DNA of 64,000 bases, taken from the NCBI GenBank assembly GCA_035360515.1, contig DAOSAY010000002.1:67789-131788 (forward strand), read 5' to 3'. Positions 1-64,000 of this stretch are shown piece by piece. The number at the start of each line of letters is the position of its first letter. The first letter of the stretch is position 1. The notes below the pieces were generated by a model, which worked only from the letters and a program-made list of their open reading frames with translations, was not told where the DNA came from and made no database searches. The DNA comes from Bacteroidales bacterium (GTDB lineage Bacteria > Bacteroidota > Bacteroidia > Bacteroidales > VadinHA17). A program made the translations under genes and the position numbers.

Positions 1-1
1 C

Positions 2-1006
2 TGGCTTTCTCCAGGACTTGAACTTAACGATCTTGGTTATATGAGAACAAGTGATGAAATAAACCAGGAAAATGAAATATCATATTTTGTTAACCAGCCA
101 GTATCAGTTTTCAGAACTTATACAATAACTCTTGAACAATTTAATTCATGGAATTTTGGTGGAATTTACCTGGGCTCGGGAAGCCATCTCTCATTTGAAT
201 CGGAATTTAAAAATAACCTGGCTTTAAGCACAAATTTTATAATTCATTCCGGTTCATCCGATCCTAGACTTCTAAGAGGAGGATCTGATTTCAAAGTTCC
301 TTATAGCGTAATGTCATTTGGCAAGATAAGAACAAACCCTGCAAAAAAGTTAATAATTTCTTTAAACTATGATTATAGTTATTCGGGACATGATTCCAGG
401 ACTAATTACGAAATCACCCCCGGTATTTCCCTGAGACCTTTTAATGCCCTCAGATTTGAAATGACTGCATCCTTCGGGAAGAACAAGGATGAGCTTCAAT
501 ACGTAACAACTTTGAATACAAATGAAGGTAAACGTTATATTCTCGGGACGATTGACCAGCAGACACTCAATCTGACTTTCAGGGTAGATCTTAATATTAC
601 ACCTGAATTTTCGGTTCAGTATTATGGTAGTCCATTTGTATCTAAGGGACGGTATTCAGAATTTAAAAAGGTTACAAACCCTCTGGCAAGAAATTATTCA
701 GACAGATTTTCTGTTTTTGAGAATCCTGTACTGTCAGGAAATATGTACTTCCTTGATGATAATGGTAATTTTATACCCGATTATTCAATAGAGAATCCCG
801 ATTTCAATTTTCATCAGTTCCGCTCCAACCTGGTTGCAAAATGGGAGTACAGGCTGGGATCATATATTTATCTTGTATGGTCGAGTGACCGTACAGGTTT
901 TATGGATCAGCCCGCTTCATCAATCGGTGAATCATTCCGCCAGCTATGGAAAGTATTTCCGAAAAATATCTTTCTAATAAAATTAAATTACTGGTTCTCT
1001 TTGTGA
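2..1006 (+). CDS. C-terminal part of a DUF5916-like outer-membrane / carbohydrate-binding-family protein (5' end outside the window)
   Basis: The frame of ORF 41..1006 stays open to the window edge; upstream in-frame codons read WLSPGLELNDLGY. The sequence is beta-strand-rich with an alternating pattern and ends ...KLNYWFSL. The family name is from memory of DUF5916 proteins. Confidence 0.5.
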   Translation, partial: WLSPGLELNDLGYMRTSDEINQENEISYFVNQPVSVFRTYTITLEQFNSWNFGGIYLGSGSHLSFESEFKNNLALSTNFIIHSGSSDPRLLRGGSDFKVPYSVMSFGKIRTNPAKKLIISLNYDYSYSGHDSRTNYEITPGISLRPFNALRFEMTASFGKNKDELQYVTTLNTNEGKRYILGTIDQQTLNLTFRVDLNITPEFSVQYYGSPFVSKGRYSEFKKVTNPLARNYSDRFSVFENPVLSGNMYFLDDNGNFIPDYSIENPDFNFHQFRSNLVAKWEYRLGSYIYLVWSSDRTGFMDQPASSIGESFRQLWKVFPKNIFLIKLNYWFSL

Positions 1007-1060
1007 TGCTACGGTTAAATAAAACTCAGGAGAGGTATAACTATTTATAATATAAAGAGA

Positions 1061-2392
1061 ATGGGAATGAAAAGGCTTGACATAGCTGCCAGAATTAATT
1101 TAATATTCCGTTCGCTCCGATACAGAAATTACAGGTTGTTTTTTGGAGGGCAGAGTATTTCGCTTATTGGTACATGGATGCAGCGGATAGCTTTGCCGTG
1201 GATGGTTTACCGTATGACTGGATCGGCATTTATGCTTGGATTGGTTGGTTTTGTTGGTCAGATTCCGACTTTTATACTTGCACCTGTTGCCGGGGTTGTA
1301 ACCGACCGGTTTCACAGGTACAGGGTTCTTATTATAACTCAAATAGTTTCGATGGCGCAGGCATCTGTGCTTGCATATCTGACCTTATCTGGTGATATCA
1401 AACTCTGGCATATAATTGTATTGAGTATTATCCTTGGTTGCGTAACCGCTTTTGATGTACCTTCAAGACATTCTTTTGTTGTGGATATGGTTGAGAAAAA
1501 GGAAGATCTGGGTAATGCAATAGCTCTTAATTCAATGATGTTCAACGGTGCACGTCTTATAGGTCCTTCAATTGCCGGTGTAATTCTGGCAGTGACCAGT
1601 GAGGGCATCTGTTTTTTATTGAATGCTATCAGTTTTATTTTCGTTATAGCTTCACTTTTAATGATGAAAGTGGATGGTAAAAAGAAATCTGCAACAAAAT
1701 CGGGATTATTTTCTGACTTGAAAGAAGGATTTCTTTACGCATTCGGTTTTGCTCCCATTAAGCATATCATTTTACTGCTGGCACTTGTAAGCCTAATGGG
1801 TACCTCCTATCAGGTACTTATGCCTGTATACGCCAAAGAAGTTTTAAAAGGAGGTTCTGAAATTTTTGGATTTCTGATGGGAGCCGCCGGACTCGGGGCA
1901 TTTCTTGCAGCTCTTTATCTTGCATCGCGTGAAACAGTTATTACACTTGGAAGAATAATTCCTCTGGCTACGGGGATAGCAGGTGCAGCTCTTACTATTA
2001 TTTCTCTTGAAGATCTTTTCTTCCTTACATTTTTCCTGATGGTTTTTGTCGGCCTTGGATTAATGCTTCACACAGTATCAAGCAATACAATTCTGCAAAC
2101 TATTACTGATGATGACAAAAGGGGCAGGATTATGAGCTTCTATACAATGTCAATAATGGGTATTGCACCTTTCGGAAGCTTGATTGCAGGCGCAATGGCA
2201 AAGGCACTTGGAACGCGTCTGACTTTATTGATTGGGGGTATTTCCTGCCTTGCAGGGGCATATTTTTTCTACCGCAAATTACCTTTGCTTAAAAAAATTG
2301 CCAGACCTAAATATGAAAAAATGGGCATGATACCTGAAATTGTGACTGGCATACAAATTGCTTCTGAACCAGATCTTAAAACTGAAGAATAA
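1061..2392 (+). CDS. MFS transporter (MFS_3 / EntS-like)
   Basis: 443-aa ORF with about 12 hydrophobic segments. The N-terminus YRNYRLFFGGQSISLIGTWMQ is typical of this MFS subfamily. Confidence 0.8.
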   Translation: MGMKRLDIAARINLIFRSLRYRNYRLFFGGQSISLIGTWMQRIALPWMVYRMTGSAFMLGLVGFVGQIPTFILAPVAGVVTDRFHRYRVLIITQIVSMAQASVLAYLTLSGDIKLWHIIVLSIILGCVTAFDVPSRHSFVVDMVEKKEDLGNAIALNSMMFNGARLIGPSIAGVILAVTSEGICFLLNAISFIFVIASLLMMKVDGKKKSATKSGLFSDLKEGFLYAFGFAPIKHIILLLALVSLMGTSYQVLMPVYAKEVLKGGSEIFGFLMGAAGLGAFLAALYLASRETVITLGRIIPLATGIAGAALTIISLEDLFFLTFFLMVFVGLGLMLHTVSSNTILQTITDDDKRGRIMSFYTMSIMGIAPFGSLIAGAMAKALGTRLTLLIGGISCLAGAYFFYRKLPLLKKIARPKYEKMGMIPEIVTGIQIASEPDLKTEE

Positions 2393-2453
2393 TTTTGAAG
2401 CAATAGGAATTGCAAACACTTTTATAAATTGGTTTGAGTTTTTCTCAGGATAT

Positions 2454-3596
2454 ATGAGTGAAGAATTAGATGACTTCCAGATTTTCGTAAAGCCAATCGG
2501 TGCAAAATGCAATCTGCATTGCAGTTATTGTTATTACCTGAACAAAGAGAACCTTTATGCTTCGGAAAGTTATAAAACTTTACCGGAGGATATTCTGGAA
2601 GAATATATCATTCAGCATTTTGAGGCCAGTTCGGGCACTGATGTTTTCTTTTCATGGCACGGAGGAGAACCATTGCTGGCGGGAATTGAATTTTATAGAA
2701 AAGCCATTGAACTGCAAAATAAACATAAACCTGAATCTTTTACGGTTTATAATGGTATCCAGACAAATGGTATTCTGTTGAATGATAAATGGTGCAGGTT
2801 TCTGGCTGGAAATGATTTTTACGTTGGTATCAGCCTCGATGGTCCTGCAGAATTTCACAATGCATTCAGAGTTTACAGAGACGGTAGGTCGTCTTTTGAT
2901 AAAGCCCTTGAAGGGTACAGATTATTGCAGCAATACAATATCAGAAATGAGATTCTATGTGTGGTCAGTTCAGTAAATGTAAGAAAGCCACTCGAAATTT
3001 ACAGATTCTTTAAAAGTCTTGGAGTAAGGTTCCTGACTTTCCTGCCTCTTGTTATCAGGGATATTTCAAAACCGGGACAAGTTTCTGACATTTCTGTACC
3101 GGCTGAGGAATTCGGGCAGTTTTTGTGTAAAATATTCGACGAATGGGTTTTGGAAGATATAGGGAGGATTAAGATACAGATTGTTGAGGAGGCTATCAGG
3201 CCTGCATTCGGGCAGGAGCATTCGCTTTGCATCTTTAAAAAAATCTGCGGGAGGGTTCCTGTTGTTGAGCTTAACGGAGACTTCTATTCCTGTGACCATT
3301 TTGTTGATCATGAACATCTTGTGGGAAATATTATGAAACAATCAGTTTCAGACCTCCTGAACTCGGATAAACAGAAAAATTTTGGAATGGCAAAACTGAT
3401 TACTCTTCCGGAATATTGCAGGCAATGCGATGTTAGAGAAATGTGTAATGGTGAGTGCCCTAAGAACAGATTTGTAACTGCTCCCGGAGGTGAACCCGGG
3501 CTAAATTACCTGTGTGCAGGTTACAGGATGTTCTTCAGGCACGTAAAGCCATTTGCCGAAGCTGTTGGGGCTGAATGGAGGCGTCGGAACAGGTAA
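2454..3596 (+). CDS. Anaerobic sulfatase-maturating enzyme-like radical SAM/SPASM protein
   Basis: Radical-SAM motif CNLHCSYCYY, GGEPLL motif, and C-terminal SPASM cysteine clusters (CDHF..., CRQCDVREMCNGECPKNR). The start was moved to ATG 2454 (MSEELDD) because the track start at 2358 overlaps the end of the MFS gene. Confidence 0.8.
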   Translation: MSEELDDFQIFVKPIGAKCNLHCSYCYYLNKENLYASESYKTLPEDILEEYIIQHFEASSGTDVFFSWHGGEPLLAGIEFYRKAIELQNKHKPESFTVYNGIQTNGILLNDKWCRFLAGNDFYVGISLDGPAEFHNAFRVYRDGRSSFDKALEGYRLLQQYNIRNEILCVVSSVNVRKPLEIYRFFKSLGVRFLTFLPLVIRDISKPGQVSDISVPAEEFGQFLCKIFDEWVLEDIGRIKIQIVEEAIRPAFGQEHSLCIFKKICGRVPVVELNGDFYSCDHFVDHEHLVGNIMKQSVSDLLNSDKQKNFGMAKLITLPEYCRQCDVREMCNGECPKNRFVTAPGGEPGLNYLCAGYRMFFRHVKPFAEAVGAEWRRRNR

Positions 3597-3599
3597 TAT

Positions 3600-4451
3600 C
3601 TATTTCAGTTTCTTTTTGAAGAACTCCACGGTTCGTTGCCATGCCAGTTTGGCTGCTTCTTCATTATATCTTGGACCTGTGTCGTTATTGAAAGCATGGC
3701 TTGTTCCGGGATACATATAAATATAATGTTCAATATTTGCCTTTTTCAGTGCCTGTTCGAAGTTCTGAATTCCTGCATTGATCCCCGGATCATTTTCGGC
3801 ATAGTGAGCCATTATGGCAGCTTTGATTTTCGGCACATCCTCAACTGCAGGCTGGCGTCCGTAATAAGGCACTGCAGCTTTCAGGGTGGGAGCATTTACA
3901 GCAACCTGGTTGGTCATAGCACCACCCCAGCAGAAACCGGTACACCCTACCTTGCCATTAGAATTGGGATGGGTTTCAAGGTATTTGACTGCTGCAACAA
4001 AGTTCTTAACCGTGTCATCGTTGTTGAGTTTCTTGAACAGCTCACCAACATTGCTAACGTCGTCGGGTGTTCCGCCAACCGGTGAAAGTGCATCGGGTGC
4101 GAGAGCCAGAAATCCTTCCTTCGCCATTCGCCTGGTCACATCCTGTATATGAGGCACCAGCCCCCTGTTTTCATGTATCACAATTACTGCAGGGTTTTTT
4201 CGGGGCTTAACCGGCCTGGCAAGGTAAGCCCTCATATCGCAATTGAATCCAGGATATTTTATGAATTCAGTTACCAGTCCGGGAAAATCCTGATATTCAG
4301 CCAGAGCAGTGTGCTCATCACCAAGTTCAGGGAGTATTGCTAGGGCGGCCGTAACGCTGCCAGTGTACAATATAAGCTTCCTCAGAAATTCCCGGCGCGA
4401 AGTTTCTCCGCGTTTGTATTCCTCATATAAAGACTTAATTTCTTTTTCCAT
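3600..4451 (-). CDS. Dienelactone hydrolase family protein with a twin-arginine signal
   Basis: Nucleophile elbow GFCWGG, an alpha/beta-hydrolase layout, and an N-terminal Tat motif SRREFLRK followed by a hydrophobic h-region. Confidence 0.8.
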   Translation of the reverse strand: MEKEIKSLYEEYKRGETSRREFLRKLILYTGSVTAALAILPELGDEHTALAEYQDFPGLVTEFIKYPGFNCDMRAYLARPVKPRKNPAVIVIHENRGLVPHIQDVTRRMAKEGFLALAPDALSPVGGTPDDVSNVGELFKKLNNDDTVKNFVAAVKYLETHPNSNGKVGCTGFCWGGAMTNQVAVNAPTLKAAVPYYGRQPAVEDVPKIKAAIMAHYAENDPGINAGIQNFEQALKKANIEHYIYMYPGTSHAFNNDTGPRYNEEAAKLAWQRTVEFFKKKLK

Positions 4452-4646
4452 AACCTTAAATTTTTAAATATTGGTACAAAATTCCATATTGAATTAAAAC
4501 ATTGTTAAAATATTAAATAAATGGAACATGATGAAATTTTTAATATATTTTAAATATTTTTTCTGTCAGAATAAATTTTATTATCTTGGAAAGTACGTTG
4601 AAACAATTCTTATTAAATAACCCGTTAAATAATTATTTTGTAAAAT

Positions 4647-4997
4647 ATGCCGAAAAGTGTACTCAAAATTCATGCAAGCAATACTGATAAAATAGGCAAT
4701 GAGCTTTTATATGAGCATATTGTTTATCTGGCAAAGGAGAAGGGAATAGCTGGAGTAACAGTATACAGGGGAATTATGGGTTATGGCCTGAGTTCAAAGG
4801 CTGTGACTTCTACAAAGTTCTGGGAACTGACTGAGAAACTTCCAGTTATGATTGAAATAATTGACGAAGCAGATAAACTGGAGGAGTTTTTCAAGCTCAT
4901 TGAACCGGAACTGATCAGGATGCCCAAAGGGTGCCTGGTTACCATCGAACCGGTAACAGTATTGCTTCATAAGCCAGGAAGTAAAGCACAGTATTAA
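4647..4997 (+). CDS. DUF190 (COG1993, PII-like) protein
   Basis: 116 aa with the YRGIMGYG motif typical of DUF190. Its stop codon is 2 nt before the nrfH ATG. Confidence 0.6.
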   Translation: MPKSVLKIHASNTDKIGNELLYEHIVYLAKEKGIAGVTVYRGIMGYGLSSKAVTSTKFWELTEKLPVMIEIIDEADKLEEFFKLIEPELIRMPKGCLVTIEPVTVLLHKPGSKAQY

Positions 4998-4999
4998 GA

Positions 5000-5578
5000 A
5001 TGAGTTCATTCATAAAATTTCTTCCTTCCGGTCCGTGGAGATTGCCTGTAATAGTGTTGTCGGGTATTTTCTCTGGTATTGTAATATTTTCTGTTTATGT
5101 ATCGGAAGCTTTTTCATATCTGGGAGACAAGCCGCAGACCTGTGTCAATTGCCATATAATGGCTCCGCAATATGCAACATGGTTTCACAGTTCGCACAGG
5201 GAAAAGACAAACTGCAACGACTGTCATGTTCCGCACAATAATGTTTTCAGTAAATACTTTTTCAAGGCAAAAGACGGCTTACGGCATGCTACAGTTTTTA
5301 CCCTGCGGAAGGAGCCTCAGGTTATATTTATAAAGGAAGCTGGAAGCAGAGTGGTTCAGAATAATTGCATAAGATGTCATTCAGAGTTGATTAAAGATTC
5401 GAGGTTGTCGGTTTATAGCGCTGAATTATGGAGAATTCGAACGGAGCGCAATTGCAGGGATTGTCACAGGGAGACACCACACGGAAGGGTGAACAGCCTG
5501 TCGAGTGTTCCCGATGCACGGGTTCCTCTGCCTCCTTCTCCTGTGCCTGAATGGTTGAAAGCCATGATTAATAACTAA
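5000..5578 (+). CDS. nrfH: Cytochrome c nitrite reductase small (membrane tetraheme, NapC/NirT-type) subunit NrfH
   Basis: N-terminal TM helix plus four CxxCH motifs (CVNCH, CNDCH, CIRCH, CRDCH). It lies directly upstream of nrfA. Confidence 0.9.
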   Translation: MSSFIKFLPSGPWRLPVIVLSGIFSGIVIFSVYVSEAFSYLGDKPQTCVNCHIMAPQYATWFHSSHREKTNCNDCHVPHNNVFSKYFFKAKDGLRHATVFTLRKEPQVIFIKEAGSRVVQNNCIRCHSELIKDSRLSVYSAELWRIRTERNCRDCHRETPHGRVNSLSSVPDARVPLPPSPVPEWLKAMINN

Positions 5579-5588
5579 TAATATATTT

Positions 5589-7070
5589 ATGAATATTAAT
5601 GAATTACTGAAGAAGAAGTCATGGCTGGGCTGGGTATTGTTTTTAATAACTGTAGTGGCAGTATTCTTTCTTGGGTTGCTGGCATCGTCAATTATTGAAA
5701 GAAGGAGCGAAGCAGTTTTTGCTTATGCTCCACAAATAACATTTCCCCCCAATGAACCTGATAATTCGAAATGGGGAGAGATATTTCCGAGGGAGTATAA
5801 TTCATATTTAAAGACTTCGGATACTTCTTTTCGCAGCAGATATAACGGAAGCGCATCAATTGACATGCTTGAGACTAACCCTGAGATGGTTATTCTTTGG
5901 GCTGGGTATTCATTTTCGAAGGATTACCGGCAGGGAAGGGGACATTATTACTCTGTTACAGATATACGTCAGACTCTCCGTACAGGTACACCTGTAAATG
6001 ATGTTCCTTCTCCAGCGCCCAATACATGCTGGACATGCAAAAGCTCGAACGTACCAGGGATTATTGAAGAGGAAGGAGCTGCCGGTTTCTACAGGGGAAC
6101 ATGGGAAAAGAGGGGGAAACAGATTATAAATCCAATAGGATGTGCCGATTGTCATGATTCAAAAACCATGAATCTGAGAATTTCAAGGCAGGCACTGCTG
6201 GAAGCATATAAAGCAGCAGGAAAGGATATCGGCAAGGTATCTTTTCAGGAAATGAGGAGTCTGGTATGCGCACAGTGCCATGTAGAGTACTATTTCAATA
6301 AGAATATTGTTGAGGGGGTTGATTACCTTGTCTTTCCTTGGAAAAACGGATTGACTGCCGAAGATATTGAACGATATTACGATGAGCTTCGTTTTACAGA
6401 TTGGACACATGCTTTAAGTCGTGCCCCGATGCTTAAAGCACAGCATCCCGATTATGAGGTTTATATGACTGGCACCCATGCCTCAAGAGGAGTATCCTGT
6501 GCCGACTGCCACATGCCTTTTATAAGTGAGGGAGGGCAGAAATTTACTGACCATCATATACAGAGCCCGCTCAACAATGTTGCAAATTCATGTCAGGTTT
6601 GTCACAGGGAGGAAACCGAACGGCTGGTGAATGATGTTTATCTGCGGCAGGACAAAATAATGGAAAGCCGCAAAATACTGGAAGGCCTTCTGGTTAAATG
6701 TCATTTTGAGGCAAAGGCAGCCTGGGATAAAGGTGCAAAGGAAGATCAGATGAAAGAGATTCTCAATGATATTAGACGAGCACAATGGCGCTGGGATTTT
6801 GCAACGGCAGGTCATGGCAATTCTTTTCACTCCCCACTTGAGACATTAAGGTTAATAACAAGCGGAATATCAATTGCTTCTGAGGCCAGGCTGAAACTAT
6901 CAAAGGTACTTGTTTCTCTGGGATATACCGGGGAAGTAAAAGTGCCGGATATTTCTGAAAAAGCAAAAGCACAGAGGCTTATTGGATTGGATATTGAAAA
7001 ATTAACAGAAGAAAAATCGGAATTCCTGAAAAAGGTTGTGCCGGTCTGGAACAAATCAGAAGCAAACTAA
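5589..7070 (+). CDS. nrfA: Pentaheme cytochrome c552 nitrite reductase NrfA
   Basis: Diagnostic CxxCK active-site heme motif (CWTCK) plus four CxxCH motifs (CADCH, CAQCH, CADCH, CQVCH). There is an N-terminal anchor or signal helix. Confidence 0.95.
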   Translation: MNINELLKKKSWLGWVLFLITVVAVFFLGLLASSIIERRSEAVFAYAPQITFPPNEPDNSKWGEIFPREYNSYLKTSDTSFRSRYNGSASIDMLETNPEMVILWAGYSFSKDYRQGRGHYYSVTDIRQTLRTGTPVNDVPSPAPNTCWTCKSSNVPGIIEEEGAAGFYRGTWEKRGKQIINPIGCADCHDSKTMNLRISRQALLEAYKAAGKDIGKVSFQEMRSLVCAQCHVEYYFNKNIVEGVDYLVFPWKNGLTAEDIERYYDELRFTDWTHALSRAPMLKAQHPDYEVYMTGTHASRGVSCADCHMPFISEGGQKFTDHHIQSPLNNVANSCQVCHREETERLVNDVYLRQDKIMESRKILEGLLVKCHFEAKAAWDKGAKEDQMKEILNDIRRAQWRWDFATAGHGNSFHSPLETLRLITSGISIASEARLKLSKVLVSLGYTGEVKVPDISEKAKAQRLIGLDIEKLTEEKSEFLKKVVPVWNKSEAN

Positions 7071-7079
7071 GTAAATAGC

Positions 7080-7586
7080 TCAATAAAGCTCATTTTTTAA
7101 CTGGTTAACCCACCTGATAATCCTCTCTTTGTTTTTTGAAGCCTGATTTTCAAAATCGAGAGGTAGTCCCATAAATTTATCACCTCTGAGTGCAAGTGAT
7201 TTTTCGAAGTTATATTCATCTGCAGGAACAAAACCTACCAGTTCAGCACCCCTTTCTTCCAGAAGTCGGCCAAGAATACCAATACCGTCAACAAAGTTCT
7301 CAGGATAGTTTTTCTGGTCGCCCGGTCCGAATATTGCAACTCTGAGTCCATTCAAATCAAGTTCCTCAAGTTCCGGAACAAACTCATCCCAGTAATTCGG
7401 AAGTTCTCCATCGAACCATGTAGGAACACCGAGGATCAGATTTTTGTACTGAAGAAATTTCTCTCCGGTAATATCTTCGGCATTTATCATTTCAATATTT
7501 TTATCTGAAAAATTTTCATAAATGAGTCTGGCTGCCTGTGCGGTTTTTGCCGTGTTAAAACTGTATATGATAGCAGTCTTTTCCAT
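7080..7586 (-). CDS. Long-chain flavodoxin
   Basis: 168 aa with the FldA-like block GVPTWFDGELPNYWDEF...VAIFGPGDQKNYPENF. The N-terminal phosphate loop is divergent (YSFNTAKT). Confidence 0.8.
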   Translation of the reverse strand: MEKTAIIYSFNTAKTAQAARLIYENFSDKNIEMINAEDITGEKFLQYKNLILGVPTWFDGELPNYWDEFVPELEELDLNGLRVAIFGPGDQKNYPENFVDGIGILGRLLEERGAELVGFVPADEYNFEKSLALRGDKFMGLPLDFENQASKNKERIIRWVNQLKNELY

Positions 7587-7600
7587 AGTTTATTGAGAAA

Positions 7601-9643
7601 TTAATATTTTAACAAATCAATAGCTGCCCGGTATATTTTATCAGTATCTGGTAAAATGGTTTTTTCAAGTATTTTGTTGAATCCAACAGGTGTAAAGAGT
7701 GAGCCCACTCTTACAACAGGACCATCGAGGTATTCAAATGCCTTTTCTGATATCAATGCGGCTATTTCTCCACCGAAACCACCAAATACTTTATCTTCAT
7801 GGACTACAAGAATTTTCCCTGTTTTCTTTACTGTTTCCATGATAGCCTCTTCGTCAAGTGGATTAAGAGATCTCAGATCGAGGACACGCGTTGTAAAGCC
7901 ATGTTCCTTTCTGAGTCGTTCAGCTGCTTCGAGGCAGAATATTGTTGTGTTGCCGTATGATATCATTCCAATATCATCACCTTCCATTCTGATTCTAGCC
8001 TTGCCGAACGGTACTTCAAAATCATCGGGTACAGGAGTAGCGGCCCGGATGTCGTTGTAAAGAGCTTTCGGTTCAAGAAAAACCGTTGTGCCTCTCGACC
8101 TAATTGATGTGCGCAACAGCCCTGCTGCATCGTCAGCAAATGACGGATATACCACACGAATTCCTGGAAAAGTTGTCAATGCTCCTTCAATGGTTTGCGA
8201 GTGGTAAAGTCCTCCTCCAATGTAACCTCCTGATGCAAGACGGATTGTTATGTTTGGTGAAAATTTACCATTTGATCTCCAGTAATCATGAGAAGTATCT
8301 ACAAGCTGTTCCATAGCAGGCCAGAAATAGTCGGCAAACTCAGCACCTTCAATTACTATTCTTATCCTGTCGCTGAAACGGCTCATACCGTTAGCCGTCC
8401 CAACAATGAAATCTTCAGCAATGGGAGCATTGAAAACCCTTTCTTTACCAAACTCTTTCTGCATCCCTTTTGTCACATTAAATATCCCTCCTTTTTCCTT
8501 GTTTGCTATGTCCTGCCCCCAGATATAAGTATCCGGATTATGACGAAATTCCGCCTTAAGAGTTTCATTGAGTGCTTCGATAAGTTTTTTTGGTTCTCCC
8601 TTGAAGTCATGTGTTCCGTCGGGATATTTGGATGCGGGATAGGGCTCGGGAATGACAAAATTGAATACGGATGATGGTTCAGGGTCAGGAGCACTCATGG
8701 CTTCCCTGTGTGCCTGTTTGATAATCTCTTTTGTCTCACTTTCTATATCTTCCAGCTCTTCAGCTGTGAATCTTTTATATCTCAGAAGAAGACGCTTGAA
8801 TTTTGCGAGAGGGTCATATTCGGCAACATAATTTCTTTCGTTTTCATCACGGTACAATTCATGCCGATCAGAATTGGAGTGTGAATGAATGCGTACGCAG
8901 TTGGCATGAACGATAGCAGGGTTACCGGTGGATTTCACATATTCTTTTGCTTCGGACATCACATTCATTGAATCAAAGACGTCTTTCCCGTTGCAGAAGA
9001 AGAGGCGGAGGTTTTTAAAACCGGAAAAATTGTTTGCCACTTTACGGTTGGCAGTCTGGTCGCTTTTTGGTACGGAAATTCCGTATCCGTTATCCTGTAT
9101 TACGAAGATGACGGGAAGCTGTTCACGCGATGCCCCATTTATCGCTTCATAGACGTAGCCTTCCGATACAGCCGATTCTCCCATTGAACATATTGCGACA
9201 CCGTCGGCGCGATATTTCCTTATTGCGCGTGCAACACCAACAGCATGAAGTGCATGGTTGCCTGTACATGATGAAACATTCTGAATATTCCATTCAGGTT
9301 TTGCAAAGTGGTTTGACATGTGCCGTCCGCCACTGGCAGGGTCGGTTGCCTTTGAAATCCCGTTAAGAATAATCTCGGTTGCTGTCAGCCCTGCCGACAG
9401 GTTAGTAAGCATATCCCTGTAGTACGGGAAAAGGAAATCTTTATTTTTCTCAAAAACCTGCCCTATGGCAAGCTGAATACCATCATGTCCCGCATAGGGT
9501 GCATGATATGACCAGCCGATAGACTGCTTCAGATAATTTGGTGCCCTCTCGTCAAGAGCTCTGCCAAGAGTCATCAGTCTGTACCACCTTTCAAGTACTG
9601 ATTTATCGGTCGTCTTGATGTGATATTTTTTGTTTGCTGACAT
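7601..9643 (-). CDS. 2-oxoacid (branched-chain-type) dehydrogenase E1 component, fused alpha/beta subunits
   Basis: About 680 aa, with a TPP-binding alpha part at the N-terminus and a transketolase-like beta part at the C-terminus. The start was set at ATG 9643 (MSANKKY) because the track start at 9703 overlaps the E2 stop at 9672. Confidence 0.85.
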   Translation of the reverse strand: MSANKKYHIKTTDKSVLERWYRLMTLGRALDERAPNYLKQSIGWSYHAPYAGHDGIQLAIGQVFEKNKDFLFPYYRDMLTNLSAGLTATEIILNGISKATDPASGGRHMSNHFAKPEWNIQNVSSCTGNHALHAVGVARAIRKYRADGVAICSMGESAVSEGYVYEAINGASREQLPVIFVIQDNGYGISVPKSDQTANRKVANNFSGFKNLRLFFCNGKDVFDSMNVMSEAKEYVKSTGNPAIVHANCVRIHSHSNSDRHELYRDENERNYVAEYDPLAKFKRLLLRYKRFTAEELEDIESETKEIIKQAHREAMSAPDPEPSSVFNFVIPEPYPASKYPDGTHDFKGEPKKLIEALNETLKAEFRHNPDTYIWGQDIANKEKGGIFNVTKGMQKEFGKERVFNAPIAEDFIVGTANGMSRFSDRIRIVIEGAEFADYFWPAMEQLVDTSHDYWRSNGKFSPNITIRLASGGYIGGGLYHSQTIEGALTTFPGIRVVYPSFADDAAGLLRTSIRSRGTTVFLEPKALYNDIRAATPVPDDFEVPFGKARIRMEGDDIGMISYGNTTIFCLEAAERLRKEHGFTTRVLDLRSLNPLDEEAIMETVKKTGKILVVHEDKVFGGFGGEIAALISEKAFEYLDGPVVRVGSLFTPVGFNKILEKTILPDTDKIYRAAIDLLKY

Positions 9644-9671
9644 AATTGTAAATTTTAATTTAATAACACCT

Positions 9672-10982
9672 TCAGATAGTTCTTTCTGTATCAAAAGTTT
9701 CAAGATAATCGGCCAGTCTTCTCAGATATGAGCCTGCATATGCCCCATTAATAATTCTATGGTCATATGTAAGGGAAAGAAACATTTTATGGCGTATCGC
9801 AATAACATCTCCGTCGGGAGTTTCTAAAACAGACGGCTTTTTCTCAACCGTTCCGATTCCAAGAATGGCAACCTGGGGCTGATTTATTATAGGAGTACCT
9901 ATTGTATTGCGGAAAGTTCCGAAATTTGTAACAGTAAATGTTCCGTCGTTCACATCATCCGGAAGAAGGTCATTCTTACGGGCGTTTTCTGCAAGTCGGT
10001 TTATTTCTTTAGCAAGTCCTGTTATATTGAGGTAATCAGCATTTTTTATTACAGGGACAATCAGATTTGAATCAGGCAATGCAACTGCTATCCCTATATT
10101 TATTCTTTTCTTAAGAATTATCCTGTTTCCGTCAACCGAAGAATTCAGCATCGGAAATTCCTTGAGGGATTTTATTACTGCCTCTATTATTAAAGGAAGA
10201 TAAGTAAGCTTTATACCTTCCCTTTTCTCAAATTCATTTTTGATTTTATTTCTCCAGTTAACAATTGCAGTTACATCAGCCTCAAGAATATTAGTAACAT
10301 GAGCTGAAGTCTGTTTTGACCTGATCATGTGCTCGGCCGTAATCTTCCGTATACGGTCCATTTCAATTATTTCATCTTCCTGATAGACAGGCATAGAATA
10401 TTTCAATGCCTCGCTCTTAACAGGAGTATGGTCATTAACAACGGATGCCGAAGTTGCTGAAGCGACTTTCCTTTTTTCCAGGTAAGCAAGGATATCTTTC
10501 TTCTGAACCCTCCCATTTATCCCGCTTCCCGGTATTTTCTCCAGTTCTTCTGCGGAAATATTTTCCCTTCTGGCAATGAGCTTTGCAAGCGGAGAGTAAA
10601 ATCTTGCTGAGGCTTCTTTCTTATCTGGTTTAATTATTTCATCAGAGGTATTTAAATTTTTCTCCTCCAGCTGGTTTTTTTCAGTTTGCTGCAACCCGCT
10701 ATTTTTTTCATCTATGTTTTTATTTTTTCCTGAAGAGTTTGCTTCAGTATCTATAATTGCAATAACTTCCCCAACCTGAACAATGGCATTTTCCTGGTAG
10801 AATATCTTTTTTACAGTTCCAGCTACAGGCGACGGAATTTCAGAATCTACTTTATCAGTTGCGATATCAAGCAGAACATCATCCTCTTTAACATAGTCAC
10901 CTTCTTTGACGAACCACCTGATAATAGTTGCCTGGGTTATACTCTCTCCCAGTTTAGGCATTTTTATTTCAAACAGAGCCAT
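9672..10982 (-). CDS. Dihydrolipoamide acyltransferase (E2) of a 2-oxoacid dehydrogenase complex
   Basis: Lipoyl domain with the TDK lipoyl-lysine motif (DIATDKVDSEIPSP), a peripheral subunit-binding domain (SPLAKLIARRENI), and the catalytic motif DHRIINGA. Confidence 0.9.
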   Translation of the reverse strand: MALFEIKMPKLGESITQATIIRWFVKEGDYVKEDDVLLDIATDKVDSEIPSPVAGTVKKIFYQENAIVQVGEVIAIIDTEANSSGKNKNIDEKNSGLQQTEKNQLEEKNLNTSDEIIKPDKKEASARFYSPLAKLIARRENISAEELEKIPGSGINGRVQKKDILAYLEKRKVASATSASVVNDHTPVKSEALKYSMPVYQEDEIIEMDRIRKITAEHMIRSKQTSAHVTNILEADVTAIVNWRNKIKNEFEKREGIKLTYLPLIIEAVIKSLKEFPMLNSSVDGNRIILKKRINIGIAVALPDSNLIVPVIKNADYLNITGLAKEINRLAENARKNDLLPDDVNDGTFTVTNFGTFRNTIGTPIINQPQVAILGIGTVEKKPSVLETPDGDVIAIRHKMFLSLTYDHRIINGAYAGSYLRRLADYLETFDTERTI

Positions 10983-11282
10983 ATTATTTTAAATAATATT
11001 CGACGTAATTTTAATATTATAACAATCGAGAAGGCAGGTTGTTTAATTTCAGACTATTATCGGTGAGATTTTATTATGGCAATTATTATTGATAACCTTT
11101 TTATGAATGATTCAAACAGAATTTTCTTTGTTTTTGTTAATTTAAGCTATGACAGAGGGGATCAGACAGGAAATAAAAAATACCTCATATTCAAAAGGAA
11201 TATTTTTATTATTTTTAGTTAAATTATTGTCAGAATCAGGAGTCTAATAATGTAAAAATAACAGCATCTTATTTATAAGGAT

Positions 11283-12863
11283 ATGGATGATAAATTGGAC
11301 AATTCAGTTAATTTTCATAAGCACAGCTCTTTAAGATGCTGTTGCGGAAACACTGACATGGGGCATCAGGGCATCAGCAGGCGAAAGTTTGTGCAGATGA
11401 CAGGTGCCGGCACTCTTGGTATAATAACAATTCAGAGGCTTACATGGGATATGCTGGCCAATGAAAGGCCAGTAGATGAATATCTTCCAGCAAGGCAACC
11501 TCTGGTTGTCAAACCTGTTCTCACCTATGAAGTGCCTGAAAGGAGGGAGAAAACAAGCTGGAGAGCATGGGGTGGAATACAGACCGAAAATGACGCCTCG
11601 GCTGAAATAGCAAGAATTAACAGCGAGCTTAAAAAGCTAAAATCTGATGCTGATTTTCCGGTTGATTTTCTTCCTGTCTCTGCTGTACGGAGCCGGCAGG
11701 ATCTGGCCGGAATAACTGACATAGACAGGGCAGATCTGATTCTTATATATGCTGCTGGTGGCGGCATGAATATTTTTGCAGAATTAAACAGCAGGGGGAA
11801 AGATATTATTTTCTTCTGCCGCCACAGGTCTGGTCCGGTTTATCTCTGGTATGAGATAATAAGTCCGCGTTACCTTCGCCAGCATACAGATGAATTGAAA
11901 GTTAAAGGGGTTGATGACAGTGATGTTGTTATTGACAGCCAGGATGAGCTCTTGTGGCGGATGAGGGCACTATGTGGGCTGAAAAACACAAGAGGTTCAA
12001 GAATTCTAGCTATAGGAGGTTTCGGAGCATGGTCGCAGCCGCTCGAAACAACAATGAAAATGGTAAAGGAGCATTACAACTTTGAAATAAGGGATATATC
12101 TTATGAAAATCTCGGGAATCTGATTAAAGAAGCAAGGGAAGACAGGGCACTCGTTAAGCAGGCAAAAAGCAGTAGTGACAGATATCTGGCAGATACCGGG
12201 ATTAAGCTTGAAACTGAAAGAAAGTATGTGGAGAATTGTTTCGTGCTCGGGGAAGTTTTTCGCAGGCTTATGGAAAGGGAAGGATGCAGGGCAATAACTG
12301 TTAATAATTGCATGGGAACAATTATGCCGATTGCTGATACAACAGCCTGTCTTACACTCAGTCTTCTCAACGATGCCGGATTCCTGGCATTCTGTGAATC
12401 GGACTTTGTAGTTATTCCTGCTGGCATCCTGCTGGCTAACATATCAGGCAAACCATCATTTCTGAATGATCCTACATATCCACATGATTGGCTCATTACT
12501 CTTGCACACTGCACTGCTCCGCGCAGAATGAATGGAATAACGCTTGAGCCTGCACGAATAATGACCCATTTTGAGTCAGATTTCGGAGCCGCTCCTAAGG
12601 TCGAAATGAAAAAAGGCCAGGTTGTGACAAATGTCATACCTGATTTTGAATTCAGAAAATACATCGGTCTTCCCGGCAAGATTGTTGAAAATCCGTTTAT
12701 GGACATTTGCCGTTCACAGATTGAAGTGAGCTTTTCGTGTGAGAGCGAAAAGGTGGCAAAAAATATGCGAGGTTTTCATTGGTTGACTGTATATGGTGAT
12801 TATTTAAAAGAAACCGGATATGCCTTAAAGAAAATAGGGATAGAGTTTGAAATTCTGACTTGA
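11283..12863 (+). CDS. Tat-signal protein with an L-fucose/L-arabinose-isomerase-like C-terminal region (function unknown)
   Basis: Twin-arginine motif SRRKFVQMTGAG. The C-terminal blocks CMGTIMP..., FCESDF and GFHWLTVYGDY recall FucI/AraA-fold proteins. ATG 11358 (MGHQGISRRKF) is a plausible alternative start. Confidence 0.45.
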   Translation: MDDKLDNSVNFHKHSSLRCCCGNTDMGHQGISRRKFVQMTGAGTLGIITIQRLTWDMLANERPVDEYLPARQPLVVKPVLTYEVPERREKTSWRAWGGIQTENDASAEIARINSELKKLKSDADFPVDFLPVSAVRSRQDLAGITDIDRADLILIYAAGGGMNIFAELNSRGKDIIFFCRHRSGPVYLWYEIISPRYLRQHTDELKVKGVDDSDVVIDSQDELLWRMRALCGLKNTRGSRILAIGGFGAWSQPLETTMKMVKEHYNFEIRDISYENLGNLIKEAREDRALVKQAKSSSDRYLADTGIKLETERKYVENCFVLGEVFRRLMEREGCRAITVNNCMGTIMPIADTTACLTLSLLNDAGFLAFCESDFVVIPAGILLANISGKPSFLNDPTYPHDWLITLAHCTAPRRMNGITLEPARIMTHFESDFGAAPKVEMKKGQVVTNVIPDFEFRKYIGLPGKIVENPFMDICRSQIEVSFSCESEKVAKNMRGFHWLTVYGDYLKETGYALKKIGIEFEILT

Positions 12864-13245
12864 AATATTATATACAGATTGTATAGCTACAAAACATTAT
12901 TTAAGAAATTTTTATATTACATTTTAACAAACCTGTCGTCCCCCTGCAGTCTGAAACCAGTATTTAATTTAAGTGCGATTTTATTTTCTTTCATTGATAT
13001 ATATCCAAAAAATCATGCTATGAATAAATGAATAATTCAGATTTAAAAGGAACTTTTAATAAATTAAATTTGCCGTTATTTGCATAACACTATTTAAATG
13101 GATGAACATCTTTATTAAATGAGACCTTCAGACGTTAAAGTGGCGGTAGAAAGAAAAAAACTGGATTGCATGGGACAGAATTGAGAATGAAGATGATGTA
13201 TCAGCCGGAATAGTTAGAATTGAAATTCAGTTTAATGTATTGTAA

Positions 13246-13719
13246 ATGGTAAAGAATAAAAAAACTCTGGTTCTTGGTATTGGAAATACAATACTTTCGG
13301 ATGATGGAATCGGCCCAAAAATTATCCGCGATCTTTCTTTGGTGTTTGATGACAATAATATTAGTTTTAAGGAAGCCTGCTGTGGAGGTATTGAAATAGC
13401 AGAACTGATTTCAGGATATGACTGTGTGGTTTTTATTGATGCAATCCATACAGGGGAAGGCAAACCTGGAGATGTTTATTTTTTTGATATTTCTGACTTC
13501 AGGGAGACAATACATCTATCCAATGTCCATGATTTAAGTTTTATTACTGCCATTGAACTTGCTAAATCTCTCGGAATGGACCTTCCAGCGAGTATAATTA
13601 TTGTCGGGGTTGAAATACTTACAGATTCAGAATTTGGTGAAGAGCTCTCACCACCATTAAAAGAAAGATATGAAACAATACTTGAAGAGGTTAAAACCTT
13701 TGTAAAAGGATTGGTGTAA
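13246..13719 (+). CDS. [NiFe]-hydrogenase maturation endopeptidase (HyaD/FrhD family)
   Basis: 157 aa with the N-terminal motif LVLGIGNTILSDDGIG typical of hydrogenase C-terminal processing proteases. Confidence 0.85.
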   Translation: MVKNKKTLVLGIGNTILSDDGIGPKIIRDLSLVFDDNNISFKEACCGGIEIAELISGYDCVVFIDAIHTGEGKPGDVYFFDISDFRETIHLSNVHDLSFITAIELAKSLGMDLPASIIIVGVEILTDSEFGEELSPPLKERYETILEEVKTFVKGLV

Positions 13720-13907
13720 TCTTGAGAACAACATAGTATCGGTGAAAAAGGAAGATCTGTAAAAATTTTAAAGCCTTATATCTATTGTTCGGTAATATTT
13801 TTATAATTTTATTACAGATAAAAGATATGGTTTTTAGACTGATCTTATTTAGAATAAGTTAAAAATTTTTCATCAATACGGATTAATAATCAGGGAGGGA
13901 ATAAATA

Positions 13908-14348
13908 ATGAGTTCAAAAGCAAAAATTCTGGTTGTCGAGGACGATGCAGACCTTGTAGCTGCAATAGTTAAAATGCTGGAAGTAAAAGGTTATGAAGTT
14001 GCATGTGCATATGATCCTCAGGAAGGATGGGAAAAACTGAAGATTCATGTGCCTGACCTGATCATTCTTGATGTAATGTTTGGAGCTAAAGGCGAATCAA
14101 AAGGCTTTGATTTTGCACAGAAAGTAAGGCTTGACAGGCAATACTCGCACATTCCCATTCTGATGATCACCGCAATTAATGCTCAGAAGCCTTATTTTAA
14201 CTTTTCACCCGAAACAGATGCTGAGTTTCTTCCGGTGGATTCCTTTATTGAGAAGCCGGTCAGATCTGAGGAATTGTTTCTTAAAGTCGAAGAACTTCTG
14301 CAGCAGAAAGTTAGTAAGTGGCATAAATGGCCTGAAAAAAATAGTTGA
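13908..14348 (+). CDS. Single-domain response regulator (receiver only)
   Basis: Receiver motifs ILVVEDD and DLIILDV, with no output domain (146 aa). It is preceded by GGGAGGG 8 nt upstream of the ATG. Confidence 0.85.
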   Translation: MSSKAKILVVEDDADLVAAIVKMLEVKGYEVACAYDPQEGWEKLKIHVPDLIILDVMFGAKGESKGFDFAQKVRLDRQYSHIPILMITAINAQKPYFNFSPETDAEFLPVDSFIEKPVRSEELFLKVEELLQQKVSKWHKWPEKNS

Positions 14349-14556
14349 TTTTAATTCTGGTTATATTACCTGCTTGAAGATAAATATTTTATTAATAATC
14401 TGATAATTCCGCACTATATTCAGCGAATATTCTCTGGCAATTCTTCACCTAAGCAATATCTTTACATTACCGGATCCAGGAGAAATTTGATTGTTTCCAG
14501 GTTGAGCTAATAGCATATATTAAATCTTCCCTTCTGCTACCGGAAGAAAATAATGA

Positions 14557-14582
14557 GTTATTGTGAAAAAAGTCACGATAAC
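14557..14582. promoter_or_regulatory. CRP/FNR-like palindromic operator candidate (gttatTGTGA-N6-TCACGataac)
   Basis: 10-bp arms matching at 9 of 10 positions. The half-sites TGTGA/TCACG are spaced by 6 nt, and the centre is about 103 bp upstream of the mvhD ATG. Confidence 0.35.
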
Positions 14583-14672
14583 TGAAAGAAAATCAGTTTA
14601 ATTACTTACTTTGAATATTTTTTATTTATATTTAATGCATGTACCTTTTAAACTAACCTAATAACTATTTCT

Positions 14673-15098
14673 ATGGAATTCAAGCCACGGATAGTTGCGT
14701 TTTTATGTAACTGGTGTTCATACACCGGTGCTGATCTTGCAGGAACCTCAAGGATGGAATATAAGCCCAATGTCAGGATAATCAGAGTGATGTGTTCCGG
14801 GCGGGTTGAGCCGACTTTTGTCCTTAAAGCATTTGCAAATGGTGCTGACGGAGTGCTTATATGTGGTTGCCACCCTGGCGACTGCCATTACCAGGAAGGT
14901 AATTACCGCTGCCTTCGCAGGTATTTGCTGCTTCAGAAGTATATCAGACAAATTGGAATTGAACCTGAACGCCTTAAACTGGAATGGATAAGTGCCAGTG
15001 AAGGGAAGCAGTTTGCTGAGCTGGTCAATAGTTTCACTGAAAAAATTAAAGAGCTGGGGCCAAGTAAAATTAAAGATACAATCAGAACATTTGCCTGA
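14673..15098 (+). CDS. mvhD: MvhD-like hydrogenase iron-sulfur (delta) subunit
   Basis: Motifs [15 protein letters not shown]...RVMCSGRV...[11 protein letters not shown], typical of the MvhD/FlpD family. Confidence 0.9.
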
Positions 15099-15115
15099 TT
15101 TAAAAACAAGAACCC

Positions 15116-16090
15116 ATGGAAGAAACAAAACCAAAGTTAAAACTGGCTGTATACTGGGCAGCTGCATGCGGTGGCTGCTGTGTATCGGTTCTCGATGTAC
15201 ATGAAAAGTTGTTTGATATTATCTCTGCTGCGGATCTGGTATTCTGGCCTATAGCCCTTGATACCAAATACCATGATGTTGAAAAAATGCCTGATGGATA
15301 TATTGATATAACACTTTTTAATGGGGCAATAAGGAACACTGAAAATGAAGAGATGGCAAAGCTTTTAAGGAAAAAAAGCAAAATTCTTGTTGCCTATGGG
15401 AGTTGTGCTCATCTGGGTGGTATTCCCGGACTTGCCAATTTTACAACAAAGGATGAAATATTTAAAAGAGTATACTTTGAAAGTGAATCAGTAGTGAATG
15501 AGAAGAACTTAATTCCGGTTCCTGAATACAAGGCAGAAGAAGGTACACTTTTCCTGCCTTCGTTTTATAATGATGTAAGGGCTCTGTCGCAGGTTACCGA
15601 ACCGGATTACTATTTACCGGGATGTCCACCCCAGAGTGAAAGGTTGCTCGAGGTTTTCAAAGCAATTGTAAGTGGTGCGGAACTGCCTCCCAAAGGTTCG
15701 GTTATTGGAGCTGAAACAAAGACCCAGTGTGATGAATGTATACGTAAAAAGACTGAGAACAAGCGTATAAAGAAGTTTTACCGCCCCTGGGAAATTAAGG
15801 ATGATGGTATTACATGTTTTATGGAACAGGGAGTTTTGTGCATGGGACCTGCAACAAGGGCAGGATGCGGGTACCGTTGTATAAAAGGTAATGCTCCATG
15901 CAGGGGATGTTATGGTCCGCCGCCGGGCGTCCCTGACCCGGGAGCCAAGATGATGTCGGCCGTTGCAAGCATTATTGATGAGAAAGACCCTGAAGGGATA
16001 AACAAAATTCTTGAAGATTTGGCAGATCCTGCCGGTACTTTTTATCGTTTTAGCCTTCCAGTGTCATTGATAAGAAGAAAAATTTTATGA
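15116..16090 (+). CDS. mvhG: [NiFe]-hydrogenase small subunit, MvhG-like (no Tat signal)
   Basis: N-terminal AACGGCCVSVLD motif and a C-terminal Cys-rich FeS region (CMGPATRAGCGYRCIKGNAPCRGCYGP). Its 4-nt ATGA overlaps the large-subunit gene. Confidence 0.85.
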   Translation: MEETKPKLKLAVYWAAACGGCCVSVLDVHEKLFDIISAADLVFWPIALDTKYHDVEKMPDGYIDITLFNGAIRNTENEEMAKLLRKKSKILVAYGSCAHLGGIPGLANFTTKDEIFKRVYFESESVVNEKNLIPVPEYKAEEGTLFLPSFYNDVRALSQVTEPDYYLPGCPPQSERLLEVFKAIVSGAELPPKGSVIGAETKTQCDECIRKKTENKRIKKFYRPWEIKDDGITCFMEQGVLCMGPATRAGCGYRCIKGNAPCRGCYGPPPGVPDPGAKMMSAVASIIDEKDPEGINKILEDLADPAGTFYRFSLPVSLIRRKIL

Positions 16091-17550
16091 AAAGAATTAC
16101 AATTGATCCCATAACCCGCCTTGAAGGTCATGGAAAAATTGAGATTTTCCTTGATGAAGAAGGTGAAGTAAAGAATGTGTTTTTTCAGGTACCTGAACTA
16201 AGGGGCTTTGAGAAATTTTGTGAGGGAAGGCCTGCTGAGGAACTTCCTTCCATAACAGCAAAGATTTGCGGTGTATGTCCCGGTTGTCACCATATGGCTT
16301 CCGGCAAGGCTGTTGATGCGGTGTTCGGTCTGGTTCCTCCAGCTACTGCCAGAAAGCTGAGGGAACTTTTTTATATGGCCCATTTTATTCACAGCCATAC
16401 AGCACATTTTTATGCACTGGCGGCACCTGATTTTGTCCTTGGGCCTGGTGCACCACCCGAAAAAAGAAATATTGTGGGTCTGATTGAGAGAGTGGGTAAA
16501 GAGATAGGTACAGAAGTCATTAGGCAGCGTAGAATAGCCCAGGAGATACAGGCCCTTCTCGGTGGTCACCAGACATTTGTTGTGATGAATATCCCTGGAG
16601 GCGTACGAAGAGGACTCTCGGAAGCTGAACGAGACTATGTTGTTGAAAAGGCAAAAGGATTTGTGGAATTTGCTCAGTTTACCCTTAAAATATTCAATGA
16701 TTTTGTACTTGGAAATAAAGATTATGTCGATCTGATAGTTAACGGGCCTTATAAGTTAACGCTTCATTCCATGGGGCTGGTTGATGCTGACAACAGGGTA
16801 AATTTTTATGATGGGAAGGTAAGAGTTGTTGATACCCATGGAAATGAGTTATGTAAATATGGCCCGGATGAATACCTCGAATATGTGGCAGAACATGTTG
16901 AACCATGGAGTTATCTTAAGTTTCCGTATCTTAAAAAAATAGGGTGGAAAGGTTTTATCGACGGACAGGATTCGGGAGTATATCATGCAACGCCGTTATC
17001 AAGACTGAATGCAGCAGATGGGATGGCTACTCCTCTGGCACAGAAAGAATACGAACGAATGTATTCAACTCTCGGAGGTAAACCTGTTCATGCTACACTT
17101 GCAATGCATTGGGCAAGACTTGTAGAACTTTTATATTCAGCCGAACGCTGTCTCGAACTTGCTATGGATCCCGATATAACCGGAAGTGAACTGAGGGCTG
17201 AGCCCGGCCCCATTGTTGGAGAAGGTGTTGGAATTGTCGAAGCCCAGAGGGGAACATTAACCCATCATTACTGGACAGATAAAAAGGGCATTATTACCAA
17301 AGCCAATATCATTGTTGGCACAACAAACAACAATGCAGCGATCTGCATGTCAATCAAGAAAGCATCGGAAGGATTAATAAAGAAAGGAATTGTTGTTGAC
17401 CAGGGCATTCTTAATATGATTGAAATGGCTTTCAGAGCATATGACCCATGCTTTTCGTGTGCAACACACAGTTTACCGGGACGAATGCCATTTATTTTAG
17501 AAATCCGTGATGCTAACGGAGGATTGTTACAGAAGATAAAAAGGGATTAG
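16087..17550 (+). CDS. mvhA: [NiFe]-hydrogenase large subunit, MvhA-like (group 3-type)
   Basis: N-terminal RLEGHGKI and the Ni-binding motif KICGVCPGCH. The C-terminal motif DPCFSCATH is followed by a 26-aa tail. Confidence 0.9.
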   Translation: MKRITIDPITRLEGHGKIEIFLDEEGEVKNVFFQVPELRGFEKFCEGRPAEELPSITAKICGVCPGCHHMASGKAVDAVFGLVPPATARKLRELFYMAHFIHSHTAHFYALAAPDFVLGPGAPPEKRNIVGLIERVGKEIGTEVIRQRRIAQEIQALLGGHQTFVVMNIPGGVRRGLSEAERDYVVEKAKGFVEFAQFTLKIFNDFVLGNKDYVDLIVNGPYKLTLHSMGLVDADNRVNFYDGKVRVVDTHGNELCKYGPDEYLEYVAEHVEPWSYLKFPYLKKIGWKGFIDGQDSGVYHATPLSRLNAADGMATPLAQKEYERMYSTLGGKPVHATLAMHWARLVELLYSAERCLELAMDPDITGSELRAEPGPIVGEGVGIVEAQRGTLTHHYWTDKKGIITKANIIVGTTNNNAAICMSIKKASEGLIKKGIVVDQGILNMIEMAFRAYDPCFSCATHSLPGRMPFILEIRDANGGLLQKIKRD

Positions 17551-17587
17551 TTTTCAGAATGAGAAACGTAATAATAAATAAATAAAC

Positions 17588-19390
17588 ATGCGAACAGGAG
17601 TCTTTTTCTGTCAGACTGCTTCAGCAGGTACCCTGAATATTGATGCAATAGCAAAATATTCAGCCAATCTGCCAGAGGTTGAAACCGTACAGATACTCAG
17701 GGTTGAGCCTTATCCGGATTTAAAATTTCTTAGTGATACAATAAAGGCATATAATCTTGAACGTATTGTAATTGCAGGAGAAACACCCGGATATTACAAA
17801 CCATTATTAACCAGGGCAGTGGCCATGGCAGGAGGCAATACAGATGAGATATATCTGGCATCTTTTCAGGAACATGGAGCAAGAGGAGAGAATGCACTCG
17901 ACCGTGCCAAAGCAATTGTAGCCTGTGCTGTAATGGGTGTTCCATTCCCTCTTGCTGCAATACCTGGCGGAAACCCGGTTAACCATGCAACCCTCATAAT
18001 CGGTGGTGGGATTGCCGGTATTCAGGCAGCCCTTGAAATAGCAAATGCAGGTAAATTGGTTTATCTCGTTGAACAAACAGGTACAATAGGAGGGCATATG
18101 GCAATGTTCGACAAGACATTTCCGACACTCGATTGCGCCGCCTGCATACTAACTCCCAAGATGGTATCAGTTGGACAACATGAGATGATTCGCCTGATGA
18201 CAAAGTCGAAGGTTATTGCTGTTACCGGAAAACCGGGTTCTTACAGGGTTAAAATAAAACAGGCGCCACGCTATGTTGATATTAAATCGTGTGTGGCATG
18301 CAGCGAGTGTGCCGATGTTTGTCCTGTTAAGGTAAAAAGTGAATTTGATGCCGGTATATCAATGCGTAAAGCTATTTACATTCCTTTTCCTCAGGCCGTT
18401 CCGAATGCTTACCTGATTGATGAAAACAGCTGTACATACCTGCTCTCCGAAGGAAAAAAATGCGGAGTATGTGCAAAAAAATGTCCCAAGGAGTGCATCA
18501 ATTTCAATGAGAAAGAGCAGATTATAGATATTGAAGTTGGCAATATTATACTGGCTACCGGATACGAGATGCTTGATGCCAGTAAGATTGAGCAGTATGG
18601 ATACGGGGTATATCCTAATGTTCTTACATCTCTTGAATTTGAGCGTTTAACAAATGCTTCCGGAGTTACAGGGGGCAGGATTGTGACCAAAACGAAGGTA
18701 TTCAACAAGAAAACCAATAAGGAAGAATGGATTTTTTCACCTGAGGGCGTTCCACCGCGCAGCATAGCGCTTATACATTGTGTAGGATCAAGAAGTAGAA
18801 AATATAACCCTTATTGCTCGCGCGTATGCTGCATGTATTCGTTGAAATTTGCGCATCTTATCAGGGAAAAAGTTCCGAATGCCAGTGTTTATGAATTTTA
18901 TATCGATATGAGGGCATTCGGTAAGGGATATGAGGAATTTGCCGAGAGAATAAAGCAGGAGGGAACATTTGTTGTAAGGGGCCATTCAGCTTCGGTTACA
19001 ATGAGCCATGGCAAAATGTATGTAAAAGGTGAGGATATTATCAATGACAGACTGGTTCAATTCGAGGTTGACATGGTTGTACTGGCAGTGGGGCTCATCC
19101 CTTCACAGGGTACTGAGGAACTGAGCAGGATGCTTGGAATACGACGTGACAGTGACGGATGGTTTTCGGAGCTTGATTATAACGGAAGTCCAACCGACAC
19201 AGATAAAGGTGGAATATATGTTGCCGGAATGTGCCAGGGACCAAAAGATATCCCGGATACTGTTGCACAGGCTTCGGCTGTGGCTGCAGGTGTCCTTAAG
19301 AGTTTAACAAGCGGTAAAGGACTTGGACATTTGAGCAGCCTTTCACTGAGTGAAATCGAATCAAGAGCTAAAGCATTGCATAAAATATAA
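17588..19390 (+). CDS. hdrA: HdrA-like FAD/FeS protein, paralog 1 (inserted ferredoxin domain)
   Basis: Dinucleotide fold IIGGGIAGIQAA and the HdrA signature CVGSRSRKYNPYCSRVCC. It has internal 4Fe-4S motifs CVACSECADVCP and CGVCAKKCP. The N-terminal domain lacks the usual cysteines. Confidence 0.85.
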   Translation: MRTGVFFCQTASAGTLNIDAIAKYSANLPEVETVQILRVEPYPDLKFLSDTIKAYNLERIVIAGETPGYYKPLLTRAVAMAGGNTDEIYLASFQEHGARGENALDRAKAIVACAVMGVPFPLAAIPGGNPVNHATLIIGGGIAGIQAALEIANAGKLVYLVEQTGTIGGHMAMFDKTFPTLDCAACILTPKMVSVGQHEMIRLMTKSKVIAVTGKPGSYRVKIKQAPRYVDIKSCVACSECADVCPVKVKSEFDAGISMRKAIYIPFPQAVPNAYLIDENSCTYLLSEGKKCGVCAKKCPKECINFNEKEQIIDIEVGNIILATGYEMLDASKIEQYGYGVYPNVLTSLEFERLTNASGVTGGRIVTKTKVFNKKTNKEEWIFSPEGVPPRSIALIHCVGSRSRKYNPYCSRVCCMYSLKFAHLIREKVPNASVYEFYIDMRAFGKGYEEFAERIKQEGTFVVRGHSASVTMSHGKMYVKGEDIINDRLVQFEVDMVVLAVGLIPSQGTEELSRMLGIRRDSDGWFSELDYNGSPTDTDKGGIYVAGMCQGPKDIPDTVAQASAVAAGVLKSLTSGKGLGHLSSLSLSEIESRAKALHKI

Positions 19391-19400
19391 ACAGAATTCT

Positions 19401-20558
19401 ATGGCTATCAGAGTTAATCCTGAGTTTATCAATGAGCTTGACCGCTTTGGTGCAGAAGATGTTCAGCTATGTTACCAGTGCGGAGATTGCTCCACTGTCT
19501 GTCCTCATGCAGATGAGGTGTACAGGTTTCCCAGAAAATCTATGAAACTGCTTCAGATGGGCCTTGAGCAGAAAATAGAAACTACTCTGGAACCATGGCT
19601 TTGCTACTATTGCGGGCAGTGTTCTGAACAATGTCCGAGGGAAGCTGATCCCGGTGAAACGATGATGAGCCTCAGGAGATGGCTGATCTCAAAATATGAT
19701 TTTACCGGTATTTCAAGGGCTTTCTATAAATCGAGAACTGTTGAGGTTTTAACAATTATTTTCGTGGCAATACTCACCGGAGCCCTTCTGCTCTATTACG
19801 GATTTACAAACGGTAATATCGGTATCTACGACGGTGAAGGAGCATTTCTTCCAAGCCATTTTGTTCACAGGTTTGACCTTAGCGTAGGTGCAATCTTGCT
19901 CGTTTTTCTTCTTATTAATGCTTTCAGGATGTGGAAAATGGTTATGGTCAGGGGAACAAATTTTCCGGTACCATGGTGGTTGTATATTAAAAAGTTTTAC
20001 CAGCTTCCGTGGCATTTTTTCACTCAGAAACGCTATTCGGAGTGTGAAAAAAAACGTGGTCATAAAATCTATATGCCGTGGCTGATTCACCTCGGACTGA
20101 TGCTCGGATATGTTACAATGCTTGTGCTGGTGATGGTTTTCGTTGAATTGCTTCAAAAGGGTCCGGAAATAAGATGGGAAGTACATGTCTTTGGTTATCT
20201 GGCCACAATAGGACTATTGGCGGGAACTATCTATTTCATCAGAGGACGTTTTAAAAAACATTATATTCAGTATAAAAAATCACATGGTACTGACTGGGTT
20301 TTTGTGATTCTCCTGTTTATGATTGTTATAACCGGAATTTCACAGCATATTTTTCACCGTACCGGTTTGATTGAAATGGCCAATATAACTTATGTTATTC
20401 ACCTGATGAGTGCTGTGCCATGGCTTTTAAGAATGCCGTTTACAAAATGGGCTCATCTTGTTTACCGGCCTCTTGCAATGTATTTTGCATCAATCAGACG
20501 TGAAGCAATTGAAAGGGATACAGCAGTTAAAGAATTATATCCTCTTGTAATTAAATAA
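19401..20558 (+). CDS. QmoC-like fusion: HdrC-like 2x[4Fe-4S] domain plus a 6-TM cytochrome-b (HdrE/NarI)-like membrane domain
   Basis: FeS motifs CYQCGDCSTVCP and CYYCGQCSEQCP are followed by six hydrophobic helices carrying several His residues (LIHLG, VHVFGY, QHIFH, VIHLM, WAHLVYRP). The start was set at ATG 19401, just after the hdrA stop at 19390. Confidence 0.7.
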   Translation: MAIRVNPEFINELDRFGAEDVQLCYQCGDCSTVCPHADEVYRFPRKSMKLLQMGLEQKIETTLEPWLCYYCGQCSEQCPREADPGETMMSLRRWLISKYDFTGISRAFYKSRTVEVLTIIFVAILTGALLLYYGFTNGNIGIYDGEGAFLPSHFVHRFDLSVGAILLVFLLINAFRMWKMVMVRGTNFPVPWWLYIKKFYQLPWHFFTQKRYSECEKKRGHKIYMPWLIHLGLMLGYVTMLVLVMVFVELLQKGPEIRWEVHVFGYLATIGLLAGTIYFIRGRFKKHYIQYKKSHGTDWVFVILLFMIVITGISQHIFHRTGLIEMANITYVIHLMSAVPWLLRMPFTKWAHLVYRPLAMYFASIRREAIERDTAVKELYPLVIK

Positions 20559-20566
20559 CCTTTACT

Positions 20567-22306
20567 ATGGAAAATCTCAGAATTGGTGTTTATATATGCA
20601 TGTGCGGGACCAATATTGCAAAGATTGTTGATGTTGAAGCTGTTGCAAAATTTGCATCAGAAGTTCCCGAAGTGGTTCTGGCAAAAAGTTATAAATACAT
20701 GTGTTCCAATCCGGGTCAGGAAATGATAATTCAGGATATTAAAGAAAATAACCTGAACAGGATTGTTGTTGCAGCCTGCAGCCCCAATATGCACGAGCGC
20801 ACATTCCGGAGCGCATTGCGTATAGCAGGGCTGAACCAGTATCTGCTTGAAATGGCAAATATCAGGGAACAGTGTAGCTGGGTTCACTCCGATCCTGTTG
20901 AGGCCACCGAAAAAGCAAAAGCACTTGTTAATGCAGCCATCTCCCGTGTTAAACTTCATGAGGAACTGGAGAGTGTATCCGCCCGGATGTGCCCCAATGT
21001 TCTTGTTATAGGCGGAGGAATAGCAGGGATGACTGCTGCACTTGAACTTGCAGATGCAGGAAATACCGTTTATCTGGTTGAAAAAGAAAATCACCTTGGA
21101 GGCAACCTTGCCAGGGTCGACCTTACAGCACCTTATCTCTATTCGGCAAGAGATTTGTTGACTGAAAGAATAACAAGGATTAACAACAATAAAAACATAA
21201 AGGTATTCTTAAGTTCCAAAGTAACAAGCCTCACCGGATACATCGGAAACTTCAGAGCCGTAATTCAAAACCTTGTTTCTATTCAGGAGGGTAAAACAAG
21301 AGATACTGAAGTTGAAATCGGTAATGTAATTGTATGCACGGGATACAAGGAATTTGATGCTTCACGCATTGTACACTACGGATACGGAAAACTGCCAAAC
21401 GTCATCACTTCATTTGAATTTGAAAAAATGCTTCGGGCAGGCAGGATCGAGACAAAGGAAGGAAAAACTCCGAAGTATGTAGCAATTATTCACTGTGTAG
21501 GAAGCAGAAGTCAGGAATTTCATTCATATTGTTCAAGAGTATGCTGTATGACAGCACTAAAATATGCTCATGAAATCAAATCAGCAATTCCCGACTGCTA
21601 TGTTTCTGATATATACATAGATATGCATGCTTTTGGCAAAGGGCATGAAGATTTTTACCGCAGTTCCTCACAGGCAAAAACTCTTTTCCTGATGTACGAA
21701 AAGGGTGACCGACCTGTAATTCACAAGGCAGGGCCAAAGGATGATTGTGGGATGCTGATTGAAGTGAATGAAAAACTTTCGGGCGAAACAATTGAAATTC
21801 CTGCAGACCTCGTCATACTTATGGTGGGGATGGAAGCAAGGGAAGATGCCTATGAAGTGGCAAGGATAGTGAATATAAGTCAGGATAAAGAAGGATGGTT
21901 CATTGAAAGCCATCCAAAGCTTGAACCTGTTGCTACCACAACTGATGGTGTTTTTATTGCCGGTACATGTGTGGCTCCTAAGGATATTCCGGATACTGTT
22001 GCTCAGGCAAGGGCAGCTGCTGCAAGAATCCTTGCACGAATAGCGAAAGAAAAAATTGAAATTGATGCACTCTATTCAGAAGTGAATCCAAATCTGTGTT
22101 CGGGATGTCGCCTCTGCAACCTTCTCTGTCCTTACAGCGCTATAGAGTTTCTTGAAGATAAAAAACAGAGTCATATTATCAGTGCTCTCTGCAAGGGATG
22201 CGGAGTGTGTGTAGCAGCCTGCCCCTCATCAGCAATTAAAGGAAGACATTTCACCGACCAGCAGATTCTCGCTCAGGTTGAAGGATTACTGGCTGAGAAA
22301 CTGTAA
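20567..22306 (+). CDS. hdrA: HdrA-like FAD/FeS protein, paralog 2 (C-terminal ferredoxin domain)
   Basis: N-terminal IGVYICMCGTNI and ACSP motifs, the fold VIGGGIAGMTAA, and the HdrA signature CVGSRSQEFHSYCSRVCC. The C-terminal 4Fe-4S motifs are CSGCRLCNLLCP and CKGCGVCVAACP. Confidence 0.85.
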   Translation: MENLRIGVYICMCGTNIAKIVDVEAVAKFASEVPEVVLAKSYKYMCSNPGQEMIIQDIKENNLNRIVVAACSPNMHERTFRSALRIAGLNQYLLEMANIREQCSWVHSDPVEATEKAKALVNAAISRVKLHEELESVSARMCPNVLVIGGGIAGMTAALELADAGNTVYLVEKENHLGGNLARVDLTAPYLYSARDLLTERITRINNNKNIKVFLSSKVTSLTGYIGNFRAVIQNLVSIQEGKTRDTEVEIGNVIVCTGYKEFDASRIVHYGYGKLPNVITSFEFEKMLRAGRIETKEGKTPKYVAIIHCVGSRSQEFHSYCSRVCCMTALKYAHEIKSAIPDCYVSDIYIDMHAFGKGHEDFYRSSSQAKTLFLMYEKGDRPVIHKAGPKDDCGMLIEVNEKLSGETIEIPADLVILMVGMEAREDAYEVARIVNISQDKEGWFIESHPKLEPVATTTDGVFIAGTCVAPKDIPDTVAQARAAAARILARIAKEKIEIDALYSEVNPNLCSGCRLCNLLCPYSAIEFLEDKKQSHIISALCKGCGVCVAACPSSAIKGRHFTDQQILAQVEGLLAEKL

Positions 22307-22338
22307 ATTCGGAATTATTATACTGACAGTATATTTTT

Positions 22339-23688
22339 ATGGAAGAAAAGCTGGTTCCGGCACATATATTCTTCCTGAGATGGTTTATCAGAATCAGGTG
22401 GATAGCTGTTTCAGCATTGATTGCCTCAGATTTTATTGTTTCACATTTTCTGAACATATCTGTCGAGGAAGATAAAATCTATATTATCGCCGGAATTCTT
22501 TTTTTACTTAACGTTTTTCACTGGATTGTTCTCAGGAGAATAAACAGAGATTCGGGTGCCAATGTTATAGGAAGGATAAAAAGAAATATCCATTTTCAGA
22601 TAATAACTGATCTGATCCTGCTTACATTCGTTATACATTATTCGGGGGGAATAGAAAATCCCCTGATATTATTCTATTTTTTTCATCTTATTATTGCAAG
22701 TTCAATATTCTCGACCTTTCTGAGCTACCTGTATGCTGCCTTTGCTTTAATACTGGCTTTGTCGCTGAGTTTTCTGGAATGCTTTCAGATTATCCCCCAT
22801 TATCCTCTGGAGGGATTTGTTAATCACGAACTTTATAAAAATGTTCTGTACGTCTCAGGTGCAGGTTTTGTATTTGCATGTACATCTGTTATGGTTGTAT
22901 GGCTCTCTCATATGATTATTAACCGGTCGATAAAAAGTGAAGAGACATACGTTAGAACGAATATTGAGCTACAGAACAAAGACAAGCTTAAAAACGAATA
23001 TGTTCTGAGGGTTACACATGACATTAAAGGACATGTTGCTGCTGTCATGAGTTGTCTTGAAGTTGTCAGGTCAAAAATAACAGGGTCGCTTAACGAGGTT
23101 CAGGAAGAATTTATTAACCGGGCTTATGATAGGGCGGAATTTCTTTCGGAATTCATAAGAGATTTACTCAACCTGACGAAAAAAAGACTTCAACGTAACG
23201 TTGAATTTGAGGATTTCAACCTTGCAGAACTTATCAACCGGGTAGTTGCTCCTGTTCAGATTCTTATCAGCGACAAAGGAATTAATTTCAATATATATGT
23301 TGACAGTTCGGTCGGGATTATCAGAGGTAATCCATATGCTATAGAGGAACTTTATTCGAACCTTTTGCTTAATTCTGTAAAATATACCCCTGGTGGAGGT
23401 CATATCGAACTGACGATTAGACGGCGTATGAACTATATTATATCTGAAATTTCAGATTCAGGTATCGGGATCCCTAAAGATGAAATCCCGAAAATATTTG
23501 ATGAATTTTACAGGGCATCAAATGTTCAGCGCGATGTAAAATCCGGAACAGGGCTTGGTCTTTCAATCGTAAAGGAAATTGTCGATAGGCATAAGGGAAA
23601 AATAAAAGTAGAAAGTGAAGAAGGAGTGTGGACTAAATTTACAGTTATGCTCCCTGTTAATCCGGAAGAACTTTCAACCTCAACCTGA
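22339..23688 (+). CDS. Membrane sensor histidine kinase, RegB/PrrB-like
   Basis: About six N-terminal TM helices, the H-box VTHDIKGHV, and HATPase_c motifs (DSGIGIP, GTGLGLSIV). The loop motif GGIENPL resembles the RegB GGxxNPF motif. Confidence 0.8.
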   Translation: MEEKLVPAHIFFLRWFIRIRWIAVSALIASDFIVSHFLNISVEEDKIYIIAGILFLLNVFHWIVLRRINRDSGANVIGRIKRNIHFQIITDLILLTFVIHYSGGIENPLILFYFFHLIIASSIFSTFLSYLYAAFALILALSLSFLECFQIIPHYPLEGFVNHELYKNVLYVSGAGFVFACTSVMVVWLSHMIINRSIKSEETYVRTNIELQNKDKLKNEYVLRVTHDIKGHVAAVMSCLEVVRSKITGSLNEVQEEFINRAYDRAEFLSEFIRDLLNLTKKRLQRNVEFEDFNLAELINRVVAPVQILISDKGINFNIYVDSSVGIIRGNPYAIEELYSNLLLNSVKYTPGGGHIELTIRRRMNYIISEISDSGIGIPKDEIPKIFDEFYRASNVQRDVKSGTGLGLSIVKEIVDRHKGKIKVESEEGVWTKFTVMLPVNPEELSTST

Positions 23689-23736
23689 AAAGATACACTT
23701 CTGTGTTTTTGTGGAATAATCTGTTCATCAATCTTG

Positions 23737-23820
23737 TACCCGGAGCCGGGGTCGAACCGGCACGGCATCGCTGCCACTGGTGTTTGAGACCAGCGCGTCT
23801 ACCATTTCCGCCATCCGGGC
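23737..23820 (-). tRNA. tRNA-Leu (anticodon CAA)
   Basis: The reverse complement reads GCCCGGATGGCGGAAATGGTAGACGCGCTGGTCTCAAACACCAGTGGCAGCGATGCCGTGCCGGTTCGACCCCGGCTCCGGGTA. It has an anticodon stem CTGGT/ACCAG with loop CTCAAAC, a long variable arm, a T-loop GGTTCGA, and a 7-bp acceptor stem with G1:U72. No CCA is encoded. Confidence 0.9.
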
Positions 23821-23878
23821 ATCCTCAAATTGTATATTCACCCCGGGTGCGAATATATATAAATTTACGGTTGAAATT

Positions 23879-24667
23879 TTACTTTTTACCTGCTTTCCCA
23901 AGGTCGAGTAGTTCCACTTTTCTGAACTCGGTTGGATGACTTTCGGCCTGGAGTGCAATATATCCCTCTTTCAGCAGTGTGCCGTCAGGGACAGGATAAT
24001 CAGCTGGTTTGTTTGTCCCTCCAACCTGAGGTTTCGAATAAGTAAGAACAGTATCCCCATTGACAATATGGTGAATAATGCTGTCGCCATATACAACAAG
24101 CTCAGCTGTAACCCATACATCACCATGATAAGTCTTTGATTTTGAATTTACACAGTGCTGGGTTACAAGATTGCCATCCATCACAATATGAGTACCGGGA
24201 GTACAGACGTTCATTGTAGTTCGTTCCGATACACCGTCGCCACCAAGTAATTGAGCTTCAATAGATACTGGAAAATCCTGATCTAGCAGCATTGACTCGG
24301 GCGACTGACAATGAAACATAATACCGTTGTTCCTGAATGCCCACGAAGGTCCTTCAGGACATTGCTCTCCTACAAACCTGTATTCAACCCTTACCTTGTA
24401 ATGTGAAAAGGGTGTTTTGTAAAATATATGCCCGTAGCTCGAGTTGAATTTGTCATATTTATCATAGCTAATTCTCAGAACACCATCTTCAACCCTGAAT
24501 GTATTATTGTAGTTCTCACCCAGAGGATGTCCTTTTATTTTAATTACCCAGCCATCAAGATTCTTGCCGTTGAAAAGCTGAATCCATTCTTCTTTTTCTT
24601 TTTTGCTGCTCTGAGAGCATGAAACGGCAATCAGTAGAATTGTGAAAAAAATAACAGTATATTTCAT
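23879..24667 (-). CDS. DUF1080 (3-keto-disaccharide hydrolase-like) secreted protein
   Basis: Signal or lipoprotein N-terminus (LLIAVSCSQ) and the motifs FNGKNLDGWV, FRVEDGVLR and LQAESHPTEFRKVELL, typical of DUF1080. Confidence 0.8.
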   Translation of the reverse strand: MKYTVIFFTILLIAVSCSQSSKKEKEEWIQLFNGKNLDGWVIKIKGHPLGENYNNTFRVEDGVLRISYDKYDKFNSSYGHIFYKTPFSHYKVRVEYRFVGEQCPEGPSWAFRNNGIMFHCQSPESMLLDQDFPVSIEAQLLGGDGVSERTTMNVCTPGTHIVMDGNLVTQHCVNSKSKTYHGDVWVTAELVVYGDSIIHHIVNGDTVLTYSKPQVGGTNKPADYPVPDGTLLKEGYIALQAESHPTEFRKVELLDLGKAGKK

Positions 24668-24774
24668 GACACCATTTTTCCAAAATTAATTAATTTTTTT
24701 GAATGTACCGGCAGATGAATTAATAACTATTTTAATTGTAGAACAATACAGGGTATGATTTAAACTTAATATTT

Positions 24775-26748
24775 CTATTTTTTCCCTGGAAAAACCCGGT
24801 TGAATTTAGGTATTATATTCAGATTATCAATGTTGTAATTCTTTTTAGTGCTACGCAGGACCATTTCTCTTACAGTCCTCACAATGCCTTCAACGTCGAA
24901 GCCGCACTCGGCAGTGAGTTCTTCCTGTGTGCCATGCTCAACGAAATAATCCGGAATGCCAAGGCGTCTGATTTCAGCATGGTAGCCATGGCTTGTCATG
25001 AATTCGATTATTGCACTTCCGAAGCCTCCTTTCAGTATACCGTCTTCGACAGTAACTACCTTTTTAAACTTTTTAAAAACTGAGTGCAGAACCTCCTCAT
25101 CAAGTGGAGATACAAACCTCATATCGTAGTGAGCTGGTGATATACCTTCGTTCCTGAGTATCTCTGTTGCTTTTACTGCATAATTGCCAGGATGTCCGAA
25201 TGTTAGTATTGCAATATCTTTTCCTTCAGAAATAAGACGGGCTTTGCCCGGTTCAATTTCTTCGAAAGGTTTTCTCCAGTCAGTATGTATTCCATTTCCT
25301 TTAGGATATCTGATACTTATGGGGCATTTTATTTTCCCAAGTTGTGCAGTATAAAGCAGATTGCGCAGTTCTATTTCATCCATCGGGGCACTGACTATAA
25401 CATTCGGAATGTTTCTCATGAATGCAATATCGAAGAATCCATGGTGTGTGGCACCGTCACTGCCTACCAGTCCACCGCGGTCGATGCAGAAAACAACATG
25501 AAGGTTTTGAAGGGCAACGTCATGAATTATCTGGTCATAAGCCCTTTGCAGGAATGACGAGTAAATATTGCAATACGGAATGAATCCCTGTGTGGCAAGG
25601 CCTGCTGAAAATGTTACAGCGTGTTGCTCGGCAATTCCAACATCAAATGTTCTGTCGGGAAACTCTTTCATCATGAGGTTAAGGGCACAACCCGTGGGCA
25701 TTGCAGGGGTTATTCCACATATTTTGTCGTTGAGGCGGGCAAGCTCCACCATGGTTTCACCGAATACTTCCTGATATGTTGGAGGTGTACCGGGAGGAGA
25801 TGTGTCAATAATTTCGCCGGTTTCTTTTATAAATGGACCCGGTGAATGAAATTTTGTCTGGTTCTCTTCAGCAAATTTATAACCCTTACCCTTGATGGTG
25901 CGGCAATGGAGAAGCTTTGGACCCGGTAGTTTTTTAAGGTCGTTAAGTACATCAATAAGATGAAGCAGGTCGTGTCCGTCGATGGGCCCAAAATATCTGA
26001 AATTCAATCCTTCAAACAAACTGCTGCGGTCGAGTATGGTACTCTTCAGACCAGCTTCAAGCTGGGCTGCAAACGACCTGGCATCGGGCCCCATCCTGCT
26101 GATTTTGCCGAGAGCTTTCCATATCTCGTCCTTGATCCTGTTGTATGTACGGCTGGTGGTTATATCAAGAAGGTACTCTTTAAATGCTCCTACATTTGGA
26201 TCAATGGATATGTTGTTATCATTCAAAATAACAAGAAGGTTCGATTTCTGGATTCCGGCATTGTTCATTCCTTCAAAAGCCAGACCGGCAGTCATGGCTC
26301 CATCGCCAATAACTGCCACAATGTGCCTGTTTTCTTTTTTTCTTTCCGCTGCTATAGCCATACCAAGAGCAGCTGAAATAGAAGTGGAGGAATGCCCTGT
26401 GCCAAATGCATCGTATTCACTTTCTGACATCTTCGGAAAACCGCTCAGTCCTTTATACTTACGGTTTGTATGGAATTTGTCGCGCCGGCCTGTAAGTATC
26501 TTGTGCCCATAGGCCTGATGCCCTACATCCCAGATAATTTTATCGTAGGGAGTATTGAATACATAATGCAGGGCAATTGTTAGCTCAACCACACCCAGAC
26601 TTGCACCCAGATGACCCGGATTAGTACTTACCGAATCAATTATAAATTGCCGGAGTTCGTTTGCAAGAACAATAAGATCCTCCTTCCTGAGTTTCCGTAA
26701 ATCTGAGGGATCCGAAACTTTCGACAGGATACGGTATTCTGAAGTCAT
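24775..26748 (-). CDS. dxs: 1-deoxy-D-xylulose-5-phosphate synthase
   Basis: Motifs HLGASLGVVELT, DVGHQAYGHKILTGR, and the TPP motif IGDGAMTAGLAFEGMNNAG. The start was set at ATG 26748 (MTSEYRIL). Confidence 0.95.
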   Translation of the reverse strand: MTSEYRILSKVSDPSDLRKLRKEDLIVLANELRQFIIDSVSTNPGHLGASLGVVELTIALHYVFNTPYDKIIWDVGHQAYGHKILTGRRDKFHTNRKYKGLSGFPKMSESEYDAFGTGHSSTSISAALGMAIAAERKKENRHIVAVIGDGAMTAGLAFEGMNNAGIQKSNLLVILNDNNISIDPNVGAFKEYLLDITTSRTYNRIKDEIWKALGKISRMGPDARSFAAQLEAGLKSTILDRSSLFEGLNFRYFGPIDGHDLLHLIDVLNDLKKLPGPKLLHCRTIKGKGYKFAEENQTKFHSPGPFIKETGEIIDTSPPGTPPTYQEVFGETMVELARLNDKICGITPAMPTGCALNLMMKEFPDRTFDVGIAEQHAVTFSAGLATQGFIPYCNIYSSFLQRAYDQIIHDVALQNLHVVFCIDRGGLVGSDGATHHGFFDIAFMRNIPNVIVSAPMDEIELRNLLYTAQLGKIKCPISIRYPKGNGIHTDWRKPFEEIEPGKARLISEGKDIAILTFGHPGNYAVKATEILRNEGISPAHYDMRFVSPLDEEVLHSVFKKFKKVVTVEDGILKGGFGSAIIEFMTSHGYHAEIRRLGIPDYFVEHGTQEELTAECGFDVEGIVRTVREMVLRSTKKNYNIDNLNIIPKFNRVFPGKK

Positions 26749-26898
26749 CAAGCGTTCTGGGTATAGACAGCACAAAGATAGTTAATTATTTCTGTGCCTG
26801 TTTATGCATCAAACAGGTTTTTTATATTTTTGTTCATGCGTTTGTTTAAACTGCACACAGGGAAAAGTATCACTTATTAACTTTAAAAATAAGGTGTA

Positions 26899-27909
26899 AT
26901 GTCAAAAATTAGAGGGTTAATACTTCTGGTAGTATCAGTTCTGGCTGTATCATCATGTGTACCCGGAACTAAATACAAATCAATGCAGGACACCGCCAAA
27001 ATGTATATGAATGAGCGAGATGAACTGAAGACGGAAAACATTATGCTTGCCATGGAAAGGAAAGAGCTTGAGGCAAGAGTTCAGAAACTGGAAGAAGAAA
27101 CAAAATCCATGACAGGCGAGTTAACAGCTTTGCGAAGTGAGAGAGACAGGCTTAAAGAAGAATATAACATTCTGCAGGGTAAGGTAAATGATCTGGAAAA
27201 GGCGAGAGAAGACCTGATTAAGGGCAATGTTACTGAAACAAGAAGATTATTGTCGGAGTTACAGGCAGCACAGGAGAATCTTCAGAAAAAAGAGGATTTG
27301 CTTCGTCAGCTTGAAGCGAATCTTGATATGAAGAAAGCTTCACTTGATGAGCTTTCATATGAGCTTGAAAAGCGGAATGCCAGAATGGCTGAGCTGGAAA
27401 AGATTCTTGAAACCCAGAAAAGGATTGTTCAGGAGTTGAAAAACAAAGTTTCAGAAGCGTTGCTGGGGTTTGAAAATATGGGACTTTCTGTAACAATCCG
27501 CGACGGCAAAGTTTATGTTTCACTTGAAGAAAAGTTACTGTTCAAAACTGCCAGCTGGGAGATTGATGCCAATGGCCGGAATGCTTTAAGAAAGCTGGCC
27601 GCGGTACTTGAGAAAAATCCTGATATTCAAATAACAATTGAAGGACATACCGATAATGTTCCATATAATCCATCAGGAGGTCAGCTTCGCGATAACTGGG
27701 ATCTGAGCGTAAAGAGGGCAACCACAGTGGTCAGGGTGCTTCTGGAAAGCGCGAAAATAGATCCTAAACGACTTACTGCCGCAGGTCGCAGCCAGTACCT
27801 GCCGGTAGACCCACGAAATACTCCTGAAGCCAGACAAAAAAACAGAAGAACCGAAATAATACTTACACCCGACCTGTCGGAATTGTATAATCTGATAAAC
27901 AAATATTGA
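26899..27909 (+). CDS. OmpA-family lipoprotein with a long coiled-coil
   Basis: Lipobox LAVSSC, about 180 aa of heptad-rich E/K/L sequence, and a C-terminal OmpA_C domain (TIEGHTDNVPY...NWDLSVKRA...NRRTEIIL). Confidence 0.85.
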   Translation: MSKIRGLILLVVSVLAVSSCVPGTKYKSMQDTAKMYMNERDELKTENIMLAMERKELEARVQKLEEETKSMTGELTALRSERDRLKEEYNILQGKVNDLEKAREDLIKGNVTETRRLLSELQAAQENLQKKEDLLRQLEANLDMKKASLDELSYELEKRNARMAELEKILETQKRIVQELKNKVSEALLGFENMGLSVTIRDGKVYVSLEEKLLFKTASWEIDANGRNALRKLAAVLEKNPDIQITIEGHTDNVPYNPSGGQLRDNWDLSVKRATTVVRVLLESAKIDPKRLTAAGRSQYLPVDPRNTPEARQKNRRTEIILTPDLSELYNLINKY

Positions 27910-27978
27910 AAGAGTAGTTCACCCTGACTTTTTCAATTAACATTACTTCAGGTTCAGCATCAGGATGAAAGAATTCTG

Positions 27979-29538
27979 TTATTTGCCTTCTTCCTTTGAG
28001 AAGATTTGCAAACGGGCTTTCATGTTGTTGAGTTCATTAAGAAGGTTGTCTTCAGGCTTGAGAAAATCGAAGTCGCCCCAGAAATCGTAATCATAACCTG
28101 TAATGGTTTTTGAAAAGACAGACTGAAGAGGTGCTGTTTCATCCCTTTCAAACCTTGTAACATTTTCAGTACGGATATCGGTTACGGCCATTTCAAAAAA
28201 GACAAGGAAATTTGTTGTAAATAAATGGTTTTTCTGACGGGCTGTAAAATTCAGGTCGCCTCTTACGTGATTAAGAAAATACCGACCGTTGATATTTTTA
28301 TAGCTTACTCTGTATTTTATTGATATAGGTAAAATTGTGTATCCTTTCGCCTGATAGGTAATAAAATCTTCTTTGTTCTTTTTGATATATGCAGGATTAA
28401 CTTCAAATTCTGCATATTCGATGGCATAATTGAGAGTATTAATATATATACTGCCTGTAAAAAGGGGAATTTCAACTTCTGGTTTCTGGACAAATTCAAC
28501 AACAAAAGCCGTTCCTTCATCAACTTTTACAATGTCAGTCATTCTATAATCATATTGCGAAAAATTCTCAGGATACAGGAAATCGAATGTGTTTTTAGCT
28601 CCGTCGAGTTCAAGGCAACTATTTAAACCTGCTTTAAGCCTGACTGTAATAGTATCTTTCAGGCCGATATTTTCCATTTTCCTGCTTTTGAAGATCTTTA
28701 TCTGGTCACCCAGCAATGATGAGGTGTAAGGTGATTTATATATCCCGATGATAGCTTCGGAGTATATCTGCAGGTCATTTTTTTTGATGACAGCTTCCCT
28801 GTAAAAACCTGTAAGCATTGCTGGTGTGTTGCCATAGTTTCGAGAGACATAAGTGTAAGCTTTTCTGAGAATCTCCTGCGGAGGCTGGTTGCGGATTATG
28901 ATTTCCGGAATCGGAATGTAATCCCTTTTTAATTTTATGTTGAACTCGTTACCTATAGCCTGCCAGACAGGAATTTTTCTTTGCTGGTAGCCTATGTGTG
29001 ATATTACCAGGGTATCTTTTATCCAGTCGCGGTTAATCTTAAAAAGGAATTCTCCGTTATTGTTTGCAACAGTTCCACGTCCCACCGACCTTATGCCAAT
29101 TGTAGCATATGGAATTGGTTCACCGGTTTCAAAGTCTGAAATGGTTCCTGTCAGATCCTTATATTCCCATTCAGGTATTTCAATAGCATAGGGCTGGTAT
29201 GGAGTGATTTTGTAAATGATTATATATTTATTGATTACCGTAAAATCAACAGAATCATTTGAAATTATCTGATTAAGTATTTCTCTCAACTGGGTTCTCT
29301 GAAAGGTTAAAGAGACTTTTTTGTCAGGATTAATCAGCTTGCTGTCGTAGGTAAAGGAGTAACCCGTCTGCCGGCTGATAATGTTAAAAGCATTGCTGAC
29401 CTTAACAGTTCCGGACTTAAAAGTAAACAATGAATCGAGAATATTCTCCTGTCCATTCAGCCAGATGCTGCAACAGAGTAAAACAAGCAATGCAATGCCT
29501 GTTTTTTTTCTTACCAGCCAGACATTGCAGTTTTTCAT
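27979..29538 (-). CDS. Secreted STN-domain + CarboxypepD_reg-domain protein with a C-terminal region of about 310 aa of unknown function (not a TonB-dependent transporter)
   Basis: Signal peptide, then an STN-like block (FTFKSGTVKVSNAFNIISRQTGYSFTYDSKL...), then a CarbopepD_reg block (GTISDFETGEPIPYATIGIRSVGRGTVANNNGEFLF). The C-terminal part is homologous to ORF 31088..32401 (FYRE... motif). Confidence 0.7.
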   Translation of the reverse strand: MKNCNVWLVRKKTGIALLVLLCCSIWLNGQENILDSLFTFKSGTVKVSNAFNIISRQTGYSFTYDSKLINPDKKVSLTFQRTQLREILNQIISNDSVDFTVINKYIIIYKITPYQPYAIEIPEWEYKDLTGTISDFETGEPIPYATIGIRSVGRGTVANNNGEFLFKINRDWIKDTLVISHIGYQQRKIPVWQAIGNEFNIKLKRDYIPIPEIIIRNQPPQEILRKAYTYVSRNYGNTPAMLTGFYREAVIKKNDLQIYSEAIIGIYKSPYTSSLLGDQIKIFKSRKMENIGLKDTITVRLKAGLNSCLELDGAKNTFDFLYPENFSQYDYRMTDIVKVDEGTAFVVEFVQKPEVEIPLFTGSIYINTLNYAIEYAEFEVNPAYIKKNKEDFITYQAKGYTILPISIKYRVSYKNINGRYFLNHVRGDLNFTARQKNHLFTTNFLVFFEMAVTDIRTENVTRFERDETAPLQSVFSKTITGYDYDFWGDFDFLKPEDNLLNELNNMKARLQIFSKEEGK

Positions 29539-29550
29539 ATTTCCTTTAAG

Positions 29551-30537
29551 TTAATTTTTCAATAGGTGGAAATGTTTTCCATCCTTGATATAACTCAAGT
29601 TAAAGGTAGTACAAATTACGCGAATAATTGTTTCTACAGGGTCATTGTTGAATACTGCCGTAATAGTTTTATCAAGTATTGAAGAATCAGCAACTGAGAT
29701 ATCTATATTGTATGCTCTTTTAAGATCCCTGAAAACATCTGTCAAACTTGTTCCTTCATATACTAGAAGGGAGGTTTTCCATGACAAGTAATTTCTGTTA
29801 TTATTCAGGGTTTTGTTGAGTTGGCCCGGAGCTGTTGTTCCGATATAGCCAGGCTCAAGCAGTATGCTGCCGCCTTTTTCATCGGCAAGGAGAACCTTCC
29901 CGCTTTCCACGAACACTTCCACCTCTCCTTCAAGGTTACGTGTAATAACATTGAAAGAGGTTCCTACAACCTTTATTTCTGCTTTACCAGCATCTACTGA
30001 GAAGGGATTTTTTTCATCAGGGACTATGTCGAAGTAACCTTCTCCGCTTAAGGTCACCTTTCTTCCCGTCCTGTTCCAGTTTTTTGAATATGAGATTTCC
30101 GAACTGTGATTAAGCCAAACCTTGCTGCCATCGGGAAGGACAATCTCCCTGTTCTTTTCCTCTTCACCTGTTGCAATAATAATCCTGCTTCCTGACACAG
30201 CTTTATCAAATAAAACATAAGTGACTGTCCCGAGAGCTGCAAGGAGCAAAACAGCAGCAGCTATTCTGAGATACAGGGATATTGATTTTCTTACCCCAGC
30301 CTGGTGAGGGTGGACTTTTTCACTGGATATTTTTGACCTGATTATGTTCCAGGCATTCTCAACGTTTATTTCTTCTGAATTTATTTCTGAACCTGCAGAT
30401 TTCCAGTATCTTTCGAGCATTTTTTCAGTTTCAGAACTGACATTGCCAGAAAATTCATCTCCGGTTGTTTCTTCGCCTGAAAACCTTGCAGCAAGCCTTT
30501 CCCAGTACTGATCCGTAAATTTTTCAGATGGTTTCAT
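29551..30537 (-). CDS. FecR-family anti-sigma factor (with a DUF4974-like C-terminus)
   Basis: Single TM helix (LYLRIAAAVLLLAALGTVTYVLF) and a periplasmic FecR block (VLPDGSKVWLNHSSEISY...GEGYFDV). The start was set at ATG 30537 (MKPSEKF), 5 nt after the sigma-factor stop. Confidence 0.85.
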   Translation of the reverse strand: MKPSEKFTDQYWERLAARFSGEETTGDEFSGNVSSETEKMLERYWKSAGSEINSEEINVENAWNIIRSKISSEKVHPHQAGVRKSISLYLRIAAAVLLLAALGTVTYVLFDKAVSGSRIIIATGEEEKNREIVLPDGSKVWLNHSSEISYSKNWNRTGRKVTLSGEGYFDIVPDEKNPFSVDAGKAEIKVVGTSFNVITRNLEGEVEVFVESGKVLLADEKGGSILLEPGYIGTTAPGQLNKTLNNNRNYLSWKTSLLVYEGTSLTDVFRDLKRAYNIDISVADSSILDKTITAVFNNDPVETIIRVICTTFNLSYIKDGKHFHLLKN

Positions 30538-30542
30538 ATTAG

Positions 30543-31076
30543 TTAATCCTCTATAATTTTCCTTAGTTCTTTTAATGCTTTTCCCATGCATGCTTCCACT
30601 GTCTTGACAGAAATTGAAAGTTTTTCTGCTATTTCTTTATATTTAAGACCTTCAAACCTGTTCATGCAGAATATTTTACAACACCGTTCCGGAAGTTTTT
30701 CAAGCACACGTGCTATTTTATCTTCGAGTTCCTTCAGGTTAATTTCTCCATCAGCTTCATCAGCTATCCCGGTGTTCGTTTCATATATTCTCTCAGCGTG
30801 TTTTTCAACTACTTTCAGATGCTGAAGATGATGGAGGCAACGGTTATGTACAGACCTGAAAAGATAACCTGTTAAGGAACTTTTAATATTGAGGTTTTTT
30901 CTTTCGTTCCATATTTTCACAAAAAGATCCTGAACAATTTCTTCAGCTGTATCTCTGTCTTTAACAAGTGTGCCAGCATATTTTACAAGGGAAATATAGG
31001 AGGAGCGGAAAAGTGTTTCGAATTCTTTTATGTCACCTTCTCTTATCCTCCTTATTATTTCCCTTTCTTCCGGCAT
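30543..31076 (-). CDS. ECF-type RNA polymerase sigma-70 factor
   Basis: 177 aa with region 2 (FETLFRSSYISLVKYA...DTAEEIVQDLFVKIW) and region 4 (RFEGLKYKEIAEKLSISVKTVEA). Confidence 0.9.
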   Translation of the reverse strand: MPEEREIIRRIREGDIKEFETLFRSSYISLVKYAGTLVKDRDTAEEIVQDLFVKIWNERKNLNIKSSLTGYLFRSVHNRCLHHLQHLKVVEKHAERIYETNTGIADEADGEINLKELEDKIARVLEKLPERCCKIFCMNRFEGLKYKEIAEKLSISVKTVEACMGKALKELRKIIED

Positions 31077-31087
31077 TATTTCATGAG

Positions 31088-32401
31088 TTATTTTTCTTCA
31101 GGCGGACGGTCGCTGAATTTGACTTTTCTAGCGAGTCTTCTAATAGCCTGTTCAATACTCTGGTCGGGTTCAATTATATTATATTCACCCCAGAAATTCT
31201 CATCGGCAAAAGCTGAAACTTCATCGAGGAAGATATCAGTATACCTTAGTTTTTCCTTCCCTGCAAATTTAATAACTTCCTCTTCAGTGCGATCAGTGAC
31301 TGCTATTTCTGACATTGTAGTATAGTGAGGATTGAAGAGTTTCCTCTTCCAGTTGACCTTAAATCTGACTTCTGCTCTTGAATATGCAAAGTACCATTTC
31401 CCGTCCTGTTCGCGGTACTTTATCATATATGATGCTACTTCGGGAGTTACTTCCATGCCAAGAGGTTTTTTCTTGATAAATAATGCTGTGGCTTCCTCTT
31501 TGTTTTCAAGGTTAAGTCCGAATTCAGCTGCCGAAAGGGCGAAAGTCTTGGTGTCAATATAAAGTTTACCCATAAACAATGGCATTGTGATATCTTTCTT
31601 CTGGCTGAATTCAACTATATAGTTAGGCCTTTCATCTATTTCCACCATTCCAGTAAGCCGGTAATCGTAGTATTTTATTGCCTCAGGAGTCAGAATAGCC
31701 TCCGGATTTTTTATCAGGTCAAGCTCCAGTGCGGTTACAGGTCCGCCCTGCAGCTTAAAGAGAACAGTATCAGATTTTGCCATATCAGTATTCTTTCTGC
31801 CTTTATATATTCGTGTGGCATCAAACCTCAGATCATTCTGATATGGAGCCTTGAATATTTCCACTAGAGCTTCACCAATAGAAATGTACTGCCTGTTTTT
31901 TCTTATAGTTTCTCTGTAGAAGGCAGTCATCATATTTGGTATGTTTGGGTAATTCTTTGAAATTGAACTGAGAAGTTTGCTGATGATTTCATCAGGCATA
32001 ATTGGTTTGATGATTATTTCCTTCAGTGGAACAGGAGCAGACTCCATTGTAATGATGTTCCTGAATCCGTCATCTTTCAACTCTATCAATGGAATAACCT
32101 TGTTTTTATAACCAATATGGGTTATTTCAAGATTCTTAGATACTTCAGTTTCAGGTATCTTAATAATAAATTCGCCGTCAATATTGGTTATCGTTGCAAC
32201 GTTTGTTTCTTTAACTGCAACTGACGCAAAAATAAGAGGCTGAAGAGTCTCTTTATCTACCACCCTACCCCTGAGTACCAGAATTGATTGCTGGTCGGGA
32301 TTCTTTGTTGCCTTCGGCTTCCCTGCCAGAACAGGAAAAGCCGTGGATAAAACAAGAAGAATTGTAAGAACAATTCCCGGATAAATGCTTAACTTTTTCA
32401 T
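31088..32401 (-). CDS. Secreted CarboxypepD_reg-domain protein, paralog of 27979..29538 without the STN domain
   Basis: Signal peptide and a CarbopepD_reg block (LRGRVVDKETLQPLIFASVAVKETNVATITNIDGEFIIKIP). It shares a C-terminal region with the downstream paralog (AFYRETIRKNRQYISIGEALVEIFKAPY versus GFYREAVIKKNDLQIYSEAIIGIYKSPY). Confidence 0.7.
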   Translation of the reverse strand: MKKLSIYPGIVLTILLVLSTAFPVLAGKPKATKNPDQQSILVLRGRVVDKETLQPLIFASVAVKETNVATITNIDGEFIIKIPETEVSKNLEITHIGYKNKVIPLIELKDDGFRNIITMESAPVPLKEIIIKPIMPDEIISKLLSSISKNYPNIPNMMTAFYRETIRKNRQYISIGEALVEIFKAPYQNDLRFDATRIYKGRKNTDMAKSDTVLFKLQGGPVTALELDLIKNPEAILTPEAIKYYDYRLTGMVEIDERPNYIVEFSQKKDITMPLFMGKLYIDTKTFALSAAEFGLNLENKEEATALFIKKKPLGMEVTPEVASYMIKYREQDGKWYFAYSRAEVRFKVNWKRKLFNPHYTTMSEIAVTDRTEEEVIKFAGKEKLRYTDIFLDEVSAFADENFWGEYNIIEPDQSIEQAIRRLARKVKFSDRPPEEK

Positions 32402-32502
32402 GGCTGCAGAGTTTTTGGTTTATAGTTTATAATTGTGTTGAATTTTTTCTGTTCTTGATTTTTTCATATATAAGACCTTCAAAGTATAGGTATACCCTAT
32501 AG

Positions 32503-32534
32503 AAAAATTCCAATAGTTTTTCTGTGGAATTTTT
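32503..32534. repeat. Perfect 10-bp inverted repeat AAAAATTCCA-N12-TGGAATTTTT in a divergent intergenic region
   Basis: Read directly from the sequence. It lies 35 bp upstream of the radical SAM ATG (32570) and about 100 bp upstream of the ECF-operon first gene on the other strand. A second 6-bp inverted repeat, TATAGG-N5-CCTATA, is at 32485..32501. Confidence 0.4.
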
Positions 32535-32569
32535 TACCTTCACAATAAACCTGCAAGCGAGAGTTACAA

Positions 32570-33535
32570 ATGGTAAGGATAATTAATTTAACCGGAGGAC
32601 TTATATCGTACCTTACAAGTCTTCTAGTGCACAGAGCTGTAGTTTATGGAATGCCAGCAGCTCTGAATGTGGAGATTTCCGGAAAATGTAACCTCAGATG
32701 CCCTGAATGCCTCACGGGATCAGGGCAAAGCAAAAGGCCATCAGGATTTATGGAGGTGGAACTTTATAAAAAAATTTTAAGTGAATTAAAGTCTTATTTG
32801 TTGAATGTTAACCTCTACTTTCAGGGCGAGCCGATGCTCCACCCAGATTTTTTTAAATTCGTTTCGCTTTCCAGAGGCATAAGGCTTACCCTCTCAACAA
32901 ATGGACATTATTTGACGGATGAGAATATCAGTAGGATAATTGAATCGGATATAAGAGAAATAATTGTTTCACTCGACGGATATGACAGGCAAACCTATTC
33001 TGCCTACCGCAGGGGTGGAGATTTTGAAAAAGTCAGGGAGGGGATATTAAAACTTGCAGCAGCTTTGAAAGAGAAGGACTCCCGGACAAAACTTGTAGTG
33101 CAGTTTCTTGTTAACAGGCACAATGAGCAACAAATTCAGGAAGTCAGAAATTTTGCCGTGGGAGCAGGTGCCAGATTTCACCTGAAATCGATGCAGATAA
33201 TTAATCCCAAAGGATTTGAAGAGTGGCTGCCATCGCATGAGAAATTCAGAAGGTATTTCAAAGATGATAATGGAGACTACAAACTTAAGAGCCGGCTTAA
33301 AAACAGGTGCTTCAGGTTATGGCTTAGTCCGGTTATAGCATGGAACGGTGATGTTTTGCCCTGCTGTTTTGACAAAAATGCCGAATTTGTTCTAGGAAAC
33401 ATTGGTGAATCTTCTTTCAGGGAGATCTGGCACGGAGAAAGGAACAGAGCGTTCAGGGAAAAAGTGCTCCACAACAGGGCAGGCATTGATATTTGCAGAA
33501 ATTGTACCACCGGACTCAGGGGAGTAATTATTTAA
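32570..33535 (+). CDS. Radical SAM / SPASM-domain protein (substrate unknown)
   Basis: Radical-SAM motif CNLRCPECLTG, the YFQGEPMLHP block, and a C-terminal SPASM/twitch Cys pattern (WNGDVLPCCFD...CRNCTTG). Confidence 0.8.
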   Translation: MVRIINLTGGLISYLTSLLVHRAVVYGMPAALNVEISGKCNLRCPECLTGSGQSKRPSGFMEVELYKKILSELKSYLLNVNLYFQGEPMLHPDFFKFVSLSRGIRLTLSTNGHYLTDENISRIIESDIREIIVSLDGYDRQTYSAYRRGGDFEKVREGILKLAAALKEKDSRTKLVVQFLVNRHNEQQIQEVRNFAVGAGARFHLKSMQIINPKGFEEWLPSHEKFRRYFKDDNGDYKLKSRLKNRCFRLWLSPVIAWNGDVLPCCFDKNAEFVLGNIGESSFREIWHGERNRAFREKVLHNRAGIDICRNCTTGLRGVII

Positions 33536-33584
33536 ATATTCCGGATAAAATTGTAAATTGAATAAAAATTTAATTTTCATATAT

Positions 33585-35978
33585 ATGAGAACTTTAAGAA
33601 TCATTTTGTTATCCTTTCTCTTCCTGATACTGGCCGCACTTGTTGCTGTTCTAATTGTTGTCAGAAACATCAGCAGAGGAGCTTTACCTTCATATCAGGG
33701 GGAGATGCAGCTAAGTGGGTTGATTGATGAGGTTACTGTATACCGCGATGAGCGCGGCATACCTCACATATACGCTGCAAATGAACACGATCTCTATTTT
33801 GCCACAGGCTATATTATGGCTCAGGAGAGACTCTGGCAGATGGATCTTATACGAAGGGTGACAACAGGCCGTCTTTCAGAAATATTCGGAAAAGACTATA
33901 TCAAGACAGACCTTTTTCTCCGTAGCCTTAATATGACTGAAAAATCAGAAAAAGTAATCAGTAACACGGAGACTGAGATAATGGAGTGCCTTCAGGCCTA
34001 TGTGGATGGTGTGAACTGCTATATTCATGAAAGAGGCAGGAAATTACCCCCGGAGTTCAGAATACTTTCATATACACCGGAGCCATGGTCGGTTATTGAT
34101 ATGACAAACATAATAGGTTACATGGGCTGGGATCTGGCTTCCGACAATCTCTATTCAGATCTTTTTAATTACCGTCTGGTAAAGAAAATGGGAGAACAAA
34201 AGGCTTCATCTCTGATACCCGACTGGAAGGCACCCTGTACAACGGTCTTCCCCGACTTCAAGCTTGATGACAATTCTGCTTTGGCACTCATGAAACTTAT
34301 TTCATATACAGATAAAATAACATCTTCTGTTTTTGGTCCATTTTCAGGAAGCAACAACTGGGCTGTCTCAGGGAGTAAAACAGAAACAGGAAAACCTGTA
34401 ATGTGCAATGATATGCACCTGAGTTTTGGCTCTCCTGGAATATGGATACAGATGCATCAGGTAATTCCTGGTAAAATAAATGTAACAGGAGTTCTTATTC
34501 CGGGAGAACCTTTTGTGGTGGCAGGACACAATGAAAAAATTGCTTGGGGGTTAACTAACCTTATGGTTGATGATATTGATCTGTATGAAGAAAAGATTAA
34601 TCCGTCCGATACTAACCAGTATTTCTTTAATGGCGAATGGGTCAATATGAAGGTGAAAAAGGAGCTCATCAGAATAAAGGGAGGAAGTGATACTGCAATG
34701 ATTATCAGATTTACTCATCGTGGACCAATAATATCGGAATTTGAGAATGTGAAAGATGCAAAGCTTTCCATGAGATGGTCGGGATATGATGAAAGTAACG
34801 AGATAAAGGCTGTATATCTATTGAATAAGGCTTCAAATTTTGATGAATTCAGAAATGCGATAAGCCATTTCAGATCGATAAGCCAGAATTTTGTCTATGC
34901 CGATATTGAAGGTAATATAGGGTTGAATACCGGGGGAGGTATTCCTTTAAGAAAGGGTCCAGGGACGATAATCAGGGATGGGCAGAGCGGTGAATGGGAT
35001 TGGAAAGGATATGTACCTTTTGCACAGTTGCCTTTTGTTTATAACCCGCCTGAAGGTCATGTGTCATCAGCAAATAATAAAACAGTGGAGGATTATCCGG
35101 TTTATATAAGTTCTGAGTTTGCACTACCATACCGGATTAACAGAATCAGGCAGATGCTGAATGAAAAAGAAGTGATGACAATTGAAGATTTCAAGAGGAT
35201 GATTACAGATCAGCATTCCGACTATGCGGCCAGGTTAACTCCGGAGATATTGAAGGTAGTGGCATTAAGAATGGATTCACTGAATGAGACTGAGAGGAAG
35301 GCATTTGCATCACTGCAGAAATGGGATTATGATATGAATAAAGATCTGGTGGCTCCATCGGTTTTCGAATTCTTCAGATTTACCTTTCCGGAAAACATTC
35401 TTGCAGATGAACTGGGTGAATTGTATGAAACTATAGGAGAAACTTGCAGAGATTATTATTTATACCGGATAATGACAGAAGGACCTGATGAATGGATCGA
35501 TAATATTAAAACGGATAAGAAGGAAACTCTGGATGACATAATATTTAAAAGTTTCAGGGATTGTGTTGCTGAGATTTCTTCAAAATATGGTACAGATACA
35601 GCAAAGTGGAAGTGGGGAGATATTCACAGGATAAAATTATCGCATCCTCTTGGCTCGGTTAAGCTTCTTGACTTTCTTTTCGGGTTGAATTCAAAGGAAT
35701 ACAGGGTTGGTGGGAGCAATCATACTATTTCACCCTATACATATCGGAAAGGATTTGAAGTATATCATGGGGCCTCTGAGAGGCATATTTTCAATACATC
35801 GAACTGGGATGAGTCGTTTACAGTTGTCCCAACAGGAGTTTCGGGTATTCCTGCCAGTGAATTTTATTTGTCACAGACCGATGCTTATATAAACTGCAGG
35901 TTTTACATGGATCATTTCAGTGAGCCTGCAGTAAAAGCATCAGCGAAATATAAAGCTATTTTTAAGCCGGCAAGGTAG
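33585..35978 (+). CDS. Penicillin/AHL acylase family (Ntn hydrolase) protein
   Basis: N-terminal TM or signal segment. The motifs IPHIYAANEHDLYFATGYIMAQERLWQMD and the GSNNWAVSG nucleophile-serine junction are typical of PvdQ/penicillin amidase. The start was set at ATG 33585; the track start at 33558 is TTG. Confidence 0.85.
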   Translation: MRTLRIILLSFLFLILAALVAVLIVVRNISRGALPSYQGEMQLSGLIDEVTVYRDERGIPHIYAANEHDLYFATGYIMAQERLWQMDLIRRVTTGRLSEIFGKDYIKTDLFLRSLNMTEKSEKVISNTETEIMECLQAYVDGVNCYIHERGRKLPPEFRILSYTPEPWSVIDMTNIIGYMGWDLASDNLYSDLFNYRLVKKMGEQKASSLIPDWKAPCTTVFPDFKLDDNSALALMKLISYTDKITSSVFGPFSGSNNWAVSGSKTETGKPVMCNDMHLSFGSPGIWIQMHQVIPGKINVTGVLIPGEPFVVAGHNEKIAWGLTNLMVDDIDLYEEKINPSDTNQYFFNGEWVNMKVKKELIRIKGGSDTAMIIRFTHRGPIISEFENVKDAKLSMRWSGYDESNEIKAVYLLNKASNFDEFRNAISHFRSISQNFVYADIEGNIGLNTGGGIPLRKGPGTIIRDGQSGEWDWKGYVPFAQLPFVYNPPEGHVSSANNKTVEDYPVYISSEFALPYRINRIRQMLNEKEVMTIEDFKRMITDQHSDYAARLTPEILKVVALRMDSLNETERKAFASLQKWDYDMNKDLVAPSVFEFFRFTFPENILADELGELYETIGETCRDYYLYRIMTEGPDEWIDNIKTDKKETLDDIIFKSFRDCVAEISSKYGTDTAKWKWGDIHRIKLSHPLGSVKLLDFLFGLNSKEYRVGGSNHTISPYTYRKGFEVYHGASERHIFNTSNWDESFTVVPTGVSGIPASEFYLSQTDAYINCRFYMDHFSEPAVKASAKYKAIFKPAR

Positions 35979-36018
35979 TTATGTAAAGCAAAACAGAGCC
36001 GGGGAAGAGTTGCAACCC

Positions 36019-36582
36019 TTAAACGGTCATTATTTCTTTTTCTTTAATAGCAAGTACTTTTTCGACTTTAGCGATAAAGTCATCCGTCATCTCCTGAACG
36101 TCTTCGATTGCTTTTTTCTCGAGGTCTTCAGGCAGTCCTTCTTTACGGAGCCTCTTCAATTCATCGTTAGCCCATTTACGGGAGTTACGAATGCTTATCC
36201 TTGCTGTTTCCCCTTCGTTTTTCACCTGTTTTACCAGCTGAAGCCGCCGTTCTTCAGTAAGTGGTGGAATAGTAATTCTAATAACTTCGCCGTTATTTAC
36301 AGGAACCAGACCGATATTAGCTGCAAGAATAGCTTTTTCAATGGTTGTAAGCATGCTCTTTTCCCATGGCTGGATTAGGATAGTTCTGGGGTCGGGTGTA
36401 TGGATGTTTGAGACCTGGGATAGGGGTGAGTTGACGCCGTAATATTCTACAGTTATTCCGTCGAGAAGAGCCGGATTAGCTCTGCCAGCGCGCATTCTTG
36501 CGAGCTCATGTTCAAGATGCTCAAGGGCTTTCTGCATTCTTTCCCTGGCTTCTTCCATTACCAGTTCTATTTCTTCATTCAT
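36019..36582 (-). CDS. frr: Ribosome recycling factor
   Basis: 187 aa with full-length similarity to Frr (MQKALEHLEHELARMRAGRANPALLDGITVEYYG...). Confidence 0.95.
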   Translation of the reverse strand: MNEEIELVMEEARERMQKALEHLEHELARMRAGRANPALLDGITVEYYGVNSPLSQVSNIHTPDPRTILIQPWEKSMLTTIEKAILAANIGLVPVNNGEVIRITIPPLTEERRLQLVKQVKNEGETARISIRNSRKWANDELKRLRKEGLPEDLEKKAIEDVQEMTDDFIAKVEKVLAIKEKEIMTV

Positions 36583-36645
36583 ATCCTGAAATGTTTATTT
36601 ATCCATTAAAGCGAAACAAAAATAATAAATTATAGATATTGAGTA

Positions 36646-37359
36646 TTAAATTGCCATATGTACAAGGGTGCCAATTTTCTCCCCGTTCACTATTTTAAAA
36701 AGATTTCCCCTGATATTCATATTAAAGACAACAATAGGCATGTTATTATCACGACACATGGTAAACGCCGTTGAGTCCATTACTTTGAGGTTTTTCTGGA
36801 TTGCCTCGTCGAATGATATTGTTTCAAATTTTTTTGCTGAATGGTCTTTTTCCGGGTCGGATGTATATACTCCGTCAACTCTTGTGCCTTTCAGCAATAC
36901 ATCGGCAGAGATTTCCACAGCTCTAAGTGCTGCTGCAGTGTCGGTAGTGAAAAAGGGGTTGCCCGTTCCAGCTGCAAGCAGGCAAATTGTCTTGTTTTTG
37001 AGTGCTTCTATTACACGGTCGCGGTTATAAAGCTCACCTACTGGCTCCATTCTTATTGCTGTAAAAAGTCTTGCTTTTCCGCCCTGCTGATGAATTTCGC
37101 TTTCGAGGGCCAGGCTGTTTATGACTGTAGCAAGCATACCCATCTGGTCTCCTTTTACCCTGTCAATTCCTGATTGTGTTCCGCTAAGCCCCCTGAAAAT
37201 ATTGCCTCCTCCCGTAACGACAGCCACCTGGCATCCGGCTTCCGATATTTCGATAATTTGCGATACATATTCCTGGAGTACCTTTTTTGAAATTCCGTGA
37301 CTTTCACTTCCCATCAGTGCTTCGCCGCTGAGTTTTAGCAAAATACGTGAGTATTTCAT
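36646..37359 (-). CDS. pyrH: UMP kinase
   Basis: Motifs YSRILLKLSGEAL and VVTGGGNIFRG. The start was set at ATG 37359; the track start at 37371 is GTG. Confidence 0.95.
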   Translation of the reverse strand: MKYSRILLKLSGEALMGSESHGISKKVLQEYVSQIIEISEAGCQVAVVTGGGNIFRGLSGTQSGIDRVKGDQMGMLATVINSLALESEIHQQGGKARLFTAIRMEPVGELYNRDRVIEALKNKTICLLAAGTGNPFFTTDTAAALRAVEISADVLLKGTRVDGVYTSDPEKDHSAKKFETISFDEAIQKNLKVMDSTAFTMCRDNNMPIVVFNMNIRGNLFKIVNGEKIGTLVHMAI

Positions 37360-37402
37360 TGTTTTTATCACTTGCCTTCTGTCAGCTAAGGTAATAATAA
37401 AA

Positions 37403-37428
37403 TAAAAAAGCCATCTCTTCGGATGGCT
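37403..37428 (-). terminator. Intrinsic terminator downstream of tsf
   Basis: On the minus strand, a hairpin AGCCATC-CGAAGA-GATGGCT (7-bp stem) is followed by a T tract of 6-7 nt. It lies between the tsf stop (37457) and the pyrH start (37359). Confidence 0.65.
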
Positions 37429-37456
37429 TCAGTTTATCATATTTTGAATTAAAAAA

Positions 37457-38287
37457 TTATGAATTCAGGGCATAACGTATGAACCCTGTAATTTTTATTT
37501 CTTTGTCGACCGATTGAATATATTGTCTAACAGTCAGTTTGCTGTCTTTTGTAAATTCCTGATTCAGGAGAGTGCTCTCCTTGAAAAACTTATTTAATTT
37601 GCCCTGGGCTATTTTTTCCAGCATTTCTTCTGGTTTACCTTCCTGTCGGGCCTGTTCCTTGCCGATTTCAATTTCTTTTGCAATGATTTCAGGGTTTACA
37701 TCTTCTTTATCGATTGCAACCGGATTCATTGCAGCAACCTGCATTGCAATGTCCTTGTAGAACTGGAGGTCGAGGCCTGCTTTAGAAAATCCCACCAAAG
37801 ATGCAAGTTTATTTCCGGGATGTACGTATGCCTGTACATAAGGAGCTTCTATTTTGTCGTAAAAAGAAAGCTCAATTTTTTCCCCTATGACTCCTATATA
37901 TTCCACAATTTTTTCTGCAATGGGGGTACCATCGAGTTTAAGAGATTTCAGGCTTTCAAGATCGGCAGGTTTATTTGCGAGTGCGATATCGAGTATGTTG
38001 TTAGCCAGTTTCAGAAATTCTGCATTTCTTGCAACAAAGTCAGTTTCACTGTTAAGTACGATAATTGCACCATGTTTTCCGGTGGGGCATACTTTTGCAA
38101 GTACTGCACCTTCAGTTGCTGTTCTATCGGCACGTTTATTTGCAACTGCCTGACCTTTCTTACGTATGATTTCAACAGCTTTATTGAAATCTCCATCTGC
38201 TTCTTCAAGAGCTCTTTTGCAGTCCATCATTCCTGCAAGTGTAGCTTTTCTGAGTCTTACAACATCTTCAGTTGTTATATTAGCCAT
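37457..38287 (-). CDS. tsf: Translation elongation factor Ts
   Basis: N-terminal UBA-like block VRLRKATLAGMMDCKRALEEADGDFNKAVEIIRKKG and a 276-aa length. Confidence 0.95.
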   Translation of the reverse strand: MANITTEDVVRLRKATLAGMMDCKRALEEADGDFNKAVEIIRKKGQAVANKRADRTATEGAVLAKVCPTGKHGAIIVLNSETDFVARNAEFLKLANNILDIALANKPADLESLKSLKLDGTPIAEKIVEYIGVIGEKIELSFYDKIEAPYVQAYVHPGNKLASLVGFSKAGLDLQFYKDIAMQVAAMNPVAIDKEDVNPEIIAKEIEIGKEQARQEGKPEEMLEKIAQGKLNKFFKESTLLNQEFTKDSKLTVRQYIQSVDKEIKITGFIRYALNS

Positions 38288-38316
38288 AATATCTGTCTTT
38301 AAATTTAATTAATGAT

Positions 38317-39249
38317 TTAACTTTCCTGCTGTTCCTCTTCTTCTTCCTCTTCAGATTCTTCGATTTCTTCTTTTACAAGAATTTCATGTTCAGGTGAAAA
38401 TTCTTCCTCGAACATTTCAAGAGATTTTCTTGCTGATTTTATTTTTATCTCCTCGTCCTCGCTAACAATAACATCAATAATTGAATCCGGAACGGCCTGG
38501 GTTTCAAGTTCTTTACGTATTTCCTTCTTGTCTTTTGGAATTACTTCTTTGTCTTTTTCAAGTTTTCTTTCATTAAGGCCTTCCTCAATTGCCTTACAAA
38601 GAACATCGACTATGACTGCAATGGATTTGGATGCATCGTCATTTGCAGGTATAGGGAAATCGATATCTGAAGGGTCTGAATTTGTGTCCACCATTGCAAA
38701 AACAGGGATTCCAAGCCTCTTAGCTTCACGTACTGCTATATTTTCTTTGCAGACATCAACCACAAATATTGCTGATGGCAGCCTTGTCATATCGGCAATA
38801 CTTCCGAGAAGTTTTTCCAGCTTTGCGCGTTGGCGTGTAATCTGGAGTTTTTCACGTTTGGAGAGGTTTGCAAAGGTCCCGTCGGCTAGCATTTTATCGA
38901 TCGATGCCATCTTTTTGACTGCTTTCCTGATAGTAGGGAAGTTGGTTAGCATACCTCCCGGCCATCTCTCGGTAACGTAAGGCATATTTACCTTTTTGGC
39001 TCTTTCAGCAACGATTTCCTTTGCCTGTTTTTTTGTGGCCACGAAGAGAATCTTTTTGCCTGAACGGGCTATATGCTTCATTGCCGAAGCAGCTTCTTCA
39101 AGTTTTTCAATGGTTTTTTCCAGGTCGATAATATGGATTCCATTGCGCTCCATAAATATATAAGGAGCCATAGCTGGATTCCACTTTCTTTTCAAATGGC
39201 CGAAGTGTACACCGGCCTCCAGTAATTCTTCAAAAGTAACTCTTGGCAT
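38317..39249 (-). CDS. rpsB: 30S ribosomal protein S2 with an acidic C-terminal extension of about 80 aa
   Basis: The core begins MPRVTFEELLEAGVHFGH (start ATG 39249), and the tail ends EESEEEEEEEQQES. The 22 codons upstream of 39249 in the track ORF cover a structured non-coding element. Confidence 0.93.
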   Translation of the reverse strand: MPRVTFEELLEAGVHFGHLKRKWNPAMAPYIFMERNGIHIIDLEKTIEKLEEAASAMKHIARSGKKILFVATKKQAKEIVAERAKKVNMPYVTERWPGGMLTNFPTIRKAVKKMASIDKMLADGTFANLSKREKLQITRQRAKLEKLLGSIADMTRLPSAIFVVDVCKENIAVREAKRLGIPVFAMVDTNSDPSDIDFPIPANDDASKSIAVIVDVLCKAIEEGLNERKLEKDKEVIPKDKKEIRKELETQAVPDSIIDVIVSEDEEIKIKSARKSLEMFEEEFSPEHEILVKEEIEESEEEEEEEQQES

Positions 39250-39283
39250 TTTATGGTTTTTAAGTTTACATTCTGTTTTATCA

Positions 39284-39321
39284 ACCGCAGAGTAGTTCCG
39301 CTTTGCGGAAGTCAATGCGGT
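39284..39321 (-). other. Nested stem-loop between rpsI and rpsB (candidate rpsB leader or rpsI 3' structure)
   Basis: Outer 6-bp stem ACCGCA/TGCGGT encloses an inner 6-bp stem TTCCGC/GCGGAA with a 3-nt loop. It lies 35 nt upstream of the rpsB ATG, and no U tract follows it on the minus strand. Confidence 0.4.
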
Positions 39322-39366
39322 TTAGATACTAAACTTATATCTTAAATAAATTCACAGATTTCTTTC

Positions 39367-39753
39367 CTAACGTTTACTGAACTGGAATCTTTTCCTTGCT
39401 TTGGGTCTTCCGGGTTTTTTTCTTTCAACTTCCCTTGGATCGCGGGTAAGAAAACCATTATCTTTCAGAACTGACCTGAATTCAGGATCAACTTTAACAA
39501 GTGCCCGGGAGATGCCAAGTCTGAGAGCTTCAGCCTGACCTTTTATTCCGCCTCCGTCGAGATTGGCTTTAATGTCGTATTTTTCTGCAACATTCAGAAG
39601 AACCAGTGGCTGAGTAACCACACTGGAAAGAATTTCGTGTCCGAAATATTCTTTATAATCACGGTCATTTACCGTAATATTCCCTTTACCCGGGGTTAAA
39701 TAGACCCTTGCGACAGCAGATTTCCTTCTTCCTGTAGCGTTAATAACTTCCAT
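39367..39753 (-). CDS. rpsI: 30S ribosomal protein S9
   Basis: 128 aa ending ...[15 protein letters not shown], with [10 protein letters not shown] near the N-terminus. Confidence 0.95.
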
Positions 39754-39758
39754 GCGAA

Positions 39759-40214
39759 TTATTTAATGTTTGTTATATCGATTTTTTTGGGTTTCTGTGC
39801 CTCATGCTTGTGCTCACTTCCAGCGTATACATGCATATTTTTAAACAGGGCTCTTCCCAGCCTGTTTTTCGGTAGCATACCCTTAACTGCATGCTCAATG
39901 AGATAAATCGGATTTTTCCTGAGCATGTCTTCAGCTTTTGTTATTCTCTGTCCTCCAGGGTAACCTGTATGCCTTACATATTCTTTTTCATTCCATTTTT
40001 CACCGGTGAGAATTACCTTCTCAGCATTGATGACCACTACATTGTCGCCACAGTCAACATGAGGTGTGAAATATGGTTTGTGCTTCCCACGCAGCAGAGA
40101 AGCAATTACCGATGCCAGACGACCCAGAACCTGTCCTTCAGCATCAACAAGTACCCATTCCTTTTGGACTGTAGATTTATTAGCCGATTCTGTTCTGTAA
40201 CTTAAAGTATTCAC
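39759..40214 (-). CDS. rplM: 50S ribosomal protein L13 (GTG start)
   Basis: The N-terminus [35 protein letters not shown] is typical of L13. The start codon reads GTG. Confidence 0.93.
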
Positions 40215-40276
40215 TTTATATTGTTTTTATTTGATTTACTTATATTTATAAAATATTTACCCGATTAACGGGTCTG

Positions 40277-40284
40277 CAAAAATA
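40277..40284 (-). promoter_or_regulatory. Bacteroidota-type -7 promoter box (TATTTTTG = TAnnTTTG) upstream of rplM
   Basis: Exact match to TAnnTTTG on the minus strand, about 63-70 nt upstream of the rplM start. A 5-bp hairpin ACCCG-N5-CGGGT (40259..40273) lies just downstream. No well-spaced -33 TTTG was found. Confidence 0.35.
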
Positions 40285-40496
40285 CAACATATTTTCAAAA
40301 AAAAGAACTGTATGAGTAATTTTATTTAATTCTTATTTAAGCCAGCAATCCGCCATATATCTTTAATTGGTTAATTAATAGATTATTATCTGATACTTTT
40401 AACTTCTTTTAATCATTGAATCGGCATAATACATAAATACGATTTCGATATTTATAAAAATTAAGATATTAGCAGAGAACTTTTCCTGAATAGGTT

Positions 40497-41042
40497 ATGG
40501 TATCGAAGAAAAGTGATGAAACATATTGCGGTAAAAGACTTATGGCTGATTTTTATGAGCAGGATGTACTCACCGTTGCTCCTTCACTTCTAGGGAAAAT
40601 ACTTGTCGTGAAGCAGCCATCAGGGGATGTCTTAAGGTATAAGATAACAGAGACTGAAGCCTACAGGGGACATGAAGACAGGGCCTGTCATGCCTCAAAG
40701 GGTAAAACTCGGCGCACAGAGGTTATGTTCAGGCGTGGGGGATATGTTTATGTTTACTTTGTTTATGGTATGTACTGGATGCTCAATGTTGTAACCGGGC
40801 CTGAAAATGAACCACAGGCAGCGTTGATAAGAGGAATTGAAGGCTATGAAGGACCTGGGAGACTGACCCGTGTACTCGGAATTGATGGAACTTTCTACGG
40901 AGAAGACCTTACATCTTCAAAGCGGATATGGATAGAAGACAATGGTTATAAAGCTTCCTTTATTACATCACCACGGATCGGGATCAACTATGCAGGTCAG
41001 CCATGGGTTGATATGCCCTGGAGATTTATTCTCACAGCCTGA
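40497..41042 (+). CDS. DNA-3-methyladenine glycosylase (Mpg/AAG family)
   Basis: Motifs ETEAYRGHEDRACHASKGKTRRTEVMF and GGYVYVYFVYGMYWMLNVV. Confidence 0.85.
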   Translation: MVSKKSDETYCGKRLMADFYEQDVLTVAPSLLGKILVVKQPSGDVLRYKITETEAYRGHEDRACHASKGKTRRTEVMFRRGGYVYVYFVYGMYWMLNVVTGPENEPQAALIRGIEGYEGPGRLTRVLGIDGTFYGEDLTSSKRIWIEDNGYKASFITSPRIGINYAGQPWVDMPWRFILTA

Positions 41043-41048
41043 ACTTAT

Positions 41049-42146
41049 TTATTCCTTGATATTGAACAGAGTTATTCTCCTGTCGAAGTTTATATGAAGT
41101 GCAATGGCGGTGTCCATACGTTTGAGATTGAAATCATAATATCCTTCGAACCCCAGCATAAATTCAAAAAGCTCATGTGGAAACAGATTAAGATAAACAG
41201 CTCCGGTCCAGATTTTTCTTCTTGAAATAATATATCCAGGCTGGTAATCAGAAACACTACCATAAATCTGATTGCCATCGGGAGCATAAAAATTGTGAGA
41301 GAACCAGAAATAAGAGCCTATATAAAGTGACCGGTAACTGTAATGTAACCTCAGCCATGAAGCATTTCCTTCCGTTATGCCCATATCGCCCTTTCCTGTA
41401 AGTTCCCTGTAAACGAAATGGAGATATTCAACTCCGGGAACCCCTGCTTTTGCGCCAATATTGAAATTTAACCTGGCTCCTCCTGCGATATTTAAAAAAG
41501 TCAGTACATGTCCATTGTAGTTACTTATCTGACCTCCGAAATGTTTGAATTTTAACTGAACGGGGATATTTAAACTTATAAAACCATCAATAAAGTCACA
41601 TTTGTAACTGAAAGATTCTCCCGCAGTAAATACCTCCCGCACTGTATCTCCCCTGAAAATAAAATTCTCCCAGTTTAGCCATAAGTCGCTGAAGAGTTTA
41701 CCTGTCTCAGTTACAAATGATGCACCATTTTCGGTATAGGAAGTGTAAATTCGTTCAGAATCAAAATGCGGGTCGAACATTCTGTGTTTGTTACCTCCAT
41801 CAAATGCTCCGAGAGTAAGAGTACTGTTCCGGGTTACTTTCCATCTGGTGCTCAGAAGAAGTTGTGGTTTAATGGAAAAAGGTTCACCCGAATAAATTTG
41901 TTGGTGCATTCCTGCACTTATTTCAAACTTTTCTGAAGGGGCATAAGTAATAACAGGCCTTAAAAAACTTCCTATCAGAGTATAGCCTTCTACAATAGGA
42001 TTGAAATATTCGTTGTTCTTAATAAAACTTATGTTTTTAAGATCCAGAAAAACTTTACCGTTACTTTCCACTAAAGATTCATTCTCCTGAGCTGTTAATG
42101 TTGTCGCGCAACAGATCAAAAACAAAAAAGAAAAAATCTGTTTCAT
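41049..42146 (-). CDS. Hypothetical secreted / outer-membrane beta-rich protein
   Basis: The signal peptide MKQIFSFLFLICCATTLTAQ begins at ATG 42146, and the sequence has an aromatic-rich alternating pattern. The 74 codons upstream in the track ORF lack signal features and run toward the divergent gene. Confidence 0.6.
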   Translation of the reverse strand: MKQIFSFLFLICCATTLTAQENESLVESNGKVFLDLKNISFIKNNEYFNPIVEGYTLIGSFLRPVITYAPSEKFEISAGMHQQIYSGEPFSIKPQLLLSTRWKVTRNSTLTLGAFDGGNKHRMFDPHFDSERIYTSYTENGASFVTETGKLFSDLWLNWENFIFRGDTVREVFTAGESFSYKCDFIDGFISLNIPVQLKFKHFGGQISNYNGHVLTFLNIAGGARLNFNIGAKAGVPGVEYLHFVYRELTGKGDMGITEGNASWLRLHYSYRSLYIGSYFWFSHNFYAPDGNQIYGSVSDYQPGYIISRRKIWTGAVYLNLFPHELFEFMLGFEGYYDFNLKRMDTAIALHINFDRRITLFNIKE

Positions 42147-42267
42147 CAGTTTTATTTGAGCCATTAAAAATAATAAATTGTATTGTTTACAGGTTAAAAT
42201 GGCATCATAATGAATCACAAGTGATTTTTTTTGCGTTATTTGTCTGGCATTTGTAATCAATTCTATC

Positions 42268-45200
42268 ATGGATTCATCATACATCATTTTCAGGCGATGG
42301 AATAGCATTACCGGGTGGTTGATGTTTCTGATTTCCACTACAGTATATTTGATTACCATGGAACCCACTGTAAGTTTCTGGGATTGTGGTGAGTTTATTC
42401 TTTCAGCTTTCAGGCTTCAGGTAGGGCATCCTCCCGGTGCTCCGATGTTTATTATGCTTGGGCGTATTGCTACGTTGTTTGCAGGAGGAGATACATCAAA
42501 AGTGGCAGTTACAATGAATGCCCTTTCAGCGATATGCAGTGGATTTACGATTTTGTTCCTCTTCTGGACTATAACTCATCTTGTTAGAAAGGCTCTTTGT
42601 AATGATGGTATTCCTGCTTCAAATCAGATTTTTCCGGTCCTTGCAAGTGGTGTAACAGGAGCTCTGGCATATACTTTTTCTGACACTTTCTGGTTTTCAG
42701 CTGTCGAAGGTGAGTTATATGCAATGTCGTCTCTTATAACCGCTCTTGTATTCTGGGCGATGCTAAAATGGGAAGATGAAGCTGATGAACCCTCTGCTGG
42801 ACGGTGGATCGTTCTGATAGCATACCTGATGGGACTGGGCATGGGTATTCACCGGCTTAATCTGCTTGTGCTTCCTGTTCTGGTGTTCATTTATTATTTC
42901 AGGAAATATGAAGTGACTGTAAAAGGGTTACTTAAAACATTTGTTATAGCAGTAGCTCTTCTATGGTTTGTAGTTTTCGTTTTTATTCCTGGAGTTCCAA
43001 GGGTGGGAAGCTGGTTTGAACTTCTATTTGTTAATGTATTCGGTCTGCCTTATAATTCAGGACTTTTATTTTATGTGGCATTTCTCATTGCACTTTTAGT
43101 AATACTTGTAAGATATTCTCTAAAGAAGCAAAACATTCTCCTTAACTATATTGTTACCATATTGACGGTTATTCTTATAGGCTATTCATCATATGCCATG
43201 ATAATTATAAGGTCATCGGCAAAGCCGCCTATGAACCAGAATGACCCGTCAAACATTTTTTCGTTTATCTATTATATAAACATGGAGCAGTATGGCAGTT
43301 CACCAAAAGTTTATGGTAATTATTACAATGCTCCGGTAACGAGAGTCAGGGAAGTTATTGCTGGATACAACAAGATAAACGGAAGATATGAACCTTATTA
43401 CAGGCCGAAATACGGATACCATGAGAAATTCGAAACAATTTTCCCTCGCATGTACAGTTCAGAACCTGACCATGAAGCTGCATACAAATACTGGGGGAAA
43501 ATAAAGGGCAGGCGTTATACTGTTGAATCTTCATCAGGTAAAACGACTCTTGTTTGTCCTACTTTTGTGGAGAATCTGAGATTTTTTTTCAGGTACCAGG
43601 TAGGGTTTATGTATTTCAGGTATTTTATGTGGAATTTTGCGGGCAGGCAGAATGATATTCAAGGGAATGGAAATCCTCTTTACGGCAACTGGATAAGCGG
43701 GATAAAATTTATAGATAACGCAAGGCTTGGCGATCAGGATAAAATACCGGAGGAATTAAGGAAAAATCCAGGGCGGAACACATATTACTGTTTGCCTCTG
43801 CTCCTGGGCCTGGCAGGAATGCTCTGGCAATACAAAAGGGACAAGTACAGGTTCTGGGTGCTCTTTGGCTTCTTTTTCATGACAGGGCTGGCAATTATTG
43901 TATATCTGAATCAATATCCAAATCAACCTCGCGAAAGGGATTATGCCTATTCAGGTTCGTTTTATGCATTTTCTGTCTGGATTGGAGCAGGCTTTATGTT
44001 TTTTTATGAGTTTATTAAAAAGCTTGTTCCTGAGAAACCTGCAGCTATTCTCACATTTGTATTGTTGCTGGCTGCAGTTCCGGCTCTTATGGCATCACAG
44101 AACTGGGATGATCATGACAGGTCGGGCCGCTACACAGCACGGGCTATAGGTGCAAACTATCTTAAGTCTGTTGCACCGAATGCAATTCTGTTTACTTATG
44201 GAGATAATGATTCATTTCCTCTCTGGTATGCTCAGGACGTTGAAGGAACCAGAACAGATGTAAGGGTAGCAAATCTGAGTTACATTCAGGCTGGGTGGTA
44301 TATTGAAATGATGAGGCAGAAGGCATGGGATTCTGATCCTCTGCCCTTCTCACTCAGTCAGGATAAATATATTGAAGGCAAGAGAACTCAGTTGCCAGTT
44401 GAAGACCGTGTTGGGAGGCCTGTGCCGCTTAAACAGGTGGTGAATTTTGCCGGACTTGACGACCGGCAGGCAAAATTAGATATTACAGGAAGAGGAGATT
44501 TTCTCAATTACCTGCCGGCAAGTAAATTTATAATTGATGTTGACACTGCGTTTGTACTTGCAAACGGAACAGTAAAGAAATATTTTGCCGACAGCATAGT
44601 ATCACCGATGATTTGGGAGTATACCGAAACAGATGCATTTAAGGGGGACCTTGCAATTATGGATATACTCGCGACGAACAACTGGGTTCGCCCAATCTAT
44701 TTTTCAACCACAGTACCTTCCTCTCAGTACAAGGGGCTTGAGAAGTTTTTTGTGCAGGAGGGGCTTGCCTACAGGGTGGTGCCTGTACGAACGGGGAAGC
44801 CACTACCTGGAGAGTTCGGAATGATTGACACACATGTTATGTACGACAACCTGATGAATAAATTTCAATGGGGCAATGCAGATGCACCCGGTGTTTACCT
44901 TGATGAGAACAACAGAAGGATGTTCAGCAATTTCAAAAGGATGTTCGGCTCCCTTGGCATCAGGCTTATTGAGACAGGAGACACGCTCAGAGCTCTCGAA
45001 GTTGCTCACAGGGGACTCTCTCTGGTGCCTGAAGAGAAAATTCCGCATGACTATTTCGCGGTTACACTTGCAGAGGTTTTAATAAGAGGGCGTGAAAAGG
45101 AAGAAGGTTTAAGGCTAATAAATAAAATACTGGATTATGCACGTAGTTACCTTCAATATATTGTAAGAATACCTAAGGAAAAGAGATTTGGACTTGAGTA

Positions 45201-45339
45201 TCCTATAGGGGTAAATATGCAGGCAATGATTGACATTTACAGAATGTATAACCGTTTGGGAATGCTGGAAGAGGCAAAGGGACTTGAGAATGAGCTTGGA
45301 ATTTATTATCAGGAGCTTTATCCGGCAACATCACAATGA
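42268..45339 (+). CDS. DUF2723 large polytopic membrane protein (GT-C / PMT_2-like glycosyltransferase candidate)
   Basis: N-terminal TMEPTVSFWDCGEFI motif, at least 10 TM helices, and a soluble C-terminal domain of about 450 aa. Confidence 0.8.
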   Translation: MDSSYIIFRRWNSITGWLMFLISTTVYLITMEPTVSFWDCGEFILSAFRLQVGHPPGAPMFIMLGRIATLFAGGDTSKVAVTMNALSAICSGFTILFLFWTITHLVRKALCNDGIPASNQIFPVLASGVTGALAYTFSDTFWFSAVEGELYAMSSLITALVFWAMLKWEDEADEPSAGRWIVLIAYLMGLGMGIHRLNLLVLPVLVFIYYFRKYEVTVKGLLKTFVIAVALLWFVVFVFIPGVPRVGSWFELLFVNVFGLPYNSGLLFYVAFLIALLVILVRYSLKKQNILLNYIVTILTVILIGYSSYAMIIIRSSAKPPMNQNDPSNIFSFIYYINMEQYGSSPKVYGNYYNAPVTRVREVIAGYNKINGRYEPYYRPKYGYHEKFETIFPRMYSSEPDHEAAYKYWGKIKGRRYTVESSSGKTTLVCPTFVENLRFFFRYQVGFMYFRYFMWNFAGRQNDIQGNGNPLYGNWISGIKFIDNARLGDQDKIPEELRKNPGRNTYYCLPLLLGLAGMLWQYKRDKYRFWVLFGFFFMTGLAIIVYLNQYPNQPRERDYAYSGSFYAFSVWIGAGFMFFYEFIKKLVPEKPAAILTFVLLLAAVPALMASQNWDDHDRSGRYTARAIGANYLKSVAPNAILFTYGDNDSFPLWYAQDVEGTRTDVRVANLSYIQAGWYIEMMRQKAWDSDPLPFSLSQDKYIEGKRTQLPVEDRVGRPVPLKQVVNFAGLDDRQAKLDITGRGDFLNYLPASKFIIDVDTAFVLANGTVKKYFADSIVSPMIWEYTETDAFKGDLAIMDILATNNWVRPIYFSTTVPSSQYKGLEKFFVQEGLAYRVVPVRTGKPLPGEFGMIDTHVMYDNLMNKFQWGNADAPGVYLDENNRRMFSNFKRMFGSLGIRLIETGDTLRALEVAHRGLSLVPEEKIPHDYFAVTLAEVLIRGREKEEGLRLINKILDYARSYLQYIVRIPKEKRFGLEYPIGVNMQAMIDIYRMYNRLGMLEEAKGLENELGIYYQELYPATSQ

Positions 45340-45343
45340 AAAT

Positions 45344-45961
45344 ATGGCGGTGGTTTACAGATTGCCATGGGTTGCGAAATGGCTTTATCCCCAAGCAATG
45401 TCGACCGTTAAGTTTAGCGAGCAGGTTTTATGCCTGACTTTTGACGACGGACCCGACCCAGGCTCAACTCCTTATATAATGGATATTCTTAACAGGAATG
45501 CTATAAAAGCTTGTTTCTTCTGCACAGGAGAAAACGCTGAAAAATTCCCTGAGCTAGTTTCAATGCTGGTTAAGGAGGGACATGTATCAGGGAATCATAC
45601 TTACAGTCATTTAGATGGGATTGGAGTAACAACAAAGAGGTATCTTGATGACATTCTTAGAGCGGTTCCTTACACCTCCAGTGTTATTTTCAGACCTCCT
45701 TTTGGCCGCATGAAACCAGGGCAATACAGAGCTCTGGCAGGTTGTTATAAAATAGTTTTATGGGATCTTCTGGCAGCAGACTTTGCAGAAAATGTTTCGG
45801 GCAAAAAGATTATTGAGGAACTGAAAGTTAAAATAAGATCCGGGTCAATAATAGCACTGCATGATAAACCTATCAGCCGAAAGAAGAATTTTCTTGAAGA
45901 ATTTATAAAGATGATGAAGGATTCTGGATATACTTTTGTATTACCTGACTTTAATATGTAA
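45344..45961 (+). CDS. Polysaccharide deacetylase (CE4) family protein
   Basis: NodB motifs LTFDDGPDP and GNHTYSH. The start was set at ATG 45344, 5 nt after the upstream stop. Confidence 0.85.
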   Translation: MAVVYRLPWVAKWLYPQAMSTVKFSEQVLCLTFDDGPDPGSTPYIMDILNRNAIKACFFCTGENAEKFPELVSMLVKEGHVSGNHTYSHLDGIGVTTKRYLDDILRAVPYTSSVIFRPPFGRMKPGQYRALAGCYKIVLWDLLAADFAENVSGKKIIEELKVKIRSGSIIALHDKPISRKKNFLEEFIKMMKDSGYTFVLPDFNM

Positions 45962-46017
45962 ACTTTGAATTTTATATCCGTCAGAAATACTATTTTTGAA
46001 GAAATTTGTAAGAAGAA

Positions 46018-47289
46018 ATGAAGATACTTATTCTGGGATCAGGAGGACGAGAGCATGCTATTGCATGGAAACTTGCTCAGAGCAGCAAAGTGGAAGAGAT
46101 TTTTATTGCTCCCGGCAATGCAGGTACTTCAATGTGTGGAACGAACATAAACATTTCGCCAGAAAATTTTTCTGAGGTAAAGGAAGCGGTCCTTTCGACA
46201 GGGGTTGGCATGGTAGTAGTAGGACCTGAGGCACCTCTTGTAGGAGGTATACATGATTTTTTCCTTCAGGATGATGAGCTTAAAAATATACCTGTGATAG
46301 GTCCTGTTGGTGCTGCTGCAAAACTTGAGGGGAGCAAAGATTTTGCAAAGGGATTTATGAAAAAATATGGCATACCAACAGCTCCATACCGCACATTTGA
46401 CATTAATAATGTAGGAGAGGCCCGTTCATTTCTCGAATCTCTCAAGCCACCCTATGTGCTTAAGGCTGATGGACTTGCTGCAGGGAAGGGGGTTGTAATT
46501 CTGAATACTGTTAACGAAGCACTTTCAGAGCTGGATGCAATACTAACAGGAAAATTTGGAGAGGCAGGAAAGAAAGTTGTAATAGAGCAATATCTGAGGG
46601 GAATAGAGTTATCAGTTTTTATTGTAACAGATGGTAAGAATTACCGTATACTTCCTGAGGCAAAGGATTACAAGAGGGCAGGAGAGGGTGATACGGGTCC
46701 GAATACTGGAGGAATGGGTGCAGTTTCACCGGTGCCTTTTGCTACTGAACATTTTATGTACAGAGTTGAAAAAAGGATTATTAAACCCACCATTGAAGGC
46801 CTTGCAAATGAGGGTATCAGATACAAAGGATTCATTTTCTTTGGCTTAATGAATGTTAATGGAGAACCTTATGTAATTGAATATAATGTACGCCTGGGTG
46901 ATCCTGAAGCTGAAGTTATACTTCCGAGAATCAGTTCCGACTTTTATGACCTTCTTGAAGGAGTAGTAAATGGTAATCTTAATCGCCGGAAAATACAGAT
47001 AGACAGCAGGTATGTTGCAACAGTAGTGTTGGTGTCAGGAGGATATCCGGGAAAATACGAGAAAGGAAAGGTAATTTACGGGCTCGATCTTGTTTCAGAT
47101 TGTATTGTATTTCATTCGGGAACGAAAATAGAAAACGGTAACATTGTAACGAACGGCGGAAGAGTGCTGGCTATAACAGCCTATGGTTTAACATTATATG
47201 AAGCACTACAGAATGCTTACAGAAATGCCTCACTTATTTCCTGGGAAGGAATGTATTACCGTACTGAAATAGGTTTTGATCTGTTATGA
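46018..47289 (+). CDS. purD: Phosphoribosylamine--glycine ligase
   Basis: Motifs MKILILGSGGREHAIAWKL and the ATP-grasp core (LKADGLAAGKGV), in a 423-aa protein. Confidence 0.95.
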   Translation: MKILILGSGGREHAIAWKLAQSSKVEEIFIAPGNAGTSMCGTNINISPENFSEVKEAVLSTGVGMVVVGPEAPLVGGIHDFFLQDDELKNIPVIGPVGAAAKLEGSKDFAKGFMKKYGIPTAPYRTFDINNVGEARSFLESLKPPYVLKADGLAAGKGVVILNTVNEALSELDAILTGKFGEAGKKVVIEQYLRGIELSVFIVTDGKNYRILPEAKDYKRAGEGDTGPNTGGMGAVSPVPFATEHFMYRVEKRIIKPTIEGLANEGIRYKGFIFFGLMNVNGEPYVIEYNVRLGDPEAEVILPRISSDFYDLLEGVVNGNLNRRKIQIDSRYVATVVLVSGGYPGKYEKGKVIYGLDLVSDCIVFHSGTKIENGNIVTNGGRVLAITAYGLTLYEALQNAYRNASLISWEGMYYRTEIGFDLL

Positions 47290-47290
47290 G

Positions 47291-48277
47291 ATGCTTAAAG
47301 CAATTAAAGGTGTAACACCCGGCGTAATTCTGTTAAATGTTTTTATTCTGCTGGCACTATGGTTCAGTGCTTTTCTTTTTCAAGGGCAACAATCGGTTTT
47401 TTCCGATCACAGATCCATGCCTCTCTATTTTATTCTCAGGAATTTAACTGGCCCTGGTCAAATAGAAATTATAATAAGTTTGGCATTTATTCTTCTAATT
47501 TCCTATCTGCTTGTTCATTACAACACGATTCTGTTTTTTATTCCTGAAAGAACGATTGTCCCTTCGGTGCTTTATGCCATTTTTACGGGATTCTTCATTA
47601 ATTATCAGACGCTGCATCCGGTTATACCTGCTTCGATTTTTATGCTGATCGCATTGAGAAGAATTATTGATGCATATCATGTAAACGGAACGGCTTTCAG
47701 TTTTTTTGATGCTTCCTTGCTTATAGGAGTCGGAAGTCTTTTTTATGCAAATCTGATATGGTTCGGCATTATTCCCTTGATCGGGGTTATAATTCTTAAA
47801 GGTTATAAACTGAAAGAAATGATGCTTTCTATAGCTGGTATACCGGTAACTTTACTGATAACTGCAGGAATTTACTATCTGTTTTCCCCCGGCATTAGCG
47901 GATTGATTGAAAATTTAAGATTTAATCTTTTCAGTGAAGTTGATTCATATAATTTTTCAATTGTGGAACTTGCAGGAATTGCAACAGGAGGAATTACCTT
48001 GCTTGCCGGGATTATTTTTGTTTTTAAGCGGATAAAAAATATGAAAATAAAGTCAAGAAAAATATTTATACTTCTATTATGGTGGTGTTTAATATCTGTT
48101 GCATTATATTTTATTTCACCGGCAGTTTCGGTTGAGATTTCATATCTTGCAGCTATTCCTTCAGTCTATTATATTTCATACTATTTTATTTTCAGCAAGA
48201 GCAGAATAATACCTCTTGCAATATTTATTGCATTTATCGTGTGTGCTTCAGTAATTCAGGCTTTGCGATATTTTTAG
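47291..48277 (+). CDS. Polytopic membrane protein, function unknown
   Basis: About 9 hydrophobic segments. The ATG at 47291 lies 1 nt after the purD stop. Confidence 0.6.
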   Translation: MLKAIKGVTPGVILLNVFILLALWFSAFLFQGQQSVFSDHRSMPLYFILRNLTGPGQIEIIISLAFILLISYLLVHYNTILFFIPERTIVPSVLYAIFTGFFINYQTLHPVIPASIFMLIALRRIIDAYHVNGTAFSFFDASLLIGVGSLFYANLIWFGIIPLIGVIILKGYKLKEMMLSIAGIPVTLLITAGIYYLFSPGISGLIENLRFNLFSEVDSYNFSIVELAGIATGGITLLAGIIFVFKRIKNMKIKSRKIFILLLWWCLISVALYFISPAVSVEISYLAAIPSVYYISYYFIFSKSRIIPLAIFIAFIVCASVIQALRYF

Positions 48278-48307
48278 TGATAAAATAATAGTTGCTGTAG
48301 CTGGAGA

Positions 48308-48742
48308 CTATTTAACAAGTGAAACGACTCCTACCCCAAGTCCCTGCTGAAAATCTTTAAAATCGAACATAATTTTATATGTACCGGTTTTGTTGCATAC
48401 AAATTCGATTGAAGAGAAGGTTTTTCCGGTTTTAGGGTCAAATGAAGTTAAAATGGTTCTCCCTGTGTCGTCAACGAGTTTCATTATAAGTTCTCCCTGC
48501 GAGTTTTCCGAATTGCAGAGGGTAAAGCGGTATTTCATGTTCTTGCTCAGGGCAAATACCTGTTTATATCTGAAATCCTGGGCAGATGATGCTTTACCAA
48601 GCTGGATCCGAAAGTCTTTCAGATAAGTGGCATTTGGACCTGCGTTCATTACACATTTTCCCACAAGCGGATCGCTTGCCTGGCCTGATGCGACAACAGG
48701 CACAAGCATTATTATCATTATAAAAGCAACAAGCTTTTTCAT
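48308..48742 (-). CDS. Small secreted beta-rich protein, function unknown
   Basis: Signal peptide MKKLVAFIMIIMLVPVVASGQ. It is the last gene of the ABC operon. An alternative ATG at 48751 would overlap the upstream gene by 8 nt. Confidence 0.6.
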   Translation of the reverse strand: MKKLVAFIMIIMLVPVVASGQASDPLVGKCVMNAGPNATYLKDFRIQLGKASSAQDFRYKQVFALSKNMKYRFTLCNSENSQGELIMKLVDDTGRTILTSFDPKTGKTFSSIEFVCNKTGTYKIMFDFKDFQQGLGVGVVSLVK

Positions 48743-48743
48743 A

Positions 48744-49661
48744 TCACTCATTTGAAATTAACCTGTTTCGGATTTTTTCTGTAGTGTTAATAATTGCTTC
48801 AAGTTGTTCATCAGTCATCTCTACATTACTCTGGTCGGTTTGAACAACAACCAGTGCTCCGTCTTTTTCAACCATTTGAGGCTCACCTACTGTAAAAGTA
48901 ACTTTAACGTTCCTGTATTTTTCCTTGAGTTCCTGCATATCCCTGCATAGATCAGTGTACTCTTTGCTTACGTTACAGTATGGTGCAAGGAGCATTATAA
49001 TATCATTGAGGATAACCTTTTGTTCTCCGACCCTGCTCCTGAGAAGGGTATCGGGATATTGTTTGAGCACCTGAGTTGCCAGGTATTGACCTTCGATCCA
49101 AACTCCGGTGACCATAAGTGCTGAAAGCTGGCTTCTTCCTTTCTCACGGAGGAATCTGTCTATCTGATTATAGGATTCCAGCGACAGGAATAGAAGCGAG
49201 TCGAGATTTGACCTGTTCAGTGAAAGTCTTTTAAGAGTTTCAAAATCAAAAAATTGACCGACATTAATACCATCGGCAAGTTTTTTAATTGAAGACAGAA
49301 TATCAATGGAACTGCCTGTTTTTTCATACATATTAAGGTATCCGAGATCTGCTCCGAGGATACCCAACTTTAATGCCCTGTCGAAACTTGTTGTTATTCT
49401 GGATGCATCGATTGAGGATGCCAGATAACTGTTTGAAAAAGGCACATTCATCCGCTGCAGGATATTTGCTATTTCAACCGGAGATGAAATGTTTCTAGTT
49501 ATGTCATCTATTGCTTCATCACTCAGTTGCTCAGCTTGCGACAGGGGTATAGAATCTTCGTCAGGAAATAAAAACTGAGTATTTTTTCTTGTCGACGAGT
49601 TACACCCGGCCAGTAAAAATGCCAGAGTGAAAAAAGACATTAACAGTAACCTGCCGGTCAT
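48744..49661 (-). CDS. Lipoprotein, mostly alpha-helical, function unknown
   Basis: The lipobox LLAGCNSS follows a hydrophobic h-region, and the start is ATG 49661 (MTGRLLLMSFF). Confidence 0.6.
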   Translation of the reverse strand: MTGRLLLMSFFTLAFLLAGCNSSTRKNTQFLFPDEDSIPLSQAEQLSDEAIDDITRNISSPVEIANILQRMNVPFSNSYLASSIDASRITTSFDRALKLGILGADLGYLNMYEKTGSSIDILSSIKKLADGINVGQFFDFETLKRLSLNRSNLDSLLFLSLESYNQIDRFLREKGRSQLSALMVTGVWIEGQYLATQVLKQYPDTLLRSRVGEQKVILNDIIMLLAPYCNVSKEYTDLCRDMQELKEKYRNVKVTFTVGEPQMVEKDGALVVVQTDQSNVEMTDEQLEAIINTTEKIRNRLISNE

Positions 49662-49726
49662 TATTTTTAATAATTGTAAATTAGTTAAGTACAAAAATAT
49701 AAATAAAAAAATATAAACAGAGTTTA

Positions 49727-52700
49727 TTATATGACTTTTTTTAGTTTAAGTCGGTCAATGTAATTAACCAATCTGGCAAGAAGTTCATAGTAAAGCGTCA
49801 CGTACAGAATAATTGAACAGCAAAGAACCAGCATAATATTAAAATCGAATGTATCGTACATTTTACCCATAAAATATTTTGAGGGTGCAAAAAAATGCGT
49901 TCTGAATGACAGAAATCCTTCGTAATCAGGATCTTTATAAATGGGATCATAATTTTGAATGAACGAGTTCTTATATTCCAGTATTTTGTTTTTATCCCTT
50001 TCATAAAATTTGGTAACTATCTCCTGGAGTTTCAGATTGCTGTATTGGTTTTCGAGCCTGCGTATTTCATCTCTGTTTTTAATGTAAAACTTATCCCATG
50101 AATCTGATAGTTTATTACCGGCTCTATTGAAATTATCACTCAGGTATCTGAGATGTTCGAGCGTTTTTTCGTACAGGTTCTTATTGTATTTCTCAGGAGT
50201 TAAGTCATTTATATAATTAAAGGATTTAAGGTTTGGGAATTTTTTCTGAATTTTCATCAGTTCGTTCTTTATCAGAGCCAGTTTACCTGAAGTTTTCAGT
50301 TCGTCGTTAATCAGTGGTAGTTTACCAGTGTTTAAGGTATTCGATGTTGTTTTGACATATATTGAATCTGTTTTTTCGAGAGCATTGATCAGAGAAGGAA
50401 TAAGTCTGACGGAATAATAATTGGCAATACTGATATTTTTCTTGAAATCATAAATTGTTGGGCCGTATTTACTTTCGCTGAACCGGCTATATTTATTGTC
50501 TTTAAACTGGCTGACCATCAAAGCTTCGTATGTCCATCGGGTAGGCATTAATTCTGCTATAACGGGAACTTTTCCTACACTGCTAATTTTCCTGTTCAGT
50601 TTGTCGAATGGGAACATTGCTCCGCTGAGAACCATCATTGGTATTATTATCAGAGGAATAACTATATATATCGTGATGGCTGAGTTAAAGCTTGCAGAAA
50701 TATTCAGCCCAATCAGATTTGCAAAAAAAGCAGTTGTAAAAAGTGCAATAAAATATTTTCCGAATAGTCCTCTGAGCTCAAGAATAGGATTTGCGATTAT
50801 CAGAAAGAGAAAAACCTGTATTGATGAAATAATGATCAGTATGGCAATTTTTGACAAAAGGTAGCTATGACGGTTAAGGCTGAGGAATCTTTCCCTTTTC
50901 AAAATTTTTCTGTCACGGAAAATTTCTTCGGCACTTATTGTTAGTCCCAGAAACACAGCAACGATAATCCCCATAAATATATAAATAGGTATGTTTTCGT
51001 TTTCGAAAAAAATGTAGACATCTGATGAAGGATCGGGGATGTATCGGATTATAAATGAAAGAATAAAACCAAGTATCGGAGCTTCCAGAAGTGTAATTAG
51101 AATGTATTGCCTGTTTGCTATTTTGCTTTTCAGATCTCGTACCAGATAAATCAGAAACTGTTTAAATGCAGAAGGTCTGTCAAGGTTGCTGTGTGGTTTT
51201 TCGTCCGCTTCCTGAATTTTTAAAATTGGTCGTTTCTCATTAAAAATAGCTGCCCATTCCTGTGGTTTGACTTTTCTTTGTTCGGTATACCGGCCATACT
51301 CATCTACAACCTTTGCTTCGATGATATTAAAGATAATTTCAGGGTTTACGTTTCCGCAGGTCGGACATTCACCTATTGATGAATTTATTTGGGCATCAAG
51401 GGTTTTGAAGTAAATAACAGCTTCAACCGGGTTTCCGAAATAAGCCATATAGCCACCCTGGTCAAGAATGATGATTTTATCGAACAGTTTAAATATTTCG
51501 GACGATGGTTGATGAATTACGGTAATAATTAGCTTGCCTTTCAGTGTGAGGTCGCGCAGAAGGTCCATTATATTTTCTGAATCGTGTGAAGAAAGGCCAG
51601 AGGTTGGTTCATCGAGAAAAAGTACAGATGGTTCTCTTATGAGTTCAAGTGCTATGTTTAGCCGTTTTCTCTGCCCTCCGCTTATTATGTTCTTTAAAGG
51701 AGAGCCCACTTTCAGATTTCTTTTTTCCCACAGGCCAAGGTTGATGAGCATCTGATCGGTGATTTTTCTGATCTCTTCCTTGCTTTTCCCTCCAAAACAC
51801 TGGCAGGCTGCATAATAAAGGTTTTCAAAAACTGTAAGATCTTCAATCAGCAAGTCATCCTGAGGGACATAGCCCAGAACACCTTCAATCGACTTATAAT
51901 TTTCGCTAATATCAATACCGTTAATTTTTATCTTGCCTGATGTGGGTTTCATTATTCCGCTCATCAGGTTAAGCAGGGAAGTTTTGCCACTGCCACTTGA
52001 ACCAAGAATGCCTACAAGGTTTCCTCCTTCAAGGGTAAAGTTCAGATTATTAACTGCAGTACCACCGTCGCTGAACATGTATGTCAAATTTTCGACAGTA
52101 AAACTTATGCGGTGGACTACTTCTTCTGAGAGAAATACTGCACTAATATCACTATAATAAACAGGCTGACCGAACTGGCTTTTAATTGAACTGCCTTTTG
52201 CGAAAGAATATATTTTCCCCGATTCTATCGGAAGCCCGTTAAGGTATAACTGATCGGGTGAAATGTATTTTAGAAAATAGAGATCAACGCTCGGGATTCT
52301 CAAGAAAACAATAATTGTATCATGATATCCGGCAAGAACTTTTCTGTGGATTTTTGGTTTCTCATCTCCAGTTCTCAGAACCAGTATCTTGTTATTTTCC
52401 AGTTTTTCAGGCTCCTCATTTCTGACGAATTGCTCAATTGCGTTAACTTCATCTGGCTGTATTTTAAATACTTCTGATACTGTATTTATTATATTCATTC
52501 GTTGTGGCGTAAACTGCTTGTTTACGTTAATGAGCTCATACAGCCTTAAAATCACTACTACTTTCTGTTCCTGATTAAGATTGCGGTTGATTTTTTTACA
52601 TATTCCCAGAATTTTAACTGAATCTCTTACTGTAACGTGTTGAGCTAATGATTCTTTCTCAGGATCTTTAACTTTAATAGAAACTGGTCCGGCAAGGTCG

Positions 52701-52855
52701 TCGAATAACTTTAAATATTCAGCTACTGATTCTCTTGATAGCTGTTTTGAAAGGAAATCGTGAACATATGCTCTTTCTTCAATAAAAAGCCCTGTGTCCT
52801 GCTTTACTATCAGGGCAAAGAGTTCCATCAGGGCTTTAAGAATCTCCTCACTCAT
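49727..52855 (-). CDS. Large ABCG-type ABC transporter (ATPase + ABC-2 permease) with an N-terminal extension of about 260 aa and a C-terminal extension of about 250 aa
   Basis: Walker A GSSGSGKTS, Q-loop YVPQDD, signature ISGGQRKRL, Walker B LFLDEPTSGL, and H-loop IHQPS. Next comes a block of about six TM helices, then a long soluble region ending in one more TM helix. The N-terminal part is TerB-like and helical, followed by an FHA-like beta region; both of those calls are tentative. Confidence 0.8.
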   Translation of the reverse strand: MSEEILKALMELFALIVKQDTGLFIEERAYVHDFLSKQLSRESVAEYLKLFDDLAGPVSIKVKDPEKESLAQHVTVRDSVKILGICKKINRNLNQEQKVVVILRLYELINVNKQFTPQRMNIINTVSEVFKIQPDEVNAIEQFVRNEEPEKLENNKILVLRTGDEKPKIHRKVLAGYHDTIIVFLRIPSVDLYFLKYISPDQLYLNGLPIESGKIYSFAKGSSIKSQFGQPVYYSDISAVFLSEEVVHRISFTVENLTYMFSDGGTAVNNLNFTLEGGNLVGILGSSGSGKTSLLNLMSGIMKPTSGKIKINGIDISENYKSIEGVLGYVPQDDLLIEDLTVFENLYYAACQCFGGKSKEEIRKITDQMLINLGLWEKRNLKVGSPLKNIISGGQRKRLNIALELIREPSVLFLDEPTSGLSSHDSENIMDLLRDLTLKGKLIITVIHQPSSEIFKLFDKIIILDQGGYMAYFGNPVEAVIYFKTLDAQINSSIGECPTCGNVNPEIIFNIIEAKVVDEYGRYTEQRKVKPQEWAAIFNEKRPILKIQEADEKPHSNLDRPSAFKQFLIYLVRDLKSKIANRQYILITLLEAPILGFILSFIIRYIPDPSSDVYIFFENENIPIYIFMGIIVAVFLGLTISAEEIFRDRKILKRERFLSLNRHSYLLSKIAILIIISSIQVFLFLIIANPILELRGLFGKYFIALFTTAFFANLIGLNISASFNSAITIYIVIPLIIIPMMVLSGAMFPFDKLNRKISSVGKVPVIAELMPTRWTYEALMVSQFKDNKYSRFSESKYGPTIYDFKKNISIANYYSVRLIPSLINALEKTDSIYVKTTSNTLNTGKLPLINDELKTSGKLALIKNELMKIQKKFPNLKSFNYINDLTPEKYNKNLYEKTLEHLRYLSDNFNRAGNKLSDSWDKFYIKNRDEIRRLENQYSNLKLQEIVTKFYERDKNKILEYKNSFIQNYDPIYKDPDYEGFLSFRTHFFAPSKYFMGKMYDTFDFNIMLVLCCSIILYVTLYYELLARLVNYIDRLKLKKVI

Positions 52856-52907
52856 TTATTTTAAATGTGCTAAATTTTAAAGACAGAGCCAGAAGTCTTG
52901 GCCGGAC

Positions 52908-53738
52908 TTATCTTGTTGCAGTCCAGCGGGTCGTTCCTTTTCCGTTATCTGCAGTTCCTTCCATTGAATTGCCTCTAATTTTTCCTTTATAGAGTGTTTT
53001 ACCGACATAAAAAGTAATCTCATCCCCCCGGATTTTGCCACCTGTTATTGCCTCTTTTTTGCCACCGGTAATAAGTTCTCCTGACACCATCTGAAATTCC
53101 TGTCGGAGGACCAGTTCGCCCTGCGGCTGAAATTTCCAGCGTCCTTCAACTTTTGCGGGTACTATCCAGAGATATGCAGTATTCCAGTGTGTTGACTCAT
53201 CATCAATTGTTGCAGTATCGTCGGGGGTCCATTCACCCATAGTAAAGGTGTTGGATACAATACGGGTACCGGGTCTCATATCAAGAATCATAGGCCTAAG
53301 TCGCAGGTTAATGTCAGGAAGAAGAAACATAGTCAGAACAGTCGCCTTTGAAAAATCGTACTCAAAAAGGTCTCCGTTAACAAATTCAACTTTGTTTTTA
53401 AGGCCTTCTTTTTCTGCATTTCTGTAAGAAAGTGCAACCATGTCGGGATTATATTCCACACCGATGGCTCGGGCACCGCGTTTTGCAGCTGTTATTACTG
53501 TACGACCATCGCCTGAGCCTAAATCAATAACAATATCCGATGGGGTAACCTGGGCAAGGTCAAGCATTTTTTCCACAAGTGCCTGCGGGGTCGGAACCCA
53601 TACTACATCCTTCCCTTCCTGCCCGACTTCAGGTTTGAACTCATTATTCTTTCCTTTCTCCTGCGAGAAAAGTGTTACAGATAGAGTTAATAAAATAATA
53701 AAATTCAGGGTCTGAAACATAATTCTCTGTCTTTTCAT
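52908..53738 (-). CDS. Class I SAM-dependent methyltransferase with an N-terminal signal or anchor sequence
   Basis: Hydrophobic N-terminus (MFQTLNFIILLTLSVTLFSQ), SAM motif I VIDLGSGDGR, and an extra Gly/Lys-rich C-terminal domain of about 90 aa. Confidence 0.7.
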   Translation of the reverse strand: MKRQRIMFQTLNFIILLTLSVTLFSQEKGKNNEFKPEVGQEGKDVVWVPTPQALVEKMLDLAQVTPSDIVIDLGSGDGRTVITAAKRGARAIGVEYNPDMVALSYRNAEKEGLKNKVEFVNGDLFEYDFSKATVLTMFLLPDINLRLRPMILDMRPGTRIVSNTFTMGEWTPDDTATIDDESTHWNTAYLWIVPAKVEGRWKFQPQGELVLRQEFQMVSGELITGGKKEAITGGKIRGDEITFYVGKTLYKGKIRGNSMEGTADNGKGTTRWTATR

Positions 53739-53956
53739 AATGTAGATGTTAGATGAAAAATTAATAATTTATTATCCGGGACAAAAGGTATAAAAAATTC
53801 AATCAAAGTATAATATCATAACTGTTAAATATATTTTAATTGAATAAAAATTTATTTCTACGTCCAGTTATTCAGATCCATCTATTCTATTTCAATGCAA
53901 AATTTTGGAATAATAAATAATGTTTCGAAATTTGAGATCGAATAAAAAGTCATAAA

Positions 53957-55483
53957 ATGAATCTGAAACGCCGTGAGTTTATTAAACTTGGCGGTATAAC
54001 AGCAGCAGGTACTATTATGATTCCACCTTTTTTGAAGTCATGTCGTGGTCCAGAACTTTCAGGCAAGGCTGAAAGTTTTATGAATCATTTTGAAGTTACT
54101 GTAAGACAGCTGGAAGAAGTTATTCGTACCGCCATGAGCAGGGGGGCTGATTATGCCGACCTGTTCTTTGAACATACCCTTGAAAATTATGCAAGCCTGG
54201 AAGACGGCAAAGTTGACCGGGCATATTCAAATGTTGACTTTGGAGTAGGTATAAGAGTATTAAAAGGAGAACAGACCGGTTATGCCTTCTCTGAGGATTT
54301 AAACCTGGAAGCGATGCTGAAAGCAGCAAAAACTGCAGCAAGTATTGCCGATAGCCAGGCAAGGGTATTACCTGTGAATGTTTCTGAATATGCAGTTCCG
54401 GATTATTACCCGGTAAAGGTTTCATGGGAAGATACTTCAGTAAAAGAAAAGATTCCCTTTTTGCAGAAAGTAAATGACAGGATTTTTGAACTTGATAAAC
54501 GTGTCACAAAAGTTAATGCCACAATAGGAGATACTACTTCTTATATCCTCTTTTTCAACTCCGAGGGTCGTCTTGTCTGGGATTACAGGCCTATGGTGTT
54601 TATGTATGTTACATGTATTATGGAAAAAGACGGAAGGATTGAGAATTTTACATCCTCCCGGTCTTCGCGCCAGGGATATGAGTTTCTGACCGAAGAGCTG
54701 ATAGAAACAATTGCTAATGAGGCTATTGGCAAAACTTCATTACTTTTTGAAGCAGTTAAGCCAAAGGCCGGGGAGATGGAAGTGGTTATGAGTGCAGGAG
54801 AATCGGGTATTCTGCTTCATGAAGCTATAGGGCATGCTTTTGAGGCTGACTTTAACAGAAAGAAGACTTCTATTTTTTCTGATAAAATGGGCAAAAAAAT
54901 TGCCGAACCTTTTATTAATATTTATGATGATGGAACACTTCTGTCAAACCGGGGTGCACTTAATATTGATGACGAAGGAAATCCGACTGAGCGGACTGCA
55001 CTGGTTAGTGAAGGAATTCTAACAAGCTACCTTCACGACCGTATAAGTGCAAATTTCTATAAGGTTAAGCCGACGGGAAACGGAAGAAGGCAGGATTTCA
55101 GGAATATACCTCTTCCGAGAATGAGATGTACCACAATGGAAAACGGACCTCATACAAGAGAGGAGATTATTGCCAGTGTGAAAAGAGGAATATATGTTGA
55201 TACTTTCAGTAACGGGCAGGTAAACATTGGGGCAGGTGATTTCACATTTTTTGTTAAATCAGGTTATCTTATTGAAAATGGAAAACTTACACGTCCAATA
55301 AAGGATATTAATATTATAGGCAATGGCCCTCAGGCTCTGGCTGATATAGTTATGGCTGCCAATGACAGCAAATTATCCGATTCGACCTGGACATGCGGTA
55401 AAGGGGGGCAGGGCGTTCCTGTATCCATGGGTCTTCCCACTGTTAAAATAAAAAAGCTAACAGTAGGAGGAACAAACACATGA
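53957..55483 (+). CDS. tldD: TldD-family metallopeptidase with a twin-arginine (possibly lipoprotein) signal
   Basis: Tat motif KRREFIKLGG, a possible lipobox FLKSC, and the zinc motif HEAIGH (HExxxH). Confidence 0.85.
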   Translation: MNLKRREFIKLGGITAAGTIMIPPFLKSCRGPELSGKAESFMNHFEVTVRQLEEVIRTAMSRGADYADLFFEHTLENYASLEDGKVDRAYSNVDFGVGIRVLKGEQTGYAFSEDLNLEAMLKAAKTAASIADSQARVLPVNVSEYAVPDYYPVKVSWEDTSVKEKIPFLQKVNDRIFELDKRVTKVNATIGDTTSYILFFNSEGRLVWDYRPMVFMYVTCIMEKDGRIENFTSSRSSRQGYEFLTEELIETIANEAIGKTSLLFEAVKPKAGEMEVVMSAGESGILLHEAIGHAFEADFNRKKTSIFSDKMGKKIAEPFINIYDDGTLLSNRGALNIDDEGNPTERTALVSEGILTSYLHDRISANFYKVKPTGNGRRQDFRNIPLPRMRCTTMENGPHTREEIIASVKRGIYVDTFSNGQVNIGAGDFTFFVKSGYLIENGKLTRPIKDINIIGNGPQALADIVMAANDSKLSDSTWTCGKGGQGVPVSMGLPTVKIKKLTVGGTNT

Positions 55484-55504
55484 AAAACATTAAAAATTAA
55501 AGAA

Positions 55505-56821
55505 ATGACCAGAGAAGAGAAATATTCACTCGCAGCAGCAGTAATAGAACATGCTTTAAGCAAAGGTGCGCAGCAGGTATCGGTTGCAATAGATGAAAGC
55601 CGAAGCAATGAGGTGGAGATACGCGACAGGCAGATTGACCGCCTTACAGAGTCCAACAGAAACAGTCTGACTGTCAGATTGTATGTTGATAAAAAATACT
55701 CAGCCCATTCAACCAACAGGTTGAAAAAAGATGAGGTGCTGAAATTTACTGAAGAGGCAATTGTGGCAACTCGTTTTCTTGCAGAAGATCAATATCGGAC
55801 CCTCCCGGAACCGGAACTCTATTACAAAGGAGGAGGAAAGACTCCAGATATTTTTGATCCAAAACTTGAATCGGTTGACCCAAAAAGCAAAATTGAACTT
55901 GCAATGCAGCTTCTCGATGAAGCTTACGGAAAGGATGAAAGGATAATTTCTGTGACATCATATTATTCCGATTCAATTAGCAGTAATGTTCTGGTGACAA
56001 GCAATGGGTTCAAAGGAGATTCAGAAAGAACAGATATCTCGTTATACGTGACTGTATCGGTAAAAGATAAAAACGGCAGGCCCTCTGACTACTGGTTTGA
56101 AAGCGATCTGTTTTTTGACCGTATAACAAAAACCGGGATCGGTAAAAAAGCTCTTGAAAGAGTACTGGAAAAAATCAATCCAAGAAAAGTCAGCTCAGGA
56201 AAATATCCGATGATAGTCGAGAACAGGGTCGCTTCCAATCTGCTGTCTCCTGTTTATAACGCGCTGCAGGGATACAGTATTTATCAGAAACAGTCGTTTC
56301 TTGCCGGTAAGGAGGGTAAAAAAATTGCATCTGGAAAAATGCATATAGAGGATGACCCAACACTGCCATCAGAACCCGGCTCGAGACTTTTTGACGAGGA
56401 GGGACTGGCTGCAGTCAGGAGAATAATTATTGAAAACGGGATACTTCGCAATTACTATATTGATACTTATTACGGTAAAAAACTTGGCATGAAGCCCACA
56501 TCAGGTAGTTCTTCAAACATAGTTTTCAAGAAGGGTGATAAGGATCTTCCGGGACTGATTAATTCTCTCAAAAAAGGTATTCTCGTTACCGGTTTCAACG
56601 GAGGTAACTGTAATGGCTCAACAGGAGACTTTTCTTATGGTATAGAAGGATTTTATATCGAAAACGGAAAGGTTGTCCATCCGGTAAATGAGATGAACAT
56701 TACAGGCAACATGAATGATCTGTGGTTTAGACTTGCAGAAGCAGGAAATGATTACATTAAAGGCAGTTCTTTAAAAATACCGTCACTTCTGATTGACGAT
56801 GTTGATTTTAGCGGTATCTGA
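55505..56821 (+). CDS. pmbA: PmbA/TldE-family partner protein (no signal peptide, no HExxxH)
   Basis: 438 aa with PmbA_TldD family similarity. It lies 21 nt downstream of tldD, and its N-terminus MTREEKYSLAAAVIEHAL is not hydrophobic. Confidence 0.8.
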   Translation: MTREEKYSLAAAVIEHALSKGAQQVSVAIDESRSNEVEIRDRQIDRLTESNRNSLTVRLYVDKKYSAHSTNRLKKDEVLKFTEEAIVATRFLAEDQYRTLPEPELYYKGGGKTPDIFDPKLESVDPKSKIELAMQLLDEAYGKDERIISVTSYYSDSISSNVLVTSNGFKGDSERTDISLYVTVSVKDKNGRPSDYWFESDLFFDRITKTGIGKKALERVLEKINPRKVSSGKYPMIVENRVASNLLSPVYNALQGYSIYQKQSFLAGKEGKKIASGKMHIEDDPTLPSEPGSRLFDEEGLAAVRRIIIENGILRNYYIDTYYGKKLGMKPTSGSSSNIVFKKGDKDLPGLINSLKKGILVTGFNGGNCNGSTGDFSYGIEGFYIENGKVVHPVNEMNITGNMNDLWFRLAEAGNDYIKGSSLKIPSLLIDDVDFSGI

Positions 56822-56896
56822 AGTCAGCCTTAGAATACCCTCAAAAGACTTAATAACTAATATTTTAGTTTATAAAAATCTGTAAATAGTTATCAT

Positions 56897-58366
56897 ATGA
56901 AGTACATTAAAATTTTAATGCCATTTCTTATTGTTTCTGCATGTGCAGGTCCGAATGGCCAACCGGGGAATATAAAAACTGAAACAATTTACTTTAATCT
57001 TGAAGGAAAAACTCTGTCGGTTTATACAACGGCAAAGGACACAAACTTACGGCTTACTCTAACCGGGACCATGCCATTTAAGAAGCTCGAAAGCACCTCA
57101 GAAAGGGAGATATATGTTTTTGTTGACCCTTCAAAAACTGACCAGGATTTTATTGGAATAGGAGGAGCTCTTACTGATGCCGCAGCAGAAACATTTGCAA
57201 AACTGCCTCCCGCAAAGCAGGAAGAAATTTTACAGGCTTACTACAGCACCGATAAAGGTATAGGCTACACCTTTGCACGAACGAACATCAACAGCTGTGA
57301 TTTCTCAAGTGGAAGTTACACTTATGTAAAAGAAGGCGATAAAGAATTGAATACTTTTGATGTTTCTCACGACAGGCAGTTCAAAATTCCTCTTATTAAA
57401 AAGGCCATAGCTGCTGCAGGCGGAAAACTGACACTTTTTGCCAGTCCCTGGAGCCCACCGGCATTTATGAAAGACAACAACGACATGTTGCACGGAGGGA
57501 AGCTTAAACCTGAGTACTTCCAGTCGTGGGCGCTCTATTATGCAAAATTTGTTAAAGCTTACCAAAAAGTAGGAATACCTGTGTGGGGAATAACAATTCA
57601 GAATGAACCGATGGCTACACAGAGATGGGAATCGTGCATTTATTATGCATGGGAGGAGAGGGATTTTCTAAAGAATTACCTTGGGCCAACAATGAAGAAG
57701 GAAGGGTTGGGAGATGTAAAGATTATTGTATGGGATCATAACCGTGACCTGATAATACAACGTGCACAGGTTATATTTAATGATCCTCAAGCTTCACAAT
57801 ATGCATGGGGTATGGGTTTCCACTGGTATGAAGACTGGTCGGGCGGAGAACAGATGTACAGGAATGTGGAATATGTTCACCGTTTCTGGCCAGAGAAGCA
57901 TCTTATTTTTACTGAGGGTACGCCTGCAAGCTTCAATCCTGAGAGATACACCTCGTGGAGACTGGGGGAGGATTATGGCATATCAATGATCAACGACTTC
58001 AACTCGGGTGCTGAGGCCTGGACTGACTGGAATATATTGCTTGATGAACAGGGAGGTCCAAATCATGTAGGAAATTATTGTTTTGCACCGGTGCATGCTG
58101 ATACAAGGACAGGCGAACTCATTTATACGAATTCATATTATTATATAGGACATTTTTCGAAATTCATACGTCCTGGAGCAAAAAAGATTCTGGCAGCATC
58201 AAGCAGGAGCATGCTGCTGACAACGGCTTTCAGAAACAGTGATGGGAGCATTGTGGTGGTGGTGATGAATCCGACCGACAGAAAAGCTGTCTACAACCTT
58301 TGTGCTGGTTTATATTATTCTGAAATTGAATCCCTGCCTCATTCGATCCAGTCAATTGTGTTCTGA
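56897..58366 (+). CDS. Glycoside hydrolase family 30 (glucosylceramidase-like) lipoprotein
   Basis: Lipobox IVSACAG, with GIGGALTDAAAE, ASPWSPPAFMK, the acid/base motif ITIQNEP, and the nucleophile region LIFTEGT. Confidence 0.85.
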   Translation: MKYIKILMPFLIVSACAGPNGQPGNIKTETIYFNLEGKTLSVYTTAKDTNLRLTLTGTMPFKKLESTSEREIYVFVDPSKTDQDFIGIGGALTDAAAETFAKLPPAKQEEILQAYYSTDKGIGYTFARTNINSCDFSSGSYTYVKEGDKELNTFDVSHDRQFKIPLIKKAIAAAGGKLTLFASPWSPPAFMKDNNDMLHGGKLKPEYFQSWALYYAKFVKAYQKVGIPVWGITIQNEPMATQRWESCIYYAWEERDFLKNYLGPTMKKEGLGDVKIIVWDHNRDLIIQRAQVIFNDPQASQYAWGMGFHWYEDWSGGEQMYRNVEYVHRFWPEKHLIFTEGTPASFNPERYTSWRLGEDYGISMINDFNSGAEAWTDWNILLDEQGGPNHVGNYCFAPVHADTRTGELIYTNSYYYIGHFSKFIRPGAKKILAASSRSMLLTTAFRNSDGSIVVVVMNPTDRKAVYNLCAGLYYSEIESLPHSIQSIVF

Positions 58367-58401
58367 TGCGGATGAGGATTTAAACATTTACGAATACTGG
58401 C

Positions 58402-59268
58402 TCAATATGTAAAGTACGATGACTGGCATTCCACGAAGTGAACTGGAATGCCTGTCAGAAACGTTTTAATCCATTCGGCTGCATATTCCATTCCTGCCTC
58501 TTCTGATGGGATATGACCAAGGAAAATTATTGCCTTGTTTCTGCCCTGTAGTATGGCATCACGTACATATTCGTATGTTTCCCACTGTGGTACTTCGCCG
58601 GCTATTACAACTTCTGTTTCTGGATCTCTTAGCATGGCAAAGTGGGCTGCACTACCTGGTGCTCCTGCTGAAAATGTGACTTTCGATACCTTCATGTTCA
58701 GGTTCCCAATGACATTAAAAGAATGCCCTGGAAAAACTTTCTTCAGGTGTTTGAGTAAGCCTTCGAGAGTTGTTTCAGGTATGACAAATCTGTTATCAGT
58801 ACCGCTGACAAGATATTTGTCGAATTGAAGCTTTCGGGCCATTCCGTAATCAATGCCGTCGGGTTTCATTCTGTGAATATAATCATGGAATCTCCAGATT
58901 ACCAGACCATGGTCGTCAATGAACTTCTTCTTTTCCAGAAAAACAGGATCGTTGCTGAACTGAGAGGTCTCGTCACGGTGGTTGTAGAAAACCGGTTCGT
59001 GGGTAATAATAAGGTTGCATTTGAGTTCGACAGCTTTGCGCAGTACACTCATCGGAGCAAACATGCAGGTTACAATACCGGTAACCTGTGTTTCGGGTTT
59101 ACCTGTTTTTATAACGTCCACAGTATTGGGAACAGGCTCACTACCGGTTTGCCGTATTATTGTTTCAATTATCTCACCTGCTGTCATCTGGGTCCGTTTC
59201 TGACCGTCAAGAAAGGCAGAGTTCAGAATAAGAATTATGCAAATAAGAATGGTTGTGTTGGTTTTCAT
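58402..59268 (-). CDS. NIF3-like dinuclear-metal-centre family protein with a signal peptide
   Basis: Signal-like N-terminus MKTNTTILICIILILNSAFLDGQ and the NIF3 motif CNLIITHEPVFY. Confidence 0.7.
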   Translation of the reverse strand: MKTNTTILICIILILNSAFLDGQKRTQMTAGEIIETIIRQTGSEPVPNTVDVIKTGKPETQVTGIVTCMFAPMSVLRKAVELKCNLIITHEPVFYNHRDETSQFSNDPVFLEKKKFIDDHGLVIWRFHDYIHRMKPDGIDYGMARKLQFDKYLVSGTDNRFVIPETTLEGLLKHLKKVFPGHSFNVIGNLNMKVSKVTFSAGAPGSAAHFAMLRDPETEVVIAGEVPQWETYEYVRDAILQGRNKAIIFLGHIPSEEAGMEYAAEWIKTFLTGIPVHFVECQSSYFTY

Positions 59269-59279
59269 GTTTAAATAAT

Positions 59280-59328
59280 TTAATTTTCCTCAAAATCCCG
59301 ATTTGATAATCAAAATTAGGAAAATTAA
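59280..59328. repeat. Nested inverted repeats in a divergent promoter region
   Basis: The outer arms are a perfect 11 bp, TTAATTTTCCT ... AGGAAAATTAA, with a 27-nt spacer. The inner palindrome TTTGAT-A-ATCAAA is at 59302..59314. The element lies between the NIF3-like gene (minus) and the 584-aa gene (plus). Confidence 0.4.
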
Positions 59329-59373
59329 TAATTAACATATGTTTTAAAAAAGAAGAAACTAAACGAAAATATT

Positions 59374-61128
59374 ATGATAAGTAGATTATTTTTATCACTG
59401 TTGCTGGTTGTCGCATGCCTTGTAGGCAGCGGCCTGAATGGCGCATCAAGCCTGAAAATTGATGGTGATCCCCCATTATTACAGAAATATAACAGGACGG
59501 TCCTTGGTGAAAATGTTTTTGTGTTTGAGCCTGGAATGGACATGAAGGAGGTACAGGCTGTAATAGATACAATATTTCTGAGGCAGTCGGGCCGAAGGAG
59601 TGAGTTCAGCAATAACCGGTACGCTCTGATATTCAAACCTGGAGAGTACAATCTCGATATCAGGGTTGATTATTACATGCAGGTTATAGGATTGGGGAAT
59701 TCCCCTGAGGATGTAGTGATTAAGGGAGCGGTAAGGTCAAATACAACTCACGGTAACAGTGTTCTTACAAACTTCTGGAGGGCCGTTGAAAACATGACAA
59801 TCGTGCCCGAGGAGAAATCGACAATGGTGTGGGGTGTGTCGCAGGCAGCTCCACTCAGGAGGGTTCATATAAAAGGTAACCTTCAGTTATTCGACAGGGG
59901 TTATGCCAGTGGAGGTTTTCTAGCTGATTCAAAAGTTGATGGGATAATAACTTCCGGTCCGCAGCAGCAGTGGCTTACCAGAAACACTCTATTTGAAGGG
60001 TGGGAAGGTGGAGTCTGGAATATGATGTTTGTGGGGGTTCCTCAGGCACCTGAAGAAAACTGGCCCGAAAAACCTTATACCGTTATCGGTACAACACCTG
60101 TGATAAGGGAGAAACCATGGCTTTCATATGATAAAAAAGGGTTTTGTGTTAAAATACCCCCGATTAAAAAGAACTCAGCTGGTCCGGGCTGGATTAACGG
60201 CGAAAAACCTGAACGTATAATATATATGAACAGGTTTTACATTGCAAAACCCGGGCAGGATGATGCTGTGTCAATTAACGCAGCACTTAAAAAGGGAAAA
60301 AACATTCTCTTCACTCCGGGGAGGTATTATCTGAACGAAAGCTTAAAGGTAACACAGCCCGGGACTCTAATTATGGGTACCGGACTTGCAACCCTTATTC
60401 CTGAAAAAGGCAACTCTGCAATAGAAATAGCCGATGTTGACGGGGTTATTGTATGTGGTTTGACTTTCGATGCAGGACCTATCTTTTCTGAGAAGCTTTT
60501 CGTTGTTGGCGAATCAGGTGCAGGAAAATCACATCAGGCAAACCCTGTGTTTCTTTATGATCTTTTTTTCAGGGTTGGCGGACATGCTCAGGGTTCAGCC
60601 GGCGCCTGCCTTGTTATTAACAGCAACGATGTGATTGTTGACCATGTATGGTTATGGAGGGCAGACCATGGGAACGGAGTTGGATGGGAAAAGAATAAAT
60701 GTGCCAACGGCTTAATCGTTAACGGAAACAATGTGATTATTTATGGTCTTTTTAACGAACATTTCCAGGAATATCAGACTCTCTGGAATGGTGAAAACGG
60801 CAGGGTGTATTTTTATCAGAGTGAAATGCCGTACGATCCCCCGTCTGTTGATGCATGGAAACATAACGGCATTTACGGATATGCATCATACAAAGTGGCT
60901 GATCATGTAAGGACTCACGAGGCGTGGGGACTTGGAATATATAATGTATTTTATGATGCTCCGGTAATAGTTGACAATGCAATAGAGACCCCTGAACATC
61001 TTGAAAAATTCATCCATAACAAGATAATTTTCTGGCTAAACGGCAACAAGGAAAGTGTGGTAAAAAGCATAATAAACGGCAAAGGCGGACAGGTTGATGT
61101 GAATAATCGCAAAGCCGCAATGAAGTGA
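59374..61128 (+). CDS. Secreted 584-aa protein, probable beta-helix carbohydrate-active enzyme (family not recognised with certainty)
   Basis: Signal peptide MISRLFLSLLLVVACLVGSG. Repetitive G/N/V-rich strands (IVNGNNVIIYGLFNEH, YFYQSEMPYDPP) suggest a right-handed beta-helix. It sits in a glycosidase-rich neighbourhood. Confidence 0.4.
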   Translation: MISRLFLSLLLVVACLVGSGLNGASSLKIDGDPPLLQKYNRTVLGENVFVFEPGMDMKEVQAVIDTIFLRQSGRRSEFSNNRYALIFKPGEYNLDIRVDYYMQVIGLGNSPEDVVIKGAVRSNTTHGNSVLTNFWRAVENMTIVPEEKSTMVWGVSQAAPLRRVHIKGNLQLFDRGYASGGFLADSKVDGIITSGPQQQWLTRNTLFEGWEGGVWNMMFVGVPQAPEENWPEKPYTVIGTTPVIREKPWLSYDKKGFCVKIPPIKKNSAGPGWINGEKPERIIYMNRFYIAKPGQDDAVSINAALKKGKNILFTPGRYYLNESLKVTQPGTLIMGTGLATLIPEKGNSAIEIADVDGVIVCGLTFDAGPIFSEKLFVVGESGAGKSHQANPVFLYDLFFRVGGHAQGSAGACLVINSNDVIVDHVWLWRADHGNGVGWEKNKCANGLIVNGNNVIIYGLFNEHFQEYQTLWNGENGRVYFYQSEMPYDPPSVDAWKHNGIYGYASYKVADHVRTHEAWGLGIYNVFYDAPVIVDNAIETPEHLEKFIHNKIIFWLNGNKESVVKSIINGKGGQVDVNNRKAAMK

Positions 61129-61157
61129 AAATAGTTAGCTTTTGTCTTGAAGGTTTA

Positions 61158-63020
61158 TTAAAACTTCAACGCCGGGGCTCCGCCAACTACAGGAATTTTT
61201 ATTGATGTTTTATCAAGATCTATTGTAAGTTTTGTTCCCGGGTCGGGCCAGAGAGTGAACTCACGGTCGCTCGAGAAAATCATCAAACCTATCTGTTTAC
61301 CTGCTGGAATAATCTGGTCGTCAGGTTCAAGCTCAAAGGTCATTTCATAAAACTTTCCAGGCACGAGTGGTTCGCTTTCCCGTAGTGATTTATAGTTCTG
61401 GAGGTCAGCCCATCCACGGGTTATCAGATTATCGGTAATCTTTGCATCTCTGGCACTATTCCATGGTAAAATTACAAGCCAAACTGACAGGTTTACAGCA
61501 GGTTTACTGCTGGCTGCCCTGATAGTTATTGAAGGAACACCTGAAATATGCACAGGCTCCTTAAGTACCGGAGTAAGGTAAAGTAAACGGTGTTCTGTCC
61601 ATTCTGCCTGTGCCAGGATACTGCCGCTGAATGAGAAGTTATCAACGAGTGTTTCTGTTCCCTGGCCTGACACCTTTGTTGTAGTCAGTCCACCTGCCTG
61701 TGGAGCTCCTGCGGTAAGAAAGAATTCCACAGGTCTTGCATCAGGATGTGGATAATCCGGGTAGGGAGTAGGATTAAGCCTATCGTCGTTTTCTCTGACG
61801 ATCCATGCTCTGGGTTCTTTTTCCACGCCATTATCCACCCCAGATAGAAATCGTGTAAACCATTTGTTCATCATAGAAAAGGGAGGTTCTCCACCATGCC
61901 CGCCCTGATGGTAATAAATCTTCAGAGGAACCCCTTTTTCTTTTAGTACTTTGATAAACCGGTAACTATGGCTGGGCATTACATTCCAGTCGTTGAAAGC
62001 ATGTGACATCAGAACAGCTGCTCTGAATTTGCCCATATAATTCATCAGGTCACGTTGAGCCCAGAAATCGTTGTAATCACCTTTTATTCTGTCCATTCCG
62101 CGGGCCATTATGCCATCCCTGTAAATCGAATCGCACCAGGCACACCTGTCAGGATTGGAATGGATAAATTCATAGAGAACATCAACATCCTCTCCGAGAT
62201 AACCTCCCGGACTTCTAACCAGTCCGTTGGAGCGGTAGTAGTGGTAATATGAAGTATTTGGAGCAACAGGTATTATAGCTTCTAGTCCTTCTACTCCTGT
62301 AGTTGCTGCAGCAAAGGGGATGGTGCCGTTATAGGATGTGCCAATCATTCCAACCTTGCCGGTTGTCCAGTAAGCCTTTACTTCATCGTTTCCATCGGGT
62401 GTTGTGTAACCTTTAGCCCTTCCGTTCAGCCAGTCGATGACGGCCTTAGGTGCTAGAGCCTCAATTTCTGTTCCTATTGTAGGGCAGCCCTGTGATAATC
62501 CCGTACCGGGAGCTGAGGAGTGTACCACAATAAAACCATACGGTACCCATGTGGAAACATGAGAGTTTGAAATAATCGGTCGTTTACCTACTCTTTGAAC
62601 CGGAGGCATAGAAGTGCGTGGTGGTGGTACAGAATTCAACTCATGGCGCACGTTCCAGAAATACTGACGGGCTGTACTTCCGGTACCTGCAAAATATGGA
62701 CTCGATTCATATATAACAGGTAATTTGATACCTTCTGTTTCTGTTTGCCGGGGACGTGTAACGTCAACATGCATTCTGTCACGCCTGCCATCGCCGTCTG
62801 AATCAAATTCCGTTTCAACCCAGAGATCCTCTCTTATCCATTCATCCGGATTTTCAAACTCCGGTATCTTTTGTGCTTCGCCATTAACGACAACAGGAAC
62901 GATAATTTTTGAGGGAGCCTTTTTACCTGTCTGTATAGCCTTTTGCTGCCCATTGATAGCAGGGATAAAGAGAAAAGAACAGAGCAGTAAGTAAATGAGT
63001 AAAATAAAATTTTTCTTCAT
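61158..63020 (-). CDS. Xaa-Pro dipeptidyl-peptidase / CocE-NonD (S15) family hydrolase
   Basis: Signal peptide and the nucleophile motif GMIGTSYNG. The 620-aa length and C-terminal beta-sandwich region are typical of S15. Confidence 0.8.
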   Translation of the reverse strand: MKKNFILLIYLLLCSFLFIPAINGQQKAIQTGKKAPSKIIVPVVVNGEAQKIPEFENPDEWIREDLWVETEFDSDGDGRRDRMHVDVTRPRQTETEGIKLPVIYESSPYFAGTGSTARQYFWNVRHELNSVPPPRTSMPPVQRVGKRPIISNSHVSTWVPYGFIVVHSSAPGTGLSQGCPTIGTEIEALAPKAVIDWLNGRAKGYTTPDGNDEVKAYWTTGKVGMIGTSYNGTIPFAAATTGVEGLEAIIPVAPNTSYYHYYRSNGLVRSPGGYLGEDVDVLYEFIHSNPDRCAWCDSIYRDGIMARGMDRIKGDYNDFWAQRDLMNYMGKFRAAVLMSHAFNDWNVMPSHSYRFIKVLKEKGVPLKIYYHQGGHGGEPPFSMMNKWFTRFLSGVDNGVEKEPRAWIVRENDDRLNPTPYPDYPHPDARPVEFFLTAGAPQAGGLTTTKVSGQGTETLVDNFSFSGSILAQAEWTEHRLLYLTPVLKEPVHISGVPSITIRAASSKPAVNLSVWLVILPWNSARDAKITDNLITRGWADLQNYKSLRESEPLVPGKFYEMTFELEPDDQIIPAGKQIGLMIFSSDREFTLWPDPGTKLTIDLDKTSIKIPVVGGAPALKF

Positions 63021-63030
63021 TATGTAAGAT

Positions 63031-64000
63031 TTAGTTTTGTGTTGTTATTCTGGTTATTGCAGGTTTTAGTCCGTCTGAAATAACCTCTACAGTTATTTCA
63101 CCTTTTGTCTTTGATGCACCCACAATAATCATGGCTTTGCCATAGAAAAGATCGTATTTTGTTGAGTGAAATGAAGTCAGCGATTGTGGATTACCGTTAT
63201 CTACACCTATGAATTTTCCTGAACCTTTAACTTTAATTTCAAAATTATTGTTTGCAAGCGGGCAGGGGTTCCCATTTCGGTCGAGAGCTTCTACAAGGAT
63301 AAAGGAGAGATCTTTACCGTCCGATTTGATTACTGTTCGGTCAGGAGTCAGACGCAACTGGTATGGTTTACCGGCAGTTTTCACAACTGCTTCACCTATT
63401 TTAACACCTTCCTTGTAAGCGACTGCCCTGAGTTCGCCAGGTTCATATATAACATCTTTCCAGATAAGTCTGAAACGTTCAACCGAGTTTTCGGATTTCG
63501 GATTTTTACATTTTTTGCCGAGTGATTTCCCATTCAGAAACAGTTCGGCACAGTCGCCGTTTGTATATACAAAAACAGGAATGTTTTTGCCTTCCATATT
63601 TTCCCAGTTCCAGTGCGGTACTATATGTACGGTGTTAGCATCTGTTTTCCAGTAGCTTCTGTATAGCCAGTATCTGTCTTTTGGTATTCCGGCAAGGTCA
63701 ACAATTCCGAAATAGCTGCTTCGTGAGGCGTCGGCAGCCGTCAGGCCGAGTATTCTTGTAAAGAAACTGTTGTACGGGGTTGGCTCGCCAAGGTAGTCAA
63801 ATCCTGTCCAGACAAATTCACCTGCCACATATGGTTCCTCCTGCTGCCACATAAAATCATCGTCGGGTATTTCTGCCCATTCAGGTGCATTGAGGTCGTA
63901 AGAACTTACCTGTAGCGATTTTGTGAAGTCGGTCTTTTTTTCCGGGAGGGGAAGTTCAAAGAATCCCCGTGTGCTTACAGTAGAAGCTGATTCACTTATG
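63031..64000 (-). CDS. Glycoside hydrolase family 2 (beta-galactosidase-like), C-terminal part; 5' end outside the window
   Basis: The frame stays open upstream of the track Met at 63852 (...SSYDLNAPEWAEIPDDDFMWQQEEPYVAGEFVWTGFDYLGEP), a conserved GH2 block. It is followed by a DUF4982-like Ig region. Confidence 0.8.
   Translation of the reverse strand, partial: ISESASTVSTRGFFELPLPEKKTDFTKSLQVSSYDLNAPEWAEIPDDDFMWQQEEPYVAGEFVWTGFDYLGEPTPYNSFFTRILGLTAADASRSSYFGIVDLAGIPKDRYWLYRSYWKTDANTVHIVPHWNWENMEGKNIPVFVYTNGDCAELFLNGKSLGKKCKNPKSENSVERFRLIWKDVIYEPGELRAVAYKEGVKIGEAVVKTAGKPYQLRLTPDRTVIKSDGKDLSFILVEALDRNGNPCPLANNNFEIKVKGSGKFIGVDNGNPQSLTSFHSTKYDLFYGKAMIIVGASKTKGEITVEVISDGLKPAITRITTQN

Follow-up and report, generated by a model that had tools for sequence, protein, structure and literature searches.

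Where would electrons from H2 go when an Mvh-type hydrogenase is encoded beside a membrane module resembling the Qmo complex? The question is raised by a gene cluster in a Bacteroidales bacterium, located in the 64,000-nt stretch of DNA that we analysed (hereafter the window; assembly GCA_035360515.1, contig DAOSAY010000002.1, positions 67,789-131,788, forward strand). Pfam and NCBIfam profile searches and the ORF coordinates agree with an earlier note on this DNA, in that nine plus-strand ORFs of the described identities occupy 13246-23688, each where that note placed it (Table 1). From mvhD through the kinase gene the intergenic gaps range from -4 to 37 nt; mvhG and mvhA overlap by the ATGA noticed before, and the kinase gene starts 32 nt past hdrA2. 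Gaps of 188 and 324 nt set the response regulator gene apart on its two sides.

Table 1. Genes of the cluster and the nrfHA pair in the window, with the main supporting matches
Feature	Coordinates	Strand	Supporting match
NrfH	5000-5578		
NrfA	5589-7070		
Hydrogenase maturation endopeptidase (HybD/HycI family)	13246-13719	+	TIGR00072 95.9 bits, PF01750
Receiver-only response regulator, 146 aa, no output domain	13908-14348	+	PF00072 58.5 bits
MvhD, [2Fe-2S] electron-transfer subunit	14673-15098	+	PF02662 FlpD 196 bits
MvhG, [NiFe] hydrogenase small subunit	15116-16090	+	NF045875 VhuG 215 bits
MvhA, [NiFe] hydrogenase large subunit	16087-17550	+	VhuA 390.8 bits, best curated family
HdrA1, QmoA-equivalent flavoprotein	17588-19390	+	HdrA 5odc_A residues 5-568, 450 bits
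QmoC-type membrane subunit	19401-20558	+	NF038018 qmoC E 2.9e-58
HdrA2, QmoB-equivalent flavoprotein	20567-22306	+	HdrA 8rvu_a residues 9-243 and 321-655, 510 bits
Membrane sensor histidine kinase	22339-23688	+	PF02518 100.9 bits; weak PF00512, PF25323

By its sequence MvhA belongs to [NiFe] group 3 and is closest to 3c, as had been expected, its best solved relative being MvhA (5odc_F, 396 bits). It contains the previously listed motifs KICGVCPGCH and DPCFSCATH and a 26-residue tail past His461; Cys61, Cys64, Cys455, Cys458 and His461 are kept in 52, 52, 51, 51 and 51 of 52 sequences, respectively. The tail is presumably removed by the maturation endopeptidase, an ortholog of which adjoins the cluster in most related loci, lying 3' of mvhA outside the Bacteroidota and upstream within them. 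The N-terminus of MvhG (MEETKPKLKLAVYWAAACGGCC) shows no twin-arginine (Tat) motif and has its first cluster cysteine at residue 18, in line with the Tat-less small subunit reported earlier. With twelve cysteines invariant in 50 sequences, MvhG is predicted to be a cytoplasmic protein with three [4Fe-4S] clusters. MvhD, in which Cys12, 15, 41, 66 and 71 are invariant (56 sequences), is the adaptor that joins the hydrogenase to an HdrA-type flavoprotein.

The membrane subunit is HdrC-like at its N-terminus, where it carries two [4Fe-4S] motifs, and continues as a fused NarI-like domain with about six transmembrane helices. Its match to the qmoC model NF038018 covers positions 4-360 of 360, with a score (198 bits) below the cut-off of 300; it also matches HdrC (7bkb_C, E 4e-14) and is 41% identical to the QmoC of Desulfofundulus thermobenzoicus, encoded there in a sat-aprBA-qmoAB cluster. 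The NarI profile PF02665 matches 26 of 45 family members, the window protein itself being sub-threshold (18.4 vs 22.9 bits). An AF2 model (pLDDT 91) contains six long helices, and in a Foldseek search of the PDB it matched the HdrC domain and, weakly, EtfD, and nothing else. The HdrC-like iron-sulfur and six-helix fusion of the earlier note therefore stands as a full-length QmoC homolog with a NarI-like membrane part, which supplies the homology to QmoC, HdrE or NarI on which that reading depended; its start is most likely ATG 19401 (385 aa), 10 nt past the hdrA1 stop, rather than GTG 19350. Eight cysteines are invariant, as are His156, 230, 262, 295 and 334 (79 of 79 clade sequences; His352 in 78), and the NarI-like domain is presumed to form a di-heme b site in contact with quinone. 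In homologs the same membrane module is fused to SdhB-like or HdrD-like domains, which fits a general quinone-coupling anchor.

The two flavoproteins were compared in a seven-way alignment with HdrA, QmoA and QmoB. HdrA1 retains the FAD site, the TrxR-domain [4Fe-4S] cluster, Cys183/186 (which correspond to HdrA Cys194/197) and an inserted ferredoxin domain with a pair of [4Fe-4S] clusters; it has a degenerate N-terminal domain and lacks a C-terminal ferredoxin domain. HdrA2 lacks the inserted ferredoxin domain and Cys194/197. These cysteine patterns are invariant in 62 HdrA1 and 57 HdrA2 sequences, each set from several phyla. The paralogs are strictly complementary in four features that are present twice in the methanogen HdrA homodimer, suggesting that they are mutually dependent. 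The single complete path left between them leads in via the C-terminal domain and out via the N-terminal cluster and the inserted domain, and is the path reported for MvhADG-HdrABC (PMC9012536). Both paralogs keep the TrxR-domain cluster and the FAD motifs, yet there is only one qmoC gene. In methanogens the TrxR-domain cluster leads to HdrC, whereas in this cluster the HdrC domain and the NarI-like membrane domain form a single protein.

In 47 of 81 related loci hdrA1-qmoC-hdrA2 adjoins mvhDGA. Such linked clusters occur in at least seven phyla (Bacteroidota, Acidobacteriota, Actinomycetota and four others), all examples being MAGs or metagenome contigs, so that the synteny sought among related Bacteroidota MAGs extends well past them. 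There are two gene orders, as the side of the core that mvhDGA occupies differs between phyla, and the genes flanking the cluster vary; an arrangement found in dozens of syntenic loci, several phyla and two gene orders is far beyond chance. Sister clusters keep the core and exchange the donor, some for an FlxDCBA-like NAD(P)H module and others for an HdrL-like protein, with MvhD retained in every case. Prior biochemical characterisation of the architecture had been a concern, and none of the publications consulted describes an Mvh hydrogenase linked to hdrA1-qmoC-hdrA2.

The two-component genes travel with the cluster in Bacteroidota only. In the kinase a multi-helix membrane domain at the N-terminus precedes the HisKA and HATPase domains, and its orthologs (51-70% identity) lie behind hdrA2 in most Bacteroidota loci and are absent from that place in other phyla. 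Receiver orthologs (66-75% identity) occupy the same position in four loci (L005, L007, L009 and L019), while other Bacteroidota loci have a more distant receiver between hdrA2 and the kinase. The earlier note suggested that menaquinol could feed NrfHA, encoded about 8 kb upstream: the genes are real, at a distance of 6.2 kb upstream from the start of the cluster, but the link is weak, as nrfHA is near the cluster in only one related locus, L009. The flavodoxin gene of the window (7080-7586) goes with nrfHA and not with the cluster.

Every module is present with its ligands intact, and these genes very probably encode an Mvh and Qmo-type complex that exchanges electrons between H2 and the quinone pool. 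On balance we favour the fuller view that mvhD-mvhG-mvhA-hdrA1-qmoC-hdrA2 specifies one membrane-bound enzyme passing electrons from H2 to menaquinone with bifurcation to ferredoxin or flavodoxin; bifurcation itself, as suggested by the cofactor architecture, appears to us an even prospect. In this enzyme the group 3c-type hydrogenase would dock via MvhD on an asymmetric HdrA1/HdrA2 heterodimer, which QmoC would anchor in the membrane. H2 would be oxidised at the [NiFe] site of MvhA, and electrons would pass through the three [4Fe-4S] clusters of MvhG and the [2Fe-2S] cluster of MvhD, enter HdrA2 at its C-terminal ferredoxin domain and arrive at FAD, where the pair would be split. The high-potential electron would reach menaquinone by way of the TrxR-domain [4Fe-4S] cluster and then QmoC, with its two HdrC-like clusters and b hemes. 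The low-potential electron would take the HdrA2 N-terminal cluster, to which HdrA1 contributes the completing Cys186, and would leave for free ferredoxin or flavodoxin through the inserted ferredoxin domain of HdrA1. The net reaction would be 2 H2 + MK + 2 Fd(ox) -> MKH2 + 2 Fd(red) + 2 H+, with menaquinone standing in for the heterodisulfide and HdrB of methanogens. Given textbook potentials of -414 mV for H2, -74 mV for menaquinone and about -450 to -500 mV for ferredoxin, this coupled reaction would be exergonic. The cluster may point to an undescribed way of splitting H2 electrons between a membrane quinone and ferredoxin.

By the same potentials the step from H2 to menaquinone runs about 340 mV downhill and needs no bifurcation, and the proteins might form a non-bifurcating cytoplasmic H2:menaquinone oxidoreductase in which HdrA1/HdrA2 are a mere wire from MvhD to QmoC and no ferredoxin is reduced. 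This would agree with the lack of a conserved ferredoxin or flavodoxin gene inside the cluster in the related loci compared, and canonical Qmo has never been shown to bifurcate (PMC3333476). However, the HdrA1 inserted domain and the HdrA2 N-terminal cluster with HdrA1 Cys186 are invariant in all sequences examined. Their equivalents constitute the ferredoxin branch in methanogen HdrA, here split over the two paralogs, and invariant ligands are hard to explain if that branch is unused. Nor does a plain wire need a pair of flavoproteins of about 600 residues, and we consider it unlikely.

A bifurcating enzyme might also run in reverse, oxidising menaquinol and reduced ferredoxin together (confurcation) and evolving H2 as an electron sink in anaerobic Bacteroidales, many of which are fermenters. 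From MKH2 (-74 mV) to H2 (-414 mV), however, is about 340 mV uphill, towards which, under standard conditions, reduced ferredoxin contributes below 100 mV, and this mode would therefore be feasible at very low H2 only. While published statements consider group 3 hydrogenases bidirectional, and confurcation was the original Qmo proposal (PMC3333476), the cluster is common in MAGs of soil Acidobacteriota and Thermoleophilia, where H2 uptake is more usual, making H2 evolution quite improbable as the main function.

HdrA1 is the counterpart of QmoA, the subunit reported in contact with AprAB (PMC3333476), and V. moutnovskia and A. degensii, both sulfate reducers, have type II Qmo (PMC10504309). 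HdrA1 might accordingly feed a dedicated protein partner whose gene lies elsewhere, for instance APS reductase or another reductase, with H2 via Mvh and menaquinol via QmoC as co-donors, as proposed for sulfate reducers. Yet none of the scanned window ORFs of at least 100 aa matched CCG, AprA, AprB or Sat profiles, and tblastn of the window with AprA, AprB, Sat and HdrD from a sulfate reducer gave no match, bearing out the earlier statement that CCG-domain proteins and AprAB are missing. HdrB/HdrD and AprAB are likewise absent from the 47 syntenic loci. AprBA and Sat were not found within about 10 kb of any Mvh-linked locus, whereas they were readily detected beside canonical qmoABC, which alone they adjoin (L042, L081, L083). 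No further conserved neighbour gene family emerged around the related loci, and a dedicated reductase partner is very unlikely. That MvhADG has a soluble partner (for example HdrA2 by itself or an HdrABC elsewhere) and HdrA1-QmoC is a distinct quinone-linked enzyme might be read from the shifting side of the mvhDGA block, but is extremely doubtful given the interdependent HdrA pair, the tight packing on one strand, a linkage that survives rearrangement and spans phyla, and an MvhD that stays beside the core when the donor module changes.

The favoured membrane-bound Mvh-Qmo enzyme is best understood against known Qmo types. HdrA1 matches QmoA domain for domain, and HdrA2, whose closest Qmo counterpart is QmoB, matches it minus the MvhD domain that canonical QmoB carries fused at its C-terminus. 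The split of features between QmoA and QmoB is thus mirrored here, with MvhD as a separate gene; outside the Bacteroidota mvhD lies 0-3 nt behind hdrA2, which is the QmoB domain order. In sequence both paralogs are nearer to methanogen HdrA than to canonical Qmo (for HdrA1, 42% identity to HdrA vs 33-35% to QmoA), in agreement with the published "type II Qmo". The Qmo-like module of the earlier note, two HdrA paralogs and an HdrC/membrane fusion, hence holds in its domain correspondence to QmoA, QmoB and QmoC, but as its flavoproteins are HdrA-type in sequence, it falls in the type II class rather than with canonical Qmo.

Profile searches against Pfam and NCBIfam recovered all nine forward-strand genes that the earlier note had proposed for the cluster and gave an identity to each of them (see table). 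From mvhD to the histidine kinase the genes are separated by intergenic distances of -4 to 37 nt, including the ATGA overlap of mvhG and mvhA that had been described before, and the protease and regulator genes are more widely spaced, with gaps of 188 and 324 nt. The start of the qmoC-like gene is most likely the ATG at 19401, 10 nt past the hdrA1 stop codon, which corrects the start first called at 19350. A scan of positions 12800-24000 for sigma-70 promoters and intrinsic terminators returned the same counts as shuffled controls and is thus uninformative on operon structure; Bacteroidota promoters fall outside its coverage. A tRNA-Leu gene (anticodon CAA; 23736-23820, reverse strand), 48 nt past the kinase stop codon, marks the downstream boundary of the cluster. 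Directly upstream of the cluster lies a 526-residue ORF (11283-12863, forward strand) for which Pfam gave no match at E <= 1e-5 and the related loci no counterpart. The remaining ORFs of the window that were scanned have unrelated functions, except for NrfH/NrfA (5000-7070) and a flavodoxin (7080-7586, reverse strand). The reported absence of AprA and AprB held both in the Pfam scan of these ORFs and in tblastn searches with sulfate-reducer proteins, and the same two approaches detected no Sat in the window.

Genes of the hydrogenase, flavoprotein and membrane-anchor cluster
Gene product	Coordinates	Strand	Evidence
Hydrogenase maturation endopeptidase	13246-13719	+	profile search
Receiver-only response regulator	13908-14348	+	profile search
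MvhD/FlpD	14673-15098	+	profile search; FlpD 196 bits
VhuG-like small subunit (MvhG)	15116-16090	+	profile search
VhuA-like large subunit (MvhA)	16087-17550	+	profile search
HdrA-like protein, 600 aa (HdrA1)	17588-19390	+	profile search
QmoC-like protein with HdrC-like two-cluster domain	19350-20558 (as first called)	+	NCBIfam qmoC over whole length, E 2.9e-58
Second HdrA-like protein, 579 aa (HdrA2)	20567-22306	+	profile search
Histidine kinase	22339-23688	+	profile search

The large subunit MvhA contains the KICGVCPGCH and DPCFSCATH motifs and the 26-residue tail that had been read from it, and its ligands Cys61/64, Cys455/458 and His461 are kept in 51 or 52 of 52 sequences. The cleavable tail typical of group 3c comprises the 26 residues after His461, and the protease gene lies within the cluster. 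The N-terminus of MvhG (MEETKPKLKLAVYWAAACGGCC) shows no twin-arginine motif, in line with the lack of a Tat signal noted earlier, and its 12 invariant cysteines in the alignment fit three FeS clusters; MvhD likewise displays conserved cysteines in addition to its FlpD match. The best solved relative of MvhA is 5odc_F, the MvhA of Methanothermococcus thermolithotrophicus (396 bits), nearly equalled by 7t2r_D (393 bits; deposited as "NiFe hydrogenase large subunit"), which we take to belong to HydABCSL, an electron-bifurcating enzyme from Acetomicrobium mobile. Two other MvhA/VhuA chains reach 379 and 352 bits; the NAD-reducing 5xf9_D follows with 328 bits, and neither the group 1 enzymes nor FrhA exceed 133 bits. 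The best NCBIfam family is VhuA, with a score (390.8 bits) that lies below the equivalog cut-off of 800. That the best relatives are MvhA/VhuA chains and the best family VhuA suggests a cytoplasmic group 3 hydrogenase, which by structure and family scores would be nearest to group 3c and is accompanied by MvhD, a hallmark of that group. HdrB, the CCG-domain partner of group 3c, is not found among the window ORFs scanned, which by Pfam contain no CCG-domain protein at all, as the earlier note had claimed. A tblastn search with the HdrD of a sulfate reducer likewise recovered no such protein in the window; in the related loci it detected nothing adjoining the cluster, and its sole matches were to the ferredoxin domain of QmoC itself.

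The membrane protein, for which homology to QmoC had been anticipated, matches the NCBIfam family NF038018 along its full length; the score of 198 bits against a cut-off of 300 suggests that it is not an equivalog of canonical QmoC. Over its first 100 residues it matches HdrC from Hdr complexes of known structure (E 4e-14). Among 45 diverse representatives of the family, one of the eight cluster cysteines is missing from a single sequence and the other seven are invariant, as are His230 and His334; His352 occurs in 44, and nine histidines are conserved within the closer QmoC clade. The AlphaFold2 model (pLDDT 91) displays the FeS domain, six long helices and then a C-terminal helix. A Foldseek search of the PDB with this model retrieved the HdrC domain and a weak match to mycobacterial EtfD (probability 0.95). 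NarI was not among these matches, so the relationship to NarI rests on family-wide matches to the Pfam NarI domain (PF02665), which is detected in 26 of the 45 members (best E 4e-8) and is sub-threshold in the window protein. Desulfofundulus thermobenzoicus, a sulfate reducer in culture, encodes a homolog with 41% identity within a sat-aprBA-qmoA-qmoB-hdrD-qmoC cluster. Taken together, these features indicate that the protein truly belongs to the QmoC family, whose members serve as anchors for quinone coupling; its heme-binding capacity is putative. Elsewhere in the family the membrane module is fused to an SdhB-like [2Fe-2S] domain (P0152) or to HdrD-like Fer4 and CCG domains (P0138 and P0203), and these architectures suggest that other enzymes, too, employ it as their anchor to quinone.

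The two HdrA-like proteins form a complementary pair. HdrA1 aligns to residues 5-568 of methanogen HdrA and has the inserted ferredoxin domain and no C-terminal one; HdrA2 aligns to residues 9-243 and 321-655 and has the C-terminal domain and no inserted one. In the alignment of HdrA1 from the window and 61 orthologs from related loci (n=62), Cys183/186 (equivalent to HdrA Cys194/197), the eight cysteines of the inserted domain and the [4Fe-4S] site of the TrxR domain are invariant, and the ligands of the N-terminal cluster are lost. In the corresponding alignment of HdrA2 and 56 orthologs (n=57), five N-terminal cysteines, the TrxR-domain cluster and eight C-terminal cysteines are invariant, and nothing is found at the positions equivalent to HdrA 194/197. 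[quoted passage not shown] The complementary cysteine patterns suggest that exactly one copy of each branch is kept across the pair, neither paralog being complete alone. Rather than a single symmetric HdrA with six [4Fe-4S] sites, as in HdrABC, we find the sites divided between two paralogs. A seven-way alignment of HdrA, HdrA1 and HdrA2 with QmoA and QmoB from two apr-linked clusters showed that QmoA has Cys197 and the inserted domain, as does HdrA1, and that QmoB combines the N-terminal ligands and the C-terminal domain, both shared with HdrA2, with a fused MvhD domain. By these four features (Cys197, inserted domain, N-terminal ligands, C-terminal domain) HdrA1 follows the QmoA pattern and HdrA2 the QmoB pattern. 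HdrA2 stops after the C-terminal ferredoxin domain, MvhD being a separate gene, and the QmoB proteins of loci L042 and L085 carry the FlpD (MvhD-like) domain. In overall identity HdrA1 is closer to M. thermolithotrophicus HdrA (42%) than to QmoA (33-35%), and HdrA2 is closer to HdrA (42-49%) than to QmoB (28-31%).

The QmoC-like protein is represented by more than 120 database clusters at identities of at least 73%, mostly from Bacteroidales MAGs, and a search seeded with an acidobacteriotal copy from a Holophaga MAG returned 3040 clusters at E <= 1e-40. When species-representative genomes were scanned with 14 closer sequences, relatives were found encoded in 598 stretches; the best 80 of these 598, together with one metagenome locus (L001), gave 81 distinct loci that were searched by tblastn with the window proteins. 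The hdrA1-qmoC-hdrA2 core directly adjoins mvhD-mvhG-mvhA in 47 of the 81, and in five more, which are cut by contig ends, mvhA is still visible. The gene order in Bacteroidota is mvhDGA-hdrA1-qmoC-hdrA2; the other order, hdrA1-qmoC-hdrA2-mvhD-mvhG-mvhA-protease, is found in Chrysiogenota, Acidobacteriota, Actinomycetota (Thermoleophilia, Gaiellales), Sumerlaeota, Latescibacterota and Krumholzibacteriota, and here mvhD abuts hdrA2, matching the domain order of QmoB. In a rough neighbour-joining tree of QmoC the Bacteroidota copies group together, with Chrysiogenota adjacent. Flanking genes vary among the loci, and the kinase and receiver accompany the cluster in Bacteroidota only. Clustering of neighbouring genes found no further family widely shared among the loci; as it used longest-ORF calls, with antisense artefacts in GC-rich loci, it was used solely for this purpose. 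The best 80 of 598 genome loci, the cluster members and the Holophaga-seeded homolog search contained no cultured carrier, the only cultured organism encountered being D. thermobenzoicus with its distant apr-linked QmoC.

Several individual loci deserve separate mention. Two candidate exceptions to the cluster (L017 and L040) were dismissed as frameshifted assemblies: in these long-read MAG contigs mvhA, hdrA1 and hdrA2 are split over several frames (L017 6693-8155; L040 8173-12896 and 14309-15761), and the broken frames are probably assembly frameshifts rather than pseudogenes. Two loci binned as Patescibacteria or Saccharimonadales (L024 and L061) contain the full cluster or a core with a Flx-type module in a near-identical arrangement, with copies closest in sequence to those of Chrysiogenia and Acidobacteriota; their placement is probably a result of misbinning. 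A Bacteroidales MAG (L010) encodes a second, more distant qmoA-qmoB-qmoC-like set (14368-18736, reverse strand; 26-33% identity) on the opposite strand, 2 kb from its Mvh-linked cluster; any apr genes upstream of this set would lie beyond the end of the locus.

In other relatives the core is associated with different donor modules. In L047 (4683-12879) and six further loci (L050, L051, L060, L061, L062 and L064), from Acidobacteriota and Myxococcota MAGs, hdrA1-qmoC-hdrA2 is preceded by a non-hydrogenase module of four genes, which encode MvhD, two FeS proteins (one with a Fer4_22 domain) and a FAD/NAD-binding protein with FAD_binding_6, NAD_binding_1 and DHODB Fe-S ([2Fe-2S]) domains. These architectures suggest a FlxDCBA-like NAD(P)H module, and with it the cluster would encode an NADH:quinone/ferredoxin counterpart of the enzyme. 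A variant from Actinomycetes (L057 3664-11158; also L052, L068, L070, L072, L076 and L082) encodes, in order, a TusA-domain protein, MvhD, a GltD/HdrL-like NAD(P)H flavoprotein of 972 residues, just one HdrA-like protein and QmoC. Given the Mvh, Flx-like and HdrL-like variants, the QmoC-anchored flavoprotein core looks like a platform that takes different donor modules through MvhD. Three Myxococcota loci, from Anaeromyxobacteraceae, Myxococcales and Polyangiaceae MAGs (L042 2955-11967, L081 and L083), instead contain the canonical aprB-aprA-(CxxCxxCC protein)-qmoA-qmoB-qmoC-sat cluster; their AprA is 72-74% identical to that of Desulfofundulus and their QmoC 49-50% identical to the QmoC-like protein of the window.

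These observations support, by motifs and conserved synteny, the proposal of the earlier note that the locus encodes an H2:menaquinone oxidoreductase built of Mvh and a Qmo-like module, and the wiring from H2 through MvhD and the HdrA pair to QmoC would follow from both kinds of evidence. We further infer complex formation, the direction of electron flow, bifurcation and heme binding; the cofactor architecture that underlies bifurcation in HdrA is present. [quoted passage not shown] One electron would then take the downhill route, from the TrxR-domain cluster over both clusters of QmoC and the b hemes to menaquinone, and the other would be driven uphill, via the N-terminal cluster that the two paralogs share and the domain inserted in HdrA1, to ferredoxin or flavodoxin. 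Textbook potentials of -414 mV for H2, -74 mV for menaquinone and about -450 to -500 mV for ferredoxin make this coupling exergonic. The chief alternative, an H2:menaquinone oxidoreductase that reduces no ferredoxin, is disfavoured because the whole ferredoxin branch is strictly conserved. The enzyme might also run in reverse, evolving H2 from menaquinol and reduced ferredoxin, which would be thermodynamically demanding. A Qmo-like role in feeding an unlinked APS reductase is disfavoured since aprBA is absent near every Mvh-linked core: tblastn with AprA, AprB and Sat of D. thermobenzoicus gave no match in the window or in any Mvh-linked locus and matched only L042, L081 and L083, so that among the loci compared AprBA occurs only beside canonical qmoABC.

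The earlier note had also placed NrfHA about 8 kb upstream as a possible outlet for the menaquinol. The genes are indeed present, at a distance of 6.2 kb, and are separated from the cluster by oppositely oriented genes for a 2-oxoacid dehydrogenase complex. The latter (7601-10982, reverse strand) encode an E2 and an E1 of 700 aa in which alpha and beta are fused, and sit between the nrfHA-flavodoxin genes and the hydrogenase cluster. In the window, nrfHA belong to a four-gene block (4647-7586) of a DUF190/COG1993 protein, NrfH, NrfA and the oppositely oriented flavodoxin, and the same block occurs in the related locus L009 (12880-15838; 73-82% identity). L009 is the only relative in which the block lies near the cluster, downstream there and upstream in the window, and the flavodoxin travels with nrfHA and not with the hydrogenase. 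NrfHA as an operonic partner is ruled out by the intervening opposite-strand genes and by proximity in only one other locus; a menaquinone pool shared by the enzyme and NrfHA is plausible.

The locus is thus a recombination of known modules that is widespread and conserved and appears to have gone unrecognised so far: the mvhDGA-hdrA-qmoC-hdrA linkage is described in none of the papers that we consulted from full-text searches outside subscription journals. We tentatively suggest, with somewhat less than even confidence, that a new class of flavin-based bifurcating enzymes can be recognised here for the first time, an H2:menaquinone/ferredoxin oxidoreductase in which a group 3c hydrogenase is joined to a type II Qmo module. 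Such an enzyme would be common among uncultured members of Bacteroidota, Acidobacteriota, Actinomycetota and further phyla, and would have a Flx-type sibling driven by NADH. Group 3c "Mvh" enzymes are reported from many bacterial MAGs, where "MvhADG-HdrABC" is the routine annotation, also in MAG studies on phyla in which this cluster occurs, though their carriers make no CoM/CoB heterodisulfide; the cluster offers a concrete alternative acceptor, namely the menaquinone pool reached through the QmoC anchor, and if the suggestion holds it would explain how bacteria lacking the heterodisulfide use these hydrogenases. It also touches an old question about sulfate reducers, namely which partner binds QmoB at its MvhD domain and whether Qmo bifurcates or confurcates (Ramos 2012, PMC3333476). 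In that study a hydrogenase was proposed, by analogy to Mvh, as the missing third partner of Qmo via the MvhD-like domain of QmoB, and similar speculation exists for Archaeoglobus (Hocking et al. 2014). Here the hypothesised hydrogenase partner is encoded alongside the Qmo module, with an NADH module in its place in sister loci. If our suggestion holds, the long-sought third partner site of Qmo complexes would be the MvhD domain of QmoB, serving as a dock for a low-potential donor module. The strict complementarity of HdrA1 and HdrA2 presents a natural "half-of-sites" HdrA that could help to tell which clusters make up the ferredoxin branch, and the cluster makes an open question of Qmo/Hdr bioenergetics directly testable. 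If the enzyme bifurcates, abundant soil, sediment and digester bacteria would use H2 to reduce ferredoxin and pay for this by reducing quinone, and the reading of H2 metabolism from metagenomes would change.

Among known systems, MvhADG-HdrABC (5ODC, 8RVU) shares with the window cluster the hydrogenase trio of MvhA, MvhG and MvhD, an HdrA-type flavoprotein (42-49% identity) with the same FAD and cluster motifs, and a downstream HdrC-like domain with two [4Fe-4S] motifs. The window cluster lacks HdrB with its CCG domains and non-cubane clusters, and so has no disulfide-reducing site; moreover, its HdrC domain is fused to a cytochrome-b-like membrane domain, two complementary paralogs replace the symmetric HdrA homodimer, and the high-potential acceptor is predicted to be menaquinone rather than CoM-S-S-CoB. 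QmoABC type I of sulfate reducers and green sulfur bacteria resembles it in possessing two HdrA-derived flavoproteins and an HdrC/NarI-like fusion, with QmoC homologous over its full length and HdrA1 showing the Cys197 and inserted ferredoxin domain of QmoA. In contrast to type I, MvhD has a gene of its own and is not part of QmoB, HdrA1 has retained, in degenerate form, the N-terminal domain that is absent from QmoA, the gene order is A-C-B, HdrA1 and HdrA2 are only 28-35% identical to QmoA and QmoB, and the cluster contains a hydrogenase in place of a linkage to aprBA/sat. As both paralogs are closer to HdrA than to the Qmo subunits, they appear, together with QmoC, to fit the definition of type II Qmo by identities rather than by tree placement, a type that is reportedly also attributed to Chernyh 2020. 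This type is defined by A and B subunits closer to typical HdrA than to bacterial QmoAB, and is known from Vulcanisaeta moutnovskia, Ammonifex degensii and organisms devoid of Dsr or Apr, with no function given; the main text and supplementary text of the study mention neither Mvh nor any hydrogenase (Neukirchen 2023, PMC10504309). For A. degensii the same study reports two copies of type II QmoC. A STRING-based preprint connects the HdrA of this organism with an F420-non-reducing hydrogenase, and it reportedly grows on H2 while reducing nitrate to ammonium.

Tandem or fused HdrA pairs have been proposed as complementary heterodimers in ANME archaea (Chadwick 2022, PMC9012536). As in the window, complementary N-terminal domains and ligands, Cys197 and ferredoxin domains break the two-fold symmetry of HdrA in these pairs, but they are archaeal, occur in other gene contexts and have not been described with a QmoC-type membrane subunit and Mvh. 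In FlxABCD-HdrABC of Desulfovibrio an MvhD-type adaptor (FlxD) similarly joins the donor module to HdrA, and a Flx-like module (FlxD, two FeS proteins and a FlxA-like protein) takes the place of Mvh in sister clusters such as L047; the window cluster differs in having a hydrogenase instead of Flx, and QmoC instead of HdrBC/DsrC on the acceptor side. Group 1 uptake [NiFe] hydrogenases pass electrons from H2 to quinone via a di-heme cytochrome b, an overall flow like that proposed here. However, they are periplasmic, Tat-exported, devoid of a flavoprotein and generate pmf by a redox loop, whereas the window enzyme would be cytoplasmic and route its electrons through HdrA-type flavins. Finally, FixABCX/EtfABCX couple the oxidation of a mid-potential donor to the joint reduction of quinone and of ferredoxin or flavodoxin (PMC6085437). 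Their donor is NADH and their proteins are unrelated to those of the window, and the reaction logic that they would share with the enzyme predicted here is a functional analogy only.
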